NCBI GenBank assembly: GCA_027459705.1
Contig: DAIDHM010000072.1
Location: 1 to 56,082 of the forward strand
DNA length: 56,082 nt
Direction: 5' to 3'
Source of the DNA: Ktedonobacteria bacterium
Lineage (GTDB): Bacteria > Chloroflexota > Ktedonobacteria > Ktedonobacterales > JACDGC01
Part shown: positions 1-56,082 of the stretch, one piece after another
Position numbering within the stretch: the stretch's first letter is position 1
Layout of the letters: the number at the start of each line of letters is the position of its first letter
The notes under the pieces: model-generated
Seen by the model: the letters and a program-made list of their open reading frames with translations, nothing else
The model's database searches: none
What the model was told of the DNA's origin: nothing
Position numbers and translations under genes: made by a program

Positions 1-2910
1 GAATCCGCAGCCAGTGGGGCGCTGGAACAACTGCGCAAACATCTCACTGCACAGGAACAGGAACACGAGCAGCACCGGGTGGCACGCGAAACGCTTTTGC
101 GTCTGCTCGGTGACCTCCGACGACAGCGTGGTGAGATCACCGCGCGCCTCCAAGGGCTGGAACGCGACCTGGCGGTCGCGCGCGAACGTCTGGCGAGCTT
201 AGAGCGCGCCGAACATGATCTGGCTGGCGAACAAGATCAGATGCGGACAGCAGTCCAGGCTGCCGCCGACCAGATTGCCCGTTTGACAGATGAGCTTGCC
301 GCCGCCGAAGCTGCGCAATCCACCGGGCAAGCAACGATCGCTGCGCTGGAATCGACAATTCATCGCGCGCGCCAGCGCCAGGAACGCGAAGATGCGCAGT
401 TGCGCACTGCCCAGCGCGACCAGATGCAAGCGCAGGCGCGCCTGGCCGCCGCGCAGAGCGAGGTGACGCGCCTCAAGCGGCAACGTGAAGATCGTCAGAC
501 AAAGCTCACCACCCACCAGACCAACGCGCTCCAGGCTACAGACCGCGCGCGCGTCGCGCAAGATCGGCTCGAGTCGCTACGCACCGCGCACGAAGGCCTG
601 CGCGCTGAATTAGGCGATCAATTGGTCGCGCGCACTTCGACCCAGGAAGCCATCGCCACCACGCAGACCGAATTGGATGAAGCGCGCTCCACCCTGGGGG
701 ATGCGCAACGCGACAGGCGTTCTTTGACAGATCGGCTGGGGTTGCTCCGCGAATGGGCGGCGTCCCAGCAAGAGGGCGCGGCCCTGCTGACGGCATGCGC
801 GGAGTTGCCCGTCGCGGAACGGCCAGAACTGCTAGGGGAGATGGCCGAACTGGCTCGCATTTCGCCAGAGCGCGAGCTCGCGCTGGAGGCCGCGCTGGGC
901 TCCTTCCTGCACGCCATTGTGGCCGCCAGCGAGGATGATGCCTGGCGCGCCGCGCAGGTGGCGCATGACCGTGGGCTGGGGCGCGTCCGCATTATCTGGC
1001 CAACGTCCGATGTGGCGAACGAAACAGCGACGCTGGCAGCACAACTGGATACCACAACCAGCCCAGCTGTATCAGCGACTGTGAACAGTTTGTTGCAGGG
1101 CATGCGCATCGTCGATGCCGACACTCCGGACGCACTGCGCTGGCACCTGCACACCACACCGGTCGTGACAATTCGCGGGGATGTGGCTCACCCCGCTGGC
1201 TGGCTCGTCACTGGTCAGGTAGTGGACGAGGGCAGCGAGAGCGCGCTGGCCCGCGCCCGCGAACTCCGCGCGATCCCCGAGCGCGTGGCCGCGCTCGAAG
1301 AACAGATTCGCCTCTTCGAAGGTTTGGTGACAAATACCCGCGCCGTCCTCGAAGAACAGCGCGCGACCGCACAGGCGGTCGAGAAAGCCATCAAAAGCCT
1401 GGAGGCGCGGCTGGCGGATCAGGCGAAAGCGCTGGGGCAGGCGCAGCGCGATGCAGAGAAAATGACGGGCGAGGCTCAGATTCAGCAAGCCGTCGAAGGC
1501 CAACTGTCGGCAGAACTGGTCGCGTTGGATGACGAGATCGCCGCCGCGGATGAGCGCTATGGCGAGGCCCAAGCCGCACAGCGCGACCTGGCAGACGCGC
1601 TGGACGGCATCCAGGAGGAAGCTGCGGTGGCGCAAAGCGAACTGCGCGCGCGACAAGAAGAATTGACGCAACACCGCACCACACTCGCCGTGAAACAGAA
1701 TGAAGCAAAATCGCTAGCCGAACGCCTGGCCATCGCCCGTGATCAGCAACGGGACCTGGCCGTTCAGGAAGATCGCCGCGCCGGTCGGCTGGGCGAGTTG
1801 CGACAGCAACGCGAAGATGTCGGCAGGGCGATTGCGCGCTATGAACAGGAATTAGCGGAGGCGCGGGTTATCGCCCAGACTCTGACGCGCGAACTGCAAT
1901 CCCATGAAGCGGATTCCTCATCCCATGATCATCGCGCCAGTGAGTTGGAGGCCGCGCTCGCCGCTGGCCGTGTTGAGTTGACACAGCGCGAGGCGGATTA
2001 CCGGCGCGCGTTGCTCGAAGCGCAACGGACACGCGACGCGGTCGAGACACTGCGCGGTCAGATGGCGGAGGAGATGGATGAGGCGGACTTCAAGGCCATC
2101 GTTGAACGCGACCAGGTTGAAGGCGACCCCATCCCCGCTGATGAGGTGACGAAGACCCGCCGCCAGATCGACAGCCTTCGTGGCCGTCTCAAATCCCTCG
2201 GCGGCTTTGATCCGGAAGCGCCGCGCGCGTATGAAGAACTAAAGGCACGCTATGAGTTCTTGACGTCCCAGGTCCGCGATATGGAAGAGGCGTCGGCCCG
2301 ACTGCGCGCCGTGATCCTGGAACTTGATCAGACCATGCGACGACGATTCGAGGAGACGTTTCATGCCGTGAATGAGCGCTTTCAGCGCCATTTCGTCACG
2401 CTCTTCCAGGGTGGCGCGGCGCGTTTGGAATTGACTCCGGCACGCGGCAGCGGGTCACCTGGTCGCGCAGCGAAGAACGAGGATCCTGAGGCAGCCTCTG
2501 ACCATTCGTCGGAGGAGGGCGAAGAAGGGCCAGCCGAGATCGGGGTGACGAAACGAGGTATGACTGGTGGCATTGAGGTTATCGTGCAGATACCCGGCAA
2601 AAAAGTACAGGATCTGACACTGCTCTCAGGCGGTGAGCGCGCGATGGTCTCAGCCGCGCTGCTTTTCGCACTCCTCGAGACCAATCCTCCCCCATTTTGC
2701 CTGCTCGACGAGGTGGATGCCGCGCTCGATGAAGCCAATGTCGTACGATTTTGCGAGATTTTAAAGATTCTGGCAACCCAAACCCAATTTATTGTCATCA
2801 CCCATAACCGCGTCACCATGACCAACACCGGCACGCTGTACGGCGTCTCGATGGCGGAAAGTGTCTCGCGTATCCTCTCGATGCGCATGGCGGAAGAACG
2901 GAGCGCCTGA
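1..2910 (+). CDS. smc: Chromosome segregation protein SMC, 5'-truncated by the window edge (frame is open from nt 1)
   Basis: About 940 aa of Ala/Glu/Arg/Leu/Gln coiled-coil ending in the ABC-like C-terminal head: signature 'LSGGERAMVSAALLFAL', Walker B 'CLLDEVDAALD', D-loop and 'FIVITHN'. An acidic low-complexity insert (~aa 800-840 of the ORF) sits just before the signature motif. Confidence 0.9.
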   Translation, partial: ESAASGALEQLRKHLTAQEQEHEQHRVARETLLRLLGDLRRQRGEITARLQGLERDLAVARERLASLERAEHDLAGEQDQMRTAVQAAADQIARLTDELAAAEAAQSTGQATIAALESTIHRARQRQEREDAQLRTAQRDQMQAQARLAAAQSEVTRLKRQREDRQTKLTTHQTNALQATDRARVAQDRLESLRTAHEGLRAELGDQLVARTSTQEAIATTQTELDEARSTLGDAQRDRRSLTDRLGLLREWAASQQEGAALLTACAELPVAERPELLGEMAELARISPERELALEAALGSFLHAIVAASEDDAWRAAQVAHDRGLGRVRIIWPTSDVANETATLAAQLDTTTSPAVSATVNSLLQGMRIVDADTPDALRWHLHTTPVVTIRGDVAHPAGWLVTGQVVDEGSESALARARELRAIPERVAALEEQIRLFEGLVTNTRAVLEEQRATAQAVEKAIKSLEARLADQAKALGQAQRDAEKMTGEAQIQQAVEGQLSAELVALDDEIAAADERYGEAQAAQRDLADALDGIQEEAAVAQSELRARQEELTQHRTTLAVKQNEAKSLAERLAIARDQQRDLAVQEDRRAGRLGELRQQREDVGRAIARYEQELAEARVIAQTLTRELQSHEADSSSHDHRASELEAALAAGRVELTQREADYRRALLEAQRTRDAVETLRGQMAEEMDEADFKAIVERDQVEGDPIPADEVTKTRRQIDSLRGRLKSLGGFDPEAPRAYEELKARYEFLTSQVRDMEEASARLRAVILELDQTMRRRFEETFHAVNERFQRHFVTLFQGGAARLELTPARGSGSPGRAAKNEDPEAASDHSSEEGEEGPAEIGVTKRGMTGGIEVIVQIPGKKVQDLTLLSGGERAMVSAALLFALLETNPPPFCLLDEVDAALDEANVVRFCEILKILATQTQFIVITHNRVTMTNTGTLYGVSMAESVSRILSMRMAEERSA

Positions 2911-2941
2911 ATTCGGCGCGCAACGAAGTTTGAGGAAGAGC

Positions 2942-3307
2942 ATGAGCGATCCACAACTGATTCCCGACCTGCGCCCACCATGCACCATGGAGACCTTCGA
3001 GCAAGTCGACATCCGTGTCGGTGTGATCCTATCGGCAGAACCACTGGCGAAAGCCCGCAAGCCCGCCTACGCCCTGCGCATTGATTTTGGGCCACTGGGC
3101 ATCAAGCAATCCAGCGCACAGATTACCGTACACTACACACCAGCGACGCTGGTGGGGCGGCGCGTGCTGGCGGTCGTCAATTTTCCACCACGCCGTATCG
3201 CCGGTTTTGTCTCCGAAGTGCTTACCCTTGGTGTTCCGGATGTCCATGGTGCTGTGGTGCTCGTCACACCCACCATGGAGGTGCCGCTGGGCGCACAACT
3301 CTTCTGA
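2942..3307 (+). CDS. tRNA-binding domain protein (CsaA/YgjH/Trbp111-like OB fold)
   Basis: 'FEQVDIRVGVILSAEP...KPAYALRIDFGPLGIKQSSAQIT...VNFPPRRIAGFVSEVLTLG' matches the CsaA/EMAP-II-like tRNA-binding fold pattern. The ATG at 2942 is chosen over the overlapping upstream frame start. Confidence 0.8.
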   Translation: MSDPQLIPDLRPPCTMETFEQVDIRVGVILSAEPLAKARKPAYALRIDFGPLGIKQSSAQITVHYTPATLVGRRVLAVVNFPPRRIAGFVSEVLTLGVPDVHGAVVLVTPTMEVPLGAQLF

Positions 3308-3474
3308 GAAGTCAGAACCATGTACACAGACCGCTCCATGTTCCCAATTTTACCCATGAGTCCTAGCCCGATCATAATGAGATTTGGCCATGATTTGCTC
3401 GTGGCTCCTTGCTCTTGTACGATAGCGATCCAGGGCCCCTGACGGGGGAGCAGTAGTGCGCTTGGCGCGAAGGG

Positions 3475-6400
3475 ATGCCGCGGATGGTGACAGACCGGGC
3501 GAACGTATTGGGACCAGTATCCATCTTGGTCAGTACGGAGTTGCAGCGCAAATTGAAGGCTGCCCTATCGCCGCTGGCACCTGATCTGGCTGGGATGTTA
3601 GCGGTACTGAACACGCAGCGTGGTGTCCCCGTTCTGGTGGAAGAGGTCGTCCAGCATCACCCACATTTCCTCTTTGGCGCTGGCCCACTCTGTCTGGTAG
3701 CGCAACCCGCTGGGGAAGCGGCATCTTTCACCACAACTGAGTTGCGTCCTCTGAAATTGCCCGAACAGCACCGCTTCGCCCGCGAGGCCCTCTGGGTCCA
3801 TGCTGCGGACTGGCAGATCGCGGATCCACGCGAAGCACTCCCGCTCCGCGAGGCCCAGAAGGCCGTCACCACGCTCCTCGAGATGTGGCGGCAGGCGTCG
3901 GCACCGGATCGGAACCGATCTACCCAGCACCCTGGCCACCAGGCGACGGCAATCCCCCCTATCGCGACACATGAGCGGTATCTGGAACGCCTCGATGGGT
4001 TAATCTCACTCTCGCGTCGTCTGGAACAAGATCGACTTCTGGAGACAGTAGGTGGCGCATCATTCGCATATCTGACGGCGGAGCCCGAACCCGAGCTACA
4101 TCGCTGGCTCTTGATCTGCGCGCCAGAGGCCCCACGTCCGAGGATCCGCGATCGAGTGCGCTTGCGTGATGCCCCAACCTTGCGTGGGGTGATCGTTGGT
4201 CAAACACGCCAGGGGGTAATCGTTGAATTTTCCGCAGGTCAGGCCCTGACCGTCGCAGACATCCCCACACCAGGTTGGCTGGAATTATTACCCTCCGTCG
4301 CCCAGTTCAACATACAACGCGAGGCAGTGGCGACCCTCCGCGCTGGCGGGTCCAGTAATCCACATCTGCTGGACATTTTTGTCGATCATCGCTATCAGCC
4401 ACTGCGGAAAGCACATAAAGGCGCAGATTCACCGGTCGATCTCGATCCAGACCAACTTGCCGCCTGGAAGGCGGCTCAGACGATTCCCGATGCATTGCTC
4501 GTTCTGGGTCCACCAGGCACCGGCAAAACGCATACGATCGCCCATATCACCAGCACGATGGCGGCGCGCGGGCAACGCATCTTGATAACCGCGCGCACGC
4601 ATCGCGCGGTCGATAACGCCCTTGAACGACTGAGCGCAATACCTGGGCTGAGGATTATCCGCGCGGGCCAGAGCGACCGCGTGGCTCCAGGTTTGCGCCA
4701 TCTCTTATTAGACGCCCAGACTCACGCGACCCGCGCGACAATTCTGGAGCGCGTGGACGAATCATTACGTCGCATGTCGCAGGCATTGGCTCATCTGGAG
4801 GCCGCCAAGCCGGTCGCGACAGCAGATGACTCAGACGCCGAGGTCGCCACCATCGCCGCGCGCATTCGTTCAACCGAGGTCGCGCTCCTGGCGGCACAAA
4901 CAGAGATAGATCGTCGCTATGGCATTCCCCAGCGTTTGTGGGAGACAGAGCTGGCGGACGAAATCGATCACCTTCGGACTACCGATGCCGCGCTCGCGGA
5001 TCTCGCGGCTCTCCAGGCCGATCTCCATGCGCGCCGCGCACGACCCTTCATCGGGCTCTGGTGGGCCATTGCCGAGGCACGAGTGGCACGACGCCTGCGG
5101 CGCGATCAGCAACGACGATCGCGGCACTCGCAGGCGTTGCTCGACCGCGCTCAGGAATATTTTGCCGTGCGCGCGCAACATGCGGCGGCATTACAACATC
5201 CCGATCTGGCTGAGTTCGCTCAGTCACTGGCAGATGATCGTGCGCTGTTAGCGCAACGTACGGGCGATCAACGATCCTGGTTGGGTGACATGGATGCTGT
5301 GCTGGCTCCGATTAGCAGCGACCGACCGGAATGGGATCCTGCGCGCGGTGGCGATATCCGAACCTATCAGGTCTGGGCGCATGATCTCATCCCCGTGTTG
5401 CGTCAGCGTCTGGCCATCATGCGGACATGGCGGAGCGCGGTGGCGGAGGATGCCGATACCCTGGTGCCGTTGCTGATCGAGAACGCTGATGTCGTCGGCG
5501 CGACCTGTATTGGCATCGCCACGACTCGCGATCTCCCAGATGAAGAATTCGATCTGGTGATTGCCGATGAAGCCGGCCAGATTGGGCTGGTGGATCTGTT
5601 GGTACCGCTCGTGCGGGCACGCCGCGCGATCCTGGTCGGCGACCATCAACAATTGCCGCCCTTCGTCGCAGATGAGATCCAACAATGGCTCACCGAGCAC
5701 ACTGGTGTGATTGCGGATGATCTCTTACGGGCCGTTGGCGATCTGCTCACCAAGAGCGCCTTTGAATTGCTGTTTCCGCGCGCTGAACCCAACCACCGCG
5801 TCTTGCTGACCCAGCAGAAACGCATGCCGCGGGTCATCGCCGATTTTCTCGCGACGCAATTCTATGGCAATCAGTTGCGATCGCCAATCGAAACAGATCC
5901 ACCAGCGACCTCTCCAGTATTAGCAGCGCCGCTGACGCTGGTCGATACCAGCGATCGTCCGCGGCCTGCCCGCGCCGAGAGTGTTGTGGGTGGTCAGGAT
6001 GCCAGCGATGCGCATGGGTATCGCAATGAGATCGAAGCTGCGTTGGTGGCCGATCTCGTCGACGCTTATGCCGGTCGCAAACTGGATTGGGTAGTCATCA
6101 CTCCCTATCAGGCACAGGCCGAGCGGGTGCGCGAACTCCTGCGGCAACGACTGCCAAACCTTTCCCTGGCGGAACTCCTCGAACGCGTGGCGACCGTCGA
6201 TTCCTTCCAGGGTGGCGAACGTGATTACGTCTTCTTCAGTTTCACGCGCTCCAATGCCAACGGCAATGTCGGGTTCCTGCGTGAACTGCGGCGGTTGAAT
6301 GTGACGATGTCGCGCTCCCGGCGGCAATTGATCTTAGTCGGTGATTTCCCTGGTCTCTGTGCGGCCAATGACGCAGGTTTTCAGCGTTTGGCGCGCGCGT

Positions 6401-6489
6401 TAGTCGACTATGTGCAACAACATGGCGAACGAGTGCGTTCGACCGAAGTTCCGGCACGGATCGCCGCATTGAGGGAGATGGCGCGGTGA
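3475..6489 (+). CDS. Superfamily 1B (Upf1/DNA2/NAM7-like, AAA_11 + AAA_12) helicase with ~330-aa N-terminal domain of unknown function
   Basis: Walker A 'LVLGPPGTGKTHTIAHI', Walker B 'LVIADEAGQI', motif III 'GDHQQLPP', motif IV 'QQKRMPRVIADF', motif V/VI 'VDSFQGGERDYVFFSFTRSN...MSRSRRQLILVGD'. The ATG at 3484 (MVTDR...) has better SD spacing than 3475, so the true start may be 3484. Confidence 0.85.
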   Translation: MPRMVTDRANVLGPVSILVSTELQRKLKAALSPLAPDLAGMLAVLNTQRGVPVLVEEVVQHHPHFLFGAGPLCLVAQPAGEAASFTTTELRPLKLPEQHRFAREALWVHAADWQIADPREALPLREAQKAVTTLLEMWRQASAPDRNRSTQHPGHQATAIPPIATHERYLERLDGLISLSRRLEQDRLLETVGGASFAYLTAEPEPELHRWLLICAPEAPRPRIRDRVRLRDAPTLRGVIVGQTRQGVIVEFSAGQALTVADIPTPGWLELLPSVAQFNIQREAVATLRAGGSSNPHLLDIFVDHRYQPLRKAHKGADSPVDLDPDQLAAWKAAQTIPDALLVLGPPGTGKTHTIAHITSTMAARGQRILITARTHRAVDNALERLSAIPGLRIIRAGQSDRVAPGLRHLLLDAQTHATRATILERVDESLRRMSQALAHLEAAKPVATADDSDAEVATIAARIRSTEVALLAAQTEIDRRYGIPQRLWETELADEIDHLRTTDAALADLAALQADLHARRARPFIGLWWAIAEARVARRLRRDQQRRSRHSQALLDRAQEYFAVRAQHAAALQHPDLAEFAQSLADDRALLAQRTGDQRSWLGDMDAVLAPISSDRPEWDPARGGDIRTYQVWAHDLIPVLRQRLAIMRTWRSAVAEDADTLVPLLIENADVVGATCIGIATTRDLPDEEFDLVIADEAGQIGLVDLLVPLVRARRAILVGDHQQLPPFVADEIQQWLTEHTGVIADDLLRAVGDLLTKSAFELLFPRAEPNHRVLLTQQKRMPRVIADFLATQFYGNQLRSPIETDPPATSPVLAAPLTLVDTSDRPRPARAESVVGGQDASDAHGYRNEIEAALVADLVDAYAGRKLDWVVITPYQAQAERVRELLRQRLPNLSLAELLERVATVDSFQGGERDYVFFSFTRSNANGNVGFLRELRRLNVTMSRSRRQLILVGDFPGLCAANDAGFQRLARALVDYVQQHGERVRSTEVPARIAALREMAR

Positions 6490-7751
6490 CCTTCGGACCA
6501 AACGAGAACGATTACCTCCTCCCCTACAGCCCTCTGACGGCGCTGGATCGGCTCGATGAAGCGGGCAATGGACAACCGCTCTATCTGTGGCGGCTACTCT
6601 ATCCAGTCTGGATCGTCGAGATTCCTGGCACGCGCATCGTCCGGCGCGATCTTGCGCCGTTCGAAGCAACCATCCTCCACGCGGTCCGCGAAGGCGGCGC
6701 GCAAACGACAGCGGATCTGGCCGCCATGCTCGGTATCGATGCTGATCTGCTCGATCGCGTACTCCTGGTGCAACAGCGCATTGGGCATCTCGGCCGTGAT
6801 AGCGCGGGACGACTGACAATGGGACGATTGGGCGCAAACTCGTTGCGCGACGGTGTCAGTTATCGTCGCGAGGAAGGCGCCAATGGCACGATGATCTTTG
6901 ACGCCTTTACACAAACCCCACTGCCCGATATGTATGGCCCCGAGATGCTGATAACCACGGACCAGCTGGATCAGCCAGCGGCGGCACGCTTCTTGATACC
7001 CCTCTGCGCGCGTCACTGGGATAATGCCGCATTGCGACCGGTCATCACGTCCCGAACGCTCCCCGAAGTCACCCCCCGCGCCGCATACCTCCCACTCTAT
7101 CTGGTCGAGACAACCGGTCCAAAAAATAGCGTGGCGTGCACCGCCACCCCTGACCGTATCGATACCACGCTGTCCACGATCATCGCCACTGCGAAGAAAC
7201 AGGACGCATTTCTTGCCGCGGCGCTGACCTACGATATTGCCGTTGCACGCGCCACCGCCAGTGCCTGGCTGACGCAGCGCGGTTTGTTGACCGCGTCTGT
7301 CACCCGCACAGCAGGCGGGGAATGGCGCGCCGAGTTGCCGCCCGATCTGCTCAAGCGTGGGCAGGGTGGCATGTCATTAGCGCGTTTGGGAACATATGAA
7401 TTGATCCAAGACCCGGCTGGCGGCGTAGTCTGCCTGCGCATCTGGTGCGCGGATCGCACCATGCGACATGCGGCGGCGGAAGCTCAGGTCAAAGCCCAAC
7501 AGGCTCGCCGACCTCAGACAGGCGCCGCCGGAGCCGGTGCGCACTCATCATCACCACTCGCCGAAACCACTTTCTCGACAATGCTGGCGCGACGTCTCAT
7601 CAGTCTCGAAGCTACGAACGATTCTCTGCCACATCCGCAGGGTCCGGTGCCTCCAGATAGCCTGGTGCCGCCGCCGAATAGTCCGGTTCCACAACCATCA
7701 CCGTCAGCGCCTGCCATGCCTTCACGGCGGCGCAAGCCGGAGCGCAATTGA
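6486..7751 (+). CDS. Hypothetical protein, translationally coupled to the helicase; N-terminal winged-HTH-like segment, Pro-rich C-terminus
   Basis: GTG start overlaps the helicase stop (GTGA). Long ORF with no in-frame ATG nearby. 'TTADLAAMLGIDADLLDRVLLVQQRIGHL' resembles an HTH. The C-terminal 60 aa are Pro/Ser-rich. No homology recognised by eye. Confidence 0.55.
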   Translation: MTFGPNENDYLLPYSPLTALDRLDEAGNGQPLYLWRLLYPVWIVEIPGTRIVRRDLAPFEATILHAVREGGAQTTADLAAMLGIDADLLDRVLLVQQRIGHLGRDSAGRLTMGRLGANSLRDGVSYRREEGANGTMIFDAFTQTPLPDMYGPEMLITTDQLDQPAAARFLIPLCARHWDNAALRPVITSRTLPEVTPRAAYLPLYLVETTGPKNSVACTATPDRIDTTLSTIIATAKKQDAFLAAALTYDIAVARATASAWLTQRGLLTASVTRTAGGEWRAELPPDLLKRGQGGMSLARLGTYELIQDPAGGVVCLRIWCADRTMRHAAAEAQVKAQQARRPQTGAAGAGAHSSSPLAETTFSTMLARRLISLEATNDSLPHPQGPVPPDSLVPPPNSPVPQPSPSAPAMPSRRRKPERN

Positions 7752-7819
7752 CTTTGGGGTACCACATCCCCGTCCTGAACAGCAGTCCTTCGCGAGAATC
7801 TCGTCTCACCGCGCTGGCC

Positions 7820-9208
7820 TTAACTGCCGATACTGGGAGTGTAATTGAAATCACTGAACGTGACCGTTCCGGCGCCAGCCGAACCAGCAAACATGACGAG
7901 GTCCAGATAACTGGTTGTTGAGTAGGTCGCATCGTTTGCTTGCCCAACATCGCGTCCATTGATGCGCATCGTCAGGGTCTGTTCGCGCATGATCGCCGCT
8001 ACCTGGTAGCTGGACGCGAGGGGTACTATGCCACTCTGGAGCGTCGTAGCCACTCCATTCTCCGCAGCAAAGCGCGCGATATACCACTCTCCCGTCTGCC
8101 CACACAGAAAAAACCCGTAGCGCCCCCCATCGTCCTGGACTCGCGTGAAGAACCCCGCACAGCCTCCGTTAAGTTGCGACACATCGATCGTCGCAGCCAC
8201 CAGGTAATTTGTTGGAAAATCGCCCACTTCACCGTAGAATCGCACCGTGCTCATAGCACTGGCTTGGGGAGACTGCGATATGCGCAACCCTGTTGGGGAG
8301 CAACTGAACTGAGTCAATGCGCCTACCCTGGCTGGCGCTGGCCAGAAAGCGCCACCTTGATCGCAGCCAGGCCCGGGAACAGGCGCGCTATAGGTGGGTG
8401 TGCCGACACCACCACTGGCAGTTGGGGTTGACGCGCTATTCCCCAGGGCGGTTCCAGCTGCTGAAGAGCCTGGTGTTACAGTGACTTCCGTCGCAACGCC
8501 CAGCGGCTGGTAGGTAAAATGATCAAAGAGCGCGGTCGTCGGTTGACCTACATCGCGCGCTACGAGAGCAATGCTGCTGGTCGTCAAATAAGTAGGGTCA
8601 GCCGTGCTACCCAGCAGTGTCCCATTCAAGGAGAGCGTGATAATTGGCCCATTCACCTCAACGGTAAGCTGTGGGTTTGTGGGCATTTGGGCCACCATCC
8701 CAATCGCCAGTCGCTGAGTCTTGCCCGCACTCGTGAAGCGTGTGATCATCCACATGCCATTGCGCGCAATCTCAAGGATTTGGCCGCCTCGCGGTGTCTG
8801 GCGATGCACTTCGATGCCAACGCTGGCAGTAGGCGAGCCAGCAGTGATCCGCGCGTCAACCGTCACACGGTAACGCGCGTCAAACCGCCCACCTCCCGGT
8901 GTCGCATAAAAGACTTCTGCATAGCGACCATCTGTTGCGCCAGCATCTAATTGCATCCCTTCAGTTGTACAGGACACGGTTGCCTGTGCGTCTGTCGCGA
9001 GAAACCAGTTGCCGCCATGATCCACGCAATGGGGGCCTGGCACCCCAATTGAGTACGCGGTATCCTTGTAGCTTGTCGACGGCTTTAACGTCACCGCGAT
9101 CGCCGCAACCGCGACGATCACAATGATGATCGTCGCGCCCAGTAACAGCACCGCCGTCGGCGATAATGTTTTCCGTCCCATGTTCCCCACAATCCAACGC
9201 TGCGGCAT
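7820..9208 (-). CDS. Membrane-anchored or secreted protein with two tandem copies of an unknown ~150-aa beta-rich domain
   Basis: N-terminal hydrophobic anchor 'AVLLLGATIIIVIVAVAAIAV'. Two internally similar halves ('...RFYGEVGDFPTNYLVAA...DGGRYGFF...' and '...RYAEVFYATPGGGRFDARYRV...'). Function unknown. Confidence 0.55.
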   Translation of the reverse strand: MPQRWIVGNMGRKTLSPTAVLLLGATIIIVIVAVAAIAVTLKPSTSYKDTAYSIGVPGPHCVDHGGNWFLATDAQATVSCTTEGMQLDAGATDGRYAEVFYATPGGGRFDARYRVTVDARITAGSPTASVGIEVHRQTPRGGQILEIARNGMWMITRFTSAGKTQRLAIGMVAQMPTNPQLTVEVNGPIITLSLNGTLLGSTADPTYLTTSSIALVARDVGQPTTALFDHFTYQPLGVATEVTVTPGSSAAGTALGNSASTPTASGGVGTPTYSAPVPGPGCDQGGAFWPAPARVGALTQFSCSPTGLRISQSPQASAMSTVRFYGEVGDFPTNYLVAATIDVSQLNGGCAGFFTRVQDDGGRYGFFLCGQTGEWYIARFAAENGVATTLQSGIVPLASSYQVAAIMREQTLTMRINGRDVGQANDATYSTTSYLDLVMFAGSAGAGTVTFSDFNYTPSIGS

Positions 9209-9393
9209 CCGCTCGTCATGCTAACAGATTTCAACTCGGTCCATGCTTGCACAAGGTCCAAACAACCCCATAGCCATCAGACACGTCAATTCCATGCGAA
9301 ATTGTTGAAGCGTTCAGCCAGAAGCGACTCACCTGTTAGCGGGGATGAGGAAATCTAACCAGGCACCGTCAAGCGTTATACACGATGCGAGCA

Positions 9394-9421
9394 AGGAGCG
9401 GAGTTTTGACACTCCGCTCCT
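9394..9421. terminator. 11-bp perfect-stem hairpin (AGGAGCGGAGT / ACTCCGCTCCT) between convergently arranged minus-strand genes; possible terminator or RNA structure
   Basis: Inverted repeat read directly from the sequence. A weak U-tract follows on the plus strand only. Confidence 0.3.
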
Positions 9422-9452
9422 TTCGATTCCTTCAATACTCCAAAAACAACAT

Positions 9453-11264
9453 TTACGGTGTAGCAGTTGGCTTAGGGACTGTTGGTGTAGCCGTCACCCC
9501 TGTCCCCACCGACGTCGCTGTCGGAACTATAGTGGGGGTGGCAGTAGGTTGCAGTGTGGATATCGTTGGGGTGGCCGTCGCCTGCGGGGTCGCAGTGGGC
9601 ACAGAGACCGGGCCGATGCTTACATAGACCGTGACAATCGTATTTGGGGAGACCTGGTCACCAATCTGAGGCGAGGTCTTCACGACCAGGCCAACCGGTA
9701 CCGCCTGGTCATTGATCGGGCTGGTAACACAGACTAAGTTCCCCGGATTGCCCGCGCTATCCTGCGCGGCTTTGATCGCGGCGCACGCTTGATCGGCAGT
9801 GAGATTAGCCACTGCTGGGATTGTCACCGTATTAGGGCCGATCCCAACATAGACATTGACACTTCCCCCGGGGGCCAGCGCCGTCCCAGCCGCAGGATCC
9901 TGTCGTAGAATGAGTCCAATCTGCGCCTTGGTACTGGTCGTATCATGCTGGACCAGATGGATATTATCCGTCTGCGCGAGCTGAACGGCATCTGGCTGAT
10001 ACATCTTGTTGGTAAAATCAGGTACAGTGATCGTCTGTGGAGTCGATGTACTCGAGGTTGAGGAGCCAAAGGGATTGATAAATTTATAGGTCACGAAGCA
10101 CCCAACCGCCAACAAGAGCAAGACTGAGGCGACAATAATTGCGGTAGTAATCCCTGCGACCGGCGCGGGTGTATCCTCTTCACCAAGCGCGGGAACGGGC
10201 ATGACACCCGCTGCCACATCCGGTCTGGTCGGACCTGGCATAATAAAATCTTCACTCAACGCGCGCGGGTCTTCCCAACTACTGGGGGTATCCGCACGTG
10301 GGCGTGCACCACTCGGTCCACGTCCACTTGTAGATTGCAGCGCGCCAGAGGGCGTGCCGCGGAACGCTCCCCCATTGGGAGGCATCTCGCCTGGTGGCAT
10401 ATCCAGCGGAGTGGCCATACGTCCAGAGTTCGTACGCGGCCTATCAAACGACTCTAATGCATAGGCCAGCGCATCGCCATCGCGATATCGATCGCGCGGA
10501 TCTTTTTCCAGACAGCGCATGATCACGCGTTCCAGCCCTGGAGGAATCGCCGGATTATAGCGGCTGGGGCGGATCGGCACCTCTTGAATATGTCGGACGG
10601 CGATTGAGACGGGGGTATCACCATCGAATGGTGGATGTCCAACGAGCATCTCGTAGAGCACAATACCCAGGGCATACACATCGGCGGCGGGAGTGACCAC
10701 TTCGCCCTGAGCCTGCTCTGGCGCGTAATATTGCACGGTACCCAGAGTCATGCCTGTGGTGGTCAGGCGTTCTGAATTGACATCACGGTAGAACGTCGCG
10801 ATGCCAAAGTCCGTCAGCTTCACCAGCCCTTCATCGTTGACCAGGATATTTTGCGGTTTGACATCACGATGGACGATGCCGCGCCGATGGGCGGCGCCCA
10901 GCGCCAGGGCGACGTCATGGCCAATGACGACCGCGCGTCGAATATCCAGAATACCATTGGCGCGCAGATATTTGCGGAGATCAACGCCTTCGATTAACTC
11001 CATAACGATGAAATATTCTTCACCACTCTGGCCATAGTCGAAGACTTGCACTATATTTGGATGTGCCAACGCCGAGACAGCGCGAGCTTCGCGCTGAAAG
11101 CGCAAAACAAACTTGGGATCGTTGGAATACATCTCACGGAGAATCTTCACCGCAACGGGGCGACCCATACGACGATCCTGCGCGCGAAAGATGGTTGCCA
11201 TACCGCCACGACCGATTGGTTCGATGAGCTCGTAGCGGTCTCCCAAGACTTTTATATCATCCAT
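9453..11264 (-). CDS. pknB: Ser/Thr protein kinase, PknB-like: Hanks kinase domain, TM segment, extracellular PASTA repeats, Thr/Pro-rich tail
   Basis: 'IGRGGMATIFRA...VAVKIL', catalytic loop 'HRDVKPQNIL', 'DFG', 'APE'. Followed by a TM helix 'ITTAIIVASVLLLLAVGCFV', two PASTA-like units and a 'TATPQATATPTIS...' tail. Confidence 0.9.
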   Translation of the reverse strand: MDDIKVLGDRYELIEPIGRGGMATIFRAQDRRMGRPVAVKILREMYSNDPKFVLRFQREARAVSALAHPNIVQVFDYGQSGEEYFIVMELIEGVDLRKYLRANGILDIRRAVVIGHDVALALGAAHRRGIVHRDVKPQNILVNDEGLVKLTDFGIATFYRDVNSERLTTTGMTLGTVQYYAPEQAQGEVVTPAADVYALGIVLYEMLVGHPPFDGDTPVSIAVRHIQEVPIRPSRYNPAIPPGLERVIMRCLEKDPRDRYRDGDALAYALESFDRPRTNSGRMATPLDMPPGEMPPNGGAFRGTPSGALQSTSGRGPSGARPRADTPSSWEDPRALSEDFIMPGPTRPDVAAGVMPVPALGEEDTPAPVAGITTAIIVASVLLLLAVGCFVTYKFINPFGSSTSSTSTPQTITVPDFTNKMYQPDAVQLAQTDNIHLVQHDTTSTKAQIGLILRQDPAAGTALAPGGSVNVYVGIGPNTVTIPAVANLTADQACAAIKAAQDSAGNPGNLVCVTSPINDQAVPVGLVVKTSPQIGDQVSPNTIVTVYVSIGPVSVPTATPQATATPTISTLQPTATPTIVPTATSVGTGVTATPTVPKPTATP

Positions 11265-11685
11265 AGATCCTCATCTGTTCAGTCTCCCGCTCCATCGCCA
11301 CCCGGCGCGGTTGGTCTCCTCTGATACCGACAACCTCATTTGGTCATGTATGTAATACAGCGGATAACCCGACTACGGGCAATTGCTACCTCGTCCGGCA
11401 CCGCCCATTCACTGTTAGCCAAGTCATGGTAAGTGATTCCCGCGCGGGAATCATACTGCTTTTTGCATGACTTTGCAAGTGGTAAGTACTAGCTGGCTCT
11501 GTACATCAGCGTGTGCACCACCAACCGCAGCGCGAAACGTAGGTGATCAATCGACGGTTTCGATCAATCCATTATTGCATACGTATGCGAGAACGTTTAG
11601 TTCCCAAGCGGGCCGTTCCGCGAAAGTGCGGTTTGATCTCTCCACCATGGGATTTCCCCATCGATCACAACGAAATGATGGCGAT

Positions 11686-11720
11686 GAGCGCCACACATCT
11701 TTACGATGTACGTGGCGCTC
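11686..11720 (-). terminator. Hairpin (GAGCGCCAC / GTGGCGCTC, 17-nt loop) 40 nt downstream of the VWA gene stop; candidate operon terminator
   Basis: 9-bp inverted repeat. Moderately U-rich 3' flank on the minus strand. Confidence 0.3.
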
Positions 11721-11760
11721 GCCACCATCTCTCAGACTCTCTCAGGTACTTTGCAGCGCT

Positions 11761-14049
11761 TCATTGCCGATAGACCTGTTTGCTAGCCAGGTAGTCGACG
11801 AGAAGATAGCGGCCCAGATCATCCGGTGTTGTAATGAACGCTCGGCCTTTATTGATCGCTGACATCTCCTGCACAAATTCGATCAAAGACGCATCGTGCA
11901 CCAACATGAAGGTGTTGATTCGGATGTTATCTTTCGTACAGCGATTGACCTCCAGTAAAGTTTGCTCCTGGGCCAAATCGGTGTACGGATAAGTAAAGAG
12001 CCAGCGCTCCGTCTCCTTGTCCCACATCACTGTCGGTCCGCCATCCGTCACCATGATCACCTGGCGATTGACCCCTTTGTGCTTATTCAGCAGTTGGCGC
12101 GCGAGCATCAGCCCATGCACCATATTCGTCCCCTGCGCATGGTCCATCTCGCTGATCTCGACCAACTCATCGCGTTTGAACTCGCGCGCCAGCGCCGAGA
12201 AACCTACGACGTACAAGTTGTCGCGGGGAAACTGGCCACGGATCAGGGACTCCAATGCCACAGCAACCTTTTTGGCTGATTGGTACGCCCCACTGTAAAA
12301 CATTGACATCGACATATCGATCATCAGGACAGTGGAAGATGCGGTCATCATTTCTGTACGATAGACTTCGAAATCCTCCGCTTGCAACTGGACGGGGGAT
12401 CCAGAACCCTGTCGCTCAATCGCGTGCATCAGCGTTCCATGAAGATCCAGCAAGAAGGGATCGCCAAAATCATAGGATTTCGTCTCATCGGTCTTCTCGC
12501 CACCAATACCGCGTTGCTCCATCGCATGTTGTCCAAATGCGTCGCGGTCCAACTGGTCGAACATATCGCGCAACGCCTTCTGGCCAACCTTGCGGATACC
12601 GGCGGAGGTTAACTGCCAGCGGTTGCCTTTGCGAGTGATATAACCAGCATCCTCGAGTTCTTTGAGCATCTGCTTCAACTCGTCGACCGCGGCGCCCTCT
12701 TCCTGGCCCAACAGGTTCCGTACAGCATCAGCATCGACCCCATCCATGTTTCCCTGGCGGCGGGCGGCGTTCATCTGGGATTCCAGTTCATCCAATCCCT
12801 GGAGCTCACCCATCAAGCGCATAGCCTCAGTCAGTGACACCGACTCATCGCCTTGCATGCGAAATCTGGTTTTGAAATCGTTCGGGCCTTGTTGAGCGAT
12901 ATGCTGGGAAAGTTCCGCCAGATCAACCCGCATACGGTCATCGCCGACCAACTGGTCCATCATTTCCTGCAATTGCTCGCGCTGTTCCTCGGACATCGAA
13001 TCCATGATGGCTTCCATTGCCGCCATGCGCCTCTGAAGATCCTCGATCAGGTCATCGAGCGTGTTGACATCATTGCCAAAGAAATCGCCATACTTCCGCA
13101 TGAAGTTGTCGAAGTCAGGCTCTTTCCCCGCTTCGCGATCGCGTAACATCTGATTCAGTTCGCGAATCATGTCGCGCATACGCGCCAGTTCTTCCGGCGA
13201 CATCTGCGAAAGTGCCTGTTGCATGCCCTGGAAATACTGCTGCATGACCTGCTGTTGCAACATCTGCAACAGTTCTTGGAATTCATCGCGCGCTTGGGGA
13301 TCCATGAAATCATACGATGAGAGTTCGCGGATCTGTCCCGCCGTATCTTTGGGGAGACTGTCGAGATACTCCTGCTTGCGCTGCGCGATCTGCTCTAATG
13401 CTCGACGCAACGCCTGACGGTCCAGTCCGTCGGGCATGTCATGTTGTTGCCCCTGTTGCCCTTGCTGGCTCTGCTGCCCGCCCTGACCTGGCTGACCTTG
13501 CTGACCTTGCTGCCCGCGCTGACCTGGCTGCCCTTGTTGGCTCTGCTGGCCCTGCTGCATTCGCTGGCCTGGCTGACCTTGCTGGCTCTGGGGATCCTGC
13601 TGGCTCTGGGGATCCTGCTGGCCTTGAGCATCCTGGTCTGGGGTTTCGGACGCGGATTCAGGCTTGGGTTGGTTGGTCTCATCGAGTCGCCGTTGGATGC
13701 CCTCGCGTTCGTGCTGTTTGATAGCATCCAGCTTCTGGCGTATATCATCCATCACGCCATTCAGATTATACCTTTGCATGCGCTGATTCTGTTGTGACCG
13801 CAGGCGCTCCATGATATCACGGAGGCCCATGACACGCTGACCATCGCGGCCCTGAAAGCCAAATTGCTGTAGACGTTGCAAGGCACTGCGCACATCGGTA
13901 TCGCGGAGGTAGTCGTCCGCCATGGCATTGAGGATATCGTCGGCATCCAGCCCTTCGATCTGCTGCGAGCCATCCCAGCGGGAATAACTATGGCGCCGAT
14001 TGAAGAAAAATCGTTTGAACATCTCGAACCCTTTCCGCCAGGAGAACAC
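11761..14049 (-). CDS. von Willebrand factor A (VWA) domain protein with long Gln/Gly/Pro-rich low-complexity linker; partner of the upstream ChlI-like ATPase
   Basis: C-terminal VWA with MIDAS 'DMSMSM...VVGFS...VTDGGPT'. The central ~75-aa 'QGQQDPQSQQGQPGQR...' segment is encoded by CAG/CTG-rich imperfect DNA repeats (13440-13640). This is the ChlD/CobT-style architecture, but without the N-terminal AAA module. Confidence 0.8.
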   Translation of the reverse strand: MFSWRKGFEMFKRFFFNRRHSYSRWDGSQQIEGLDADDILNAMADDYLRDTDVRSALQRLQQFGFQGRDGQRVMGLRDIMERLRSQQNQRMQRYNLNGVMDDIRQKLDAIKQHEREGIQRRLDETNQPKPESASETPDQDAQGQQDPQSQQDPQSQQGQPGQRMQQGQQSQQGQPGQRGQQGQQGQPGQGGQQSQQGQQGQQHDMPDGLDRQALRRALEQIAQRKQEYLDSLPKDTAGQIRELSSYDFMDPQARDEFQELLQMLQQQVMQQYFQGMQQALSQMSPEELARMRDMIRELNQMLRDREAGKEPDFDNFMRKYGDFFGNDVNTLDDLIEDLQRRMAAMEAIMDSMSEEQREQLQEMMDQLVGDDRMRVDLAELSQHIAQQGPNDFKTRFRMQGDESVSLTEAMRLMGELQGLDELESQMNAARRQGNMDGVDADAVRNLLGQEEGAAVDELKQMLKELEDAGYITRKGNRWQLTSAGIRKVGQKALRDMFDQLDRDAFGQHAMEQRGIGGEKTDETKSYDFGDPFLLDLHGTLMHAIERQGSGSPVQLQAEDFEVYRTEMMTASSTVLMIDMSMSMFYSGAYQSAKKVAVALESLIRGQFPRDNLYVVGFSALAREFKRDELVEISEMDHAQGTNMVHGLMLARQLLNKHKGVNRQVIMVTDGGPTVMWDKETERWLFTYPYTDLAQEQTLLEVNRCTKDNIRINTFMLVHDASLIEFVQEMSAINKGRAFITTPDDLGRYLLVDYLASKQVYRQ

Positions 14050-14115
14050 CGGAAAAACACGGGTGGGTGAAGGGCGTCGCTCCGACCTTCACCCGGTGTG
14101 GAGAAGCGCCGCGCC

Positions 14116-15525
14116 TCAGCGGTCGCGCCGGTAGCGGAAAGCCCCTTCACTGGTGTCTTTATTCAAGCGCTTCTTCAGATGCAGACCTTCCAGGATGAAT
14201 TCCACGGCGGATGCCACCGAAGCCGGGCTCCCATGACCTTTGAGCTTCGTGACCGCCGCCTCAAGTCCGCCAACTCGCGAGAGCTGCGTGACATATTCCA
14301 TCGACGGCTGCATATCAGCGGCGTGCACATTCATGCCTCGCTCGAAACCCGCGACCAATTGATCGAACTCCGGCTGATCGAAATAGCGATCGAAGACAAT
14401 GACGATCGACTGGTTGATGAGTTTCTGGATAATCTTATCTTCGCGCGCATCACCCAGGGTATCCATCTCAATCTTGCCAGCTGTGCTGGAGATGACCGCT
14501 GGCAGATCGCTCACGCGTGGCACTGCCGTGCGCTCCTTGAGCCGCAGAGCACGTCGAATCGCGTTGCTGGCGACATTCTCATAATTGGTGATTGAGATTC
14601 GGACACTGACCCCGGAACGCTGGCTGATGTCCGAACTCTTGCGCGCCTGATGTGTGATCTGGGCGATGATCTCTTTCATGAAGCGCGGATAGACCAGCTC
14701 AACACCATCAACGACTTGAGGCGCCGCCTCGGCTTCCATGATCGCGATCTCCTGATCGATCGCTTTGGGATAATGCGTGCGAATCTCCGAACCGATGCGG
14801 TCTTTCAACGGTGTAATGATACGACCGCGATTGGTGTAGTCTTCCGGGTTGGCGCTGGCGACAACAAAGACATCGATCGGCAGTCGGATTTTATACCCGC
14901 GGATCTGCACATCGCGCTCTTCCATGATGTTCAGGAGTCCGACCTGAATGCGCTCTGCCAGGTCAGGCAACTCATTCAGACAGAAGATACCGCGATGTGT
15001 CCGTGGCACCATGCCATAATGGATGGTCAATTCATCAGAGAGATAGCGTCCCTCAGCGACTTTGATGGGGTCCACCTCGCCGATCAGATCAGCGATGGTG
15101 ATATCGGGTGTGGCCAACTTCTCGCCATAGCGGCGATCCCGTGGAAGCCACGCAATCTCCACTTCATCGCCCTGCTCCGCGACTTTGGCACGGCAAGCGG
15201 CGCAGATCGGATGTAACGGATCATCATTGATCTCGCAGCCAGCGATCATGGGAATCTCTGGGTCCAGTAATTGCACCAGGCTACGCGCGATGCGGGTCTT
15301 CGCCTGGCCGCGCTCTCCCAGGAGAACGATATCTTGCCCGGAGAGGATGGCGTTTTCGATCTGCGGTATGACAGTCTCCTCATAGCCAACGACGCCAGGA
15401 AAGAGCTCCTGGCCGTCGCGGACGAGGCGTACGAGATTAGCGCGCATCTCTTCTTTGACAGTGCGCGACTGGTAGCCGCTCGCCCGTAAGGCACCAATAG
15501 TACGCGGTTGCGTGCTGGTTGCCAT
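14116..15525 (-). CDS. AAA+ ATPase, Mg-chelatase ChlI/BchI-like (MoxR-related)
   Basis: 'FPGVVGYEETVIPQIENAILSGQDIVLLGERGQAKT' parallels the ChlI N-terminus and Walker A. Walker B 'IFCLNELPD', sensor-1 'VVASANPEDY', Arg-finger region 'PLKDRIGSEI'. Confidence 0.75.
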   Translation of the reverse strand: MATSTQPRTIGALRASGYQSRTVKEEMRANLVRLVRDGQELFPGVVGYEETVIPQIENAILSGQDIVLLGERGQAKTRIARSLVQLLDPEIPMIAGCEINDDPLHPICAACRAKVAEQGDEVEIAWLPRDRRYGEKLATPDITIADLIGEVDPIKVAEGRYLSDELTIHYGMVPRTHRGIFCLNELPDLAERIQVGLLNIMEERDVQIRGYKIRLPIDVFVVASANPEDYTNRGRIITPLKDRIGSEIRTHYPKAIDQEIAIMEAEAAPQVVDGVELVYPRFMKEIIAQITHQARKSSDISQRSGVSVRISITNYENVASNAIRRALRLKERTAVPRVSDLPAVISSTAGKIEMDTLGDAREDKIIQKLINQSIVIVFDRYFDQPEFDQLVAGFERGMNVHAADMQPSMEYVTQLSRVGGLEAAVTKLKGHGSPASVASAVEFILEGLHLKKRLNKDTSEGAFRYRRDR

Positions 15526-15747
15526 GTGATGAGATATCTCCTTTTTTGCTTGGGGGAACGTGACACCGCGTCGCTGTCAGCGAAGGAGGAGCGGCGGAAG
15601 GCACGTGGGAACGCGACCGGTTGCGCGGAGCAACGCGAACGCCAATGAACGATTCGTTCGCACATCATCATGCTCGTCTTTCATTGTATCGCGCTCTCCA
15701 GGATAGGGGCAAGTCGGAAATCTGGCCAGGTAGTCCCAGTGCGCCCG

Positions 15748-16632
15748 TTACACGTCCCAGGCGCGCCGCAAGAGTAGCGCGTAGCGCTCACGCGTGGCAG
15801 CGTCGACACGGGCGCGATCCGTGATCACGGCGCTGGTCAGCGCGGTCGCGCAGGGGCAAGACCAGGTGCTGTGTGTCGCTGGCAACTGCGCGACGACCAG
15901 GCGAACAATATCCTGGGCATGGGCGACATTGCGCATGAGATTGCCAACCACGAGGTCGACGTTGACTGCTTCCTCTGTCGCATGCCAAACATCATAATCT
16001 GTCACGCAGGCGATGGTCGCATAATGCATCTCTGCCTCACGTGCCAGCTTGGCCTCGGGCAGCGCCGTCATGCCAATAATATCCATCCCCCAGGATCGGT
16101 AGACCCGCGACTCAGCGCGTGTCGAGAACTGCGGCCCTTCGATGCAGATATAGGCGCCGCCGCGATGTATTGTCGCCGCGCCACTGGCTTCGCCGGCGGT
16201 GGCGATCAGGTCGCTCAGATGTGGGCAGAAAGGATCCGCAAAGGCGATATGCGCCACCAATCCGCCCTCAAAGAACGACGCTACGCGGCCTCTGGTGCGG
16301 TCGAAGATCTGATCAGGGATGACCAGATCCAACGGTGCGATCTCTTCGCGTAAGCTGCCGACCGCACTGACCGAGAGCACATATTCCACACCCAGCGACT
16401 TCAAGGCCCAGATGTTGGCACGCGCGGGTATCTCACTGGGACTCAAGCGGTGGCCCTGACCATGGCGAGGCAGAAAGGCGACGGGAATATCAGCCAGATT
16501 CCCCAGGATAATCGCGTCGCTTGGTTCGCCGAAAGGGGTCGTGATCGTTGTCGATGCGAGCGCCGTCATCTCTGCCATCTGATAGAGACCGCTACCACCA
16601 ATAATCCCAACCCGAGCGTGTGGGGTCCTCAT
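15748..16632 (-). CDS. mtnP: S-methyl-5'-thioadenosine phosphorylase (PNP family 2)
   Basis: 'VGIIGGSGLY...PFGEPSD...LPRHGQGHRLSPSEIPARANIWALKSLGV...GPQFSTRAESRVYRSWGMDIIGMT...ACVTDYD' are hallmark MTAP motifs. Confidence 0.9.
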   Translation of the reverse strand: MRTPHARVGIIGGSGLYQMAEMTALASTTITTPFGEPSDAIILGNLADIPVAFLPRHGQGHRLSPSEIPARANIWALKSLGVEYVLSVSAVGSLREEIAPLDLVIPDQIFDRTRGRVASFFEGGLVAHIAFADPFCPHLSDLIATAGEASGAATIHRGGAYICIEGPQFSTRAESRVYRSWGMDIIGMTALPEAKLAREAEMHYATIACVTDYDVWHATEEAVNVDLVVGNLMRNVAHAQDIVRLVVAQLPATHSTWSCPCATALTSAVITDRARVDAATRERYALLLRRAWDV

Positions 16633-16871
16633 GAATAATTGTTCTCACTTTCCATCGCTCACGGTTCATCGCGATCCGGCGACTTCCGCATAGCTATTGT
16701 ACTGCAAACATGCCGTCTCTTCGGTAGAGACACTCCTTGTCCCCTTGTCATAAGACGCAAGTTCAACTGCATAATGATGGGGGATCCGGCAGCTGCATCT
16801 GGTGTATGACGGGTGGTAAGCCACCTGCCTATGCGGCTAGCATCATCACAAAGAGGGATGAACTCACGATC

Positions 16872-17615
16872 ATGAATGAATTACGCGGGCAAGTTGCCCT
16901 GATTACTGGCGGCAGCAGTGGAATTGGCGCAGCCATTGGACGGACACTGGCAAAGCGCGGCGTCCGTGTGGTGCTGGCGGCTCGTCGTGCTGAACAGGCG
17001 GAAGCGGTGGCGGATGAGATCCGCGCGGACGGTGGTGAAGCATTGGTTGTCGCGTGTGATGTCCGCGAGGTCGACCAAGTGCAGGCGATGGTCCAGCGGA
17101 CCATTGATCACTTTGGCGGGCTCGACATCCTGATCCCCAATGCGGGATTTGGCTACCGCGCGGCGATCGTCGATGGCGATATCGAACGCTGGAAAGGTAT
17201 GATCGATACCAACATCTATGGCGTGTTGCTGACACTGAAATATGGCGTACCACATCTGATCGATCGCGGGCAGGGTGACGTGATCCTGCTCTCATCGGTG
17301 GCAGGTCATATCGTTGCGGAAGGAGGCGCGGGATATAGCGCCACGAAATTCGCTGTCAATGCCATCGGCGAAGCCTTGCGCCAGGAAGTAACCCGCAAGA
17401 ATATCCGTGTCACCATTCTGTCACCCGGCGTTGTCGTTTCAGGCTTTCAGGAAGTCGCGCAATATCCTCCGGGCATTATTGACAACTGGCTCAGCGGCAA
17501 TCCCCCTATGCAAGTCGAAGATATCGCGCAGATTGTCGAAGATGTCCTGGATCTGCCTCGCCATGTCTCGATCAACCAGTTGCTCATCCGCCCAACTGGC
17601 CAATTACGTCCGTGA
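16872..17615 (+). CDS. Short-chain dehydrogenase/reductase (SDR) family oxidoreductase
   Basis: 'ALITGGSSGIG' Rossmann motif, 'NAG' motif, catalytic 'YSATK'. Start set at the ATG of 'MNELRG', not the upstream frame start. Confidence 0.85.
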   Translation: MNELRGQVALITGGSSGIGAAIGRTLAKRGVRVVLAARRAEQAEAVADEIRADGGEALVVACDVREVDQVQAMVQRTIDHFGGLDILIPNAGFGYRAAIVDGDIERWKGMIDTNIYGVLLTLKYGVPHLIDRGQGDVILLSSVAGHIVAEGGAGYSATKFAVNAIGEALRQEVTRKNIRVTILSPGVVVSGFQEVAQYPPGIIDNWLSGNPPMQVEDIAQIVEDVLDLPRHVSINQLLIRPTGQLRP

Positions 17616-17628
17616 GTGCCACCTGGCC

Positions 17629-17678
17629 ATCCCATCATGGTGCCGATCAATGTTCGCTGGTGGGCACCATGATGGGAT
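17629..17678. repeat. 16-bp perfect inverted repeat (ATCCCATCATGGTGCC ... GGCACCATGATGGGAT) with 18-nt loop, 14 nt after the SDR stop
   Basis: Read directly from the sequence. No U-tract follows. Confidence 0.6.
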
Positions 17679-17798
17679 AATACAAGATATGGTCCCAAAT
17701 GGGTAGCCAGGTGTAGAACTATCACACAGATCCCACAATTCCCGGTTGTCCTAAAAGTGGCAACTCGTTGGTCGATGCTCTTTAAGAAGAGGTAAAGT

Positions 17799-18485
17799 AT
17801 GGCGCTGAGTATCGCGATCAAGCTACAGGGACGGCGTAGGCCGCGCCCCTGGGCTTGGCCGCGTCCAGATCCGGTCCATCCGTTACTCTTCGCCAGCCAG
17901 GTACCGGGCGGCAGGTTAGGTGATACCACGTCGATCAGCGACGCGCAGGCCGTCCAGGCTTTTCAGGACCTCTTCGCGCGCTATCAGAAACCGATCGCGG
18001 ACTTCCTCTATCGTATGACGCGCGACTCGGAGCTCGCTGCCGATCTCACGCAGGATACTTTCTTGAAAGCCTATGCCCATCTCAGCGAGATCGACAGCAT
18101 CACCAACGTACGCGCGTGGCTTTATAAGATTGCCGCCAACACGGCGCGCAATGCCTTGCGCCGACAACATCATTTCGGCTGGGTCTCGCTGGCGGATCTG
18201 CAACCAGCGGAAGCGGGCGATATCAAAGGCGTCGTGCTGACGGAGCAAGGCGACCTGGCGACGAGTGTCGTCGAGCGCGACGTCCTGCAATCCGCCTTGT
18301 TGAAACTCACCCCGACCGCGCGTGCCGTCATGTTGCTCCGCGCGACCGGCGGATTCGAGATCGGCGAGATCGCGACGATGCTCCACATCAGCGAAGCCAA
18401 TGCCCGCAAGATCCTCTACCGCGCCAAAGAGAAACTGCGCGCCATCCTTACGGCGCAAGATGCCGAACAGGGAGGGCGCCGTTGA
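17799..18485 (+). CDS. ECF-type RNA polymerase sigma-70 family factor with ~45-aa Arg/Pro-rich N-terminal extension
   Basis: Region 2 'FQDLFARYQKPIADFLYRMTRDSELAADLTQDTFLKAY', region 4 HTH 'GFEIGEIATMLHISEANARKILYRAKEKL'. SD 'AGAGGT' sits 5-6 nt before the ATG. Confidence 0.85.
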   Translation: MALSIAIKLQGRRRPRPWAWPRPDPVHPLLFASQVPGGRLGDTTSISDAQAVQAFQDLFARYQKPIADFLYRMTRDSELAADLTQDTFLKAYAHLSEIDSITNVRAWLYKIAANTARNALRRQHHFGWVSLADLQPAEAGDIKGVVLTEQGDLATSVVERDVLQSALLKLTPTARAVMLLRATGGFEIGEIATMLHISEANARKILYRAKEKLRAILTAQDAEQGGRR

Positions 18486-19978
18486 TGCGATTGCTGGCAC
18501 ATGAGTCGCGGTGGCGACAGCGCATTTCAGCATATCAAGATGGCACACTGTCAGGTGAGAAGCAACTCCTGGTCGAACAACACCTGCGCACGTGCGCAGC
18601 ATGCCAACAGATGTTGCTGAGCTATGAGCAAATCTATCGTGATTTACGGATGATGCCTGGGTTTGCTGGTAGATTGCGAGCACCCCAGACCGTGCCGAAC
18701 ACCCGACGCACCCAAAGGCGTCTCCGTCTCCCCTGGAGCGGCGGGTATCACAGTAACCAACCATCGTTCGCGGCGGGGCTTGCCGCTGTCCTGATTGTCT
18801 TGCTCGCGATCACGCTGATTTCCAGCCGCGAGTTGCTATTCATTGGACCATCTTCTGATCAAGCGTTACCCGGTGGAGGATTATACAATATTGCGGTAAC
18901 GCCAACCTTAGGCGCATTCACCAGCGACGGCCAGGTCTGCGCGAACGACGCTTCTTTACAGGCCGCCCCGTATTTGTATGGGGGTGAGAACGGTAATGTT
19001 TTTCTCACTACGAATTGTGACGCCTCCGCATTGGCCTTTAGCCTGCCCTACGCTACCTATCGGGTGGCGGATTGGTCGAACGATGGGCGATATGTTCTCA
19101 CGATCGGCACTGCCAGCGGTCCGGGACCGCTCGCGATTGGCGACATTCAGACGGGAACAGCCCGATCGCTCAGCTACTCACAATCGGCGGGAAGCTTCCC
19201 AACAAATTTCGATGAGGCCATATGGGTAAACGACTCCGAGATCCTCGCCCGCGCTGGCAACGATCTCTATAGCCTGACCACCGCGACTACACCTCCCGGA
19301 GGCGACGCGACCCAATGGACACGGGCAACCATCGCAGCCCGCAGTGTGACCCACCTCATTCGCCGTGGCACGTTAATCTATGTCAGCGTCGTAAAAACTG
19401 GGTCGACACCTGGCCAGTTAGTCGCGACAATCGACATCTTCGACCCAGTCGCGAATGCTCTCACAACCATATTTGACCTCGGAGCAGGGAGCGACCCATG
19501 CGCGAGCTCTGACAATACCTGCCTCTGGAACGCGGCATGGGATATCTCGCCCGATAATCAGCACATCGTCTATCAGGCACCACTCCCCACCAACGCAACC
19601 CTCCCGAGTGTAAACGACCCATCCATTCCCGCGACGCTCACCTATGAGCCATTACAACCCTCGCCCGGCACAAAACCCCAACCGCTTTTCGCACTGCCTT
19701 ACACACTCCAGATCCCCAACGTGCTGTTCTCACCGGATAGCTTCCGGGTCGCCGCGCAAGCCGTAGGCGCGCATAACGTGATGATCGCGTCAGTCGTGCA
19801 GATGACCGCAAAATCTGTCCCAGCTTCCACGATGTTTGTCTGGCGCAATGATGGTCTGGCGCTGATCTTCGAGCCTTTGGCCTCGCGGCAGAACGTCCAA
19901 CCGCGCCTGTACCTCATCCTGACCGGCCAGAACCTGCCCCTGACAGCGCGCACCTTTCAATACCAATGGCAACCTTAA
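18485..19978 (+). CDS. Anti-sigma factor (zf-HC2 N-terminus, one TM) with large extracytoplasmic domain
   Basis: ATG overlaps the sigma stop (TGATG). 'HLRTCAACQQ' is a zinc-finger anti-sigma motif. TM 'AAGLAAVLIVLLAITLIS'. The ~370-aa C-terminal domain is unknown. Confidence 0.7.
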   Translation: MRLLAHESRWRQRISAYQDGTLSGEKQLLVEQHLRTCAACQQMLLSYEQIYRDLRMMPGFAGRLRAPQTVPNTRRTQRRLRLPWSGGYHSNQPSFAAGLAAVLIVLLAITLISSRELLFIGPSSDQALPGGGLYNIAVTPTLGAFTSDGQVCANDASLQAAPYLYGGENGNVFLTTNCDASALAFSLPYATYRVADWSNDGRYVLTIGTASGPGPLAIGDIQTGTARSLSYSQSAGSFPTNFDEAIWVNDSEILARAGNDLYSLTTATTPPGGDATQWTRATIAARSVTHLIRRGTLIYVSVVKTGSTPGQLVATIDIFDPVANALTTIFDLGAGSDPCASSDNTCLWNAAWDISPDNQHIVYQAPLPTNATLPSVNDPSIPATLTYEPLQPSPGTKPQPLFALPYTLQIPNVLFSPDSFRVAAQAVGAHNVMIASVVQMTAKSVPASTMFVWRNDGLALIFEPLASRQNVQPRLYLILTGQNLPLTARTFQYQWQP

Positions 19979-19987
19979 ATCGTCCTC

Positions 19988-20986
19988 TCAGAGCAAGGGT
20001 TGTAAGAACAGATTGCGCGCGAGAATCTCGCCAAAGAACGCGAAGACGACAGCGATATACAACATCCCCGTTGCGGACTGAAAGGATCGTTGCCGCTCCA
20101 GGAAAAACGCGATGCCCGTGAGGATCAGCGGTAAACCGAATCCCAACAGATATTGCAAGAGGGTCAACGTCAAGTTGTTGAAAATGACGCCATGGGGCAC
20201 CGGTGAGGTGACGGTGGATCCTCCGGGTTGGGGTGTCGGGGTAGGCGCCGTTGAGACCGAACTATCCGAAGCGACACGGATCGTTTTGGGGAGGATCATC
20301 CGTTCAATGGCTGGATAGGTCGTGATAGGCGCGATGGTCGAACTAGCCGTGACCAGCGCGGAGGTCCTGCTATAGGTCACCGGACCTGCCACCAAGCCAA
20401 AAGTAATCTGCGCGATGATACCAACAATCGTGAGTACAGTAGCAAATTCCAGAGGTTTGCCGCTGGCGGTCGGAGTATTCAGATACCAGTGACCGAGCAA
20501 CATCGCCGTGCTGACGCCGCCCAGTGAGAGCGCCCCCGCCACAAAGGCCGCAACCGTCGGCAATCCGCCCAGCACACCTGCCGCGATCCCCCGAAACGCC
20601 ATCCCCACACAGAGCAAGTCCGCCACACCCAGCAGACAAGCAACGCCGCCGAACACCAGTCGCACGTTACGAGCTTGTTTCGCCACGAGCAGAACGATGT
20701 TGTAGGGGACCTGCAACAACATAAACCAGAGCAAGAGTGGGGACTGCCATTGCAGATACCGGAAATCCAGGTTGAATTTGAAACTATCGCGCAAGAGCGC
20801 GGTACTGGCAAAGCCGTTCAAAGTACCCCACGTCAACAACGTGAAAAGAAAGAGGTACAGCACGCCCTGAAAACGGACAAAATTGATGCTCGTGTCATTG
20901 CGTACGTCCAGCGCGAAAAGTACCAGGAAAGAACCGATGGAGAGTTCAAGCATGACAAGATAAAAGGCGATGGGAATCGTTGGCAT
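19988..20986 (-). CDS. Polytopic integral membrane protein, unknown function
   Basis: About 9 hydrophobic helices. Thr/Ser/Pro-rich loop. No recognisable motif. Confidence 0.5.
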   Translation of the reverse strand: MPTIPIAFYLVMLELSIGSFLVLFALDVRNDTSINFVRFQGVLYLFLFTLLTWGTLNGFASTALLRDSFKFNLDFRYLQWQSPLLLWFMLLQVPYNIVLLVAKQARNVRLVFGGVACLLGVADLLCVGMAFRGIAAGVLGGLPTVAAFVAGALSLGGVSTAMLLGHWYLNTPTASGKPLEFATVLTIVGIIAQITFGLVAGPVTYSRTSALVTASSTIAPITTYPAIERMILPKTIRVASDSSVSTAPTPTPQPGGSTVTSPVPHGVIFNNLTLTLLQYLLGFGLPLILTGIAFFLERQRSFQSATGMLYIAVVFAFFGEILARNLFLQPLL

Positions 20987-21269
20987 GAGGTTCCTCGAGC
21001 GTTGCGAAAGCGCGCGTGGTGCGCGCTGGTCGCTGAATTATCTGATTGCGGGTCATGCACTGACCACGATGCCGGAAACATGCGTCTCCATCATATACTA
21101 CATGACGTGCGATCGGACATCAAGGCGTTTCAGCGCGCAAGACTATACTCATGCGCTATACTATGGATCGATGCCGGTCCCATCGACCGGTTCAGGATCA
21201 TCCAGTTCATGACTTTGATCACCCTGCTCGGTACACGAATCCAGGCGCCAGGGTGGGAGGAACCAGACC

Positions 21270-21794
21270 ATGTCCTTGCCCAATGAAGGGCCAACAATAC
21301 CCACACCACAGGAAGCGGACCATCCGGCCACAACCCCACCATTTTTTGAATCCGCCAGCGTCGTCTCAGCCCTGAAATGGGGGGTGATTGTGGGCGTTGC
21401 TTATTTTGTCCTCGCCTATCTGGTCGCTTTGCTCAGCAATGTGATCGTCGGATTTGGCAACAATCCGACACAGAATCCCAGTCTGGTGATCCCCGCCTGC
21501 CTGGGTCTGTTCGTGATCGTCTTCGCCCTCTATGTCGCAGGCTATTTACCAGCCATGGAGCGCGGACAGATCGGGCCAGGTTTGCTGAGCACATTGGTTA
21601 TGCTGGCGATCTCGAATATTCTGGGAAAATTCATCAACCCCGCAGGCAAGGCGATCGTGGGAGGCGCTGGCTCTTTAACGGTACAGATCGTTTCCTTCTT
21701 CGTCTCTGTCGCGCTCGCCGTGGGGATTGGCTACCTTGGCGCATTCTATGGCGTAAAGCGCAATGCGCGTACGACAAATTCGAAGACTGCCTGA
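21270..21794 (+). CDS. Small 4-TM membrane protein, unknown function
   Basis: Hydropathy pattern. SD-like 'GGGAGG' sits 7 nt upstream of the ATG. Confidence 0.45.
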   Translation: MSLPNEGPTIPTPQEADHPATTPPFFESASVVSALKWGVIVGVAYFVLAYLVALLSNVIVGFGNNPTQNPSLVIPACLGLFVIVFALYVAGYLPAMERGQIGPGLLSTLVMLAISNILGKFINPAGKAIVGGAGSLTVQIVSFFVSVALAVGIGYLGAFYGVKRNARTTNSKTA

Positions 21795-22001
21795 ACCGCC
21801 CGTACCCACCATTTACCCAATTTCAGGCGAAAGTTTGCTGGAGCGTAGCCTCAGGTTGGGAGTCGTACCAACGGAGGGCACTGAGTGAACTCTGGCGAGT
21901 GTCCCTCTGTCTCCCTCCGTCGACAACGATCCTACCAACTGCACCCGCCTGGGGAAAGGTGCTGGTGGGAAAGGCGCGGTCAGATCGCGAGGTCAATGCT
22001 C

Positions 22002-22877
22002 TCATTCGGTCAGATCCAGCGTGCGGAGATACGCTTTGAGGGCGGGAGCCAGATCCGGACGGCGGAGGGTAAAATCAATGCTCGTTGTGAGCCAGCCCAC
22101 CGTATCACCAGTATCATAGCGCTGACCGTTAAATTCCAGCCCGTAGATCGTCTCGAACTGCAACAACATCGCCAGGGCATCGGTCAACTGGATCTCGCCG
22201 CCCTTGCCGGGTGGTGTCTTTTCGAGGAGACTGAAGATGCGTGGGGAGAGAATATAGCGTCCTACGACCGCCAGATTCGATGGCGCCTCATGCACCGGAG
22301 GCTTCTCCACCAGGCCCCGCACCCGGAACAGGTGAGGTTCCAGTTGCTCGCCAGCAATGACCCCATAGCGCGAGACCTCCTGTGGGAGCACACGCATCGT
22401 GCTGATCACCGATGCTTGCAACTGTTCCGCTCGCGCGACCAACTGGCCCAGGCAGTTAGGACCGGCGGGGCTATACATGACATCATCGCCCAGTAAGACG
22501 GCGAACGGCTCGGTATCGCCGATGATGGCGCGCGCCATCAAGATTGCATGCCCCAGACCGCGAGGCTGAGATTGGCGAACGTAGCTGAAGCGCGCCAAGG
22601 ATTCAATGTGGCGCAGACGTTCCAACATACGCGTGTTATTTTTGGCTTCAAGGGTGCGGGTCAACTCTGGGTTCTCATCAAAATAATCCTCGATAGCACG
22701 CATATGGCGATTGGTAATTAGGATAATATGATCAATTCCCGCCGCTACTGCTTCTTCCACAACATATTGCAGGGTCGGCAAATCGGCCACCGGTAATAAT
22801 GGTTTGGGCACGGCTTTTGTTGCGGGCAATACGCGGGTTCCCCACCCCGCCACCGGTATTACTGCTTTTCGAATCAC
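22002..22877 (-). CDS. galU: UTP--glucose-1-phosphate uridylyltransferase
   Basis: 'KAVIPVAGWGTRVLPATKAVPKPLLPV...YVVEEAVAAGI' and 'VEKP' are GalU signature motifs. Confidence 0.9.
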   Translation of the reverse strand: MIRKAVIPVAGWGTRVLPATKAVPKPLLPVADLPTLQYVVEEAVAAGIDHIILITNRHMRAIEDYFDENPELTRTLEAKNNTRMLERLRHIESLARFSYVRQSQPRGLGHAILMARAIIGDTEPFAVLLGDDVMYSPAGPNCLGQLVARAEQLQASVISTMRVLPQEVSRYGVIAGEQLEPHLFRVRGLVEKPPVHEAPSNLAVVGRYILSPRIFSLLEKTPPGKGGEIQLTDALAMLLQFETIYGLEFNGQRYDTGDTVGWLTTSIDFTLRRPDLAPALKAYLRTLDLTE

Positions 22878-23157
22878 GCTCTACCTCTCCAATAACCAAT
22901 CTTGTCCTACCCAATTATCGGCTGATGCGGTCATCCCGTCAAGTCTCACTACCAGGCGCGATCGTTGCCAGCGGGGCCAGACTATCCGGACCGCGCACGA
23001 CTTCGCGCGGCAACTGACCTGACGCAACGTATTGCTGCGTCGCCGACGACCAGCATCCGCGCAGACTAAGTCTCAGCAAGTACCCCATGTGCTGGGAAAA
23101 TAGCAAGAATTAGGCGATTCTCCCGGAAAACACGGATCGAATGCCAGAAGAGCTTCC

Positions 23158-23186
23158 TTGACAGGGTCGCGCCGTTCAGGTATACT
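23158..23186 (+). promoter_or_regulatory. Sigma70-type promoter for the TetR/ABC operon: -35 TTGACA (23158-23163), 17-nt spacer, -10 TATACT (23181-23186)
   Basis: Consensus -35, optimal spacing, 5/6 -10 match. Located 31 nt upstream of the TetR ATG. Confidence 0.6.
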
Positions 23187-23192
23187 CTTGAC

Positions 23193-23202
23193 TGATCGAT
23201 CA
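23193..23202. promoter_or_regulatory. 10-bp perfect palindrome TGATCGATCA between the -10 and the SD; candidate TetR autoregulatory operator
   Basis: Palindrome read from the sequence. Its position overlaps the predicted transcription start/leader. Confidence 0.45.
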
Positions 23203-23216
23203 ATCAGGAGAATTCT

Positions 23217-23816
23217 ATGCAGGCTGACCCCCGCGACGAACGCCGCAAACAGATCATGGAAGCCGCGCTTCCCGTCTTCGCCGCCAATGGGTTCCATGGA
23301 ACCTCGAATCGTGCTATTGCCAGCGCGGCGGGTATCGCGCCAGGGCTGATCTATTGGTATTTCAAGAACAAGGAGGATCTGTTCACGACGATCCTGGATA
23401 CCTACGCGCCTTTCAGCCGCATCGCGATCCCCTTTGCCACGCTGGCCGAGGTGCCCCCGCAGGTCGTCTTGCCGCGCCTCGTCGCCCGTATCGCCGAATT
23501 GATGACCGATCGACGGACGTTGCTCGTGATGCGGTTACTCATCGCAGAGACGATCACCAACCCTGATGCCGGTCTACGCCTCAACAGTATGGTCAAAAGC
23601 ATCCTGGATCCGCTCGCGGAGTATCTGCGCGGCCAGATCGCGCGCGGCCGGTTGCGCGATGGCGAAGCGTTACTGATGGCACAGACGGTGATCAGCATGA
23701 CGGTCTTCTTTCTGATCAGACGGGTCGTCGGCCAGGATGCCGATCTGCTCGCTTACACAATCGATGATTTCAGCATATTTCTGGTCGCGACCTTCATGGC
23801 TGCCTATGGCGCCTGA
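23217..23816 (+). CDS. TetR/AcrR family transcriptional regulator
   Basis: N-terminal HTH 'AALPVFAANGFHGTSNRAIASAAGIAPGLIYWYFKNKEDLF'. Confidence 0.9.
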   Translation: MQADPRDERRKQIMEAALPVFAANGFHGTSNRAIASAAGIAPGLIYWYFKNKEDLFTTILDTYAPFSRIAIPFATLAEVPPQVVLPRLVARIAELMTDRRTLLVMRLLIAETITNPDAGLRLNSMVKSILDPLAEYLRGQIARGRLRDGEALLMAQTVISMTVFFLIRRVVGQDADLLAYTIDDFSIFLVATFMAAYGA

Positions 23817-23869
23817 CCAGCCCGATCATCACCTCCACCACAGCCGCGCTGTGAGAAAGTGCAACTGAT

Positions 23870-24628
23870 ATGCCGGAACTTACCAATCCAGACCCCATCG
23901 TCGTCGATCACGTCGGCAAATCGTTCGGCAATGTCAACGCGCTGGATGACGTAAGCCTGACCGTCGCCAGTGGGGAGACGTTTGGCCTCGTCGGTCCTAA
24001 TGGCTCTGGCAAGACGACGCTAATCCGCCTGCTGCTCGGCCTGGGTCGCCCCACCAGGGGCGAGATCCGCGTGCTTGGCCATGTTATGCCAGACCGCGCG
24101 GTCGCCGGACAGATCGGGTATATGACACAAGCTAACGCTCTCTACGCTGAATTGAGCGTCCGTGAGAATCTGGCATTTTTCGGCGGTTTGTATGGCCTGC
24201 ATGGTCGAAGGCTCGCTGCCCGCACTGCCACCACCCTTGCGCTGGTGGACCTGGCGGATCGCGCCAACTCGCCCGCCAGTACTCTCAGTGGTGGCATGCG
24301 CCAGCGGCTCTCGCTGGCCTGCGCACTCATACATGAGCCGCGCCTGCTCTTCCTGGATGAGCCGACCGTCGGCATTGATCCGGAACTTCGCCATACCTTT
24401 TGGGATTACTTCGCGAACCTCAATGCCGCGGGTGTGACGATTATCGTCTCGACCCATTATCTGGATGAAGCAGCGCGCTGTCACCGACTTGGCCTCTTGC
24501 GCTTCGGTCGTCTGCTAGCTGCGGACACGCCAGATTCTTTACGCGCAATCTCTGGCGAGTCCGACTTCGAACGCGCTTTCCTCTATTTTGCTCTACGCGC
24601 CGGTGGCGCAGTCGCGAAAGGAGCTTGA
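23870..24628 (+). CDS. ABC transporter ATP-binding protein (ABC-2/drug-efflux type)
   Basis: Walker A 'GPNGSGKTT', signature 'LSGGMRQRL', Walker B 'LLFLDEPT'. Confidence 0.9.
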   Translation: MPELTNPDPIVVDHVGKSFGNVNALDDVSLTVASGETFGLVGPNGSGKTTLIRLLLGLGRPTRGEIRVLGHVMPDRAVAGQIGYMTQANALYAELSVRENLAFFGGLYGLHGRRLAARTATTLALVDLADRANSPASTLSGGMRQRLSLACALIHEPRLLFLDEPTVGIDPELRHTFWDYFANLNAAGVTIIVSTHYLDEAARCHRLGLLRFGRLLAADTPDSLRAISGESDFERAFLYFALRAGGAVAKGA

Positions 24629-25761
24629 TTATGCCTGCGTTTGGGTACGGACTATCCATGCGCCGCGTCGCCAATCTGACGATGCGCATCATCCGTCAAT
24701 TCACGCGCGACCGCCGCACGATCGCACTGCTCTTTCTGGCGCCGATCGTCATCCTGACCATTCTCAATTTTGTCTTGAATAATTCGGCGAACCAGGTGAC
24801 ACTGGGTTTCGTCGCGCCAGATGGCGCCACTGGCCAGGTGGTCACGCAGGAGCTTCGCGCCGCTGTCCAAGGCCAGCAAGGTCTGGTGCTTACCACCGTC
24901 GTGCGCGACTCTGTGGATGCGACGCTGCGATCTGGCAATGTCGATGGCATTCTGATCTTTCCGACCGATTTGAGCGGTGTCGCAGCGACAGGTACACTGC
25001 GCCTGACTCTCGATCTCGAAGGGTCGAATCCTGGCGCTGCCAAACAACTCATCAGTATATCCAATCTGCTGGCGCACGCGCTCAGCACCACCCCAGGCGC
25101 AGCACCGACCGCCATTACCACCTCGATCAGCGCGAACTACCTCTATGGCGGCCCGCAGTTCACCCAGACCGATGCGCTCGCACCGATGCTGGTGGGAGTA
25201 TTCTCGTTCTTCTTCGTCTTCCTGCTGACGTCGGTTGCTTTCCTGCGCGAACGATCCCAGGGGACGATCGAGCGGCTGATGGTCTCACCCCTCCGTCGCT
25301 CCGAACTGGTGCTGGGGTATGTCTGTGGTTTCACCATCTTCGCGTTACTGCAATCAATCGAGGTGTTGGTCTTCGTGATCGGCGTCCTCCAGGTGCACTA
25401 CCACGGCAATATCGCGCTACTCTTTCTGGTGACGCTGGCGCTGACGATCGGCGGCGTGAATCTGGGAATCTTCGCATCAGCTTTCGCCCGCAACGAGTTG
25501 CAGGTTATACAATTCATTCCGCTCTTGCTCGTCCCTCAGATCCTGCTCGGCGGTCTCTTCTTCGCCGTCAAGTCGCTGCCTATCGTGCTGCACCAACTGG
25601 CCTATATCATGCCGCTGACCTACGCGAATTTCGCGCTGCAAGACATCATGCTCAAAGGCTATGGCCTGGGACAAATCTGGCCAGATCTGCTGTTCCTGGT
25701 GGGCTTCGCCGTCCTGATGATCGCGCTCTCGGCCTATTCACTGCGCGGCGAGCGCATCTGA
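24625..25761 (+). CDS. ABC-2 family transporter permease
   Basis: ATGA overlap with the ATPase gene. 6 TM helices with a large first extracytoplasmic loop, typical of ABC-2 permeases. Confidence 0.8.
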   Translation: MIMPAFGYGLSMRRVANLTMRIIRQFTRDRRTIALLFLAPIVILTILNFVLNNSANQVTLGFVAPDGATGQVVTQELRAAVQGQQGLVLTTVVRDSVDATLRSGNVDGILIFPTDLSGVAATGTLRLTLDLEGSNPGAAKQLISISNLLAHALSTTPGAAPTAITTSISANYLYGGPQFTQTDALAPMLVGVFSFFFVFLLTSVAFLRERSQGTIERLMVSPLRRSELVLGYVCGFTIFALLQSIEVLVFVIGVLQVHYHGNIALLFLVTLALTIGGVNLGIFASAFARNELQVIQFIPLLLVPQILLGGLFFAVKSLPIVLHQLAYIMPLTYANFALQDIMLKGYGLGQIWPDLLFLVGFAVLMIALSAYSLRGERI

Positions 25762-25920
25762 TCCATGCGGTCATACCTCGAGTTGCGGCTTACATTGGAT
25801 CGTTGTCGATGGGCAAGGCGCCGTAGGCGCGAGCGTTTGACATCGCGGCAAAAGGCAAGCAGGTGACGATAGACTCGCGAGATTGGAGGGCAAGGATCCT
25901 CGCAGCCCAAACCAGATGTT

Positions 25921-25960
25921 GAAAAACACCAACCCCAGACCACAATGATGGTCTGGGGTT
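25921..25960 (-). terminator. Rho-independent terminator of tRNA-Gly (stem CCCCAGACC/GGTCTGGGG, then GGUGUUUUUC on the minus strand)
   Basis: 11-bp perfect stem with 7-nt loop immediately 3' of the tRNA, followed by a U5 tract. Confidence 0.7.
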
Positions 25961-25967
25961 GAAAGGG

Positions 25968-26039
25968 AGCGGCGCACGGGGCTCGAACCCGTGACCTACA
26001 CCTTGGCAAGGTGTCGTGCTACCACTGCACCAGCGCCGC
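25968..26039 (-). tRNA. tRNA-Gly (anticodon GCC), no encoded CCA
   Basis: Reverse complement folds as a cloverleaf: acceptor GCGGCGC/GCGCCGC, D-arm 'GUGCAGUGGUAGCAC', anticodon stem ACACC/GGUGU with loop UUGCCAA, T-arm 'ACGGGUUCGAGCCCCGU', discriminator U. Confidence 0.9.
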
Positions 26040-26062
26040 GTGACGCGTATATCACGTTGCCT

Positions 26063-26091
26063 ATTGTATCATCAGCGCGGGCGTGTGTCAA
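26063..26091 (-). promoter_or_regulatory. Sigma70-type promoter for tRNA-Gly: -35 TTGACA, 17-nt spacer, -10 TACAAT
   Basis: Read on the minus strand. The -35 lies a few nt after the stop of the upstream ParA-like gene. The -10 ends 23 nt before the tRNA 5' end. Confidence 0.55.
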
Positions 26092-26095
26092 GTGC

Positions 26096-26785
26096 TCAAC
26101 GCAAACCCACCAGTCGCGCCAGCGTCGTCCCCAGCCGGGTGATAGCAGCGAGATATGTCGGATGGGGTTCCGTGCTGACACTCAAAGCCGCGTCCTCATC
26201 GGTCAACGCCAGCCGATAGTCGGCTGGCCAGTATCCCAGGACGGGGAGGCCATCGGCGGTCTCTTGGGGAAGGTCTTCCATATCTTTGCCGTTGACACGC
26301 GCGAAGACCACGCCGACACTTTGGCGCTCACGGAGAGACTCGAAGCGCTCCGCGACCTTCTTGGCAACCTGTTGCCCATCGATCGTCGCCTCGGAGGCGA
26401 TCAACAGGTAATCAATGCCTTTGCCGGCAGGCAACCCCTGGGCATGCTCCAATTGGCTAGCCTCACCATCTATCAGGATGCATCGGATCTTACCCTGAAC
26501 ATCAGCGCGCATCCTGGTCAAGAGTCCTGGAATGTCACGTAGCCAGGGCGCTGGCGCCGTCCAGAGCACCACATGCTCCGCGGGCATCTGGCGCGCCAAT
26601 AATTGAACGCGCTGGGGTCGACGGGTGAGGTCCGCCAGCAAGACAGGCATCTTCTGCGCACCATACGCCCGCGCCAGAAAATAGGCCGCGGTACTCAGCC
26701 CGTGCCCACGATGTTCTTGCGTGATGGCGATGACTTTAATGGATGATGGACCAGGTATGGACATGATCTCCGTTCTCGCCCCCAA
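26096..26785 (-). CDS. ParA/MinD-fold protein with degenerate P-loop (probable pseudo-ATPase)
   Basis: 'KVIAITQEHRGHGLSTAAYFLA' occupies the position of the deviant Walker A (KGGxGK[ST]) but lacks the lysines. 'ILIDGEAS' and the C-terminal 'PVLGYWPADYRLA' resemble ParA/MinD-family topology. Confidence 0.5.
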   Translation of the reverse strand: MGARTEIMSIPGPSSIKVIAITQEHRGHGLSTAAYFLARAYGAQKMPVLLADLTRRPQRVQLLARQMPAEHVVLWTAPAPWLRDIPGLLTRMRADVQGKIRCILIDGEASQLEHAQGLPAGKGIDYLLIASEATIDGQQVAKKVAERFESLRERQSVGVVFARVNGKDMEDLPQETADGLPVLGYWPADYRLALTDEDAALSVSTEPHPTYLAAITRLGTTLARLVGLR

Positions 26786-26810
26786 CCAGACGGCCTTAAC
26801 AAGGGACTAG

Positions 26811-28253
26811 TTAGATTGTAGCACGTGGCATGCCGACTGATGCATTGACGGGCTCCAACTGACGTGCGAGCTGCCGCAGGAAATACGCAGCGCGCGCCGC
26901 GTCAAAGGGCAGGGTGGCCGCAATCATGGCATCGGCGGCGGCGGCTTCGAAGGATAGGGCAATCTGAATGATCATGGCAGGGTCCGTGATGCGACGTTCT
27001 CGCACAGCGTTATAGGCCTCTTCCAGCGCTTGCGGCGTCGGCAGATCGTGGCGCATGGCGGGAGGCAAGGGCAGCATCGCGCCACGCGTCACCCCACGCA
27101 TTGCTACCTGTTCGGTTGATTGTGTCAACGAGGTAGGATAAGCCGGTTGAGCGCCAGAGTGGCTCGCGCCGAGCGGCTGCCGGGTCGGCGGCGGCGCTGT
27201 CGGGCGAACATCATGGGGATGCACCCACTCTACCTGCACTCCCCACCCGCCGACCAGCTGGCGCAGATGCCCACGGAGCCGCATCGCTAACGAGACGCCG
27301 CCTTCGAGTCCATCTTCGTCAAAGAGGTCCGTCTCGCGCAACCCATTCAAGACTTCACGCAACGTGATCTCCAGCATGCGCCGCACACCCGTCGGCCAGT
27401 CTGACCCACGTTCCGCCAGTAAATAGGCGCGGTTCGGCATTGGACGACATCCCACCGTTGCGGCCAGATCATAGCGCTGTCCATCCGCCAGTGCCACATC
27501 GCGCGCGACCGCTTCAATCGTCACGGCGGCGGTCGAGATGATCGTCAGCACCTGCTCCCCGGGCAGTCGAAGGTTGAACCCCGGGTAGAGTGTCCGGTGA
27601 TATTTGCCAAAGAGTACCATGATGTGCACTGTATGTTCTAGTACCATATGGCGCTGTGCCAGCACGACTGCGCTCAAGAGGGTGAGCAGTCCAACAATCA
27701 ATGCGATGCCCGCCAGCATACCGAAGATCGCCCAGAGAGTCAGTGTGCTGAACACGCAGAGTCCCAGGATCATCATCAGCGCCCAGAGCGTGTCGTTGGG
27801 TGCATACGCCAGCGCGGCGGCGAGCATGACTCCCGTCGCGGCAAAGATGAAGAAGAGCGGTCCGAGTGCGTCGTTACCCACCGCCAACAACGATGGACCA
27901 CCAAAACTCAGGGGGAGCAGAATCGCCAGGCAGGCCGCCCCCAGCATCGAGGGGACCAGAATTGGTGACATCAGCCGGAAGGTCGTGAACGAGAAGAACC
28001 GCTGTGTGGTCGCGGCGGGAGGTGGAGCGACATAGGTTGGGCGTGGTGAAGGTCGCGCCACGGCGGAACGCCATTGTCGGGGATCATGATCACGCAGTAC
28101 TGGAGTACGCTGGCTACCCGACGACCTCTCTGTGGCTTGCCAGGGAGCCCACGGGTCATCTCGGTCGACTGGAGGGAAACTGGCCGCACTCTCGCCAGCC
28201 GTTGGTCGATGCTTCCGATCCTTACGCATAGTGTGAGTCTCCTTCCGCCACAC
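26811..28253 (-). CDS. SPFH/band-7 (stomatin/HflK-like) domain membrane protein with long disordered N-terminus and ~4 TM helices
   Basis: 'LFGKYHRTLYPGFNLRLPGEQVLTIISTAAVTIEAVARDVALADGQRYDL' matches the SPFH core pattern. It is preceded by multiple hydrophobic helices. The start codon is uncertain. Confidence 0.7.
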   Translation of the reverse strand: MWRKETHTMRKDRKHRPTAGESAASFPPVDRDDPWAPWQATERSSGSQRTPVLRDHDPRQWRSAVARPSPRPTYVAPPPAATTQRFFSFTTFRLMSPILVPSMLGAACLAILLPLSFGGPSLLAVGNDALGPLFFIFAATGVMLAAALAYAPNDTLWALMMILGLCVFSTLTLWAIFGMLAGIALIVGLLTLLSAVVLAQRHMVLEHTVHIMVLFGKYHRTLYPGFNLRLPGEQVLTIISTAAVTIEAVARDVALADGQRYDLAATVGCRPMPNRAYLLAERGSDWPTGVRRMLEITLREVLNGLRETDLFDEDGLEGGVSLAMRLRGHLRQLVGGWGVQVEWVHPHDVRPTAPPPTRQPLGASHSGAQPAYPTSLTQSTEQVAMRGVTRGAMLPLPPAMRHDLPTPQALEEAYNAVRERRITDPAMIIQIALSFEAAAADAMIAATLPFDAARAAYFLRQLARQLEPVNASVGMPRATI

Positions 28254-28519
28254 GAGACAACGGGCACATGCCCCGGGCGCTGACGTGCATCATCTTCTAT
28301 CGGCAATGTCGCGCGAAACATGAGCCTTGCCTCCCTCACAATCCGTAGGCCCGCAGAAGAACGACCGAGCGAGAAGAATTTCCGGTATGCGGCGGAACAA
28401 TGGTCAGGTACGGGCGGATGGCATAGCATATGCGACATAGTCTCACCTGTACTGAATAGCGGTGTTGGTGTGGCCAGTCGTTTTAGGAGTGATGACTATT
28501 CAACCGAGGGATAGTGAGT

Positions 28520-29398
28520 ATGGAACCGGATCTCCCACTAGCGTCAGGTGGCGCTGATGCGGCCACGACGCCATCCGAACTCGCACGTTTGCGGGCGGAG
28601 AACTCACTGTTGCGCGCGCAACTCAACGTAATGCGGCAACAGCAAGCAGTGGCACGGCGTGAAATGGAATCCACGCAACAACGCTTCCAGCGCACCCTCT
28701 ATGCGGTGAGTCACGAACTCCGGACGCCCATGACCAGCATCAAAACCGGAGCCCAGTTGGTCGATCACCGTCTGCGCAGACTGCTCTCTCAGCCAAGCAC
28801 TCCTCCCATTGCTCCCGCGCTAGCCCCCCTTCTGGATCTGCTCGCGATTGTGCTTCGCCAGGTCAACCTGCAAGATCGCCTCTTGAGCGATCTATTGGAT
28901 GTCTCGCGCCTGGAGCACCAGAGCATAGAGATTCACCCGCAGCGCCAGGAGTTCCAACCGCTTGTCACTTCCACCGTCGCGAAACTCCAGGCGCTCTACC
29001 CGGATCGCGAGGTGATCGTGTACATGCCGCCCACGGCGATCATGGTCAATGTCGATGGTGAGCGCATCAGCCAGGTCATTCACAATTTCGTCTTGAACGC
29101 GATCAGTTATGCTCCTGTACACTTGCCGATTACCCTGCGGGTGACTACCGACACGCACTTGGCGCGTTGTGCGGTCTGTGATGAAGGGCCAGGAATCGCC
29201 CGCGATAAGCAGCGTCATATCTGGGAGAGCTTTTATCGCGTCCCAGGTATCGAGATGCACAATGGGTCCAGCGCCGCATTGGGGGTAGGACTCTACCTCT
29301 GTCGCGCCCTCATCGAGTTGCATAGCGGTCAGGTCGGCGTCGAGAGCGCACCAGGCAAGGGATCTAGATTCTGGTGTACGTTGCCCCTCGCGCTATGA
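28520..29398 (+). CDS. Sensor histidine kinase (HisKA + HATPase_c), apparently cytoplasmic (no TM) with N-terminal coiled coil
   Basis: H-box 'AVSHELRTPMTSI', N-box 'HNFVLNAISYAP', 'DEGPGI', G2 'GVGLYLCRALIELHSGQV'. Confidence 0.85.
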   Translation: MEPDLPLASGGADAATTPSELARLRAENSLLRAQLNVMRQQQAVARREMESTQQRFQRTLYAVSHELRTPMTSIKTGAQLVDHRLRRLLSQPSTPPIAPALAPLLDLLAIVLRQVNLQDRLLSDLLDVSRLEHQSIEIHPQRQEFQPLVTSTVAKLQALYPDREVIVYMPPTAIMVNVDGERISQVIHNFVLNAISYAPVHLPITLRVTTDTHLARCAVCDEGPGIARDKQRHIWESFYRVPGIEMHNGSSAALGVGLYLCRALIELHSGQVGVESAPGKGSRFWCTLPLAL

Positions 29399-29519
29399 GT
29401 GTGGTGTCGCCACCCACTGTGCTTATCCCACATTTGGCCGAATGCCTGGAATTATAGGCGCGAGTTTGATATGCTGTGCGTGAAGCATACGCGCTTTGGC
29501 GCGGGAGGCACAGCAGCTT

Positions 29520-31379
29520 ATGAACATCATTGGGTTGGCCCTCGTGGGAGCGCTGATCGTCACGGCCATCCTTGTCGTGGCGCGCGTGGTCCTGGGCCGC
29601 AAGTCATTGGGTGCGCAACAAATGCTCACGTTCGTCGGCATCATTTTTGTCGTAAATGTGATCATTGACCTGCCACTACTCTACTTCGGTATGCCCGCCT
29701 TGACCGGCCCGTATGGTGGTTGGGAGTGGATTCTGTGGCCGCTCTTCATCAGCGGCATCCTCAGCATTTTGCTCGGGGGCGTGGCCGCGGGCCAGCGCAT
29801 GGTGGCATCGCTCTCGAATCGTTCGATTCTGCGCCAGGTCATGCGCGAAAGGGTCGTCTCTGACGCGCCACCAGATTGGCGTATGGTGATTGCCGATGGC
29901 GCTGGTTCCGCGGGAGTGGTCGCCATCGCTTTCGTGTTGTTGGTTGCATTTGTGCTCAATAGTGGCATCGTTGTCGCCACGACCTGGTTTGATCCCAATG
30001 CGCACGCGCTGCAAGCCATCCCTAACATCACCCTTGAGCCAGATAGCCAGCAGATCCCGCCGACTGATGTCAACAATATTGTGCTGGTGACCCAGGGTAT
30101 TGCGGCTTTCAAAGGACAGCAAGTCCTTTCGCAATCAGGTCAGAACTATGGCTCGAAGTTCCATGTCGATCAGAATCAATTCGTCCTGCAATCAGTCGCG
30201 GGGCACCTCTACTGGGTAGCGCCGCTAGTATACAATAACTTCTTCGCCAATATCGGCAACTATGATACCCCTGGATTGGTAGCTGTCGACGCTGAAGATC
30301 CCGATGCGCAACCGCAGTTACGGACGCAATTTCACCTGCATTATGTGCCCGACGCGGTGCTCAACCAGGAATTGCTGCGCCATGTTTACCTCAGCGGCTA
30401 TACGAACGGGAATCTCGTGGATCCGACTCTGGAGGTCGATGATAACTGGCATCCCTACTTCACCATCTCGCTGATGCAGCCGTCGCGCGGCTTCACGGGC
30501 GATATTCTGAGTCGCGTGCTGTTGGTGAACGCCGAGACCGGAGCCATTCAGGATTTTGCGCCAGCGGATGTGCCGGCGTGGGTCGACCGCGTGATGCCCG
30601 CCAGCGTCGTGACGGAGTATCTCACCTGGTGGGGGCTGTATCATAACGCATCCTGGTTCAACCCGTCCGGCGCAGGTCAACAGAAACCGTCTGGTGATCC
30701 CATGCTGGTATATAATAATGTGCAACAGCCTGTCTGGCTCGTGCCGATGACGTCGAACTCGGCGACAGACAGCGCCAGCACTGGCTTCATGCTCTTCGAT
30801 ACCAAGGCCAACGCTGGCCAGTTTTATCATCTCTCTGGAATAGGTGTTGGTGACAATGTCACCAGCGTCTTCACCGCGGCAGAAGCGCCACGCACCTTCA
30901 CTGTCTCTTCGGTGCAACTCTACTCGATCTATGGCGTGCCAACCTGGGTCGCCATTTACACGCAACCAAATACGTTCGGCGAGACCTTCCAGGCCGTCGG
31001 CATGGTCGCCGCCAGTGACCTCAATGGGTCCAGTGTACAGATTCAACCTACCCGCGACCTGGTACTATCCTCATACAGCCAATGGTTGGCGTCACGCGGC
31101 AAAATCGCCGTCACCGACCCTAATGCTGGCACGGTGACGACCCAGGTGACCGGCAAAGTCTTGCGCATCGCACCCGCGCAGGTTAATAACGCGACGGTCT
31201 ATTACCTCCAAATTCAAGGACAGTCCCACATATTTACCGCGACGCTGACGCTCTCGCCCCAGTTGCCTCTGGTGCAGCCCGGTGATACGATCACAGCGTC
31301 CTACCTGCAGAGCAGCGATCAAGTCGTGACCCTCCTCACCTTCACCGATACTTCGATTAGCGCTCAATTGGGTCCTTGA
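29520..31379 (+). CDS. Large membrane protein: ~5 N-terminal TM helices plus ~450-aa extracytoplasmic domain, unknown function
   Basis: Hydropathy. ATG at 29520 with 'GGGAGG' 11 nt upstream; the ORF track begins at TTG 29496. Confidence 0.55.
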   Translation: MNIIGLALVGALIVTAILVVARVVLGRKSLGAQQMLTFVGIIFVVNVIIDLPLLYFGMPALTGPYGGWEWILWPLFISGILSILLGGVAAGQRMVASLSNRSILRQVMRERVVSDAPPDWRMVIADGAGSAGVVAIAFVLLVAFVLNSGIVVATTWFDPNAHALQAIPNITLEPDSQQIPPTDVNNIVLVTQGIAAFKGQQVLSQSGQNYGSKFHVDQNQFVLQSVAGHLYWVAPLVYNNFFANIGNYDTPGLVAVDAEDPDAQPQLRTQFHLHYVPDAVLNQELLRHVYLSGYTNGNLVDPTLEVDDNWHPYFTISLMQPSRGFTGDILSRVLLVNAETGAIQDFAPADVPAWVDRVMPASVVTEYLTWWGLYHNASWFNPSGAGQQKPSGDPMLVYNNVQQPVWLVPMTSNSATDSASTGFMLFDTKANAGQFYHLSGIGVGDNVTSVFTAAEAPRTFTVSSVQLYSIYGVPTWVAIYTQPNTFGETFQAVGMVAASDLNGSSVQIQPTRDLVLSSYSQWLASRGKIAVTDPNAGTVTTQVTGKVLRIAPAQVNNATVYYLQIQGQSHIFTATLTLSPQLPLVQPGDTITASYLQSSDQVVTLLTFTDTSISAQLGP

Positions 31380-31452
31380 TCGACATGCTGACCTGGACAA
31401 GACAGATCTACCACCATCTTTTTCGCCTCATACCTTTGAAGGGAGCATTTCT

Positions 31453-32286
31453 TTGAGCACCCCACCTCCACCCACTACTCCCACCATCCGCGTGAGCGAT
31501 CCGGCAAAGCTCGTCGCCGGATCGCGCGACTTTGCCGACGAGGCCTATCGCGTTGTCGGCGCGGCATATCTGGAGTTTCGGCGTGTCTATTATCATGATC
31601 CCAATCCGAGCCTGGCGACCCAGCCCACCCCTATTACTGAGGTGCAGCGCACTGAGACGGCGCGTATCGGCGCCGGCACATTGAGCGCGCTCCCAGGCGA
31701 AGTGAAAGCCGCGCCAATCGTACATGACCTGGTCAACCACCTGCAGAAAATGGTCGACATTCAGTCGTTGACCGAGGTAGAACGAACCCAATTACACAAT
31801 ATGTCCATGGCATTTCTCTATGGGGTCAAAGACGGTGTGCAGGCCTGGTTTGTCGAATGGATGTTGCAGTGCCAAGAGCAATTACAGCATGTCACGCATG
31901 ATGACTATTATGTCCATTTTCCCTGGCAGGGATTGCTCTATCGTCAACCAGATGAGCTTGTGAAGTTCGAAGCCGCGGTTCGCAACACCGATGTCACTGG
32001 CATCTTACGCGAGGTTGGACATTATGGCGATCGACTGACCGAAGTATTGGCAGAGCCGGTGAAGACACAATATGATCTGGCCTTTAGTGGTCCAGGTGGG
32101 GAACGCAAAAAAATCGTCTTTAACCTCAAGACGACCGCTGGTCTGGCCCTGGGCGCCTACCTCACGGTCGAGGCCACCCGCGCGCTGGTTGGACTGGGGC
32201 ATCGCGAGGCTGAAGGGCCACCCCTCTCACTGATCAATGACCTGCCGCCTGCACTCACCCAGGCATTAGAGCCACATCAGGGTTAG
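31453..32286 (+). CDS. Hypothetical protein (TTG start), unknown function
   Basis: Long ORF with coding-like composition. SD 'GAAGGGA' upstream. No motif recognised. Confidence 0.45.
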   Translation: MSTPPPPTTPTIRVSDPAKLVAGSRDFADEAYRVVGAAYLEFRRVYYHDPNPSLATQPTPITEVQRTETARIGAGTLSALPGEVKAAPIVHDLVNHLQKMVDIQSLTEVERTQLHNMSMAFLYGVKDGVQAWFVEWMLQCQEQLQHVTHDDYYVHFPWQGLLYRQPDELVKFEAAVRNTDVTGILREVGHYGDRLTEVLAEPVKTQYDLAFSGPGGERKKIVFNLKTTAGLALGAYLTVEATRALVGLGHREAEGPPLSLINDLPPALTQALEPHQG

Positions 32287-32353
32287 GCCGGATTTTGTGG
32301 TAAGGGGTCGGTGTGACCCTGCAAGACCATTGCGCGGAAAGCAGGAGAATGAC

Positions 32354-32755
32354 ATGGGGGCATTACCAGCGATCGGGGCACGCGCGGAATTGGTGCGCGC
32401 GATCAGCGATGCCGATATTCAGGCCTTTGCGGCACTCAGTGGCGACCATAATCCTGTCCACCTGGATGACGAGTATGCACGTGGGACCGTCTTTGGCGGA
32501 CGCATCGCTCACGGCATGCTGACGGCGATGCTCTTCTCGACCTTGCTGGCGCGCGACCTACCGGGGCCAGGGACGATCTATCTCGGCCAGACGCTCCAGT
32601 TCCGCGCCCCTGTCCGCCCCGGTGATACGATCACCGCCAGCGTCGAGGTGATCGCCTTGCGCGCTGAGAAAGGGATCGTCACTTTGCGAACAGATGCGGT
32701 CAATCAAGACGGCGTCCTGGTGATCACCGGCGAGGCGACCGCCAAGGCCCCATAG
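32354..32755 (+). CDS. MaoC-like (R-specific enoyl-CoA hydratase, hot-dog fold) dehydratase
   Basis: 'FAALSGDHNPVHLDDEYA...FGGRIAHGML' matches the MaoC dehydratase motif. Confidence 0.85.
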   Translation: MGALPAIGARAELVRAISDADIQAFAALSGDHNPVHLDDEYARGTVFGGRIAHGMLTAMLFSTLLARDLPGPGTIYLGQTLQFRAPVRPGDTITASVEVIALRAEKGIVTLRTDAVNQDGVLVITGEATAKAP

Positions 32756-32843
32756 GGCACCAGCGGTGCCAGGCAGGCGCGGTGCTCGCCCAGCATCGCG
32801 GTCCACCCAACAGCGCGTTGGCGATCCCCACCAACTCGACAGC

Positions 32844-33551
32844 CTAGCCTCCGAGATACAGTTCACGTACAGCGGCAGTCTGCGACAGTTCCGCCGCGGT
32901 GCCGCTGAGCGCAATTGTACCCCCTTGTAACACGTAGGCGTGTTGCGCGACACTGAGGGCTTTCTTCGCGTTTTGTTCAGCCACCACCACTGTCAAACCG
33001 TCGCGTTGGTGCAACTGGCTAATCACTGCAAAGACGGTATCAACGATGGTCGGCGCCAGGCCGTGCGATGGTTCGTCGAGCAGCAACACCCGAGGATGCG
33101 CCATCATCGCCCGGCCGATCGCCAACATCTGGCCTTCACCCCCCGAAAGACTGGCGGCGGCCGCGGTGAGACGTTGTTTCAGACGCGGAAAATAGTCCAG
33201 GATGCGCGCGAGATCTTCCTCCATGCTCCGCCCCCCCGGACGTGTAAACGCTCCCATCAGCAGGTTTTCACGAACCGACAACGAGCGAAAAAGCTCGCGT
33301 CCCTCCGGCACGAGCGCCAGCCCCGCGCGCAGTCGCCGCTCTGGCGACACATGGTCAATGATCCGGTCGCCAAACGTAATATGGCCGCCGCGTGGAACAA
33401 CCAGCCCCACCAACGTGCGCATCAAGGTCGACTTTCCCGCGCCATTGGCGCCCAGGATGGCGACGAAGGATCCCTCCTCGATGGTGAGGTTCAGACCATG
33501 GAGTACTTCTAATGGCCCATAACCTGAGCGCAAGCCCTCAATTCGCAACAT
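32844..33551 (-). CDS. livF: Branched-chain amino acid ABC transporter ATP-binding protein LivF-type
   Basis: 'LRIEGLRSGYG...GANGAGKSTL', 'LSGGEGQML', 'LLLDEPS'. Confidence 0.9.
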   Translation of the reverse strand: MLRIEGLRSGYGPLEVLHGLNLTIEEGSFVAILGANGAGKSTLMRTLVGLVVPRGGHITFGDRIIDHVSPERRLRAGLALVPEGRELFRSLSVRENLLMGAFTRPGGRSMEEDLARILDYFPRLKQRLTAAAASLSGGEGQMLAIGRAMMAHPRVLLLDEPSHGLAPTIVDTVFAVISQLHQRDGLTVVVAEQNAKKALSVAQHAYVLQGGTIALSGTAAELSQTAAVRELYLGG

Positions 33552-34359
33552 TGGGCGCCTCCTCAGCTACCACAGTGGCGTCAGACGCCGCGCCATCACT
33601 GCCCAGATACGCTTCCAGGACCGCCGGATCTGAGAGCACAGCCTGAGGCAGGCCTTCCGCCAGTTTCCGCCCATAGTCCAACACCGTCACGCTATCCGCC
33701 ACGGCCTGGACCAGCGACATATTGTGTTCGACGAGTAGAAGCGTTGTCCCCACCTCGTCACGCCACCGCCTCAGGCTGGCGGCGAGGTCCAGCACGTCGG
33801 CGTGCATCACGCCCGCGGCGGGCTCATCGAGCAGCACCAGCTGCGGTCGCACGACCAGCGCGCGCGCGACGCCTACCAGCTTCTGCGCGCCGAAGGGCAG
33901 CGTCCCGGCAACCTGGTGGGCATAGTGGGCCAGCCCCAGCAGATCGAGGGTCGCCAGCGCGTGAGCGCGAGCGCGGGCATCCTCGGCGCGCGCTGGCCCG
34001 AATGGCAGCAGGCCGCCCAGGATCGTCGCGCGCAGTGCGCTATGTTGCGCCGTCAACAGGTTATCCAGCACTGTCATACTCGCGAAAAGCTGCAAGTTCT
34101 GAAACGTGCGACCAATGCCCACGCGGGCGCGCTGGTTGCGCGGCAGGCGCAGGAGGTCGCGACCAGCGAACTGGATCGCGCCGTTCGTGGGCGTGACGAA
34201 GCCGCTGATACAATTGAGGACCGTCGTCTTGCCAGCGCCATTGGGGCCAACCAGCGCGACGATCTGCCCGCTGGGCACTGTCAGGTCAAACCGATCGACC
34301 GCTACGAGGCCCCCAAATCGCACGGTCAGGTCGGTGATGGTCAGGAGCGCGTCCGTCAC
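33538..34359 (-). CDS. livG: Branched-chain amino acid ABC transporter ATP-binding protein LivG-type
   Basis: 'GPNGAGKTTVLNCISGF' and LivG-type insert. Overlaps livF. Confidence 0.9.
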   Translation of the reverse strand: MTDALLTITDLTVRFGGLVAVDRFDLTVPSGQIVALVGPNGAGKTTVLNCISGFVTPTNGAIQFAGRDLLRLPRNQRARVGIGRTFQNLQLFASMTVLDNLLTAQHSALRATILGGLLPFGPARAEDARARAHALATLDLLGLAHYAHQVAGTLPFGAQKLVGVARALVVRPQLVLLDEPAAGVMHADVLDLAASLRRWRDEVGTTLLLVEHNMSLVQAVADSVTVLDYGRKLAEGLPQAVLSDPAVLEAYLGSDGAASDATVVAEEAPNVAN

Positions 34360-35441
34360 CTTTCAACTCCTTCGCTGGCACCGGTGGCGATGTGACGGTT
34401 GAGTAATCGCCGCATCAACAACCCGGCGCGGTCGACGATACCACGCAAGCCCTCAGGAAAGAAGATCAGCGCCAACAAGAGCAATAGTCCAAAGATGCCT
34501 GACTGCAATGTCGTCACCTGAATCCGGATTGGCCCGGCACTCACGATAGCCGGTAATTGCTGCAACAGCAGGGGGAGAAACCCGACGAAGATCGCGCCAA
34601 TCACCGAGCCGACAATTGATCCCAGGCCACCAACGACGATCATCGCCAGGAATGCAATAGTCTGGTCAGCGCTAGAAGAAGAACTGCTGGCAGTGGTCGC
34701 CCAGGTGGCGTAAAGCGCGCCAGCCAACCCGGTCAGCAAAGCGCTGATGACGAAGGCCAATAATTTATAGGTGGTCAGGTTGATGCCGAACGCCTCCGCG
34801 GCCGCCTCGTTGTCACGGATCGCCACCCAGGCCCGGCCCACGCGCGACTGTAAGATATTGCGCACGAAAAAGAGGACCGCGACGACGATGACGACGATGA
34901 ACACATAGAGGGTGTGGTCATCACCCAACGATAGCGGCAATTGCGTGAGATCATAGCTCTGGCGTCCATTCGTTTTATCCCAGAGGTCTAGCAAGGACTG
35001 AGTTACCAGGACCAGGCCCAGCGTCGCGATCGCCAGATACGTCCCCGAGATGCGGAGCGCGGGTCCACCGACGATGAGACCCAGCAGGGCACAGACCACC
35101 ATCGCAATCACTATCCCCAACCAGTATGGCTGATGCAGATCAGTGTTGGTCCAGGCCAGCAAATAAGCACCGACGCCAAAGAACGCCGCATTACCCAGGG
35201 ATGGTTGCGCGGCATAGCCTGTCAGCACGTTCTGAGCGAGCGCCGCGATAATATAGATACCAATCAGGCTGATACGGTGAAGTTGGAAACCAGCCTGAAA
35301 GCCGTAGAGAGCGTCGTAGGTTGATGGCACCAACAACAAAGCGACCACGCCAACGCCAGCGATGAACCAGCCAGCCCATCGACTCCGGAGCCACGCGGAC
35401 GGCGGGGCGCTCCGCGGCGATGCAGATGCGGGATCAGACAT
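34356..35441 (-). CDS. livM: Branched-chain amino acid ABC transporter permease LivM-type
   Basis: Polytopic permease with LivM-like pattern. 4-nt overlap with livG. Confidence 0.85.
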   Translation of the reverse strand: MSDPASASPRSAPPSAWLRSRWAGWFIAGVGVVALLLVPSTYDALYGFQAGFQLHRISLIGIYIIAALAQNVLTGYAAQPSLGNAAFFGVGAYLLAWTNTDLHQPYWLGIVIAMVVCALLGLIVGGPALRISGTYLAIATLGLVLVTQSLLDLWDKTNGRQSYDLTQLPLSLGDDHTLYVFIVVIVVAVLFFVRNILQSRVGRAWVAIRDNEAAAEAFGINLTTYKLLAFVISALLTGLAGALYATWATTASSSSSSADQTIAFLAMIVVGGLGSIVGSVIGAIFVGFLPLLLQQLPAIVSAGPIRIQVTTLQSGIFGLLLLLALIFFPEGLRGIVDRAGLLMRRLLNRHIATGASEGVER

Positions 35442-35475
35442 CAGATTCCTCGTCTTTCATGCAAGATGGGGGCTG

Positions 35476-36393
35476 CTACACGCGGCGCAACGTCGCCTGA
35501 CCGAGCAATCCTTGTGGCCTGAAGAGTAAGACCAGAACGAAGCCACCAAATATCAGCGCCTGACGGATGCCAGGATCGCTGATGTCGAGCGGACCAAGTG
35601 AATGGCCGGCCAGGATGAGGGCGAGCAGGTTATCGAGCAGACCGATCACAATACCACCGATCAGCGCCCCTGGTAGGCTCTCTAGTCCGCCCAGGACCGC
35701 GCCAATGAAGGCCAATATCAAGACCGGATCGAGAAATGAGAGGTTCATGAGGCCAGTGCGACTTGCCAGCAGAATACCAGCCAGGGCGGCGATGACGGCG
35801 CTAAGACCCCAGGTAAGCAGGGAGATGTTGCCGACTGGCGCACCCATCAGTCGCGCCGCATCTTGATTATCCGCTGTCGCGCGCATGGCGATGCCAAGCT
35901 TCGTCCGCGTCAGAAAGAGTTGCAGCGCGACCATCACCCCCGCCGTGACCAGCAAAATGACGACATCGATCAGCGCGATATAAACACCCCCGACCCGGAC
36001 TGATGCAGTCGCAAACGGGGAAGAAAAATGGACGGCCTGGCTCAGTTGGGGCCAGATCTGTTGAGCGACAGTCTCCAGGATAAGCGCCAGGGCCAGGGTA
36101 GCGATGGCCTTGGTGAAGACCGGGGCACGCAATACCGGTCGCGCGAAGCTGCGCTCTAGACCCATACCTAGCAATGCAGAGAATATCAGCGCGCCAAGCA
36201 ACGCCAGGCCGAAGGGGAGGCGCGGCCCCATCATGAGGATCGCCATGAAACCAGTGCAAACCGCACCAATCGCGCCATACGCAAAGTTGAGGACGCCGGT
36301 CGTGCGATAGATGAGAACAATGCCGAGCGCTAACAGGCCATAGATGCTGCCGGTGACGACCCCGGCCAGGGCTACTTGCAGGAATGCGACCAT
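35476..36393 (-). CDS. livH: Branched-chain amino acid ABC transporter permease LivH-type
   Basis: Start set at ATG 36393, with 'GAGGAGG' 7 nt upstream. N-terminus 'MVAFLQVALAGVVTGSIYGLLALGIVLIY' is LivH-like. Confidence 0.85.
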   Translation of the reverse strand: MVAFLQVALAGVVTGSIYGLLALGIVLIYRTTGVLNFAYGAIGAVCTGFMAILMMGPRLPFGLALLGALIFSALLGMGLERSFARPVLRAPVFTKAIATLALALILETVAQQIWPQLSQAVHFSSPFATASVRVGGVYIALIDVVILLVTAGVMVALQLFLTRTKLGIAMRATADNQDAARLMGAPVGNISLLTWGLSAVIAALAGILLASRTGLMNLSFLDPVLILAFIGAVLGGLESLPGALIGGIVIGLLDNLLALILAGHSLGPLDISDPGIRQALIFGGFVLVLLFRPQGLLGQATLRRV

Positions 36394-36725
36394 GGGGAGG
36401 CCTCCTCGAATCAATGGGGATGCCACAAAACCTGACGCCACTGTCATGTTGCAGCTACTATGCCATGTGACTGGGGCATCTGTCAAGCACCTCCGTGTTG
36501 GATTCTGGTATCGAGGATAGGGTGGGGGCGATCAATTTCGCAATTTCGCGCATCCCCCTTGACAAATGATGGGTTGTCAGGTACACCTAGTGATAGGTGA
36601 CTCATGTGTCATATTTTCACGTCGTAGGCATCTGTTCCAGACTTCCGGACATCCGCCCTGGTCGGTAAGGAAGCGCGGAGCGCGCGTGAAGAGATCGCAC
36701 TTCAACGAGGAGGAGCAACAGAGCG

Positions 36726-37952
36726 ATGGCACTCACGGCAAAGTTATCCAAACAATTCCGCAACGTAGCCCTGGGACTCACGACCCTTGCAGCCGTCTCC
36801 CTGGCCGCATGCGGCGGTACGAGCAGTGGCGCGGCGGCCGCGCCAGTCCCTGGTGTCACAGCCGACACCATCAACCTGGGCGTCGTGCTCGATACGACTG
36901 GCCCTATCAAAATCATCTGCGCTCCAATCCTGGCGGGCGACCAGCTCTATGTCGATCAGATCAACGCCGCGGGCGGGATCAATGGCCGTAAAGTGAAGCT
37001 GGATGTCTTAAGTGACAATGGCGATTCCACCAAGACCAAAGACATTGTCCGGCAGCTCTTCGAGCAAGATAATGATTTCGCACTTTTCCAGGTCTGTGGC
37101 TCGGGCAACGCTAACGTCGCCGAGAGCTACACTGTGCCGAAGGGTATTCCCTTTGTCGATCCAATCGGCGGAGGCGCCCAATTTACCGACGCGCAGGGCA
37201 ATGCGCTGCCCTGGGTCTGGATGACGCAACCGAACTATGGCGATGAAGGACATGTTATCGCCTACTACACGACGCAGACTTTGAAAGCAACGAAAGTCGC
37301 CCTGCTTTACGAAGATGATGTCCTGGGTTTGCAACAGAAGAAGACGCTCGGCGAAGGGTTGCAGAAGTACGGCGCTTCGTTGGTCGCGTCGGTCGGCTAT
37401 AAATTTACAGATACCGACTTCACGGCCGCCGTCGCGACGCTGAAAGCCGCAAATCCTGACCTCATCGTGCTCAATGGTCTCCCAATTCCAACCGCTACGT
37501 TTGTCAAAAGTGCTGAGTCGATTGGCTACCGCCCGCCGATGGGCTATCTGGCAAACTATCCCATGGCGGATAATTCGTGGCCTAAACTGTTGGGACCGGC
37601 CGCCGAAGGCATCTATGTCAGCGGCTATTCAGATGTCAACACTCCGGTGGGCAAGCAATACCTGGCGGCGACGAGTAGCGACCCAGTCTTCAGCGCTTAC
37701 AAATTCTATGGCTATATCAACACCAAGTTGATGATGGACGCGCTGCAGATGGCTGGCAAAAACTTGACGCGCGACAGTTTGCGGCAGACGTTGGATACCA
37801 AATTTAACAACTATGACACCGGCTTTGGACCATCGATCACATGGTCGCCAACCCAGCATGGTGGCATCAGCGATTTTGAGTTCCTGGTGGTCAAGAATGG
37901 GATCCTGACCAACGCGAGCAGCTTCATCCAGGCATCTTCGACCTGGCCGTGA
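36726..37952 (+). CDS. Branched-chain amino acid ABC transporter substrate-binding lipoprotein (LivJ/K type)
   Basis: Lipobox 'LAACGG'. Periplasmic binding protein type-I fold pattern. Divergent from the livHMGF operon. Confidence 0.85.
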   Translation: MALTAKLSKQFRNVALGLTTLAAVSLAACGGTSSGAAAAPVPGVTADTINLGVVLDTTGPIKIICAPILAGDQLYVDQINAAGGINGRKVKLDVLSDNGDSTKTKDIVRQLFEQDNDFALFQVCGSGNANVAESYTVPKGIPFVDPIGGGAQFTDAQGNALPWVWMTQPNYGDEGHVIAYYTTQTLKATKVALLYEDDVLGLQQKKTLGEGLQKYGASLVASVGYKFTDTDFTAAVATLKAANPDLIVLNGLPIPTATFVKSAESIGYRPPMGYLANYPMADNSWPKLLGPAAEGIYVSGYSDVNTPVGKQYLAATSSDPVFSAYKFYGYINTKLMMDALQMAGKNLTRDSLRQTLDTKFNNYDTGFGPSITWSPTQHGGISDFEFLVVKNGILTNASSFIQASSTWP

Positions 37953-38050
37953 AGCCAATAAAGTGACAACTGTGCCGCAAAGGGCGTCGGAGTTTTATCC
38001 GGCGCCCTTCGTCCAGCGCATGCGCCATTGTTCTTGCTGTTCGGACGCTA

Positions 38051-38314
38051 TCACGCATCAATAATGCGGCGTGGTGACTCACGCGGTGTAATCGGCCGCG
38101 GCGCGACATGCTGAGGCCGGACGACGATCTGGTGTCCGAGGTAGCGGATGCCCATATACGCGAACATCCCTAACGGCCCCAGAACAACCGCGCCGATCGC
38201 CAGCATCCGCACGATACCGCTCTGGAAGCGCGATTCGCGCAGGATTCCCAGGCCCAGCACGACCCAGACAACAATATAGAAAATGGTAAAAAGATCAACA
38301 AGATGAAATGGCAT
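38051..38314 (-). CDS. Small 2-TM protein resembling the PLD/cardiolipin-synthase N-terminal (PLDc_N) domain
   Basis: 'FYIVVWVVLGLGILRESRF...MLAIGAVVLGPLGMFAYMG' (W..L..R...P.lG...Y pattern). Start set at the internal Met. Confidence 0.4.
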   Translation of the reverse strand: MPFHLVDLFTIFYIVVWVVLGLGILRESRFQSGIVRMLAIGAVVLGPLGMFAYMGIRYLGHQIVVRPQHVAPRPITPRESPRRIIDA

Positions 38315-38405
38315 CGTCGCCTCGCTTTCGCGCGCGTAATTCTGGTGTAATCCTAGCACTCGCGTAAAGGCAACCGCAACAGGCAGACGGATGCTGCGCA
38401 ACCGG

Positions 38406-38768
38406 TCAGGGGGTGGTTAAAATATCCGGACATGCGCGCGCTGGCGTGAACCACGTGGGATGACCGTTGGGTTTGCTGGCAATCTTCTGGACACGATGCT
38501 TCGCCCATGCCAGCACTTCCAGGCCGAGAACATCGTCGCGCCAGACGGCATCGATCATCCAGAATGGCGTCTGCAACACCACCCAGGCGGCGATCCGGCC
38601 CGTATCGTCCTCCCACACCCCAATATCCTCCGGATAGTCGAGCGCCCAGGCAGACAGTCGGTAGGGAAGATCGACGAGATGCACCTGATCCTCCGGTCGT
38701 TCATGGGCGAGCGCGAGCATATGCCGAAGATCGGTCTCGCCCGCGAAGGGGCACATGGCAAATGACAT
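38406..38768 (-). CDS. Hypothetical 120-aa protein, possibly a gene fragment
   Basis: ORF only. No recognisable fold. It ends 4 nt before the next gene. Confidence 0.3.
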   Translation of the reverse strand: MSFAMCPFAGETDLRHMLALAHERPEDQVHLVDLPYRLSAWALDYPEDIGVWEDDTGRIAAWVVLQTPFWMIDAVWRDDVLGLEVLAWAKHRVQKIASKPNGHPTWFTPARACPDILTTP

Positions 38769-38940
38769 ACAGAATCTCCTGATCAGTTCAGTCTCCCTAC
38801 TGTTACCTTGTCTTCCAGAGCATATCTGGAAAAGACACGATCAGTAATTCAATTCACATAATGTGAACCGAATCCATATTTTAGACGAATGTGTAACAGA
38901 CCGCGGCCCCTCTCCGTCTTAAGGTAGGATAATACTTGAG

Positions 38941-40209
38941 TTGTACGTGCATTGGGGGACACGGACGATGGAGATTGCGACAGCAATTCGTTCATATGAT
39001 CTTGCGCAGGATGACTGGGAAGGGTTGCGGAGCTTGCCATGGGGAGTGCCTTTAGAGGAGTGGAATGATCCCGCGCATCAGGTGGATATCATCGACCAGC
39101 GTCGCGGCCTCTCGCGCCATCCGGTGATCTTCGTGCGCGTCAATGGCCGTAAATACGCCATCAAAGAGACCAGTCCCGAAGCTGCCAGTGAAGAGATCGC
39201 CAATTATCGCGAGATCATCCGCCGTGGATGTCCCGCATTGGTGCCAGTAGGCCATCTGGTCGTCATCGGCGAACCGCTAGCAGCCGGGACGATTGCGGGC
39301 TATACACAATATATCTCGGGTGATATGGGATACTGTGTTACGCGGTTGGCGACCCGTGTCCTGCCGCAGTCGCTGCTTTATCAATATCCCTTCACCGAGG
39401 AGAATAAGCGCAAATTGCTGGTGGCGATTGCGCGACTCCTCGTCACGCTGCACAATTCAGGAATCTTTTGGGGAGATCCCTCTCTGGCGAATGTGCTGGT
39501 GGACCTCAGTCGCCGCCGCTTATTGGCAGTCCTGGCTGATGCGGAGACCGTACAGATTCATGACGATCCACTCAGCCCAGCGATCCGCCAACATGACGTG
39601 GATTTCTTTATCGAGGCGATGCGTTGGCAGAGCGAGGATATTCGATTGGCGCGCGAATTGCCGGAGGAAGAAACCGTCATTACCGAAGATGACACGATCT
39701 TCTTTCAGGAAACCTATGACGCCCTGCTACGGATCGGGAGTCGTCCTACCCATGATATCGAAGAAGCGTTGAACCGACTGGGATCTGGCATGGTCGGGTT
39801 GGGCAGCGGCATGCTGGGTCTGGGTGCGTTGGCCTGGCGTGCCAGTGTCACAAGCCTTGAGATGACCAGGCGCCCTGGCTGGTATCGCGAGCAGTTGCGT
39901 GACCTGATGGGTATCTGGATTCCCCGACGCTACGCCCGGCGGCTGTATGATCTGGTATTGGGGCATAAATGGCTGATGAGTGAGGAAGCTGGCTATGATG
40001 TCGGGCTGGGCGATGCCGCCGCTGATTTCCGCGAAAGATACCACGACCCGCTCGTCGAATTATTGCGGGCCTATGCCCCCGACCGCCCAATTGACTACGC
40101 CGACTACCTGCACATTCTGCAACATATCTGGACATTGAGTCAGCGTGAGGGACGACCCATCCCAATCGAAGAGGGCGCGATCGACTACCTCCTGCCCCGC
40201 GACGGTTAA
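38941..40209 (+). CDS. Atypical protein-kinase-like fold protein (Kdo/RIO-like catalytic-loop motif; DUF4032-like)
   Basis: 'LHNSGIFWGDPSLANVLVD' resembles the HxxGxxHGDLxxxNxLV loop of Kdo/RIO-type kinases. An upstream 'KYAIKE' may supply the lysine. The remainder is unknown. Confidence 0.45.
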   Translation: MYVHWGTRTMEIATAIRSYDLAQDDWEGLRSLPWGVPLEEWNDPAHQVDIIDQRRGLSRHPVIFVRVNGRKYAIKETSPEAASEEIANYREIIRRGCPALVPVGHLVVIGEPLAAGTIAGYTQYISGDMGYCVTRLATRVLPQSLLYQYPFTEENKRKLLVAIARLLVTLHNSGIFWGDPSLANVLVDLSRRRLLAVLADAETVQIHDDPLSPAIRQHDVDFFIEAMRWQSEDIRLARELPEEETVITEDDTIFFQETYDALLRIGSRPTHDIEEALNRLGSGMVGLGSGMLGLGALAWRASVTSLEMTRRPGWYREQLRDLMGIWIPRRYARRLYDLVLGHKWLMSEEAGYDVGLGDAAADFRERYHDPLVELLRAYAPDRPIDYADYLHILQHIWTLSQREGRPIPIEEGAIDYLLPRDG

Positions 40210-40317
40210 AGGACGCCCGCACGTTTGTCATTCTTATGTGGCACGCGCTACGATACAGGTGGAAGCGCCAAATACACCATGGGCTTCACGCACGCGCAAG
40301 TTGAGGGTAATCATCGC

Positions 40318-41265
40318 ATGCAGTATCGTCGTCTCGGTAATGCGGGCTTGAAAGTCAGCACCATTGCCTTCGGTGGATGGATCAATTTCGGCTCTGATAC
40401 CATATCAGAACACATAGCGCGCCAGACCATCAGCGCCGCCTACGAGAGCGGTATCAACTATTTCGATCTGGCCGACATCTACGCAAATGGGCGTGCCGAA
40501 AAGCAGATGGGGCAGATCCTCTCGCAGTATCCACGTCATTCGCTGGTTATTGCTACCAAAGTCTTCTGGCCGATGTCGGATGAAGTGAACGATCGAGGCC
40601 TCTCGCGCAAACATATCATGGAATCCATCGCGAAAAGTCTCCGTCGACTGCAGACCGACTATGTTGACCTCTATTTCTGCCATCGACCTGATCCCAATAC
40701 ACCGTTGCTAGAAACAGCTCGCGCCATGGACGATCTGGTGCACCAGGGCAAAGTACTCTATTGGGGCACCTCCGAGTGGTCTGGCGCTCAGATCAGCGAG
40801 GTACTCGAACTCTGTGCGCGCTACAATTTGTATCCGCCACAGGTCGAACAGCCCAACTATTCGTTGCTCAATCGGCAGCGTGTCGAAACGGAGATCGTGC
40901 CGGTGACAGTGCCGGGTGGGATGGGTTTGGTCGTCTTCTCGCCATTAGCACAGGGCATGCTGACTGGGAAATATGATGATGGCATCCCGGATGATTCACG
41001 TTTCGCGCGCGAATCCTGGGCGAAAGAACGCTTCATGACCGAGGCCAATGTAGCGAAAGTGCGTCAACTTGCGCCAATTGCCGCTGAATTGGGTATCACT
41101 CGCGGGCAATTGGCATTAGCCTGGGCCTTAAGGCAACCAGGCATCAGCAGTGCGATCATCGGCGCAACCCGCCCCGAGCAGGTACGCGAGAATGTGATCG
41201 CCAGCGAGGTGACACTGAGCGATGAAGTTGCGGCCCAGATCCAGACGCTCGTAACCACTGAGTGA
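40318..41265 (+). CDS. Aldo/keto reductase (Kv-beta/YajO-like subfamily)
   Basis: 'MQYRRLGNAGLKVSTIAFGGW', 'NYFDLADIYANGRAE', 'LVIATKV', 'DLYFCHRPD', 'WGTSEWS'. Confidence 0.9.
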   Translation: MQYRRLGNAGLKVSTIAFGGWINFGSDTISEHIARQTISAAYESGINYFDLADIYANGRAEKQMGQILSQYPRHSLVIATKVFWPMSDEVNDRGLSRKHIMESIAKSLRRLQTDYVDLYFCHRPDPNTPLLETARAMDDLVHQGKVLYWGTSEWSGAQISEVLELCARYNLYPPQVEQPNYSLLNRQRVETEIVPVTVPGGMGLVVFSPLAQGMLTGKYDDGIPDDSRFARESWAKERFMTEANVAKVRQLAPIAAELGITRGQLALAWALRQPGISSAIIGATRPEQVRENVIASEVTLSDEVAAQIQTLVTTE

Positions 41266-41565
41266 TAATGACGTACCAGGCGAAGTAGGTTGGCCTTCTG
41301 GCACATGTGGGGTTCTGTTGTGCGAGGAGCGGACAAACACTGTTATCATTTCGTGATAGTGCGCTCTTGCGTTGAGGTTCTGTCCATGCTATGCTCGACG
41401 TATGTGCTCGTTCAGCGACGATAGGACCCCATTTGCTACGAACCTGCACTGGGCAACCCCGCTTCTGGCTGGTCGTGCGGCACCTCGATTGTGTGTGAGG
41501 CAACCGGGTAGTGTGCCCCCTGCGGAAGCAAGGCGCAGCCAACAACATCAAGGAGCACCGCTGGC

Positions 41566-42510
41566 ATGCACCAGGTGTTACGACTCGCGGATTACGATGA
41601 TACGCCGATGTATAATACGCGCGCCATCGTCAGGATGACGCAGGTGAAAGCGCCACGCTTGCGTGCCTGGGAGCGGCGTTACGCTGTCCTTACACCTCAC
41701 CGCCGGGATGACAATGCTTATCGGCTATACTCCGAACGTGATATCGCGATTGTGCGTTGGCTACGCGATCAGATCGAGGCGGGGATGACAGTGAGCCAGG
41801 CCATTGTCATGCTGCGCAGTGGCAAAGAGGAGAGTGTGGCGCGAGTTATGCCAGCACCGACGGCTCCGCAGAACGTGGCGCTCGGTGCCATGGCGCACGA
41901 ACTCTTTCAGGCTGCGTTGCAGGTTGATGAGGATAAGGCGCTACGCATATTGCGCGAAAGTCTTGCTGTGGCGCCGATCGAAACCGTTACGCCAGAGATC
42001 ATCATCCCAGCGCTCCACATGCTCGGTGAGGCCTGGGCTGGTCAACAGGATGTCATCATGCAGGAGCATTTCCTCTCGGCGATCATCCATGCGCAGATCG
42101 ACGCGATCTGGCACGCGACGAGCAACCCACCCGATGGGCCATTGACGCTGGTGGGGTGCGTCGAGGGTGAATTGCATGATCTCGGGTCGCTCATCCTGGC
42201 GCTTTTCTTACGGCGTGCCGGAGTCCGCGTTTCGTACTTTGGAGCAAATATTGATACCCCTTCGCTCGTGCGCCTGGTGAAGGTCATGCGACCAGCAGCT
42301 ATCTGTCTCTCTGTTACCCTTCCTGAACATATTCCCAATGCGATCTCTGCCTTCCAGCAGATTGTTCAGATCGGTGGTGTCCAGCTCTTTATCGGTGGGC
42401 AGGCGTCGTTGCCAGATTCGGACCAGGATATCGCCGCACGCGCCATCTACTTAGGTGCCGATAGTGGGCAGGCGGTGATGATGATAAAAAGGACGCTTGG
42501 ACGAATATGA
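41566..42510 (+). CDS. CarH/LitR-family light-responsive regulator (MerR HTH + cobalamin B12-binding domain)
   Basis: MerR HTH 'MYNTRAIVRMTQVKAPRLRAWERRY...YRLYSERDIAIVRWLRDQIEAGM'. C-terminal B12-binding 'EGELHDLG' (DxHxxG) with Rossmann-like 'ICLSVTL'. Confidence 0.8.
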   Translation: MHQVLRLADYDDTPMYNTRAIVRMTQVKAPRLRAWERRYAVLTPHRRDDNAYRLYSERDIAIVRWLRDQIEAGMTVSQAIVMLRSGKEESVARVMPAPTAPQNVALGAMAHELFQAALQVDEDKALRILRESLAVAPIETVTPEIIIPALHMLGEAWAGQQDVIMQEHFLSAIIHAQIDAIWHATSNPPDGPLTLVGCVEGELHDLGSLILALFLRRAGVRVSYFGANIDTPSLVRLVKVMRPAAICLSVTLPEHIPNAISAFQQIVQIGGVQLFIGGQASLPDSDQDIAARAIYLGADSGQAVMMIKRTLGRI

Positions 42511-43403
42511 CACTAGTAACGCCTTCCGCGGTCACACAGCAACCATCGGCAACCCCGCGGCCGACTTTCCCTGGTTGGGGTTACGCTGGTCTTGCTAGCA
42601 TCGCCGTGGGATGGGTCACCGCCTGGCTGCCCACTCATCCCCTCTCCGCGGTCTCATTCATTCTCTTATGGGGCGGCCTGATCTTTACCCTGGATGCCCT
42701 CAATGTCTACCGCAGTGGCACATCACTATTGCGCGCGCATGCTGCCAAATTCTGGCAACTCTTTGTCTTCTCGACGATCTTCTGGTGGATGTTCGAGGGA
42801 CTGAATGCGCGAGTCCAGAACTGGCATTATCTGACTGACCATCCCTTTGGACTCAGCTGGAATGGGTTGAGCTATAACATCATGGCGACGCTCTGTTTCA
42901 GCACCGTCCTTCCTGCGGTGATGGAGATGGCAGCGCTCTTCAGCACCTTCCGTCTCTTTGCCTCCAGCACAATTCCAGAGACGCGCGCCCCACGCCCATG
43001 GCTTATCGTGGAACTGCTGCTTGGGATCGTTACTCTCGCACTGCCGCTGGCGTTCCCGCAGTATTTCTTCGGATTGATCTGGGTCGGACCATTACTCATC
43101 CTGGATCCAATCAATGGTTTTCTGGGACGTCGCACCGTCATTGGACGATTATACGCGCGCGATTGGCGTTTCATGTTCCGTTTGCCTCTCGCGACGCTAG
43201 CGTGCGGTTTCTTCTGGGAGATGTGGAACTACTGGTCACTGCCCAAGTGGTACTACACGGTACCCTATGTTGGTTTCGCGAAGATCTTCGAGATGCCGTT
43301 GCTCGGATATAGTGGTTACCTGCCGTTTGGTTTGGAACTCTTCGCGTTGTATCAATTCTTGCTATGGGTGGTGCGGCAGCATCGCGATGCGCTGCCCTTT
43401 TGA
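42507..43403 (+). CDS. 8-TM integral membrane protein, unknown function; Trp/Phe-rich helices
   Basis: ATGA overlap with the CarH/LitR gene. Hydropathy. No motif recognised. Confidence 0.55.
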   Translation: MTLVTPSAVTQQPSATPRPTFPGWGYAGLASIAVGWVTAWLPTHPLSAVSFILLWGGLIFTLDALNVYRSGTSLLRAHAAKFWQLFVFSTIFWWMFEGLNARVQNWHYLTDHPFGLSWNGLSYNIMATLCFSTVLPAVMEMAALFSTFRLFASSTIPETRAPRPWLIVELLLGIVTLALPLAFPQYFFGLIWVGPLLILDPINGFLGRRTVIGRLYARDWRFMFRLPLATLACGFFWEMWNYWSLPKWYYTVPYVGFAKIFEMPLLGYSGYLPFGLELFALYQFLLWVVRQHRDALPF

Positions 43404-43471
43404 AGCGCGACACTCCTTGATACCAAATCGCGAACACCGCGGTTTGGTTGTGGCTGAGGGAGCACGCTACC

Positions 43472-43500
43472 TTGACAAACCGAATGTGGCGTGCTATCAT
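43472..43500 (+). promoter_or_regulatory. Sigma70-type promoter for tRNA-Phe: -35 TTGACA, 17-nt spacer, -10 TATCAT
   Basis: Consensus -35 with optimal spacing. The -10 ends 18 nt before the tRNA 5' end. Confidence 0.55.
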
Positions 43501-43518
43501 GATCCCGTCATTCGGCTT

Positions 43519-43591
<73 letters not shown>

Positions 43592-43823
43592 CCCCACATT
43601 TGCGCGCCAGACCAACCTCGTCCCCCTCCCCATCGCAAACATCAAAACAATGTGTAGCCGTGTGCGTGGTGTATAATCGCTTTCCTCCCATCTCATTCAA
43701 TCTCCACCAGTCAAGGTTGTGCACTCGACCTGTTGCTGTGCTAGGATACACATAACTCATGACCGCACCGCAAGGCGGACACCATGGGCTGCAACGAGTG
43801 CTGTTGGGAGGATACAAGACCGC

Positions 43824-45326
43824 ATGACCCCTGAACATGTTGATGTCCTGATTGTCGGGGCGGGAATCTCAGGCATTGCCGCTGCGTACTACATTCAGCA
43901 AATATTCACCGCGCAGCGGCACCTGAACCTCCGGACGTACGCCATCATCGAAGCACGCGATGCCATTGGGGGCACATGGGATTTATTCCACTATCCGGGG
44001 ATCCGGTCTGACTCTGATATGCACACACTGGGTTACGCGTTTTATCCCTGGCAAAATCCGAAAGCGATCGCTGATGGCCCGGCAATCTGCGCGTATGTAC
44101 GCGAAACCGCCGCGCACTTCAGCATCGATAGGCATATCCACTTCCATCACCGACTGCGTCGCGCCGCGTGGGACAGCGATAAAGCGCGCTGGGAGGTGAT
44201 CGTCGAGGTTGGGCCAGCGGCGACGCCGACCATAATCACCTGTGGTTTCCTCTACATGTGCACAGGCTACTATGACTATGACCAGGGCTATACGCCGCAA
44301 TGGCCGGGAGTCGAGCAATTTCAGGGAACCATCATCCACCCCCAACAATGGCCGGAGCAGCTAGACTACACTGGCAAACGCGTCGTGGTCATCGGCAGTG
44401 GCGCGACGGCGGTCACGATCGTCCCCGCGATGGCCGATCAGGCAGCACACGTGACCATGCTGCAGCGTTCACCAACGTACATCGTCTCACGCCCATCCGA
44501 AGATCGCTCCGCCAAATGGTTACAGAGTCACTTCCCAGCGTCCATCGCGCATGGTCTGACGCGGTGGAAGAACATCCTGTCGGGCATGTATACTTACGCT
44601 CTGGCGCGCAGCCGCCCGGCACTGGTGCGCACGGCGATTGTCAAGATGGTGCGCACCGAACTAGGCCCCACCTATGATGTCGCGAAAGATTTCTCTCCGA
44701 CCTATAACCCTTGGGACCAACGCGTCTGTCTGGTACCGGATTCGGATCTCTTTCAAGCGATGAAAGCTGGTAAGGCGTCGGTGGTCACCGATCAGATCGA
44801 GACCTTTACCGCGACTGGATTGCGTCTGGTGTCTGGCAAGGAGTTGCCAGCCGATATCATAATCACCGCGACCGGCCTCACGATGCGCCTTATGAGCGGA
44901 GTCGAATTGACTGTGGATGGTCGGCATGTTGATCTCGGTACATCGCTAACCTATAAAGGGCTCATGATCAGCGATGTACCGAATCTGGCGGCGAGTTTTG
45001 GCTATACCAACGCTTCGTGGACGTTAAAATGCGAACTGATCGCTCGTTATGTCGCCCGGTTGTTACGCTATATGGACCGCCATGGTTATGATGTATGTCT
45101 CCCCGCGCGTCCGGCCGGAGTGGTCGGCACACGGCCCGCGATCGACTTCACCTCGGGCTACGTGCAGCGCGCGGTAGCAACTTTGCCACGACAGGGTCAG
45201 AAGCGTCCCTGGCGGACCTATCAAAACTATGTCCGTGACCTGTTCATGATGCGCTATAACCGCGTAAGTGATGGGACGCTACGCTTCATGCGACGGCAAA
45301 ATTATCAGTCATCAACCATCCGCTAA
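43824..45326 (+). CDS. Flavin-containing monooxygenase (FMO/Baeyer-Villiger type, FAD/NADPH-dependent)
   Basis: FAD 'VLIVGAGISG', NADPH 'VVVIGSGATA', FMO-identifying 'FQGTIIHPQQW' (FxGxxxHxxxW). Start at ATG 43824, with 'GGGAGGA' upstream. Confidence 0.85.
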   Translation: MTPEHVDVLIVGAGISGIAAAYYIQQIFTAQRHLNLRTYAIIEARDAIGGTWDLFHYPGIRSDSDMHTLGYAFYPWQNPKAIADGPAICAYVRETAAHFSIDRHIHFHHRLRRAAWDSDKARWEVIVEVGPAATPTIITCGFLYMCTGYYDYDQGYTPQWPGVEQFQGTIIHPQQWPEQLDYTGKRVVVIGSGATAVTIVPAMADQAAHVTMLQRSPTYIVSRPSEDRSAKWLQSHFPASIAHGLTRWKNILSGMYTYALARSRPALVRTAIVKMVRTELGPTYDVAKDFSPTYNPWDQRVCLVPDSDLFQAMKAGKASVVTDQIETFTATGLRLVSGKELPADIIITATGLTMRLMSGVELTVDGRHVDLGTSLTYKGLMISDVPNLAASFGYTNASWTLKCELIARYVARLLRYMDRHGYDVCLPARPAGVVGTRPAIDFTSGYVQRAVATLPRQGQKRPWRTYQNYVRDLFMMRYNRVSDGTLRFMRRQNYQSSTIR

Positions 45327-45436
45327 TTCAGCAATTGCAACATACTGTACTGTAGATATCGCTACGATGCACTTTGTTACGGCGCAGCGCAGCACTGAAA
45401 CATTCAGTGGGTGAGAGGGCAAAGGATGAAATTAGG

Positions 45437-46606
45437 ATGCGATTACTATTAGACGATTCAACCGAACCAGTCATCTACACGATTCAGGATGGGGCCATCT
45501 ATGCTCTGGACGCTCAAACAGGCGAATTACACTGGTCTGGTGATCGTGTAGGGTGGGACGCGTTGGTCGGATGCGCCAGCGCATCCATTGTCGTCCGACA
45601 ATCCTTTCAGTATCTGGCGGGCCTTGCAGCCGCAGATGGTACTGTGTTGTGGTCTGTCGAGGGCAACGCCGGCTATCAGATGGATGTGACGTCAGATGAT
45701 GTAGTGCTGGCACGTGGGGGATCGTATCAACAGCAGGGTTATATGGAAGCATTCGATGCACAGAATGGTACCCTGCTCTGGCGGCACGTATGGCCCAGCA
45801 CGCCTTTTGATGAAGCTCGTGACCAGGATGAAGATCGTCCAGTCTGGCATGGAGACACCTGTTACTATGTGGAACATGGGGATACGCTCGTTGCGATCGT
45901 TACAAGAACAGGAGAGGTGCGCTGGCGCTACCACCATCCCGCCGCGTTCACTGTTGACCCAGCAGTTGATGACGACTTCGTTATTATTGGAACAGCGGAC
46001 GAGTTCGTCCTTGCTTTTGCTGCGATAAATGGAGAGCTAACATGGCGATTCCCGATGGGTTTCGCTCATCCACCGACCACGCGTCCCCGTATCGGTTCGG
46101 GTCGCGTTCTGGTGGGTGCGGAACGCGTCGTGGTTGCTTTGGACGCACAAACCGGTCAGAGTCTCTGGCATGTGATCCCCGGAAAAGATCTGGATACGGA
46201 TGAACCTGTGTTTAACACCTTGAACGAATTTTTGGAGATCACCCCCGACCTTAGCTATATCGCATACCTGGCTTTTTCGGGCGACCCACATAGTGGAGGC
46301 GATCCTGATCTGTATTGTGAGGTCAGCGCATATGATGCAGTTGGACAACGCATCTGGCGCCATGTCAGCAGTCAGATCCTGTTCATGGGCAGAAGTCATG
46401 ATCGGTGCTATCTGTGGTTTGCGGAATATGATCGGGGTGAGGTGTGGGCCCTGTCGCCGACAGGACAGATCATCCAGACTGTACGATTACCTAGTTCTGC
46501 GTCTGTCTTAGTGTCGGAATCTGCTCTATTCGTGGCGTCAAGCGGGAACCTCATCGCTTATTCCTCGGATTTAACGGCACCATTGTGGCACACGCCAATC
46601 AGATAG
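45437..46606 (+). CDS. PQQ-like beta-propeller repeat protein
   Basis: Repeated 'AxDAxTGxxLW' units ('ALDAQTGELHW', 'AFDAQNGTLLW', 'ALDAQTGQSLW'). No signal peptide seen. Confidence 0.7.
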   Translation: MRLLLDDSTEPVIYTIQDGAIYALDAQTGELHWSGDRVGWDALVGCASASIVVRQSFQYLAGLAAADGTVLWSVEGNAGYQMDVTSDDVVLARGGSYQQQGYMEAFDAQNGTLLWRHVWPSTPFDEARDQDEDRPVWHGDTCYYVEHGDTLVAIVTRTGEVRWRYHHPAAFTVDPAVDDDFVIIGTADEFVLAFAAINGELTWRFPMGFAHPPTTRPRIGSGRVLVGAERVVVALDAQTGQSLWHVIPGKDLDTDEPVFNTLNEFLEITPDLSYIAYLAFSGDPHSGGDPDLYCEVSAYDAVGQRIWRHVSSQILFMGRSHDRCYLWFAEYDRGEVWALSPTGQIIQTVRLPSSASVLVSESALFVASSGNLIAYSSDLTAPLWHTPIR

Positions 46607-46672
46607 AAATTAAGGCTCTAGCCGCGCAAACCGCCATCCCATGAGGGTGAGCACCCAGGGCCTTTAGCCCTG

Positions 46673-46739
46673 GCATTAGCTGTCGAGACAGAAGGCTATT
46701 CGGCGTCAGAAGTTGCTGCCATCTGCAACGCGGCTGCTT
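46673..46739 (+). repeat. Direct repeat copy 1: 67-bp truncated duplicate of the 3' coding end of the downstream AAA+ gene
   Basis: 65/67 identical to 49705-49771. Translates to 'ALAVETEGYSASEVAAICNAAA*', against 'ALAVETEGYSAAEVAAICNAAAFRAA...' in the intact gene. Confidence 0.85.
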
Positions 46740-47193
46740 GATCATATCCGAAGTAATCTGTATTTTGCACAAGGTTGACTAGTAGTTGAAACGGAAAGGA
46801 TCGACCTTAAAAGTGGGTGGGTTGAACGGGATAAGCACGCTTCCAAGAAGGGTTCGGCACTAATCTGTTCGGTGGCTTGGGCCTGGAGCACCTGATTCAC
46901 CACAGTTTGCAGCACACTAGCCAAGGCAACTTCTTGTGTCAACTGGGATTGCAACTGCTCGGTTTCTTCGTTCAGATGAATCGTGGGCGGGCTTCTACTC
47001 CTACTTGGCGTTGTTCATTGCTACGAGCCTAGCAGTAGAGGCATCCCCATCTTGCGCAAATTACAGAACTTCTCGGACTCTATTTATGTATATTGCTATG
47101 AGAGTAAAATCAACTAGATCCGATCATAAATGTGTTGTATATTGTTCTTGGAGAAGTACTCCCAGGTTCTTTTTGTGTATTGGAGGTTGTGCC

Positions 47194-49920
47194 ATGATGA
47201 TCTCATTACAACAGCGATTGGCTACTGTCAGACAACGCATTGCTGCATTGCCCCCCCTTGAACCTACCAGGTATAGCCCGTATTTCCGAGGGGTAACGGC
47301 AATCGCTGCGGCAGCGTTTGTTTGGTATGTATTAAGATTGCTGCCCTATTATCCACTTGGGTGGCAAGCTTTACTCATGATCCTGGTGCTTGTCATCTGG
47401 TTTGTACGCCCTGTCACAGGGGAGCGCGTAGCGTTAACCGCTTTTATTTTGCCGGTGGCCTATAGCTTCCCTTACGGAGGACTGGGCTTAGCAATTGCAG
47501 TGGGAACCTTCTGGATCGCCTGGCTTCTGCCCCCATCTGGATTTCTCTGGATAGCCCTTGCCGTTCTCATTTATGCTTTTCCACCCCTTCTTCCCTTCAT
47601 TTTTGTGGTCCCACTCGCCCTGGCATTCGAAGGGCCTTCACAAGGAGGCTTCCTTGCTGGTCTTACCGCCTTTTTCCTAGAAATCTTGATGCTCATTGGT
47701 GGGCGGACTCATAGCACGATCTTAAGTGGGGGCAAATTGCTGGCACCATTGATTCATGTTCAGGCTAAGCCGATTGACTCGCTTATTGACTGGAAATGGC
47801 TACAGATCCTGGGTGATCCAAATTTGCGCGTACTTGGGTTTCTTGGCCGCATATTTATTCCATTTGTAGAAGATCCATTGTTGTTGGGACAGATTATTCT
47901 CTGGAGTGGTAGCACGGCTCTCGTCGCGATAATTCTGCGTAAGCCCTTTACAACCAGACTCCCGCGCAATGTACAGGCATTGGTGAGTGGCATGCTCTGC
48001 CTCTCGATTGGTCAGGTCACCCTAGCATCATTACTTGCCGAGAGTGGAGCGGATATCGGAACTATTGCGAGTACTGCGCTGATATCAGGGGTCATCGTCT
48101 TGATCTTCGCTCCAATTCTTGAAGTTGGAACGGTCGCACTGCATTCGCAAGGTCATTTTACATCTGCGACGGCATTGAATGCGAGTGAACAACATGCTCC
48201 CACGAGTACCAAGAGGACTGAATCAAAAGAGACTATCGCTGCACGTGAGATCCCAAATGATCAATGGAGTGATTTGGCTGGTATAGATGATATCAAGGAC
48301 GAACTCCAAGATGCCATTCACTCGCAATTCGATGAACGAACTCGCCAGATTCAAAAACGGATGGGAATACCTCCTATTCGAGGTATCCTGCTCTATGGAC
48401 CACCAGGGACAGGGAAAACCAAAATTGCTCGGGTCATCGCTCATGAAGCAAACGCGACATTCTATGCAGTGAGTGGTACGGAATTCACCAGTAAGTGGTT
48501 TGGTGAATCGGAAGCGAATTTGCGGCGCATCTTTGAAGAAGCACGTGCGCATCGCCCGGCAGTTCTGTTCTTCGATGAACTTGAGGCATTTTTACCACTT
48601 CGCAAAGACATGGCGCGATCTGACGCACCAGAGAAAGGGATTATCTCCACCTTCTTGGCCTATACTGATGGGGTCAGCGATATGGAGGGCGTCCTACTCG
48701 TCGCAGCGACGAACTACCCCAACCTCATTGATCCTGCTGCACTGCGTCCGGGACGTTTCGATAAAGTCATCTATATGAGTCCGCCGGATGCGACGCATCG
48801 AATCGCGATTTTGACACGATATCTCGCGCACCGCCCATTGGCTGAAGATGTTGATCTCGTAAAGCTCAGCGCGCGGATGGAACGCTTCACGGGCGCAGAT
48901 ATCGAACGTGTCTGTATTGAAGCATCGCGGCGTGCTTATGAACGCACCAAAGAGGGGAAATCAGAGACGTTGACCATGGAGGATCTCGAAATTGCTCTGG
49001 GGGGAACGAGACCATCGGTGACTATCCCGATGCTGCGCGAATATGAAGCATTAGCCGATCAATACGGAAGACGTTCGTCCAGGCCTGGCCATATCGATGT
49101 GATCGATCGTCCGGATTATCATTGGTATGACGTCGCAGGCCTTGATGAGGTGAAACGCGTATTACGCGAGGCAATCGAATTGCCGCTGGCGCATCCTGAG
49201 CTTTTTGCTCAGTATCGCGTGAGGCCACACAAGGGTGTTCTACTTTTTGGCCCTCCAGGCTGCGGCAAAACTTTCCTGGCCAAAGTTGTAGCAAGTGAGG
49301 CACATGCGAGCTTCTTACATGTACGTGGCCCCGAATTGTTGGAACGGTTTGTCGGAGCTTCTGAGGGGCAATTACGGAACCTGTTCATTCGGGCCCGCGA
49401 AAATGTTCCTTGCGTCCTTTTTTTTGACGAGCTCGACGCAATCGCGACTATCCGTGGTAGTAATGATAGTTCTCATACACAGATATTGACACAGTTCCTG
49501 ACGGAGATGGATGGGGTCGAGGAATTGAAAGGCGTGGTTGTCGTAGGGGCAACAAACCGGCCCGACGCCATTGATCCAGCCTTGTTACGTCCAGGCCGAT
49601 TTGATCGCATCCTGTACATTCCGCCGCCGGATCTTGCTGCGCGAGTAGCTTTGCTGAAACTTGAACTGGGCCAACGGCCTATCGCTGATGATCTTGATGT
49701 CGACGCATTAGCTGTCGAGACAGAAGGCTATTCGGCGGCAGAAGTTGCTGCCATCTGCAACGCGGCGGCTTTTCGAGCCGCGACAGATTCGCTCCTTGCG
49801 GGTGAGTCGCAACGCATCTCAATGACGATGCTCCGCGAACAAATTCAGCAAACTCCGAAATCCCTTACTGATGAGGTAATTGCACAATATCGCGAATTGC
49901 GGCAACGGATGCAGCGTTGA
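47194..49920 (+). CDS. Polytopic-membrane-anchored tandem AAA+ ATPase (CDC48/VAT-like D1+D2 modules); compositionally atypical
   Basis: N-terminal ~370 aa with about 8-10 TM helices. D1 has Walker A 'LLYGPPGTGKTKIA' and Walker B 'LFFDELEAF'. D2 has Walker A 'VLLFGPPGCGKTFLA' and Walker B 'LFFDELDAI', plus SRH 'ATNRPDAIDPALLRPGRFDR'. ATG 47194 has SD 'GGAGG' 7 nt upstream. GC is visibly lower (~50%) than in neighbouring genes. Confidence 0.85.
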   Translation: MMISLQQRLATVRQRIAALPPLEPTRYSPYFRGVTAIAAAAFVWYVLRLLPYYPLGWQALLMILVLVIWFVRPVTGERVALTAFILPVAYSFPYGGLGLAIAVGTFWIAWLLPPSGFLWIALAVLIYAFPPLLPFIFVVPLALAFEGPSQGGFLAGLTAFFLEILMLIGGRTHSTILSGGKLLAPLIHVQAKPIDSLIDWKWLQILGDPNLRVLGFLGRIFIPFVEDPLLLGQIILWSGSTALVAIILRKPFTTRLPRNVQALVSGMLCLSIGQVTLASLLAESGADIGTIASTALISGVIVLIFAPILEVGTVALHSQGHFTSATALNASEQHAPTSTKRTESKETIAAREIPNDQWSDLAGIDDIKDELQDAIHSQFDERTRQIQKRMGIPPIRGILLYGPPGTGKTKIARVIAHEANATFYAVSGTEFTSKWFGESEANLRRIFEEARAHRPAVLFFDELEAFLPLRKDMARSDAPEKGIISTFLAYTDGVSDMEGVLLVAATNYPNLIDPAALRPGRFDKVIYMSPPDATHRIAILTRYLAHRPLAEDVDLVKLSARMERFTGADIERVCIEASRRAYERTKEGKSETLTMEDLEIALGGTRPSVTIPMLREYEALADQYGRRSSRPGHIDVIDRPDYHWYDVAGLDEVKRVLREAIELPLAHPELFAQYRVRPHKGVLLFGPPGCGKTFLAKVVASEAHASFLHVRGPELLERFVGASEGQLRNLFIRARENVPCVLFFDELDAIATIRGSNDSSHTQILTQFLTEMDGVEELKGVVVVGATNRPDAIDPALLRPGRFDRILYIPPPDLAARVALLKLELGQRPIADDLDVDALAVETEGYSAAEVAAICNAAAFRAATDSLLAGESQRISMTMLREQIQQTPKSLTDEVIAQYRELRQRMQR
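49705..49771 (+). repeat. Direct repeat copy 2 (inside the AAA+ gene 3' end)
   Basis: See copy 1. Two T/G mismatches. Confidence 0.85.
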
Positions 49921-49971
49921 TGTTGGATAAGTGGGGGACGAGGATTCGAGCGGCTCATCCGTCACCTATCC

Positions 49972-50751
49972 TCACTCCCCCAGATAGGCTGCGCGAACCG
50001 CCGGACTATGCAAGAGTTCGTTTGCTGATCCCTGAATGACAATGCGGCCATTCTCGATGACGTAGCCACGGTGGGCACGTTCCAGCGCGATCTGCACATC
50101 CTGTTCAACCAGCAGGACGCTGAGCTGTTCTCGTTTTTGAATCGTATCGAGCGCGGCCAGGATGTCATCGACGACAATCGGCGCCAGACCAAGTGACAGC
50201 TCATCGATCAGCAACAGCGCTGGGCGGCCCATCAGTCCCCGCCCAATCGCGCACATCTGCTGTTCTCCACCCGACATCAACCCTGCCACTTGCTTACGGC
50301 GCTCGCGCAGTTTGGGAAATAGGGCATAGACGCGATCCAGATCTTCATGGATGCCGCGCTCTGTCCCCGCGCGACGCGTGTAGGCACCAAGCCGCAGGTT
50401 ATCTTCCACCGTCAGCCCAGCGAAGAGGCGGCGACCCTGGGGCACATGGATCAATCCCAGCGCAGCAATATGCTCCGCGCGCGCGCGGGCGATGTCCTGA
50501 CCTTCGAAGGTCACCTGACCACCCCAGGCAGGCAGCAAACCCGAGAGAGCCGTGAGCAACGTGGATTTTCCGGCACCGTTCGCGCCCACCATCGCCACCA
50601 CCTCGCCGCGCCGCACTTCCATCCCGACATCCCAGAGTACCTGAGTATCTCCATAACCGACATCCAGGTGCGCGACATACAGTAACAGGTCGCTCTCAGT
50701 CGTCGATGTGGACCCCGTGACACCCGCGCTCATGCCAACCCCTCCATCCAC
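49972..50751 (-). CDS. livF: Branched-chain amino acid ABC transporter ATP-binding protein LivF-type (second operon)
   Basis: 'GANGAGKSTLL', 'MSGGEQQM', 'LLLIDELS'. Confidence 0.9.
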   Translation of the reverse strand: MDGGVGMSAGVTGSTSTTESDLLLYVAHLDVGYGDTQVLWDVGMEVRRGEVVAMVGANGAGKSTLLTALSGLLPAWGGQVTFEGQDIARARAEHIAALGLIHVPQGRRLFAGLTVEDNLRLGAYTRRAGTERGIHEDLDRVYALFPKLRERRKQVAGLMSGGEQQMCAIGRGLMGRPALLLIDELSLGLAPIVVDDILAALDTIQKREQLSVLLVEQDVQIALERAHRGYVIENGRIVIQGSANELLHSPAVRAAYLGE

Positions 50752-51551
50752 TCGCTCGCCGGTTGTGCCGGATCTTTTTCAGCTTGTTTTTGTTTGGCAT
50801 AGCGTTCACCAAGATACGCCTCGATCACCTTGGGATCACTCAGTACGGTATCCGGTGTATCCTCGGCGATTTTGCGGCCATGATGCAGCACCAGCACGCG
50901 ATCCGAGACGCTGGCGATAGCGCGAACAATATGCTCAACCACCAATACCGTCACGCCGTCGCGGTTGATCGAGCGGATGAGTTCGATGGCATCGGTCACC
51001 TCGGCCGGTGTCAACCCCGCCATCACCTCATCCAGCAGCAAGATCCGTGGATCCATTGCCAGCGCGCGGGCTACCTCGAGTCGTTTGCGATCAGCCACGG
51101 TCAACTGATCACCCTTCAGCGTGGCTTTATGCGCCAGACCGACCCGTGCCAGCACCTCATCGGCCACATGCAGCGCCTGCGACCGACTGAGGCCACGTCG
51201 CCCAAAGAACGCCCCAACCATCACATTCTCGCGGATGTCCAACCCAGTGAAAGGTTGTGTCAACTGAAAGGTCCGGCCAATGCCCAGGTGCGCGCGGCGA
51301 TGGGGCGGGAGGGTATTGATGGCTTGTCCTTGAAAGAGCACCTTACCAGAGGTCGGCGCCGCTGAGCCACCAATTAAACTCACCATTGTGGATTTACCCG
51401 CGCCATTCGGCCCGATGACGCCCAGCACCTCGCCACGTTGCACTGCGAAACTCACGTCATCCACCGCCGGTAAGCCGCCGTAACGCTTCGTCACATGTTG
51501 CAATTCCAGAATCGTCTCAGATGCCGTTGGCGGCGATAAATTTGCGGACAC
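50730..51551 (-). CDS. livG: Branched-chain amino acid ABC transporter ATP-binding protein LivG-type (second operon)
   Basis: 'GPNGAGKSTMVSLIGG' and LivG-type features. Start proposed at GTG 51551, with 'GGAGGGGG' upstream, overlapping the livM end. Confidence 0.8.
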   Translation of the reverse strand: MSANLSPPTASETILELQHVTKRYGGLPAVDDVSFAVQRGEVLGVIGPNGAGKSTMVSLIGGSAAPTSGKVLFQGQAINTLPPHRRAHLGIGRTFQLTQPFTGLDIRENVMVGAFFGRRGLSRSQALHVADEVLARVGLAHKATLKGDQLTVADRKRLEVARALAMDPRILLLDEVMAGLTPAEVTDAIELIRSINRDGVTVLVVEHIVRAIASVSDRVLVLHHGRKIAEDTPDTVLSDPKVIEAYLGERYAKQKQAEKDPAQPASEWMEGLA

Positions 51552-52695
51552 GGCGCACCCCCTCCACGAATTGATTGGCTCGCGAGTTGCCAGAAGCACC
51601 GGCACCTCCGGCGACGGGACGCCGCGTGAATTCTTGGACAACCCTGACGAGACCTTGCGGCAACGCGATCGCGACGATAATAATCGCAACACCGAGTAAG
51701 GTATCTGACCCAAAGTGATAGCCAAATACGCTTGTCGCCTGCCCTGAGGAGAGCGCGAATTGTTGCGAGGCATATTCAAAGATGATCGCGCCGATGATTG
51801 GTCCCAGCACCGTTCCGGAACCACCCAGGAATGTCACCAACACCATCGTCACCGAGATGCTTGAGGTGAAGACCGTCGCCGGCTCGAATCCACTGGAATA
51901 ATAGGCGTAGATGCCACCCGCAATCGCCGTCGGAATCGCACTCAAAACATACGCGCCCACCTTATACCACGTCGTCGCGATCCCCAAAGTCTGGGCCGCC
52001 TGCTCATTCTCGCGTATCGCCACCAGGGCATACCCAAATTTACTGCGCGCGAGCCAGGTGGTGAGCAACAGACACACGAGCGCTAAAGCCACGAAACCAT
52101 AATAAAACGCAATGTGTAGGCTCAGCGGTGGGAAGGGTGGCGAGGCCAGGCCGCCCGAACCGGCCACGTCCCGCTGTGTGACAATCTCTTCGACGGCAAC
52201 CGAGGTGCCCAGCGTCGCGATGGCGAAATAATGCCCTTTCAAGCGCAATGTTGGCAACCCAATCAGAAATGCGAAGATCGCCGAGATCACGACGCCTGCC
52301 AGCAAACCAATGAAAAATTGTTGCGGGCGCTGCGGATCATACGGGCTGATCACCTTGGGATTAGAAAGAAACGAGACAGCAACGGCATAGGCGCCGATGC
52401 CGAAGAAGGTGACGTTCCCGAATGCCGAATAGCCCGTGAAGCCACCGATGAAGTTCCAACTTTGCGCCAGTACGATATACATCGTGATGATGGTCCAATT
52501 GCTGGTGAGGGTATCACTGCCCAGGGTTGGGATAGCGGCGATCCCGCCCAAAATCACCAGGCCACCCAGCAACGACCAGAGCCAGCCACGCCCCGCGCGG
52601 GTGGTGGTCGCATCGCCAGAGGCTGGCCCGCTGCCGGCAACCGGCGAATTTGAAGCTGTGGAAGAGGTCTCTCTCGGCATGCACATACTCCTCAA
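51517..52695 (-). CDS. livM: Branched-chain amino acid ABC transporter permease LivM-type (second operon)
   Basis: Polytopic permease with LivM-like pattern. Confidence 0.85.
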   Translation of the reverse strand: MRSMCMPRETSSTASNSPVAGSGPASGDATTTRAGRGWLWSLLGGLVILGGIAAIPTLGSDTLTSNWTIITMYIVLAQSWNFIGGFTGYSAFGNVTFFGIGAYAVAVSFLSNPKVISPYDPQRPQQFFIGLLAGVVISAIFAFLIGLPTLRLKGHYFAIATLGTSVAVEEIVTQRDVAGSGGLASPPFPPLSLHIAFYYGFVALALVCLLLTTWLARSKFGYALVAIRENEQAAQTLGIATTWYKVGAYVLSAIPTAIAGGIYAYYSSGFEPATVFTSSISVTMVLVTFLGGSGTVLGPIIGAIIFEYASQQFALSSGQATSVFGYHFGSDTLLGVAIIIVAIALPQGLVRVVQEFTRRPVAGGAGASGNSRANQFVEGVRRVRKFIAANGI

Positions 52696-52803
52696 CGCGA
52701 CACGGTGCGCTTGATCTCACTTGAGGGAGCCACGGTCGGCACCCATCGCGGCGGCTTGTCGATGCTAGTACAGAGCTGTGATAATGCGCGGTCCGGGCCA
52801 GCG

Positions 52804-53673
52804 TTATTGACTATAGAAAGCCTTGCCGAAGAGACCAGTGGGACGGACCAGCAGCACGATCACGAAGACCGCGAAGGCCACCGCATTCTCGTAGCCAACA
52901 CCAACTCTCGGCAAGACCACAGGCAGGAACGTTTCGATAAACGCGAAGACCATCCCACCTGCCACCACTGCCCAGGGTGTCCCCAGACCACCAAGCACGA
53001 CAATGGCGAAACTGCGCAGCGTAAATAACTCGCCACGGGTTGGGTAAAATGCCTGCATCTGCCCCAGCAGGGCGCCTGCCGCGCCAGCCAGTGCCGCACT
53101 GATCGCGAACGTCAGGGCATAGATCTGGCGAATGTCAATTCCCATGAGCCGCGCCGCGTCCCGGTCCATCCCGGTCGCCAGGATCGCGTTACCCAATCGC
53201 GTGCGGCTGAGGAATGCTGCCAAAGCCGCCGTCAGCACGATCGCAATCGCCGCCGAGATGAAACGGACTAGCGAGATATGTGCGCTACCCAGGTTTATCC
53301 CAGCGCCCTCGATCGTCGAGTTGATGAAGCGATTATCACTCGTAAACAAGTTCTGAAGCGTGTCGGTCAACAACAATTCCAGCCCGAAGGTCAGTAGGAA
53401 GGTCACCAGCAATGGACCACGGATGACGCGATTGATAATACCATATTGGATGATCCAGCCCAGCGCAAACAGCATTCCCATCGAGAAGAACAACGCCAGA
53501 AAGGGACTGAGATGCAGGTTGGTTGCGACCTGATAGGCGATATACGCGCCAGTGATAATGAAGACCCCATGAGCCAGGTTGATGATATTCATGATGCCCC
53601 ACACCAGCGAGAAACCCAACGCCACAGCGGCATAGAAAGACCCCAGCAAGAGCCAGTCGACAATCGGTTGCAT
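52804..53673 (-). CDS. livH: Branched-chain amino acid ABC transporter permease LivH-type (second operon)
   Basis: 'MQPIVDWLLLGSFYAAVALGFSLVWGI' is a LivH-like N-terminus. Confidence 0.85.
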   Translation of the reverse strand: MQPIVDWLLLGSFYAAVALGFSLVWGIMNIINLAHGVFIITGAYIAYQVATNLHLSPFLALFFSMGMLFALGWIIQYGIINRVIRGPLLVTFLLTFGLELLLTDTLQNLFTSDNRFINSTIEGAGINLGSAHISLVRFISAAIAIVLTAALAAFLSRTRLGNAILATGMDRDAARLMGIDIRQIYALTFAISAALAGAAGALLGQMQAFYPTRGELFTLRSFAIVVLGGLGTPWAVVAGGMVFAFIETFLPVVLPRVGVGYENAVAFAVFVIVLLVRPTGLFGKAFYSQ

Positions 53674-53829
53674 ACCTTGTGTTTCCTCCAGACAGGGAAT
53701 GTGGGGGCAGTGTGAAGAGCTACTACACCATCCTCGCCGTCATGTCAGGCGCGGCTAGGTCCACTGGTCACCCACTCAGAGATGGCGTGGGTGCCCAGCG
53801 GACCCTCTGCCTTACCGCTCGTCGCCGCC

Positions 53830-55104
53830 TCAGCGGCTGCCGAATGGCGGAGTAGGATAGGTCATGGTCGCGCTCGCGACATTGGCTGGATAGACAGTGT
53901 AGAGCTTCCCATTCTGGATCTGGAATGTGACCATGGGCTTCGTCGTATTGATGCCCGTGCTATCAAACTTGATCTCGCCAAAGAACGTCTGCACATCCAG
54001 ATTGGCGAGCGCGTCGCGGACTTTAGCGGGATCAATCGAACCAGCCGCCTGGATGGCATACTGGAACGCTAAGGCCGCGGCCGTCCCATCGGCGGATTGG
54101 TAGGCGGGCTGGTGGCCGAACATCGCCACATATTGTTGCGTATAGGCTGCCGGCGTGCCAAAGAGATCCGTTCCTGTATACTTCAGGTCAGAATCCCACT
54201 GCGAACTGCCGATGACGTCATTGGCATCCGCGCCGAGCGTCGAGATGAAATCCGGTGTGGAGGGTCCAACCGTGAAGCCCCACAGTTTAGGATTGATGCC
54301 GAGCTGTTTGGCAGTCTTGATCGTCGTTTCAGCCTCGTTCGTATGGCCCGAACCGAGGACGAAATCTGGCACATTGCCACCGGCGGCTGTCTTGACCTGA
54401 TTGAGCACGCTGGTCAGGTCAGTCGCGTTCGCGGCATACTTGATGAAAGCCACAACGGGTAGATTGATACTCTGCGCGTAGGCCTGCGCTGCTTTTGCGA
54501 CATCCTGGGAGAATGCGTCGTCGGCATAGATAATCGCGATATTCGCAGGCGGAGTCGGTTGCGCCATCGCGGCCTTCACCATGATCTTGGCATATTCGGT
54601 CGCTGGGCTGAGGACGCCAAAGATGTATTTGTACCCCTTGGAGAAAATCTGCAGACTGGCGCCGTTCGGTTCGACCATCGGGATCTGGTATTGCTCAGCG
54701 ATGGCTTCGTCTTGCAACGTCGCCGGCGTGCCATAAGGGCCGAGCAAGAAGTTGACTTTATCGGAAGTCACGAGTTGTTGGGTCAACTGCTTGCTGGTCG
54801 TCGGATCGCTCTTGTCATCATAGTACTTAATATCGACCTTATACGTCGTGTTCCCCACTTTAATGCCACCAGCGGCATTGACCTTAGCCTTCCACAACTC
54901 GTAACCCTCTTTGGTCAGGTTGCCTTCGGTCGCAGTGGATCCGGTCAGAGAGAGCGCCGAACCAAAGGTCAGCGTCTGCGTGCTCCCACTCGATCCGCTC
55001 CCGCTGGAAGAACTGCCGCCGCAAGCCGCGAGCAACAGGACAGCGATCATCGCGGCCGTAGTGAGCCAGGGAAAGAAGCGCCGTGTTGTTCGGGAAACCG
55101 TCAT
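53830..55104 (-). CDS. Branched-chain amino acid ABC transporter substrate-binding lipoprotein (second operon)
   Basis: Start at ATG 55104, with 'GAGGGGGG' upstream. Lipobox 'LLAACGG'. PBP type-I pattern. Confidence 0.85.
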   Translation of the reverse strand: MTVSRTTRRFFPWLTTAAMIAVLLLAACGGSSSSGSGSSGSTQTLTFGSALSLTGSTATEGNLTKEGYELWKAKVNAAGGIKVGNTTYKVDIKYYDDKSDPTTSKQLTQQLVTSDKVNFLLGPYGTPATLQDEAIAEQYQIPMVEPNGASLQIFSKGYKYIFGVLSPATEYAKIMVKAAMAQPTPPANIAIIYADDAFSQDVAKAAQAYAQSINLPVVAFIKYAANATDLTSVLNQVKTAAGGNVPDFVLGSGHTNEAETTIKTAKQLGINPKLWGFTVGPSTPDFISTLGADANDVIGSSQWDSDLKYTGTDLFGTPAAYTQQYVAMFGHQPAYQSADGTAAALAFQYAIQAAGSIDPAKVRDALANLDVQTFFGEIKFDSTGINTTKPMVTFQIQNGKLYTVYPANVASATMTYPTPPFGSR

Positions 55105-55417
55105 GGATAACCCCCCTCGACATTGAAGAAAAGAACGGCGATATACCTGATGGTGAGGATCCGGTCCTCGCTCGGAATCCATCAGCCGACGCCAGGAAAG
55201 GTGAAGCTCTAAATACGTCACCCCGTCCTGCATTTCGGTTTGCGTCATCGCTCTACCAAATGATACGTCAAGCTACTCTTCAAAGAATACGCACATTGTG
55301 CGGGTAATTTCACGAAGCATCTGGGCCTTGAACGGACCCAAGGGTCGTGATTATCCGATGATAACCCCGGCATGGTATGATAAGAGTCGAAACCATTGAG
55401 GAAAACCACTCTGCAAG

Positions 55418-55453
55418 CACCGGACCTTCCGGCGGCACCGGACCTTCCGGCGG
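55418..55453. repeat. Perfect tandem duplication of an 18-nt unit (CACCGGACCTTCCGGCGG x2), each containing the palindrome CCGGA...TCCGG, 48 nt upstream of the response-regulator ATG
   Basis: Read directly from the sequence. Confidence 0.7.
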
Positions 55454-55500
55454 GATGCAACACTATTCTCAGCACCGCCACAGCTAAGGGAGAGCGGCCT

Positions 55501-55986
55501 ATGGCAGACCCGCAACTTGCTGCCGCACGGACATACACCGTCCTCATCATCGATGACAATCCAAATCTGCTCCTGGTCATCGCCACCGCGTTACGTCGTC
55601 TGGGGAATTTTCAGGTCCTGACCGCGACCGATGGCGTTGCGGGTTTGCAGCTCTGCAGCCTGCACCACCCTGATTGTCTGGTGATCGATGTCCGCATGCC
55701 GGGCATCGACGGCTATCAGGTCGTGCGCACACTCCGCGGTGATCCTGCGACCGCGTCATTGCCGCTGGTCATCCTGACCGCGATGGCCCAGGATACAGAT
55801 CGGTTCATTGGCCTGGCATCGGGTGCCGATCACTATCTCTTGAAACCGATCAAACCGCTGGACCTGGTCGCCGCCATCCAGCGCGCGATCATGACCAGCG
55901 ATGCAGATCGTCTGCGCCGCCTGCGCGATCTCGCGGCGGCAAGCGATGACCAGGAGCCGCCACCAACCGGCGGCATGCCGGCGTAA
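55501..55986 (+). CDS. Single-domain (CheY-like) response regulator receiver protein
   Basis: 'VLIIDDNPN...DGVAGL...PDCLVIDVRMPGIDGY...LTAM...GADHYLLKP' are receiver-domain Asp/Lys motifs. SD 'AAGGGAGAG' precedes ATG 55501. Confidence 0.85.
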   Translation: MADPQLAAARTYTVLIIDDNPNLLLVIATALRRLGNFQVLTATDGVAGLQLCSLHHPDCLVIDVRMPGIDGYQVVRTLRGDPATASLPLVILTAMAQDTDRFIGLASGADHYLLKPIKPLDLVAAIQRAIMTSDADRLRRLRDLAAASDDQEPPPTGGMPA

Positions 55987-56005
55987 TCGACCAGAGAGGG
56001 ATGCG

Positions 56006-56082
56006 ATGCTCCGCGAAGTCTCGTTCATCTCACCATCCGAGCGCTTGATCTATCGCGAATATGAGCGACAGCGTCGCTTGCG
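56006..56082 (+). CDS. 5' end of an unidentified CDS running off the window
   Basis: ATG with SD 'AGAGAGGG' upstream. Only 25 codons are visible. Confidence 0.3.
   Translation, partial: MLREVSFISPSERLIYREYERQRRL

What the first reader, a model, noticed from the sequence alone, without database searches (positions are those of the whole stretch)
3475..7751. Upf1/DNA2-like SF1B helicase with novel N-terminal domain, translationally coupled to an unknown wHTH/Pro-rich protein
The helicase core is complete (all motifs intact), so it is probably active. Its first ~330 aa match nothing I recognise. Its stop overlaps the GTG start of a 421-aa protein with an HTH-like segment and a Pro-rich tail, implying stoichiometric co-expression. 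Two-gene modules built on Upf1-like helicases occur in several phage-defence systems (Mokosh- and Nhi-like). This pair lacks their known effector domains: no PLD motif and no recognisable nuclease motif. It could be an uncharacterised defence or RNA/DNA-surveillance module, or a housekeeping DNA-repair factor.
Basis: partly seen in the sequence, partly recalled or inferred. Interest (0 to 1): 0.6.

Follow-up and report, generated by a model that had tools for sequence, protein, structure and literature searches.

The report
Mokosh-like helicase pair lacking its nuclease
These two overlapping genes are a stripped-down relative of the bacterial anti-phage system Mokosh type I: they keep the helicase and the DNA/RNA-binding adaptor but have lost both the kinase and the nuclease, which raises the question of how the pair can act without an effector of its own.

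Summary
A 1001/1004-aa Upf1-like SF1B helicase (3484/3475-6489) has its stop overlapped (GTGA) by the start of a 421-aa protein (6486-7751).

Neither gene is an orphan. The helicase is an MkoA homologue (PADLOC E 4e-109). Its "novel" N-terminus matches the region that lies between kinase and helicase in canonical MkoA (hhalign 94.6%).

The partner belongs to a family of about 143 cluster representatives, mostly 370-430 aa. This family shares only the N-terminal beta-hairpin/winged-helix module of MkoB (hhalign 98%, aa 25-147) and never carries the PLD HxKx4D nuclease motif.

In all 20 loci examined, the partner sits directly downstream of this helicase type. In 13 of 17 loci with enough upstream DNA, a third gene precedes them. 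It encodes a (pseudo)kinase-like domain. Among the upstream proteins scanned, its N-terminal part is trypsin (sometimes with Trypco1/Pepco), PNP, NERD, SEFIR/TIR or nothing recognisable. This is the pattern of a modular immune system.

The window's clade (window, L001, L002/3) lacks that gene. Even so, it is under purifying selection (dN/dS 0.13-0.18) and occurs in two different genomic contexts.

Verdict: a new, effector-less variant of a known kind (Mokosh type I). Its mechanism is unresolved.

The parts
3349..3378 (+). Promoter-like site (TTTACC-18-CATAAT) in the 177-nt gap between csaA and the helicase gene. A weak consensus match only.
   Evidence: 3 sites found against 1.4 expected in shuffles
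3484..6489 (+). MkoA-like Upf1-type SF1B helicase without a kinase domain. It is 1001 aa from the ATG at 3484; the longest ORF starts at 3475.
   Evidence: (PADLOC MkoA PDLC03920, E 4e-109, aa 236-985 against profile 532-1103/1112)
3655..4386 (+). N-terminal region (aa ~61-304) homologous to the segment between the Ser/Thr kinase and the helicase core of canonical MkoA. No Pfam or PDB sequence match.
   Evidence: hhalign prob 94.6%, E 6.5e-8, 221 columns; L004 and L009 helicases match the MkoA profile from position ~321-338
4507..4530 (+). Walker A / motif I, GPPGTGKT (aa 345-352)
   Evidence: invariant in 6 helicases
5566..5580 (+). Motif II, DEAGQ (aa 698-702)
5749..6345 (+). RecA2 half of the helicase (Pfam AAA_12, aa 759-957), including TVDSFQGGE and motif VI
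6470..6489 (+). Coupling junction: GAGGGAG Shine-Dalgarno, then GTGA in which the partner's GTG start overlaps the helicase TGA stop
   Evidence: the same overlap occurs in L001, L002, L004 and L008
6486..7751 (+). PLD-less MkoB-like partner, 421 aa
6558..6926 (+). MkoB-type N-terminal module (aa 25-147): beta-hairpin, winged helix (aa 58-112 = 6657-6821), helix, beta-hairpin. This is the only part shared with canonical MkoB.
   Evidence: hhalign prob 98%, E 2e-13
6927..7505 (+). Family-specific middle/C-terminal domain (aa 148-340). It is confidently folded, has no significant PDB or viral structural match, and has no catalytic-looking conserved motif.
7638..7748 (+). Disordered Pro-rich, basic tail (aa 385-421). 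It is specific to the window/L001 lineage; other family members have a helical C-terminus here. Its constraint is relaxed (dN/dS 0.36).

Best explanation
The pair is a reduced member of a distinct branch of Mokosh type I anti-phage systems.

Shown: gene 1 is an MkoA-type Upf1-like helicase that starts at the MkoA middle region, so the Ser/Thr kinase domain is absent. Gene 2 keeps only the N-terminal beta-hairpin/winged-helix module of MkoB. In place of the PLD nuclease it carries an unrelated domain that looks non-catalytic. The two genes are always adjacent and usually overlap. Both are under purifying selection.

In most relatives a third, upstream gene supplies a kinase-like (mostly pseudokinase) domain. 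The upstream proteins scanned carry trypsin, PNP nucleosidase, NERD or SEFIR/TIR domains at the N-terminus, or no recognised domain. The window lacks this gene.

Inferred: helicase plus partner form a stoichiometric sensor core. The wHTH module docks the partner on the helicase and/or on nucleic acid. The ATP-driven 5'-3' helicase surveys phage RNA or replication intermediates. In the three-gene forms this core licenses the tethered effector.

In the window's two-gene form, the output would be either direct ATP-dependent interference (stripping or stalling on foreign nucleic acid) or signalling to an effector encoded elsewhere in the genome.
For: - PADLOC hits: MkoA 4e-109 and MkoB 6e-8. All 95 full-length family members hit MkoB PDLC03922, best E 9e-20, covering only profile positions ~5-256 of 610.
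- hhalign: partner family against 8 canonical MkoBs gives 98% over aa 25-147 only. Helicase N-terminus against canonical MkoA mid-region gives 94.6%.
- PLD motif: HxKx4D was found at ~395-432 in 5 of 8 reference MkoBs. Across the 145 family sequences held there were only two matches, at non-equivalent positions in P0022 and P0104, which I take to be chance.
- Adjacency: the helicase is immediately upstream in 20/20 loci (3 truncated at a contig end).
- Third gene: present in 13/17 loci with enough upstream DNA. It has a shared ~280-aa kinase-like domain and a variable N-terminal domain (Trypsin_2 with or without Trypco1, PNP_UDP_1, NERD, SEFIR/TIR).
- Intermediate form: Azospirillum L021 has a fused kinase-helicase with a PLD-less partner.
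- Selection, window vs L001: dN/dS 0.125 for the helicase and 0.18 for the partner, against 0.10 for SMC.
- Mobility: the pair sits in different contexts in L002/L003 and on an Azospirillum plasmid.
- Published background: Mokosh type I = STK-helicase + PLD, and both the helicase ATP site and the PLD site are required for defence (10.1101/2022.05.11.491447).
Against: - There is no experimental evidence of defence for this branch.
- The window's module has no effector and no kinase gene in 56 kb. The only kinase is a PASTA-type PknB.
- The neighbours look housekeeping (smc, csaA, pknB), and PADLOC flags no defence genes nearby.
- In canonical Mokosh the PLD site is essential, so a PLD-less, effector-less form has no precedent for activity.
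- Physical interaction of the two proteins is inferred from gene overlap only.
- The partner family's own HMM matches canonical MkoBs only weakly (E 1e-5 to 1e-14, N-terminus only).
Confidence: 0.6

Rival explanations
1. Housekeeping nucleic-acid remodelling factor: an Upf1/IGHMBP2-like helicase with a wHTH cofactor, used for RNA quality control, R-loop or replication-conflict resolution, or DNA repair in this lineage. It would have been recruited from a Mokosh ancestor but would no longer be immune.
For: It lies between smc/csaA and pknB and is not in a recognisable defence island. It has no effector domain. Purifying selection is as strong as on SMC. The same synteny is kept in L001.
Against: The family is rare and patchy: 3 close proteins in 5.8 billion, and 143 cluster representatives in 1.84 billion. 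The context differs in L002/L003. Relatives are wired to trypsin/Pepco, PNP, NERD and TIR/SEFIR effectors, and some lie on plasmids.
Confidence: 0.2
2. Orphaned sensor module: a remnant of the three-gene system after loss of the kinase-effector gene. It would be either non-functional or working with an unlinked effector encoded elsewhere in the genome.
For: 13 of 17 related loci have the upstream kinase-effector gene, and the window clade does not. The partner's C-terminal helical segment, present in the three-gene forms, is replaced here by a fast-evolving Pro-rich tail.
Against: All helicase motifs are intact. dN/dS is 0.13-0.27 across three genomes that have diverged to ~50% identity and carry the pair in two contexts, which argues against decay. 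No candidate partner gene was found in the 56-kb window. The whole genome could not be searched.
Confidence: 0.15
3. Two functionally independent genes that merely abut: a generic SF1 helicase followed by a MarR-like transcription factor.
For: The only structural match of the partner is wHTH transcription-factor folds.
Against: The order and overlap of the genes are conserved in 20/20 loci across Chloroflexota, Actinomycetota and Pseudomonadota. Helicase subclade and partner type co-vary: the best helicase relatives all carry the PLD-less partner. The partner is ~400 aa with additional conserved domains.
Confidence: 0.03

Closest known systems
Mokosh type I (MkoA + MkoB; Millman et al. 2022, 10.1101/2022.05.11.491447). 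Reference loci here: L011 (Streptomyces plasmid NZ_CP107773.1) and L012 (Agrobacterium pAtCFBP5877b).
   Same: Two adjacent, overlapping genes in the same order. The Upf1-like COG1112 helicase core and the pre-helicase middle region are homologous to MkoA. The N-terminal beta-hairpin/wHTH module of the second protein is homologous to MkoB.
   Different: No Ser/Thr kinase domain on the helicase: the match starts at MkoA profile position 532 of 1112, whereas L011/L012 match from position 5-7. No PLD domain or HxKx4D motif on the partner; L011 MkoB has PLDc_2 at aa 327-424. In this branch the kinase-like domain is usually a separate upstream protein, fused in the cases scanned to other effector domains. 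In the window it is absent altogether.
Mokosh type II (MkoC, e.g. E. coli YjhR)
   Same: Upf1-like helicase core (PADLOC MkoC E 3.6e-27).
   Different: Type II is one polypeptide with a C-terminal PLD nuclease. Here there are two proteins and no PLD.
Eukaryotic Upf1-like SF1B helicases (IGHMBP2/SMUBP-2 4b3f, DNA2 5eax, UPF1 2xzo, Sen1, Aquarius, ZNFX1)
   Same: The helicase core is similar in sequence (E 2e-35 to 1e-12), with all motifs present.
   Different: The N-terminal region is unrelated (no CH domain, no DNA2 nuclease). There is a long helical insertion between motifs Ia and II. It has a dedicated wHTH partner.
Nuclease-NTPase defence pairs (Hachiman HamAB, Gabija GajAB, Nhi-like; 10.1101/2025.07.10.664194)
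   Same: The logic of a helicase/NTPase sensor co-expressed with a smaller partner that forms a complex with it.
   Different: In those systems the partner is the nuclease effector. Here the partner has no nuclease or other catalytic signature. PADLOC hits to GajB and Hhe are marginal and limited to short stretches of the helicase core, mostly around the P-loop; the window helicase gives no Nhi hit.
Protease-Pepco (Trypco1) and other effector cassettes of NTP-dependent conflict systems (PMC7159879; 10.1101/2025.11.14.688446)
   Same: Relatives L009/L014 carry Trypsin_2, with Trypco1 in L009 only, upstream of the helicase-partner core. L015 carries SEFIR/TIR, and the Streptomyces loci carry PNP.
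   Different: These cassettes are absent from the window. In the relatives they are fused to a pseudokinase-like domain, and I found no description of that fusion in the searched literature.

Membership tests
Mokosh type I | MkoA: Upf1-like (COG1112) SF1 helicase with an intact ATP site | tested here: met
   PADLOC MkoA PDLC03920 E 4e-109; AAA_11/AAA_12; Walker A and motif II intact
Mokosh type I | MkoA carries an N-terminal Ser/Thr kinase domain | tested here: not met
   No Pkinase hit on the helicase. The MkoA profile is matched only from position 532. The reference MkoAs L011 and L012 have Pkinase at aa ~16-250.
Mokosh type I | MkoA middle region between kinase and helicase core | tested here: met
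   hhalign prob 94.6%, E 6.5e-8, over window aa ~61-304
Mokosh type I | Adjacent MkoB gene downstream | tested here: inconclusive
   The partner hits MkoB PDLC03922 at E 6e-8, but over profile positions 8-124 of 610 only. hhalign gives 98% over aa 25-147 only. The proteins are homologous in one module and not full-length.
Mokosh type I | MkoB has a PLD nuclease domain with an HxKx4D active site (required for defence) | tested here: not met
   No PLDc Pfam hit. No conserved HxKx4D motif in the partner family; the window protein has none. The motif is present in 5 of 8 reference MkoBs, and L011 MkoB has PLDc_2.
Mokosh type I | Protects against phage | not testable with these tools
   Needs expression and phage challenge
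Mokosh type II | Single protein with N-terminal helicase and C-terminal PLD | tested here: not met
   Two separate ORFs, no PLD
Upf1-like SF1B helicases | Motifs I, Ia, II, III, V, VI with an AAA_11/AAA_12 architecture | tested here: met
PLD-less MkoB-like partner family (defined here, ~143 cluster representatives) | A ~370-430-aa protein matching the family profile full-length and lying directly downstream of an MkoA-like helicase that lacks a fused kinase | tested here: met
   Family HMM E 1.5e-82 over positions 4-349
Three-gene form of that family (effector-pseudokinase + helicase + partner) | Upstream gene with the shared ~280-aa kinase-like domain | tested here: not met
   The kinase-domain HMM hits only the PASTA kinase PknB at 9453-11264 (-) in the window. 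The gap between csaA and the helicase gene is 177 nt. The gene is present in 13/17 related loci.
Nhi / Nhi-like | Helicase fused or paired with a nuclease domain | tested here: not met
   No Nhi hit for the window helicase at E<=0.1; no nuclease domain

The most novel reading that the evidence does not exclude
The helicase plus MkoB-N-type wHTH adaptor is the conserved sensor core of a previously unrecognised, modular 'third type' of Mokosh. In this type a pseudokinase adaptor recruits interchangeable effectors (trypsin/Pepco, PNP, NERD, TIR/SEFIR) in place of the PLD nuclease. The window's effector-less two-gene form would be a self-sufficient variant that restricts invaders non-degradatively, or through an unlinked effector.
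Probability: 0.35. Interest if true: 0.7.

Novelty: new variant of a known kind. Interest (0 to 1): 0.55.

Why it matters
The mechanism of Mokosh is unknown: type I could not even be purified in a recent survey (10.1101/2025.07.10.664194).

This branch separates what is conserved from what is swappable. The conserved parts are the helicase, its pre-helicase region and the wHTH module of MkoB. The swappable parts are the PLD and the kinase-linked effectors. That points to the helicase-wHTH pair as the sensing core and gives a natural set of domain-swap variants for experiments.

The effector-less form in this window is maintained by selection in several genomes. It tests whether the sensor core alone has a function, and it would be missed by a rule that requires a near-full-length MkoB match.

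Tried and rejected
- Word-index homologue searches with the helicase N-terminus and with the family alignment returned nothing or only 4 proteins. The index is too coarse for this family; the exhaustive HMMER scan was what found it.
I used the helicase alignment instead.
- The first structure prediction, with 3 sequences, was useless (pLDDT 37.5).
- The afdb50 fold library was unavailable, so no comparison with predicted MkoB structures was possible.
- A profile of the helicase N-terminus found nothing in PDB sequences.
- The apparent helicase-partner fusion in L016 (1644-aa ORF) is a spurious out-of-frame high-GC ORF.
- The idea that the partner's C-terminal domain is a degenerate PLD is not supported: hhalign aligns only aa 25-147 with MkoB, and there is no conserved His/Lys/Asp triad.
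- The nearby PknB kinase as the 'missing' Mokosh kinase is rejected. It is a bona fide PASTA Stk1-family kinase (NCBIfam 466.6 bits, above the 450 cut-off) on the opposite strand, and nothing like it is near the pair in L002/L003.
- A literature search found no PLD-less Mokosh, 'Mokosh-like' or 'type III' description.


Full report
**1. The observation**

The helicase ORF (3475-6489) ends in TGA, and that stop overlaps the partner's GTG start at 6486 (GTGA). A GAGGGAG Shine-Dalgarno sequence lies just upstream.

The ATG at 3484 is the more likely helicase start. The 1001-aa product is the one on record in the public collection, while the 1004-aa form is not. Homologues also begin at that methionine.

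All SF1 motifs are intact. Pfam gives AAA_11 and AAA_12. The closest solved relatives by sequence are IGHMBP2, DNA2, UPF1/Nam7, Aquarius, ZNFX1 and Sen1, so "Upf1/DNA2-like SF1B" is correct.

**2. What the two proteins are**

PADLOC models identify both proteins.
- The helicase hits MkoA PDLC03920 at E 4e-109, over aa 236-985 and profile positions 532-1103 of 1112.
- The partner hits MkoB PDLC03922 at E 6e-8, but only over aa 37-154 and profile positions 8-124 of 610.
- NCBIfam places the helicase near the "PLuB system helicase-like protein", below its cut-off, and gives nothing for the partner.

The partner has only two close relatives in a 5.8-billion-protein index. An exhaustive HMMER scan of 1.84 billion cluster representatives found 143 relatives (96 at E <= 1e-10). 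Nearly all are 370-430 aa and match over aa ~10-350.
- HxKx4D matches occur in only two of the 145 sequences held, at non-equivalent positions, which I take to be chance.
- All 95 full-length members hit MkoB. They cover only the first ~125-256 positions of the 610-position profile.

I took reference type I Mokosh loci from plasmids.
- L011 (Streptomyces) has a full-length STK-helicase MkoA (E 2e-235) and a 465-aa MkoB with PLDc_2 at aa 327-424.
- L012 (Agrobacterium) is similar.

Two profile-profile comparisons then defined the shared parts.
- Partner family against eight canonical MkoBs: 98% probability (E 2e-13), restricted to partner aa 25-147. Five of the eight reference MkoBs carry HxKx4D at ~395-432.
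- N-terminal ~320 aa of this helicase subfamily against the segment between kinase and Walker A of six canonical MkoAs: 94.6% probability (E 6.5e-8) over 221 columns, window aa ~61-304. In line with this, the L004 and L009 helicases match the MkoA profile from position ~321-338, just after the kinase.

So the helicase is MkoA without its kinase, and the partner is the N-terminal module of MkoB joined to a different C-terminal part.

**3. Structure of the partner**

With the 95-sequence alignment, AlphaFold2 gives pLDDT 87.3 and pTM 0.76. The predicted elements, in order, are:
- a helix;
- a long beta-hairpin (aa 31-55);
- a winged helix (aa 58-112);
- a helix;
- a second long hairpin (aa 124-139);
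- a mixed alpha/beta region that includes a second three-helix-plus-hairpin unit (aa 227-283);
- two long helices;
- a disordered Pro-rich tail (aa 385-421).

The conserved polar positions are H101, S119, D139, D226, C321 and R327. They do not form a recognisable catalytic motif.

The Pro-rich tail is specific to the window/L001 lineage. Other members have a conserved helical C-terminus there, and the tail evolves faster (dN/dS 0.36).

**4. Genomic context across relatives**

I examined 20 loci with a full-length partner. They come from Chloroflexota (Thermogemmatispora), Actinomycetota (Streptomyces, Amycolatopsis, Dactylosporangium, Actinomadura macra), Azospirillum (one locus on plasmid AZO_p1) and metagenomes.
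- The partner is always immediately downstream of this helicase type, usually with a 1-4-nt overlap.
- The best helicase relatives in the genome scan all carry the PLD-less partner. More distant STK-fused helicases carry MkoB-type proteins that match only in the N-terminal module. Helicase clade and partner type therefore co-vary.

In 13 of 17 loci with enough upstream DNA, a gene directly upstream of the helicase encodes a shared ~280-aa kinase-like domain. Most copies have HR[A/Y/N]L instead of HRD, so they are probably pseudokinases. The N-terminal part of those proteins, where I scanned them, is as follows.

| Locus | Organism | Domain N-terminal to the kinase-like domain |
|---|---|---|
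| L009 | GCA_042408965.1 (organism not given) | Trypsin_2, with a separate Trypco1/Pepco gene |
| L014 | Thermogemmatispora | Trypsin_2 |
| L017-L019, L054 | Streptomyces | PNP_UDP_1 (scanned in L017; the other three are 73-81% identical over their full length) |
| L004 (490-aa protein) | metagenome | NERD |
| L004 (309-aa protein) | metagenome | none (kinase domain only) |
| L008 | Actinomadura macra | none recognised (385 aa) |
| L015 | Amycolatopsis | SEFIR/TIR |
| L013, L021 | Azospirillum | ~420-450 aa with no Pfam match |

In Azospirillum L021 a second kinase domain is fused to the helicase, as in canonical MkoA, yet the partner is PLD-less.

Swapping classical immune effectors on a constant core is the hallmark of a defence system family.

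The window, its close relative L001 (same smc-csaA-helicase-partner-LamG synteny) and L002/L003 have no such gene. L002/L003 have a 52%-identical partner in a different neighbourhood: AhpC, a GNAT-like 157-aa protein, PadR and an Mrr_cat-ParA protein. The only kinase in the 56-kb window is a PASTA-type PknB on the opposite strand.

**5. Is the two-gene form alive?**

Between the window and L001, dN/dS is 0.125 for the helicase and 0.18 for the partner. SMC next door gives 0.10. Against L002, the values are 0.26-0.27 at near-saturated dS.

The motifs are intact, and the pair is retained in two contexts. This argues against a decaying remnant.

**6. Mechanism**

Shown:
- both genes are homologous to Mokosh type I components;
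- kinase and PLD are absent;
- the two genes are obligately adjacent;
- both are under purifying selection;
- relatives carry modular effectors.

Inferred:
- the two proteins form a complex, based on gene overlap and by analogy with nuclease-NTPase systems, which generally co-purify (10.1101/2025.07.10.664194);
- the wHTH module mediates nucleic-acid and/or helicase binding;
- the helicase senses phage RNA or replication intermediates, which is the hypothesis proposed for Mokosh (10.1101/2022.05.11.491447).

How an effector-less pair produces an output is open. It could be direct helicase-driven interference, an unlinked effector, or a domesticated housekeeping role. I give about 0.6 to [quoted passage not shown], about 0.2 to housekeeping domestication, and about 0.15 to an orphaned module.

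**7. Novelty**

Both genes belong to known superfamilies, and the system is clearly related to Mokosh type I. However, two defining features of type I were tested and are absent: the STK on MkoA and the PLD on MkoB. It should therefore not be filed as Mokosh type I.

I found no description of a PLD-less Mokosh branch, or of the pseudokinase-effector architecture, in the searchable literature. The library is incomplete, so this is absence of evidence only. Family members that carry a source name are called "hypothetical protein".

I rate it a new variant of a known kind and of moderate interest. The family-level picture is more interesting than the window's own reduced copy.

Noticed in passing
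window 11761-16632 (- strand): Three consecutive genes: a PNP_UDP_1 phosphorylase (15748-16632), a MoxR-like AAA+ ATPase (14116-15525), and a 762-aa protein with a vWA domain and collagen-like repeats (11761-14049). This is reminiscent of the vWA-MoxR conflict systems of PMC7159879. PADLOC gives no hit. The PNP may simply be metabolic.
   Followed up: partly
window 46936-49920 (+), in the lowest-GC stretch of the window (0.505-0.52 at 46-50 kb): A 994-aa double-AAA+ (CDC48-like) ATPase. It hits the PADLOC IetA models (E 3.5e-71) and TRIP13. This is probably generic AAA+ similarity, but the drop in composition suggests acquired DNA.
   Followed up: no
window 7820-9208 (-): A 462-aa protein with a weak LamG/concanavalin-like domain, convergent with the partner gene. 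It is also conserved next to the module in L001. Its function is unknown.
   Followed up: no
window 79-2910 (+): The SMC ORF is listed as only 943 aa, starting at an internal GTG. The L001 orthologue is 1216 aa, so the gene probably starts upstream of the window.
   Followed up: partly
L018 8372-8899, L019 8315-8842, L054 8330-8857; L013 9445-10716, L021 8449-9720: Extra conserved ORFs overlap the 3' end of the partner gene: 175 aa in Streptomyces and 423 aa in Azospirillum. The two scanned (L018 and L013) have no Pfam match. They may be further system components.
   Followed up: partly
P0104 (1108 aa, metagenomic): A partner-family N-terminal region (aa 36-372) is fused to a ~700-aa C-terminal region with no Pfam match. 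This may be another effector solution within the family.
   Followed up: partly
L012 9460-11363 (Agrobacterium pAtCFBP5877b): A canonical type I Mokosh here is followed, with overlapping starts, by a PP2C phosphatase and a DUF3800 protein. This suggests phosphorylation-based regulation in some canonical systems. This MkoB has no HxKx4D motif and no Pfam PLD hit.
   Followed up: no
L002 7934-9232 / L003 6740-8038 (- strand): An Mrr_cat restriction-nuclease domain fused to a ParA/MipZ-like ATPase lies three genes from the helicase-partner pair. It may mark a defence neighbourhood.
   Followed up: no

Follow-up and report, generated by a model that had tools for sequence, protein, structure and literature searches.

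What does a protein do that joins a tandem pair of AAA+ modules to a membrane domain of many helices, and how did its gene come to lie in a region of atypical base composition? This question is raised by a locus in the window analysed here, which is the whole 56,082-nucleotide stretch of contig DAIDHM010000072.1 from a Ktedonobacteria bacterium. The longest open reading frame at the locus (46936–49920, forward strand) begins with GTG and encodes 994 amino acids. The GTG start was rejected, as the 86-codon extension that it adds has no counterpart in the homologues, whereas ATG 47194, the start favoured by the homologues, has a GGAGG ahead of it and gives a product of 908 amino acids. The features of the locus are collected in the table.

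Features of the locus, in order along the forward strand of the window
Feature	Position	Strand	Details
Orphan BamB/PQQ-like beta-propeller gene, upstream of the AAA gene	45374–46606	+	Pfam PQQ_2 1.4e-28; GC3 0.518
Intergenic leader	46607–47193	+	587 nt, GC 0.48; 454 nt lie 3' of the repeat arm
First repeat arm: orphan 67-nt copy of a D2-lid coding segment	46673–46739	+	Reads ALAVETEGYSASEVAAICNAAA, then TGA; 65/67 identical to 49705–49771; sharp edges; no start codon
Shine-Dalgarno sequence GGAGG	47182–47186	+	7 nt ahead of ATG 47194
Gene of the membrane-embedded Cdc48/VAT-like double-AAA ATPase (P0001)	47194–49920	+	908 aa
Membrane domain, ten predicted TM helices, N-in/C-in	47194–48150	+	aa 1–319; no Pfam, NCBIfam or PDB sequence match
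TM1–6, probable ECF S-component-like six-helix core	47275–47631	+	aa 28–146
Loop L7, predicted extracytoplasmic	47698–47877	+	aa 169–228; bears the best-conserved motifs of the membrane domain
Disordered, weakly conserved tether between TM10 and D1	48151–48258	+	aa 320–355 (about 35 aa); pLDDT <50 for aa 321–348; variable in alignment A1
D1 AAA module	48259–48993	+	Walker A 48397–48420; pore loop K-W-F-G 48493–48504; Walker B 48562–48579; Arg fingers 48745–48756
D1–D2 linker with family-specific motif	48994–49113	+	MLREYEALADQYGRRS
D2 AAA module	49114–49917	+	Walker A 49249–49272; pore loop F-V-G 49348–49356; Walker B 49414–49431; Arg fingers 49588–49599; conserved C-terminal L/M-Q-R
Second repeat arm, within the D2-lid coding sequence	49705–49771	+	aa 838–860; 149 nt ahead of the stop

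The C-terminal part of the protein is composed of two complete AAA+ modules and carries no protease, as the first-pass annotation had proposed. Pfam assigned two AAA and two AAA_lid_3 domains to the 908-residue protein (3.5e-80) and revealed neither Peptidase_M41 nor any other protease or further domain. The Walker A sequences, GPPGTGKT (residue 402) and GPPGCGKT (residue 686), and the Walker B motifs are intact, and in both rings the Walker B DE, the sensor-1 N and the RPGR arginine fingers show no variation among 57 homologues. Nearly all members of the family have K-W-[YF]-G as their D1 pore loop. Most members keep the aromatic pore residue in D1 and have lost it in D2, which is the opposite of the p97 pore, while the window protein, with F-V-G in D2, resembles VAT in having aromatic pore loops in both rings. 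At the C-terminus, the window protein ends in R-M-Q-R; the family consensus is L-Q-R, and the terminal arginine is found in 55 of 57 sequences. These C-terminal sequences (L/M-Q-R) rule out HbYX-mediated docking to the proteasome, for which archaeal Cdc48/VAT members use a C-terminal HbYX that engages the 20S particle.

Over both modules, the best solved relatives in the PDB are p97, CDC48A and VAT (E 1e-131 to 1e-133), and VAT, Cdc48 and p97 have the tandem D1–D2 cassette with the same motifs. However, Cdc48 and VAT bear an N-terminal double-psi-barrel/beta-clam domain, while the window protein has a ten-helix membrane domain instead and matches neither PF02359 nor PF02933; its score against TIGR01243, the Cdc48/VAT model, is 528.9 bits, below the cut-off of 802.65. 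FtsH is similar in the sequence of its AAA module and likewise holds a classic AAA ring beneath the membrane, its pore entrance towards the bilayer, but it combines two TM helices and one AAA module with an M41 protease, as compared to ten helices, two modules and no protease here, and the TIGR01241 score (416.8 bits) is short of the FtsH cut-off of 600. Membership of the PAN, CdvC, Mpa, FtsH and Iet groups was rejected, either because scores were below the curated cut-offs or because the defining partner or domain is missing.

Other known systems share single aspects of this architecture. In Msp1/ATAD1 and Bcs1, an N-terminal membrane anchor precedes an AAA ring with membrane proteins as its substrates (PMC7018516, PMC10567702), which is an analogy of function; both are eukaryotic organellar proteins that have one TM helix and one ring. 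The bacterial Cdc48-like proteins Cpa, ARC and Msm0858 are D1–D2 proteins of the Cdc48 lineage, Cpa being actinobacterial and operon-encoded (PMC6017811). They are soluble and have globular N domains, in contrast to the membrane-embedded window protein, and the same paper makes no mention of membrane-embedded forms. In PMC3493965, which cites Serek-Heuberger et al. 2009, a membrane-bound AAA cluster of archaea is named 'MBA'; it is like the polytopic family in being a group of archaeal AAA proteins at the membrane and may or may not coincide with it.

The N-terminal part had been described as a membrane domain of about eight to ten helices, and three lines of evidence now agree on ten. Hydrophobic segments (Kyte-Doolittle) span residues 33–319, the AF2 models place helices between residues 28 and 322 with a pLDDT of 84 for the domain alone and 87 for the full length, and the per-loop K+R counts of 57 homologues fit ten TM helices with the N- and C-terminal ends of the domain on the cytoplasmic side. 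This topology also agrees with the cytoplasmic domains of relatives, FHA or kinase at the N-terminus and AAA or cyclase at the C-terminus. When searched against Pfam and NCBIfam, the N-terminal 345 residues gave no match even at E<=10, nor did the membrane domain match any PDB sequence at that threshold. The six-helix core may resemble the ECF-transporter S-components, and also MreD, but there is no sequence similarity, and the membrane domain has four additional TM helices and a 60-residue loop as compared to the S-components. Since Foldseek of the domain against the PDB returned nothing significant, this likeness is kept as a lead only. No EcfT- or EcfA-like genes adjoin the AAA gene in the window or at seven homologous loci. 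In the L7 loop, the conserved motifs are P-V-x-S-L-L-D-F-x-W and F-x-P-F-x-E-R-P, and apart from Q233 the membrane domain has no conserved polar residue of the kind that would line a channel.

The first-pass annotation had further stated that the protein has no substrate-adaptor or other partner domain, but this leaves out of account that the membrane domain is itself a conserved and mobile module. Among 79 multidomain representatives with this module, 38 carry Guanylate_cyc (adenylate/guanylate cyclases), 13 a Ser/Thr Pkinase, three TIR and two GGDEF, and further variants contain Schlafen/AlbA_2-HEAT and STAND-like domains. The module therefore probably does more than anchor the protein. As a so far undescribed building block of signalling proteins in bacteria, it merits a family definition of its own. 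The MASE-type sensor domains are likewise polytopic and are repeatedly found joined to cyclases, GGDEF domains and Ser/Thr kinases, although the domain described here fits no existing Pfam or NCBIfam model and a double-AAA unfoldase is an atypical output.

Given that sensor domains typically have such fusion partners, the AAA cassette could serve as an output for signalling or defence and not as a housekeeping dislocase. The protein might then be a sensor-coupled remodeller, in which a MASE-type membrane input senses a small molecule or the state of the envelope, and the D1–D2 output unfolds or takes apart a specific soluble regulator, serving signalling and not the quality control of membrane proteins. 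The cyclase, kinase and GGDEF fusions, the N-terminal FHA phosphopeptide-binding domain of one homologue subfamily and the conservation of the predicted outer loop are in line with this proposal, and the putative S-component-like core could bind a ligand. Nevertheless, the segment between the membrane and D1 is disordered and weakly conserved, whereas transmembrane receptors signal through rigid helices, and the disorder of residues 321–348 argues for tethering as opposed to rigid allosteric coupling. In addition, no target gene is conserved nearby, and the D1 pore loop, with its invariant aromatic residue, speaks for processive threading and not for a switch. We thus regard a signalling role as rather unlikely, though a serious alternative.

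The absence of this architecture from named bacterial families had also been noted, and indeed we found no description of a polytopic Cdc48-like prokaryotic protein in Pfam, NCBIfam, the PDB or the literature. The protein is not, however, a rare oddity. Polytopic-membrane D1–D2 proteins form a large family without a name, with members among bacteria as well as archaea. Many bacterial phyla contain full-length homologues, which align at 38–55% identity over 95–100% of their length (alignments A1 and A6), and a profile from alignment A2 retrieves the window protein together with its homologues. The family-defining motifs of the membrane domain (about 300 residues), LPYYPxxW, PVxSLLDFxW and FxPFxERP...QIxLW, are all present in the window protein, as are those of the D1–D2 cassette that directly follows, ERFTGADI and MLREYExLADQYGRRS. 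At least six hydrophobic segments precede D1–D2 at 59 of 69 related loci, most of them from archaea (Micrarchaeota, Thermoplasmata), and the archaeal and bacterial membrane regions are homologous (hhalign 98%, E 2e-13, 276 columns). In a crude NJ tree, monophyly of the bacterial and archaeal membrane-bearing clades was neither supported nor rejected; a Sulfolobaceae protein with one hydrophobic segment and D1–D2 but no ten-helix domain (L058) grouped with the archaeal polytopic clade.

The direct neighbours of the AAA gene are the beta-propeller gene, the nearest database relative of which is only 25–28% identical, and a gene for a LivF-like ABC ATPase. The beta-propeller gene has no homologue at the seven homologous AAA loci and is thus not a conserved partner. 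Indeed, no partner gene is common to the seven neighbourhoods, implying that the AAA protein acts as a self-contained unit. Rfam revealed no match, riboswitch or other RNA element in the leader (46607–47193), where no sigma-70-like promoter was found on the forward strand, and promoter and terminator scans around it were uninformative.

This setting bears on whether the protein is a component of defence or conflict, for example in abortive infection, with an AAA motor that responds to infection and membrane domains that damage or gate the membrane. The distribution of the gene is sporadic and transfer-prone, the gene stands alone, and the membrane module has variants with TIR, Schlafen/AlbA_2-HEAT and STAND-like domains. 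A patatin gene follows one TIR-containing variant, and another adjoins the closest homologue. The PADLOC IetA models match the protein as well, but this reflects generic AAA similarity: the match covers the AAA modules only (239 bits), the NCBIfam IteA score is 235 against a cut-off of 510, and neither an IetS subtilisin-like protease nor any other effector gene lies beside the AAA gene. Moreover, the window protein itself lacks an effector domain, the genes on either side of the locus serve metabolism and transport and form no defence island, and the composition of the family is native in several genomes. A role in defence therefore seems improbable to us.

The composition of the locus suggests that the AAA gene, its leader and the upstream orphan gene were acquired horizontally, as had been proposed initially. 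Sliding GC falls to 0.485–0.524 at 46.5–49.5 kb, as compared to 0.578 for the whole window, so that the reported low-GC segment is confirmed against a background of about 58% and not 60%. The GC3 of the AAA gene (0.472) is about 3 sd below the mean of 41 ORFs (0.655, sd 0.062), and at 45.0–46.5 kb the distance in dinucleotide signature is raised by about 2 sd. In two other genomes, the homologue likewise has a lower GC3 than the genes around it (L001, 0.51 versus 0.69; L086, 0.48 versus 0.75). Against transfer, the nearest AAA homologues come from the same broad group, Ktedonobacterales, in which the flanking FMO gene also has its nearest relatives. For the flank proteins, identity to the best database match does not exceed 69%. 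No integrase or transposase ORF is present within 43–53 kb, and the tRNA-Phe at 43518–43594 has no repeated copy in the window and yielded no att site. This copy looks to have been acquired recently from another organism.

The leader, put at about 450 bp in the first-pass annotation, is longer than that as a whole, and a similar length remains only 3' of the repeat arm. The 67-nt direct repeat said to bracket the gene is real, with none expected in shuffled sequence, but it does not bracket the whole gene because the second arm is inside the coding sequence. Att sites or element ends were rejected for the repeat, as one arm is within the CDS, the edges are sharp without flanking homology, and the first arm copies coding sequence. 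This arm is probably a recombination or duplication scar; the scar is also consistent with rearrangement.

In the reading that we favour, tentatively and as somewhat short of probable, the window protein is a membrane-integrated Cdc48/VAT-type unfoldase or translocase that acts on membrane or membrane-proximal proteins, its gene being a copy that was probably acquired horizontally. In Cdc48/VAT-type enzymes, the substrate enters at D1 and exits at D2. By analogy with classic-clade AAA proteins, six subunits would assemble into a stacked D1–D2 ring on the cytoplasmic side, each suspended from the membrane by a flexible tether of about 35 residues. The membrane domain would sit where Cdc48 has its N domain, a position that turns the D1 entrance towards the membrane and makes membrane-embedded or membrane-associated proteins the likeliest clients for extraction or unfolding. 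If the D1-to-D2 direction of Cdc48/VAT applies here, threading would begin at the membrane and draw the substrate into the cytoplasm. As no protease domain is present, the products may be released for refolding or passed to separate cytosolic proteases. The ten-helix module, with its putative S-component-like core and conserved outward loop, probably has a part in choosing substrates or in making activity depend on a cue from the envelope or a small molecule. From this geometry, membrane-protein extraction or quality control is plausible. On the other hand, neither a substrate nor a protease partner nor the operon context speaks for quality control, and the domain arrangement is uncertain in the full-length monomer model (pTM 0.51).

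The opposite polarity would make the protein an export or insertion machine, in which the motor pushes cytoplasmic polypeptides through a channel that the hexamer builds from its 60 TM helices, like Bcs1 or a secretion ATPase. The large polytopic ring predicted above the AAA pore and the conserved outward-facing loop would suit such a role. However, D1 is the membrane-proximal ring, so export would require the reverse of the Cdc48/VAT direction; none of the loci examined has secretion-system genes nearby; and a channel lining with no conserved polar residue besides Q233 fits poorly. We consider export very improbable. Returning to extraction, a more far-reaching version of the membrane-integrated unfoldase, which we hold to be doubtful, would make the family a prokaryotic single-polypeptide counterpart of ERAD/Msp1 logic: six ten-helix modules would provide the recognition or exit site, the D1–D2 motor would pull, and the membrane module would also sense a ligand or the envelope and thereby license extraction, in an ancient bacterial-archaeal dislocase abundant in Micrarchaeota and Thermoplasmata.

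In eukaryotes, Cdc48/p97 is the central extraction motor of membrane-protein quality control, and to our knowledge it is always soluble and brought to membranes by adaptors. Prokaryotes are thought to use FtsH or membrane-bound Lon for the extraction of membrane proteins. A widespread prokaryotic family that joins a Cdc48/VAT-type double ring to a conserved polytopic module would solve this task in a different way, with a self-contained and possibly signal-gated dislocase. Since many archaea carry the family, it would also bear on the evolution of Cdc48-based extraction. Within this Ktedonobacteria genome, the evidence suggests that the AAA gene is simply one horizontally acquired member of the family.

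The longest ORF of the interval flagged by the first-pass annotation starts with a GTG at 46936 and encodes 994 aa. This start was dropped, because alignment with the homologues begins only at a Met-Met pair at 47194, which is preceded by a GGAGG motif, and the gene was therefore assigned to 47194–49920, encoding 908 aa. Overlapping hydrophobic segments (Kyte–Doolittle) cover residues 33–319, and AlphaFold2 placed helices within residues 28–322, both for the N-terminal 351 residues alone (pLDDT 84, pTM 0.80) and for the full-length protein (pLDDT 87). In the 57 homologues counted, the number of Lys and Arg residues per loop alternates: the N-terminus and the loops 72–78, 146–150 and 250–258 are positive, while the loops 50–56, 92–95, 129–131 and 282–288 are not. 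This alternation fits ten predicted TM helices, both termini being cytoplasmic, with a loop of 60 residues (169–228) facing outward. A disordered, weakly conserved tether of ~28–35 residues leads to D1, the first AAA module. Pfam recognized two AAA and two AAA_lid_3 domains and no other domain; a protease domain is absent. The earlier description, a many-TM N-terminal domain followed by two complete AAA modules and no protease, thus holds. Throughout the family, our term for the unnamed polytopic-membrane D1–D2 proteins, each of the two modules has an invariant Walker A, Walker B (DE) and sensor-1 Asn, and invariant RPGR arginine fingers. The gene is intact and keeps all residues invariant in its family.

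Features of the window and of the AAA gene region
Feature	Position (nt)	Strand	Remarks
SMC-like ORF	79–2910		
AAA_11/AAA_12 superfamily-1 helicase	3475–6489		
ORF without Pfam match	6486–7751		
ORF without Pfam match	7820–9208		
PASTA-domain Ser/Thr kinase	9453–11264		
vWA-domain protein and adjoining MoxR/sigma-54-like AAA ATPase	11761–15525	-	vWA protein: 762 aa, GC2 only 0.35
tRNA-Phe (GAA)	43518–43594	+	
BamB/PQQ-like beta-propeller ORF	45374–46606	+	upstream of AAA gene; GC3 0.518
Leader	46607–47193	+	intergenic; GC 0.48
Repeat, upstream arm	46673–46739		455 nt upstream of AAA gene start codon
Longest ORF, GTG start (dropped)	46936–49920	+	994 aa
GGAGG	47182–47186		
AAA gene	47194–49920	+	908 aa
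Repeat, downstream arm	49705–49771		residues 838–860, D2 lid; 149 nt ahead of stop codon

Among solved structures, p97, plant CDC48A and Thermoplasma VAT come closest, with E values of 1e-131 to 1e-133 covering both modules, and the best NCBIfam match is the CDC48 model. By homology, this is a Cdc48/VAT-type AAA cassette. The score of 529 bits lies far under the model cut-off of 803 because the characteristic N-terminal domains are absent; the first 345 residues gave no Pfam, NCBIfam or PDB sequence match even at E ≤ 10. FtsH, PAN, Mpa and CdvC were rejected as assignments, as their scores fall under the NCBIfam cut-offs. The pore loops are K-W-F-G in D1 and F-V-G in D2. The D1 aromatic pair is almost invariant in the family, while the aromatic residue of D2 is missing from most members, which points to D1, the membrane-adjacent ring, as the conserved gripping ring. 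The C-terminus is L/M-Q-R.

According to the first-pass annotation, this architecture is not known as a described bacterial family; in a wider search, it proved to be no rarity. Among 5.8 billion proteins, we found ~85 clusters of full-length homologues (865–991 aa, 38–55% identity, 95–100% coverage), named, if at all, only 'AAA family ATPase' or 'transitional endoplasmic reticulum ATPase'. Their sources include Caldisericaceae, Ktedonobacterales, Nitrospiraceae, Humimicrobiaceae, Candidatus Hakubella, Elusimicrobiota and Verrucomicrobiia, and one subfamily bears an additional N-terminal FHA domain. A scan of the GTDB species representatives with family-specific motifs yielded 80 loci, of which 69 had a scorable D1–D2 ORF, 59 of these with at least six hydrophobic segments upstream of D1. 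These loci are mostly archaeal (Micrarchaeota, Thermoplasmata, Bathyarchaeia and Methanobacteriota), with a few Firmicutes. When the profile of the bacterial membrane domain was compared with that of 36 N-terminal regions from archaea, the probability was 98% (E 2e-13, 276 columns), and the alignment includes an LPYYP-like motif. By the homologue clusters, the GTDB loci and this membrane-domain homology, the architecture is that of a large, ancient family, not peculiar to this genome.

The archaeal proteins of loci L010–L081 (Micrarchaeota, Thermoplasmata and others) are 870–1250 aa long, with one ORF (L012) of 1536 aa, and have 6–13 hydrophobic segments ahead of D1–D2. Most have lost the D2 pore-loop aromatic residue, and their conserved C-terminus is ...Y-G-x-R(K/G); the Thermoplasmata versions have an additional 250–300 residues ahead of D1. 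Full-text searches, and inspection of surveys of archaeal AAA proteins, a phylogeny of the Cdc48 family and the Cpa paper, turned up no account of a prokaryotic Cdc48-like protein that is embedded in the membrane by a polytopic domain. The closest named group, going by its description in a citing paper (PMC3493965), is 'MBA', the membrane-bound AAA proteins of Sulfolobus, which form a separate cluster there. An ORF of 605 aa in a Sulfolobaceae archaeon (RB850M, locus L058, from 7536), with one hydrophobic segment followed by D1–D2, is placed with the archaeal polytopic clade by a crude NJ tree and may correspond to 'MBA' as described in that paper.

The segment holding the AAA gene is compositionally foreign, as the first-pass annotation had proposed for the gene and its leader. 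GC is 0.485–0.524 across 46.5–49.5 kb in sliding windows, as compared to 0.578 for the whole window, and the GC3 of the gene is 0.472, against a mean of 0.655 (sd 0.062) over 41 long ORFs; its three parts are evenly low (0.48–0.49). The dinucleotide-signature distance is ~2 sd over the mean in windows starting at 45.0–46.5 kb. The anomaly is real and spans ~45.4–49.9 kb, including an orphan beta-propeller ORF whose best database relative is only 25–28% identical and which is missing from the homologous loci. The ORFs and repeats of the window include neither an integrase or transposase nor an att-like repeat going with the segment; the tRNA-Phe gene lies two genes upstream and has no second or att-like partial copy elsewhere in the window. 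The flanking FMO-like protein has its nearest relative at 69% identity, its named matches being Ktedonobacterales and Herpetosiphonaceae, and the source organism is therefore a sparsely sampled member of the Chloroflexota. The family gene also has a GC3 far under that of its neighbors in two further genomes (0.51 versus 0.69 at locus L001, 0.48 versus 0.75 at L086), whereas it matches them in four others, suggesting that the family has been repeatedly transferred. The window has a second GC dip (0.51 at 11–12.5 kb), beside which sits the minus-strand pair that may be a vWA–MoxR module.

The direct repeat reported to bracket the gene exists, its 67-nt arms being identical at 65 positions, and shuffled sequences yield no chance match to it. 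Its bracketing role was ruled out: the downstream arm is within the CDS, and the upstream arm repeats its 22 codons out of context, ending in TGA and with no start codon. The similarity breaks off sharply at both edges. The repeat is likely a scar left by an event, whether duplication, deletion or recombination, that involved the AAA gene; the sharp edges would fit a tandem duplication that reached as far as 49771 and whose first copy was then mostly deleted.

A profile of the membrane domain (residues 1–319) alone, searched against 1.84 billion proteins, returned 222 cluster representatives, 79 of them multidomain. Adenylate/guanylate cyclase domains occur in 38 of the 79 and N-terminal Ser/Thr kinases in 13, followed by AAA modules (5), HEAT repeats (5; one inspected, P0157, also has Schlafen/AlbA_2), TIR (3) and GGDEF (2); many of the remaining representatives are stand-alone ~300-aa proteins. 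Such a distribution would be expected if the domain served as a sensor or input module in the membrane. The best-conserved motifs, PVxSLLDFxW and FxPFxERP, are within the predicted outward loop, while the conserved intramembrane residues are chiefly Pro, Gly and Trp, with one Gln; the family alignment revealed no catalytic-looking constellation among the conserved residues of the domain. The 10-TM domain, for which Pfam and NCBIfam hold no model, deserves its own family definition. In P0141, P0143, P0122, P0145, P0165 and P0157, it forms an N- or C-terminal module, its partners in this set being adenylate/guanylate cyclases, Ser/Thr kinases, GGDEF and HEAT/Schlafen proteins.

A signaling device in which the AAA cassette remodels a single soluble target is favored by the fusion partners and by the existence of the FHA subfamily. 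We consider this unlikely, given the floppy tether and the processive-type pore loops; furthermore, no partner gene is common to the seven homologous neighborhoods examined, which leaves such a device without a conserved target gene. In another protein with this membrane domain, P0121 (locus L092, 5001–8212), a TIR domain splits an AAA module, separating the Walker A region from the remainder, and the same strand encodes a patatin-like phospholipase 63 nt downstream. At locus L001 (10429–11277), a patatin gene is convergent to the closest homologue of the AAA gene. A role in defence or abortive infection could draw on these two patatin genes, on the TIR, Schlafen and STAND variants and on the transfer-prone distribution, but seems quite improbable for the window protein, which has neither an effector domain nor an effector neighbor and whose PADLOC matches reflect generic AAA similarity.

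Classic-clade AAA proteins whose arginine fingers are intact act as hexamers, and in Cdc48/VAT-type enzymes substrates enter at the N-domain face of D1 and are threaded toward D2. Since the membrane domain takes the N-domain position, the D1 mouth would have to face the bilayer, on flexible tethers, much as in FtsH and Msp1. The simplest reading is a membrane-tethered unfoldase that would engage membrane-embedded or membrane-proximal proteins and pull them into the cytoplasm, where they would refold or fall to separate proteases. An export machine would require the threading polarity to be reversed, and is a most improbable reading. For a tethered unfoldase, one TM helix would be enough for anchoring, and the 10-TM module, being conserved and mobile, probably has a further role; we favor the view that it selects substrates, or that an envelope or small-molecule cue licenses activity through it. 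We infer this function from homology and from the behavior of related enzymes, and tentatively prefer the combined model of a membrane-tethered unfoldase with a selecting or licensing 10-TM module.

The motor of the window protein is most like VAT/Cdc48, and its geometry is like that of FtsH or Msp1, but it belongs to none of the three: it lacks the Cdc48 N domains and the HbYX motif, its score is below the CDC48 cut-off, and, unlike FtsH, it has two rings instead of one and no M41 protease. The family is widespread and unnamed, and in it a Cdc48/VAT motor is fused to a mobile, sensor-like membrane module not described before.

Follow-up and report, generated by a model that had tools for sequence, protein, structure and literature searches.

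Insertion sequences of the IS256 family, among them IS256 and ISCth4, carry one intact gene for a Mutator-type DDE transposase within 1.2-1.6 kb, move by a copy-out/paste-in route and are flanked by target-site duplications of 8-9 bp. The family is described as producing 8-bp target duplications and as carrying a subterminal TGTAAA motif at its ends (PMC7780238). The presence of an insertion sequence (IS) at the joint of head-to-tail duplications that arise from unequal sister exchange is established, and such junctions have the order end of duplicated segment, IS, start of duplicated segment (PMC11253626). Short direct repeats that include the 3' part of a gene are also known as attL and attR, which tyrosine or serine integrases create when they target the 3' end of a tRNA gene or a protein gene. 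MITE-like IS derivatives, finally, are short elements in which both inverted repeats flank an internal deletion of the transposase; they are dispersed in several copies, each between target duplications.

We analysed a stretch of 56,082 nucleotides (the window), which is an entire contig from a short-read metagenome assembly, and compared the spacer upstream of its AAA+ gene with these systems. The spacer holds a 345-bp relic that has the N-terminal transposase sequence, the terminal inverted repeats, the GTCC box position 6 nt from the tip and the TGTAA(A)-like subterminal motif of the IS256 family, whereas its coding sequence is reduced to 49 codons without a start codon and it has no target-site duplication. 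The order of segments at the junction is the same as in IS-joined tandem duplications, but here the upstream copy amounts to 67 bp only, the IS is gutted and there is no second flanking IS copy. Because so little of the upstream copy is left and the IS is gutted, we infer the duplication from the joint alone. The relic resembles MITE-like derivatives in its length, its two inverted repeats and its internal transposase deletion; in contrast to them, it is a single copy in the 56-kb contig, has no target duplication, and any mobility is putative only.

The gene fragment and its source

A preliminary description of this DNA had reported a 67-bp direct repeat, which our analysis bears out: positions 46673-46739 and 49705-49771, both on the plus strand, are identical at 65 of 67 bases. 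Chance does not account for this: the window contains a 33-mer of the repeat exactly two times (expected 0, 100 shuffles), and blastn of the entire intergenic region against the window returned the repeat as the sole match (E=1.5e-28). The abrupt ends of the homology were likewise described correctly, there being no flank similarity at either side of the two copies. The left edge, 46672/46673, has no k-mer in common with the AAA gene and no diagnostic feature, and a 7-bp hairpin at this position is not significant (z=-1.35). Blastn of the spacer detected no further AAA-derived pieces in 46560-47193. The copies differ by a G-to-T change at 46706, which replaces Ala by Ser, and by a synonymous G-to-T change at 46735.

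The source stretch lies in an intact gene (47194-49920, plus strand) for an AAA+ protein of 908 residues, which has an N-terminal polytopic membrane region and two classical, Cdc48-like AAA domains. Pfam identifies two AAA and two AAA_lid_3 domains; CDC48_N gave no match to the protein, whose N-terminus is the membrane region, and the score with NCBIfam TIGR01243 (CDC48 subfamily), 529 bits, is below the cut-off of 803. The protein belongs to an unnamed group of membrane-anchored, classical tandem AAA proteins. PADLOC matches to IetA and TRIP13 were set aside as generic AAA similarity. The true start is ATG 47194, with GGAGG at 47182-47186, and GTG 46936, the start of the mechanical ORF, was rejected in its favour. 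For annotation, neither the 994-aa extended ORF nor a 70-aa minus-strand ORF should be called.

The upstream copy translates as ALAVETEGYSASEVAAICNAAA, which corresponds to residues 838-859 of the AAA protein; these belong to the second domain's lid and cover 6-27 of the 45 positions in Pfam AAA_lid_3 (E=4e-5). It had been taken for the last conserved lid helix and the 3' end of the gene. The second-domain lid stands; however, 49 codons follow the repeated stretch in the gene, and the fragment is internal to the gene's 3' part, not its very end. Its distance from the gene, given earlier as 520 bp upstream of the start, needs a small correction, as ATG 47194 lies 521 bp downstream of the fragment's start and 454 bp downstream of its end. 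The TGA that had been read as the fragment's own stop is a junction artefact composed of T46739 from the gene and GA from the IS terminus. The fragment is non-coding, comprises codons 838-859 and the first base of codon 860, and has no function of its own. We see very little probability in a functional element, either a micro-ORF or an antisense RNA running outward from the IS end and regulating the AAA mRNA. Leftward transcription from this end would yield 67 nt complementary to the AAA mRNA, and right ends of the IS256 family can bear outward -35 boxes (PMC7780238). Nevertheless, the region 46600-47200 contains no promoter-like site on either strand and no terminator, the spacer has no match in Rfam, the reading frame of the fragment has no start codon, no conservation is demonstrable, and homologous loci are devoid of such a fragment.

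The preliminary description had also considered that the fragment is what remains of an ancestral allele after its displacement by a horizontally acquired xenolog. The AAA gene does combine a low GC3 with the lack of a close ortholog in related genomes, as this would lead one to expect. However, a displaced native allele should differ from the resident gene at xenolog-level divergence, whereas the fragment is 97% identical to it in DNA and the best homolog is 54% identical in protein; additionally, the fragment's source has the same GC3 as the resident gene. Such a replacement is therefore scarcely credible. The homologs reach at most 54% protein identity also when a scan of representative genomes is included, a set that contains neither this genome nor a close relative and thus supplies no orthologous empty site. 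Given this gap between 97% and 54%, the source of the fragment must be this gene or a near-identical copy, and a near-identical paralog elsewhere in the genome is a possible source.

The insertion sequence relic and its junctions

The relic occupies 46740-47084 on the minus strand and retains both terminal inverted repeats around an internal deletion of about 1 kb. The repeats are imperfect and pair 46746-46773 with 47051-47078, with 46750-46773 and 47051-47072 as the inner portion. The right-hand repeat (IRR, 46740-46773, plus strand) reads GATCAT followed by ATCCGAAGTAATCTGTATTTTGCACAAG, and its outer base directly adjoins the gene fragment. The left-hand repeat (IRL, 47051-47084, minus strand) reads, as the reverse complement, AATAGA followed by GTCCGAGAAGTTCTGTAATTTGCGCAAG and aligns with the IRL AATAGCGTCCGAAAGATGCTGTACTTTAGACAAG of L087, a metagenomic IS256-family element. 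Homology to L087 begins there and extends from 47084 to 46850 at 73% DNA identity, with background level outside. The subterminal motif is present as TGTAAT at the left end and TGTATT at the right end. A 20-mer common to the window and L087, used as an exact pattern against metagenome contigs, gave no match.

To place the termini, we used 80 family members from a peptide-based scan of metagenome contigs, which at 42-63% identity are useful only for this purpose, and defined the terminus position from the same IS in different flanks (L132/134/135 and L106/116/117). These relatives are about 1.3-1.6 kb long, compared with 345 bp for the relic. A GTCC box lies 6 nt from each tip in 74 of the 80 loci, and the right end of the relatives reads G[AG]TCAA and then GTCC, starting exactly 6 nt outside this box; the right-end sequence G[AG]TCAAGTCC is present on the same strand in 44 of 80. 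The right end of the relic reads GATCAT and then ATCC from 46740, the first base after the fragment, and its termini are in register with those of the multi-copy relatives.

Within the relic, a transposase pseudogene remnant (46847-46993, minus strand) corresponds to residues 1-49 of a Mutator-type, IS256-family protein, with homology stopping after ...AEP. Its start codon is lost (ATG to CCG) and the DDE catalytic core is deleted. A word-indexed protein search with the 64-aa remnant found no match, and an exhaustive HMMER search was required: phmmer against 1.84 billion proteins matched P0163, a protein carrying Pfam Transposase_mut (E=1.4e-9, residues 2-48). In tblastn, a Brevibacillus IS256-family transposase matches over residues 21-51 at 61% identity, and the matches among plasmids are annotated IS256-family transposases. 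The Pfam model PF00872 itself aligns at positions 10-50 (E=0.069). Furthermore, the left repeat has the distance from the transposase start, and the orientation towards it, that are seen in the IS256 family. Judged by its sequence, the relic is a dead, uncatalogued member of this family with 55-63% protein identity to its nearest database sequences.

The fragment abuts the IS terminus with nucleotide precision, T46739 being followed by the terminal base 46740. The relic is flanked by AAA codon 860 on one side and, on the other, by the AAA gene's own upstream region, an AT-rich 5' region with the ribosome-binding site (47085-47193, plus strand). No 8-9 bp target-site duplication surrounds the relic (TATGTATA versus GGCTGCTT). 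An element of this family would be expected to leave 8 bp in duplicate; the two flanks therefore derive from different sites, and we interpret the missing duplication as a sign of rearrangement, not as evidence against an IS256-family origin. An IS lying between codon 860 and the AAA upstream region is the signature of an IS-mediated rearrangement junction. In the lost copy, the IS target would have been between 49771 and 49772, inside the codon for Phe860.

These features also bear on the earlier proposal of a recombination or integration scar that used the gene's 3' end as target. A rearrangement scar it is, in which a mobile element took the 3' part of an AAA copy as target, but att-type integration has next to no probability. 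An element integrated in the gene's 3' end, with the repeats as its attL and attR, would account for a direct repeat that includes the 3' part of a gene in a compositionally atypical region, and a tRNA-Phe lies 3 kb upstream. The repeats, however, enclose no more than the IS relic and codons 1-837 of the AAA gene, with no integrase or other site-specific recombinase; the cargo would be the gene itself. The polarity is also wrong: the partial copy precedes the gene start by 454-521 bp instead of following a reconstituted gene. Its right edge is a transposon terminus, and the repeats are not at the island edges suggested by a relative's contigs. The locus may serve as a worked example for distinguishing a transposon-junction scar from an att site, the test being whether one edge of the repeat falls on the tip of a transposon.

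The attachment of the fragment to the IS terminus could also result from flank transduction, in which an IS in the AAA gene moved to the spacer through a surrogate end 67 bp further out and carried the gene scrap along. IS256-type elements are imprecise where one end attacks the flank of the other, with circle spacers of 5-19 bp (PMC7780238). We nonetheless consider this route unlikely. The combined unit 46673-47084 has no 8-9 bp duplication (TAGCCCTG versus TATGTATA), the putative surrogate end GCATTAGCTGTCGAG does not have the GTCC/TGTAA architecture, and the unit of 67 bp plus IS occurs once in the window; moreover, after copy-out transposition the donor gene would still be interrupted, and the AAA gene is intact. 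An assembly artefact, whether a chimeric path through an IS repeat in the metagenome graph or a strain-variant read joined in, seems more improbable still. The contig is metagenome-assembled and IS elements are a classic cause of mis-threading, which could account for the junction on the right, though not for that on the left, where no k-mer is shared with the gene. In addition, 2 of the 67 bases differ between the copies, a difference that an assembler does not invent, and the relic is found only once in the contig.

Proposed history of the spacer

The upstream 67 bp is probably the dead remnant of a second copy of the AAA+ gene that had an IS at the duplication joint and was later deleted. 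We reconstruct the type and order of events, duplication and then deletions, as follows. The right end of an IS256-family element would have become joined to the second AAA copy inside codon 860, giving the order AAA up to 49771, IS, AAA upstream region and then the whole AAA gene. The simplest reading of this order would be that the AAA gene was duplicated head to tail and that the IS marks the joint; unequal exchange involving two copies of the IS could have produced this, as could the attack of an IS end on a sister chromosome. A later non-homologous deletion may have left only the final 67 bp of the upstream copy, creating the left edge at 46672/46673, and the IS would have lost about 1 kb of its transposase gene together with the start codon. 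This model requires at least three events. The data contain no intermediate, that is, no full tandem duplicate or full-length IS copy, the window being the whole contig. Full-length copies of this IS are expected to have tips reading GATCA(A/T)... and AATAGAGTCCG..., with 8-bp duplications.

The fragment and the relic are an ordinary scar of ordinary genome decay, and the spacer is junk, a scrap of gene next to a dead IS256-family element. Its significance beyond annotation is slight: the locus records that an IS was once active, and that a duplication probably existed for a time, within a small two-gene island, apparently of horizontal origin, in an uncultured and probably Chloroflexota-like genome. 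As a tentative and rather doubtful extension, the junction might date from a time when the IS drove tandem amplification of a membrane-anchored AAA+ gene that the genome had recently acquired, in which case extra AAA+ dosage was once selected and the array then collapsed. More speculatively, and as part of the same extension, transcription leaving the IS end might turn the surviving 67 nt into an antisense RNA directed at the AAA mRNA.

A candidate island around the spacer

The spacer lies in a candidate lineage-specific island (45298-49971, 4.7 kb) that contains an orphan PQQ beta-propeller gene (45437-46606) on its upstream side and the AAA gene downstream. A relative's contigs, of about 85-89% DNA identity, stop at 45297 and 49974. 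GCA_965187545.1 is the only genome found with the flanks of this gap, between the FMO and LivF genes; both of its contigs end at the gap and have no terminal overlap with each other. We found no contig of a close relative that spans the gap, the Logan contigs of the matching run being about 1-4 kb long. No direct or inverted repeats above shuffles were detected at the candidate island edges. The preliminary description had taken the two repeat copies for insertion boundaries, but both lie inside the candidate island.

A search of 5.8 billion proteins returned no close PQQ or AAA ortholog, and PQQ-propeller genes were not seen beside AAA homologs elsewhere, so the two do not form a conserved pair. 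GC3 averages about 0.65 over the contig but is lower in the PQQ and AAA genes, at 0.52 and 0.48. Together, the two genes (about 45.3-49.97 kb) look like a lineage-specific, low-GC3 island that was apparently acquired horizontally, and the AAA+ gene is, as had been noted from the start, atypical: compositionally deviant and part of lineage-specific DNA.

Direct repeat and the AAA+ gene

The 67-bp direct repeat reported in the preliminary description was confirmed: 46673-46739 matches 49705-49771 at 65 of 67 bases, and similarity is gone immediately beyond both ends, as had been claimed. A 33-mer of the repeat occurs twice in the 56-kb window versus no occurrence in 100 shuffles, and a sensitive blastn search of the whole spacer upstream of the AAA gene against the window returned this match as its sole result (E=1.5e-28). 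The upstream copy reads ALAVETEGYSASEVAAICNAAA, equivalent to AAA protein residues 838-859, which lie in the second AAA domain's lid; of the two substitutions between the copies, one is Ala->Ser and the other is synonymous. The intact AAA gene starts at ATG 47194 after a GGAGG box, ends at 49920 on the forward strand (908 aa) and extends 49 codons beyond the repeated stretch. A 994-aa ORF from 46936 was rejected as a mechanical extension of this gene.

The fragment had also been proposed to be the remnant of a displaced ancestral allele replaced by a xenologous copy. This reading is contradicted by how closely the fragment matches the resident gene (97% identical in DNA), when the nearest homolog anywhere reaches 54% identity in protein. 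A regulatory or coding role for the fragment finds no support: promoter and terminator consensus sites are absent, Rfam gave no match, the fragment lacks a start codon, and nothing equivalent lies upstream of homologs.

The AAA protein belongs to an unnamed membrane-anchored tandem-AAA group, scores under the CDC48 cut-off, and has full-length matches of 870-980 aa in many phyla. Its N-terminus (47194-48240) is a polytopic membrane region of ~340 aa; the four closest genome loci, from Anaerolineae and Chloroflexi MAGs, an Actinomycetota MAG and Ca. Hakubella, conserve it at 28-34% identity.

A decayed IS256-family element in the spacer

The spacer, a mosaic of 587 bp, separates the stop of the PQQ-propeller gene (46606) from the start of AAA. 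On its minus strand, 46993-46847 encodes a transposase pseudogene peptide, SPPTIHLNEETEQLQSQLTQEVALASVLQTVVNQVLQAQATEQISAEPF, which in a tblastn search against plasmids matched the N-termini of annotated IS256-family transposases. In a separate comparison, an IS256-family transposase of Brevibacillus marinus was 61% identical across residues 21-51. The match of the peptide to the Pfam Transposase_mut model was weak and covered profile positions 10-50. Phmmer, run exhaustively over 1.84 billion representative proteins, gave two matches, the better of which (P0163, E=1.4e-9) aligns over residues 2 to 48 and has Transposase_mut on its contig. The window carries CCG at the ATG position of the P0163 gene, and homology ends after ...AEP; therefore, only codons 1-49 of the transposase pseudogene remain.

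The reverse complement of the window is 73% identical in DNA to the contig carrying P0163 from 47084 down to 46850; identity is only 31% across the 45 alignment columns beyond 47084, and 25% past 46850. An inverted repeat of 24-28 nt pairs 46746-46773 with 47051-47078 (alignment score 27 versus 15.5 +/- 2.3 in shuffles). The tips were placed by comparing same-element copies across different flanks among 80 metagenomic IS256-family loci sharing the N-terminal motif. In two sets of copies (L132/L134/L135 and L106/L116/L117), similarity starts exactly 6 nt outside a GTCC box at both ends. The typical right end is G[AG]TCAA/GTCC, a decamer that 44 of these 80 loci carry; the relic's right end reads GATCAT/ATCCGAAG... 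from 46740, and its left end, reverse-complemented, reads AATAGA/GTCCGAG... with its terminus at 47084. The relic thus spans 46740-47084 (345 bp, minus strand). Both ends carry a degenerate subterminal TGTAAA motif, known for the IS256 family (PMC7780238). The relic consists of ~107 bp of right end and ~238 bp of left end, the latter containing the 49 codons; roughly 1 kb has been deleted internally.

The junction and its origin

The fragment ends at 46739, and the IS begins at the very next base, 46740. The TGA described after the fragment is a composite, its T coming from the gene and its GA from the IS tip. The equivalent point in the intact gene lies between 49771 and 49772, within codon Phe860. 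IS256-family elements generate 8-bp target duplications (PMC7780238), and the relic is flanked by GGCTGCTT and TATGTATA; its two sides therefore come from different original sites. One side is 3' sequence from a copy of the AAA gene, and the other is the region upstream of the intact gene. We conclude that the 67-bp feature is a transposon-junction scar beside a decayed, uncatalogued IS256-family element. It adds a fresh case to a well-known type of genome debris, and nothing indicates a function. The earlier interpretation was only partly right. Site-specific att duplication, suggested there, fails anatomically on all counts: an integrase is absent, the repeats have the wrong polarity, and one edge of the repeat coincides with a transposon tip.

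Such an arrangement, with the IS standing between segment end and segment start, classically marks the joint of an IS-mediated head-to-tail duplication, produced when IS copies on sister chromosomes undergo unequal exchange (PMC11253626). What the pieces are and where they join is established, and from this we infer, as the simplest account, a four-step history of duplication followed by deletion. An IS would have been resident upstream of AAA, and either one of its ends or another IS copy would have joined codon 860 of AAA on a sister molecule, yielding AAA(truncated)-IS-AAA(intact). A non-homologous deletion would then have stripped the upstream copy to 67 bp, and the IS transposase would have been lost through internal deletion. 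The copies differ by 3% (2/67 bases), which makes the event recent compared with the 11-15% by which the nearest related genome differs in DNA.

Transduction of the 67 bp as an IS flank is possible, but no target duplication surrounds 46673-47084 and a plausible surrogate end is lacking. Mis-threading of the assembly at an IS could account for the right junction, but leaves both the left junction and the two substitutions unexplained.

The surrounding segment and other repeats

The repeat had been taken to mark the boundaries of an insertion. However, both copies fall inside the candidate island (~45.3-49.97 kb; PQQ-propeller gene, spacer and AAA gene), which is therefore not delimited by them, and no repeats were found at the island edges. 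Orthologs of the flanking genes, 85-93% identical in DNA, occur in the MAGs GCA_965187545.1 and GCA_009712145.1 and in a Logan assembly. Two contigs of GCA_965187545.1 stop at the island, L084 at window 45297, 29 nt ahead of the FMO stop, and L083 at 49974, the livF stop; in this relative's fragmented assemblies, no contig crosses the 45297-49974 gap and an empty site was not seen. Among 5.8 billion proteins, including the relatives' assemblies, the PQQ-propeller protein reaches a top local identity of 37% (most matches 25-30%) and the AAA protein at most ~60% including partial matches, or 54% full-length. GC3 is 0.52 (z = -2.1) in the PQQ gene and 0.48 (z = -2.7) in the AAA gene, with a contig mean near 0.65. 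Together, the relative's contig ends, the absence of close homologs and the low GC3 suggest that this segment is lineage-specific, and probably acquired, DNA.

The ends of L084 and L083 fall within a few bases of the two segment edges and may reflect a strain-variable region; the last 8 nt of L084 differ from the window, inside the 3' end of the FMO gene. The PQQ/BamB-like beta-propeller gene directly upstream (45437-46606) encodes an orphan protein, whose best match covers 29% of the query at 37% identity, and its GC3 is atypical, as in the AAA gene. A tRNA-Phe (GAA) gene at 43518-43594 lies 1.7 kb upstream of the left edge; the tRNA-FMO order is common to the window and the relative, so there was no integration at the tRNA itself.

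In Ca. Hakubella thermalkaliphila (L004), the AAA homolog is flanked by two direct repeat pairs, 5531-5619 and 11666-11754 (89 bp, 88% identical) and 5903-5927 and 14398-14422 (25 bp, 100% identical), which bear no relation to the sequence of the AAA gene itself and could be repeat elements of a dispersed kind. An Anaerolineae MAG contig (L001) carries a 175-bp tandem duplication (170-342 and 350-524, 94% identical) ~1 kb upstream of its AAA homolog. Within the window, the ORF at 21377-22039, which overlaps other ORFs, has the contig's lowest GC3 (0.48, z=-2.8) and may be either a spurious gene or a further atypical insert. A 57-nt repeat of 72% identity (50561-50617 and 51388-51444) between the adjacent livF-like and livG-like ABC ATPase genes is ordinary paralog similarity near nucleotide-binding motifs.
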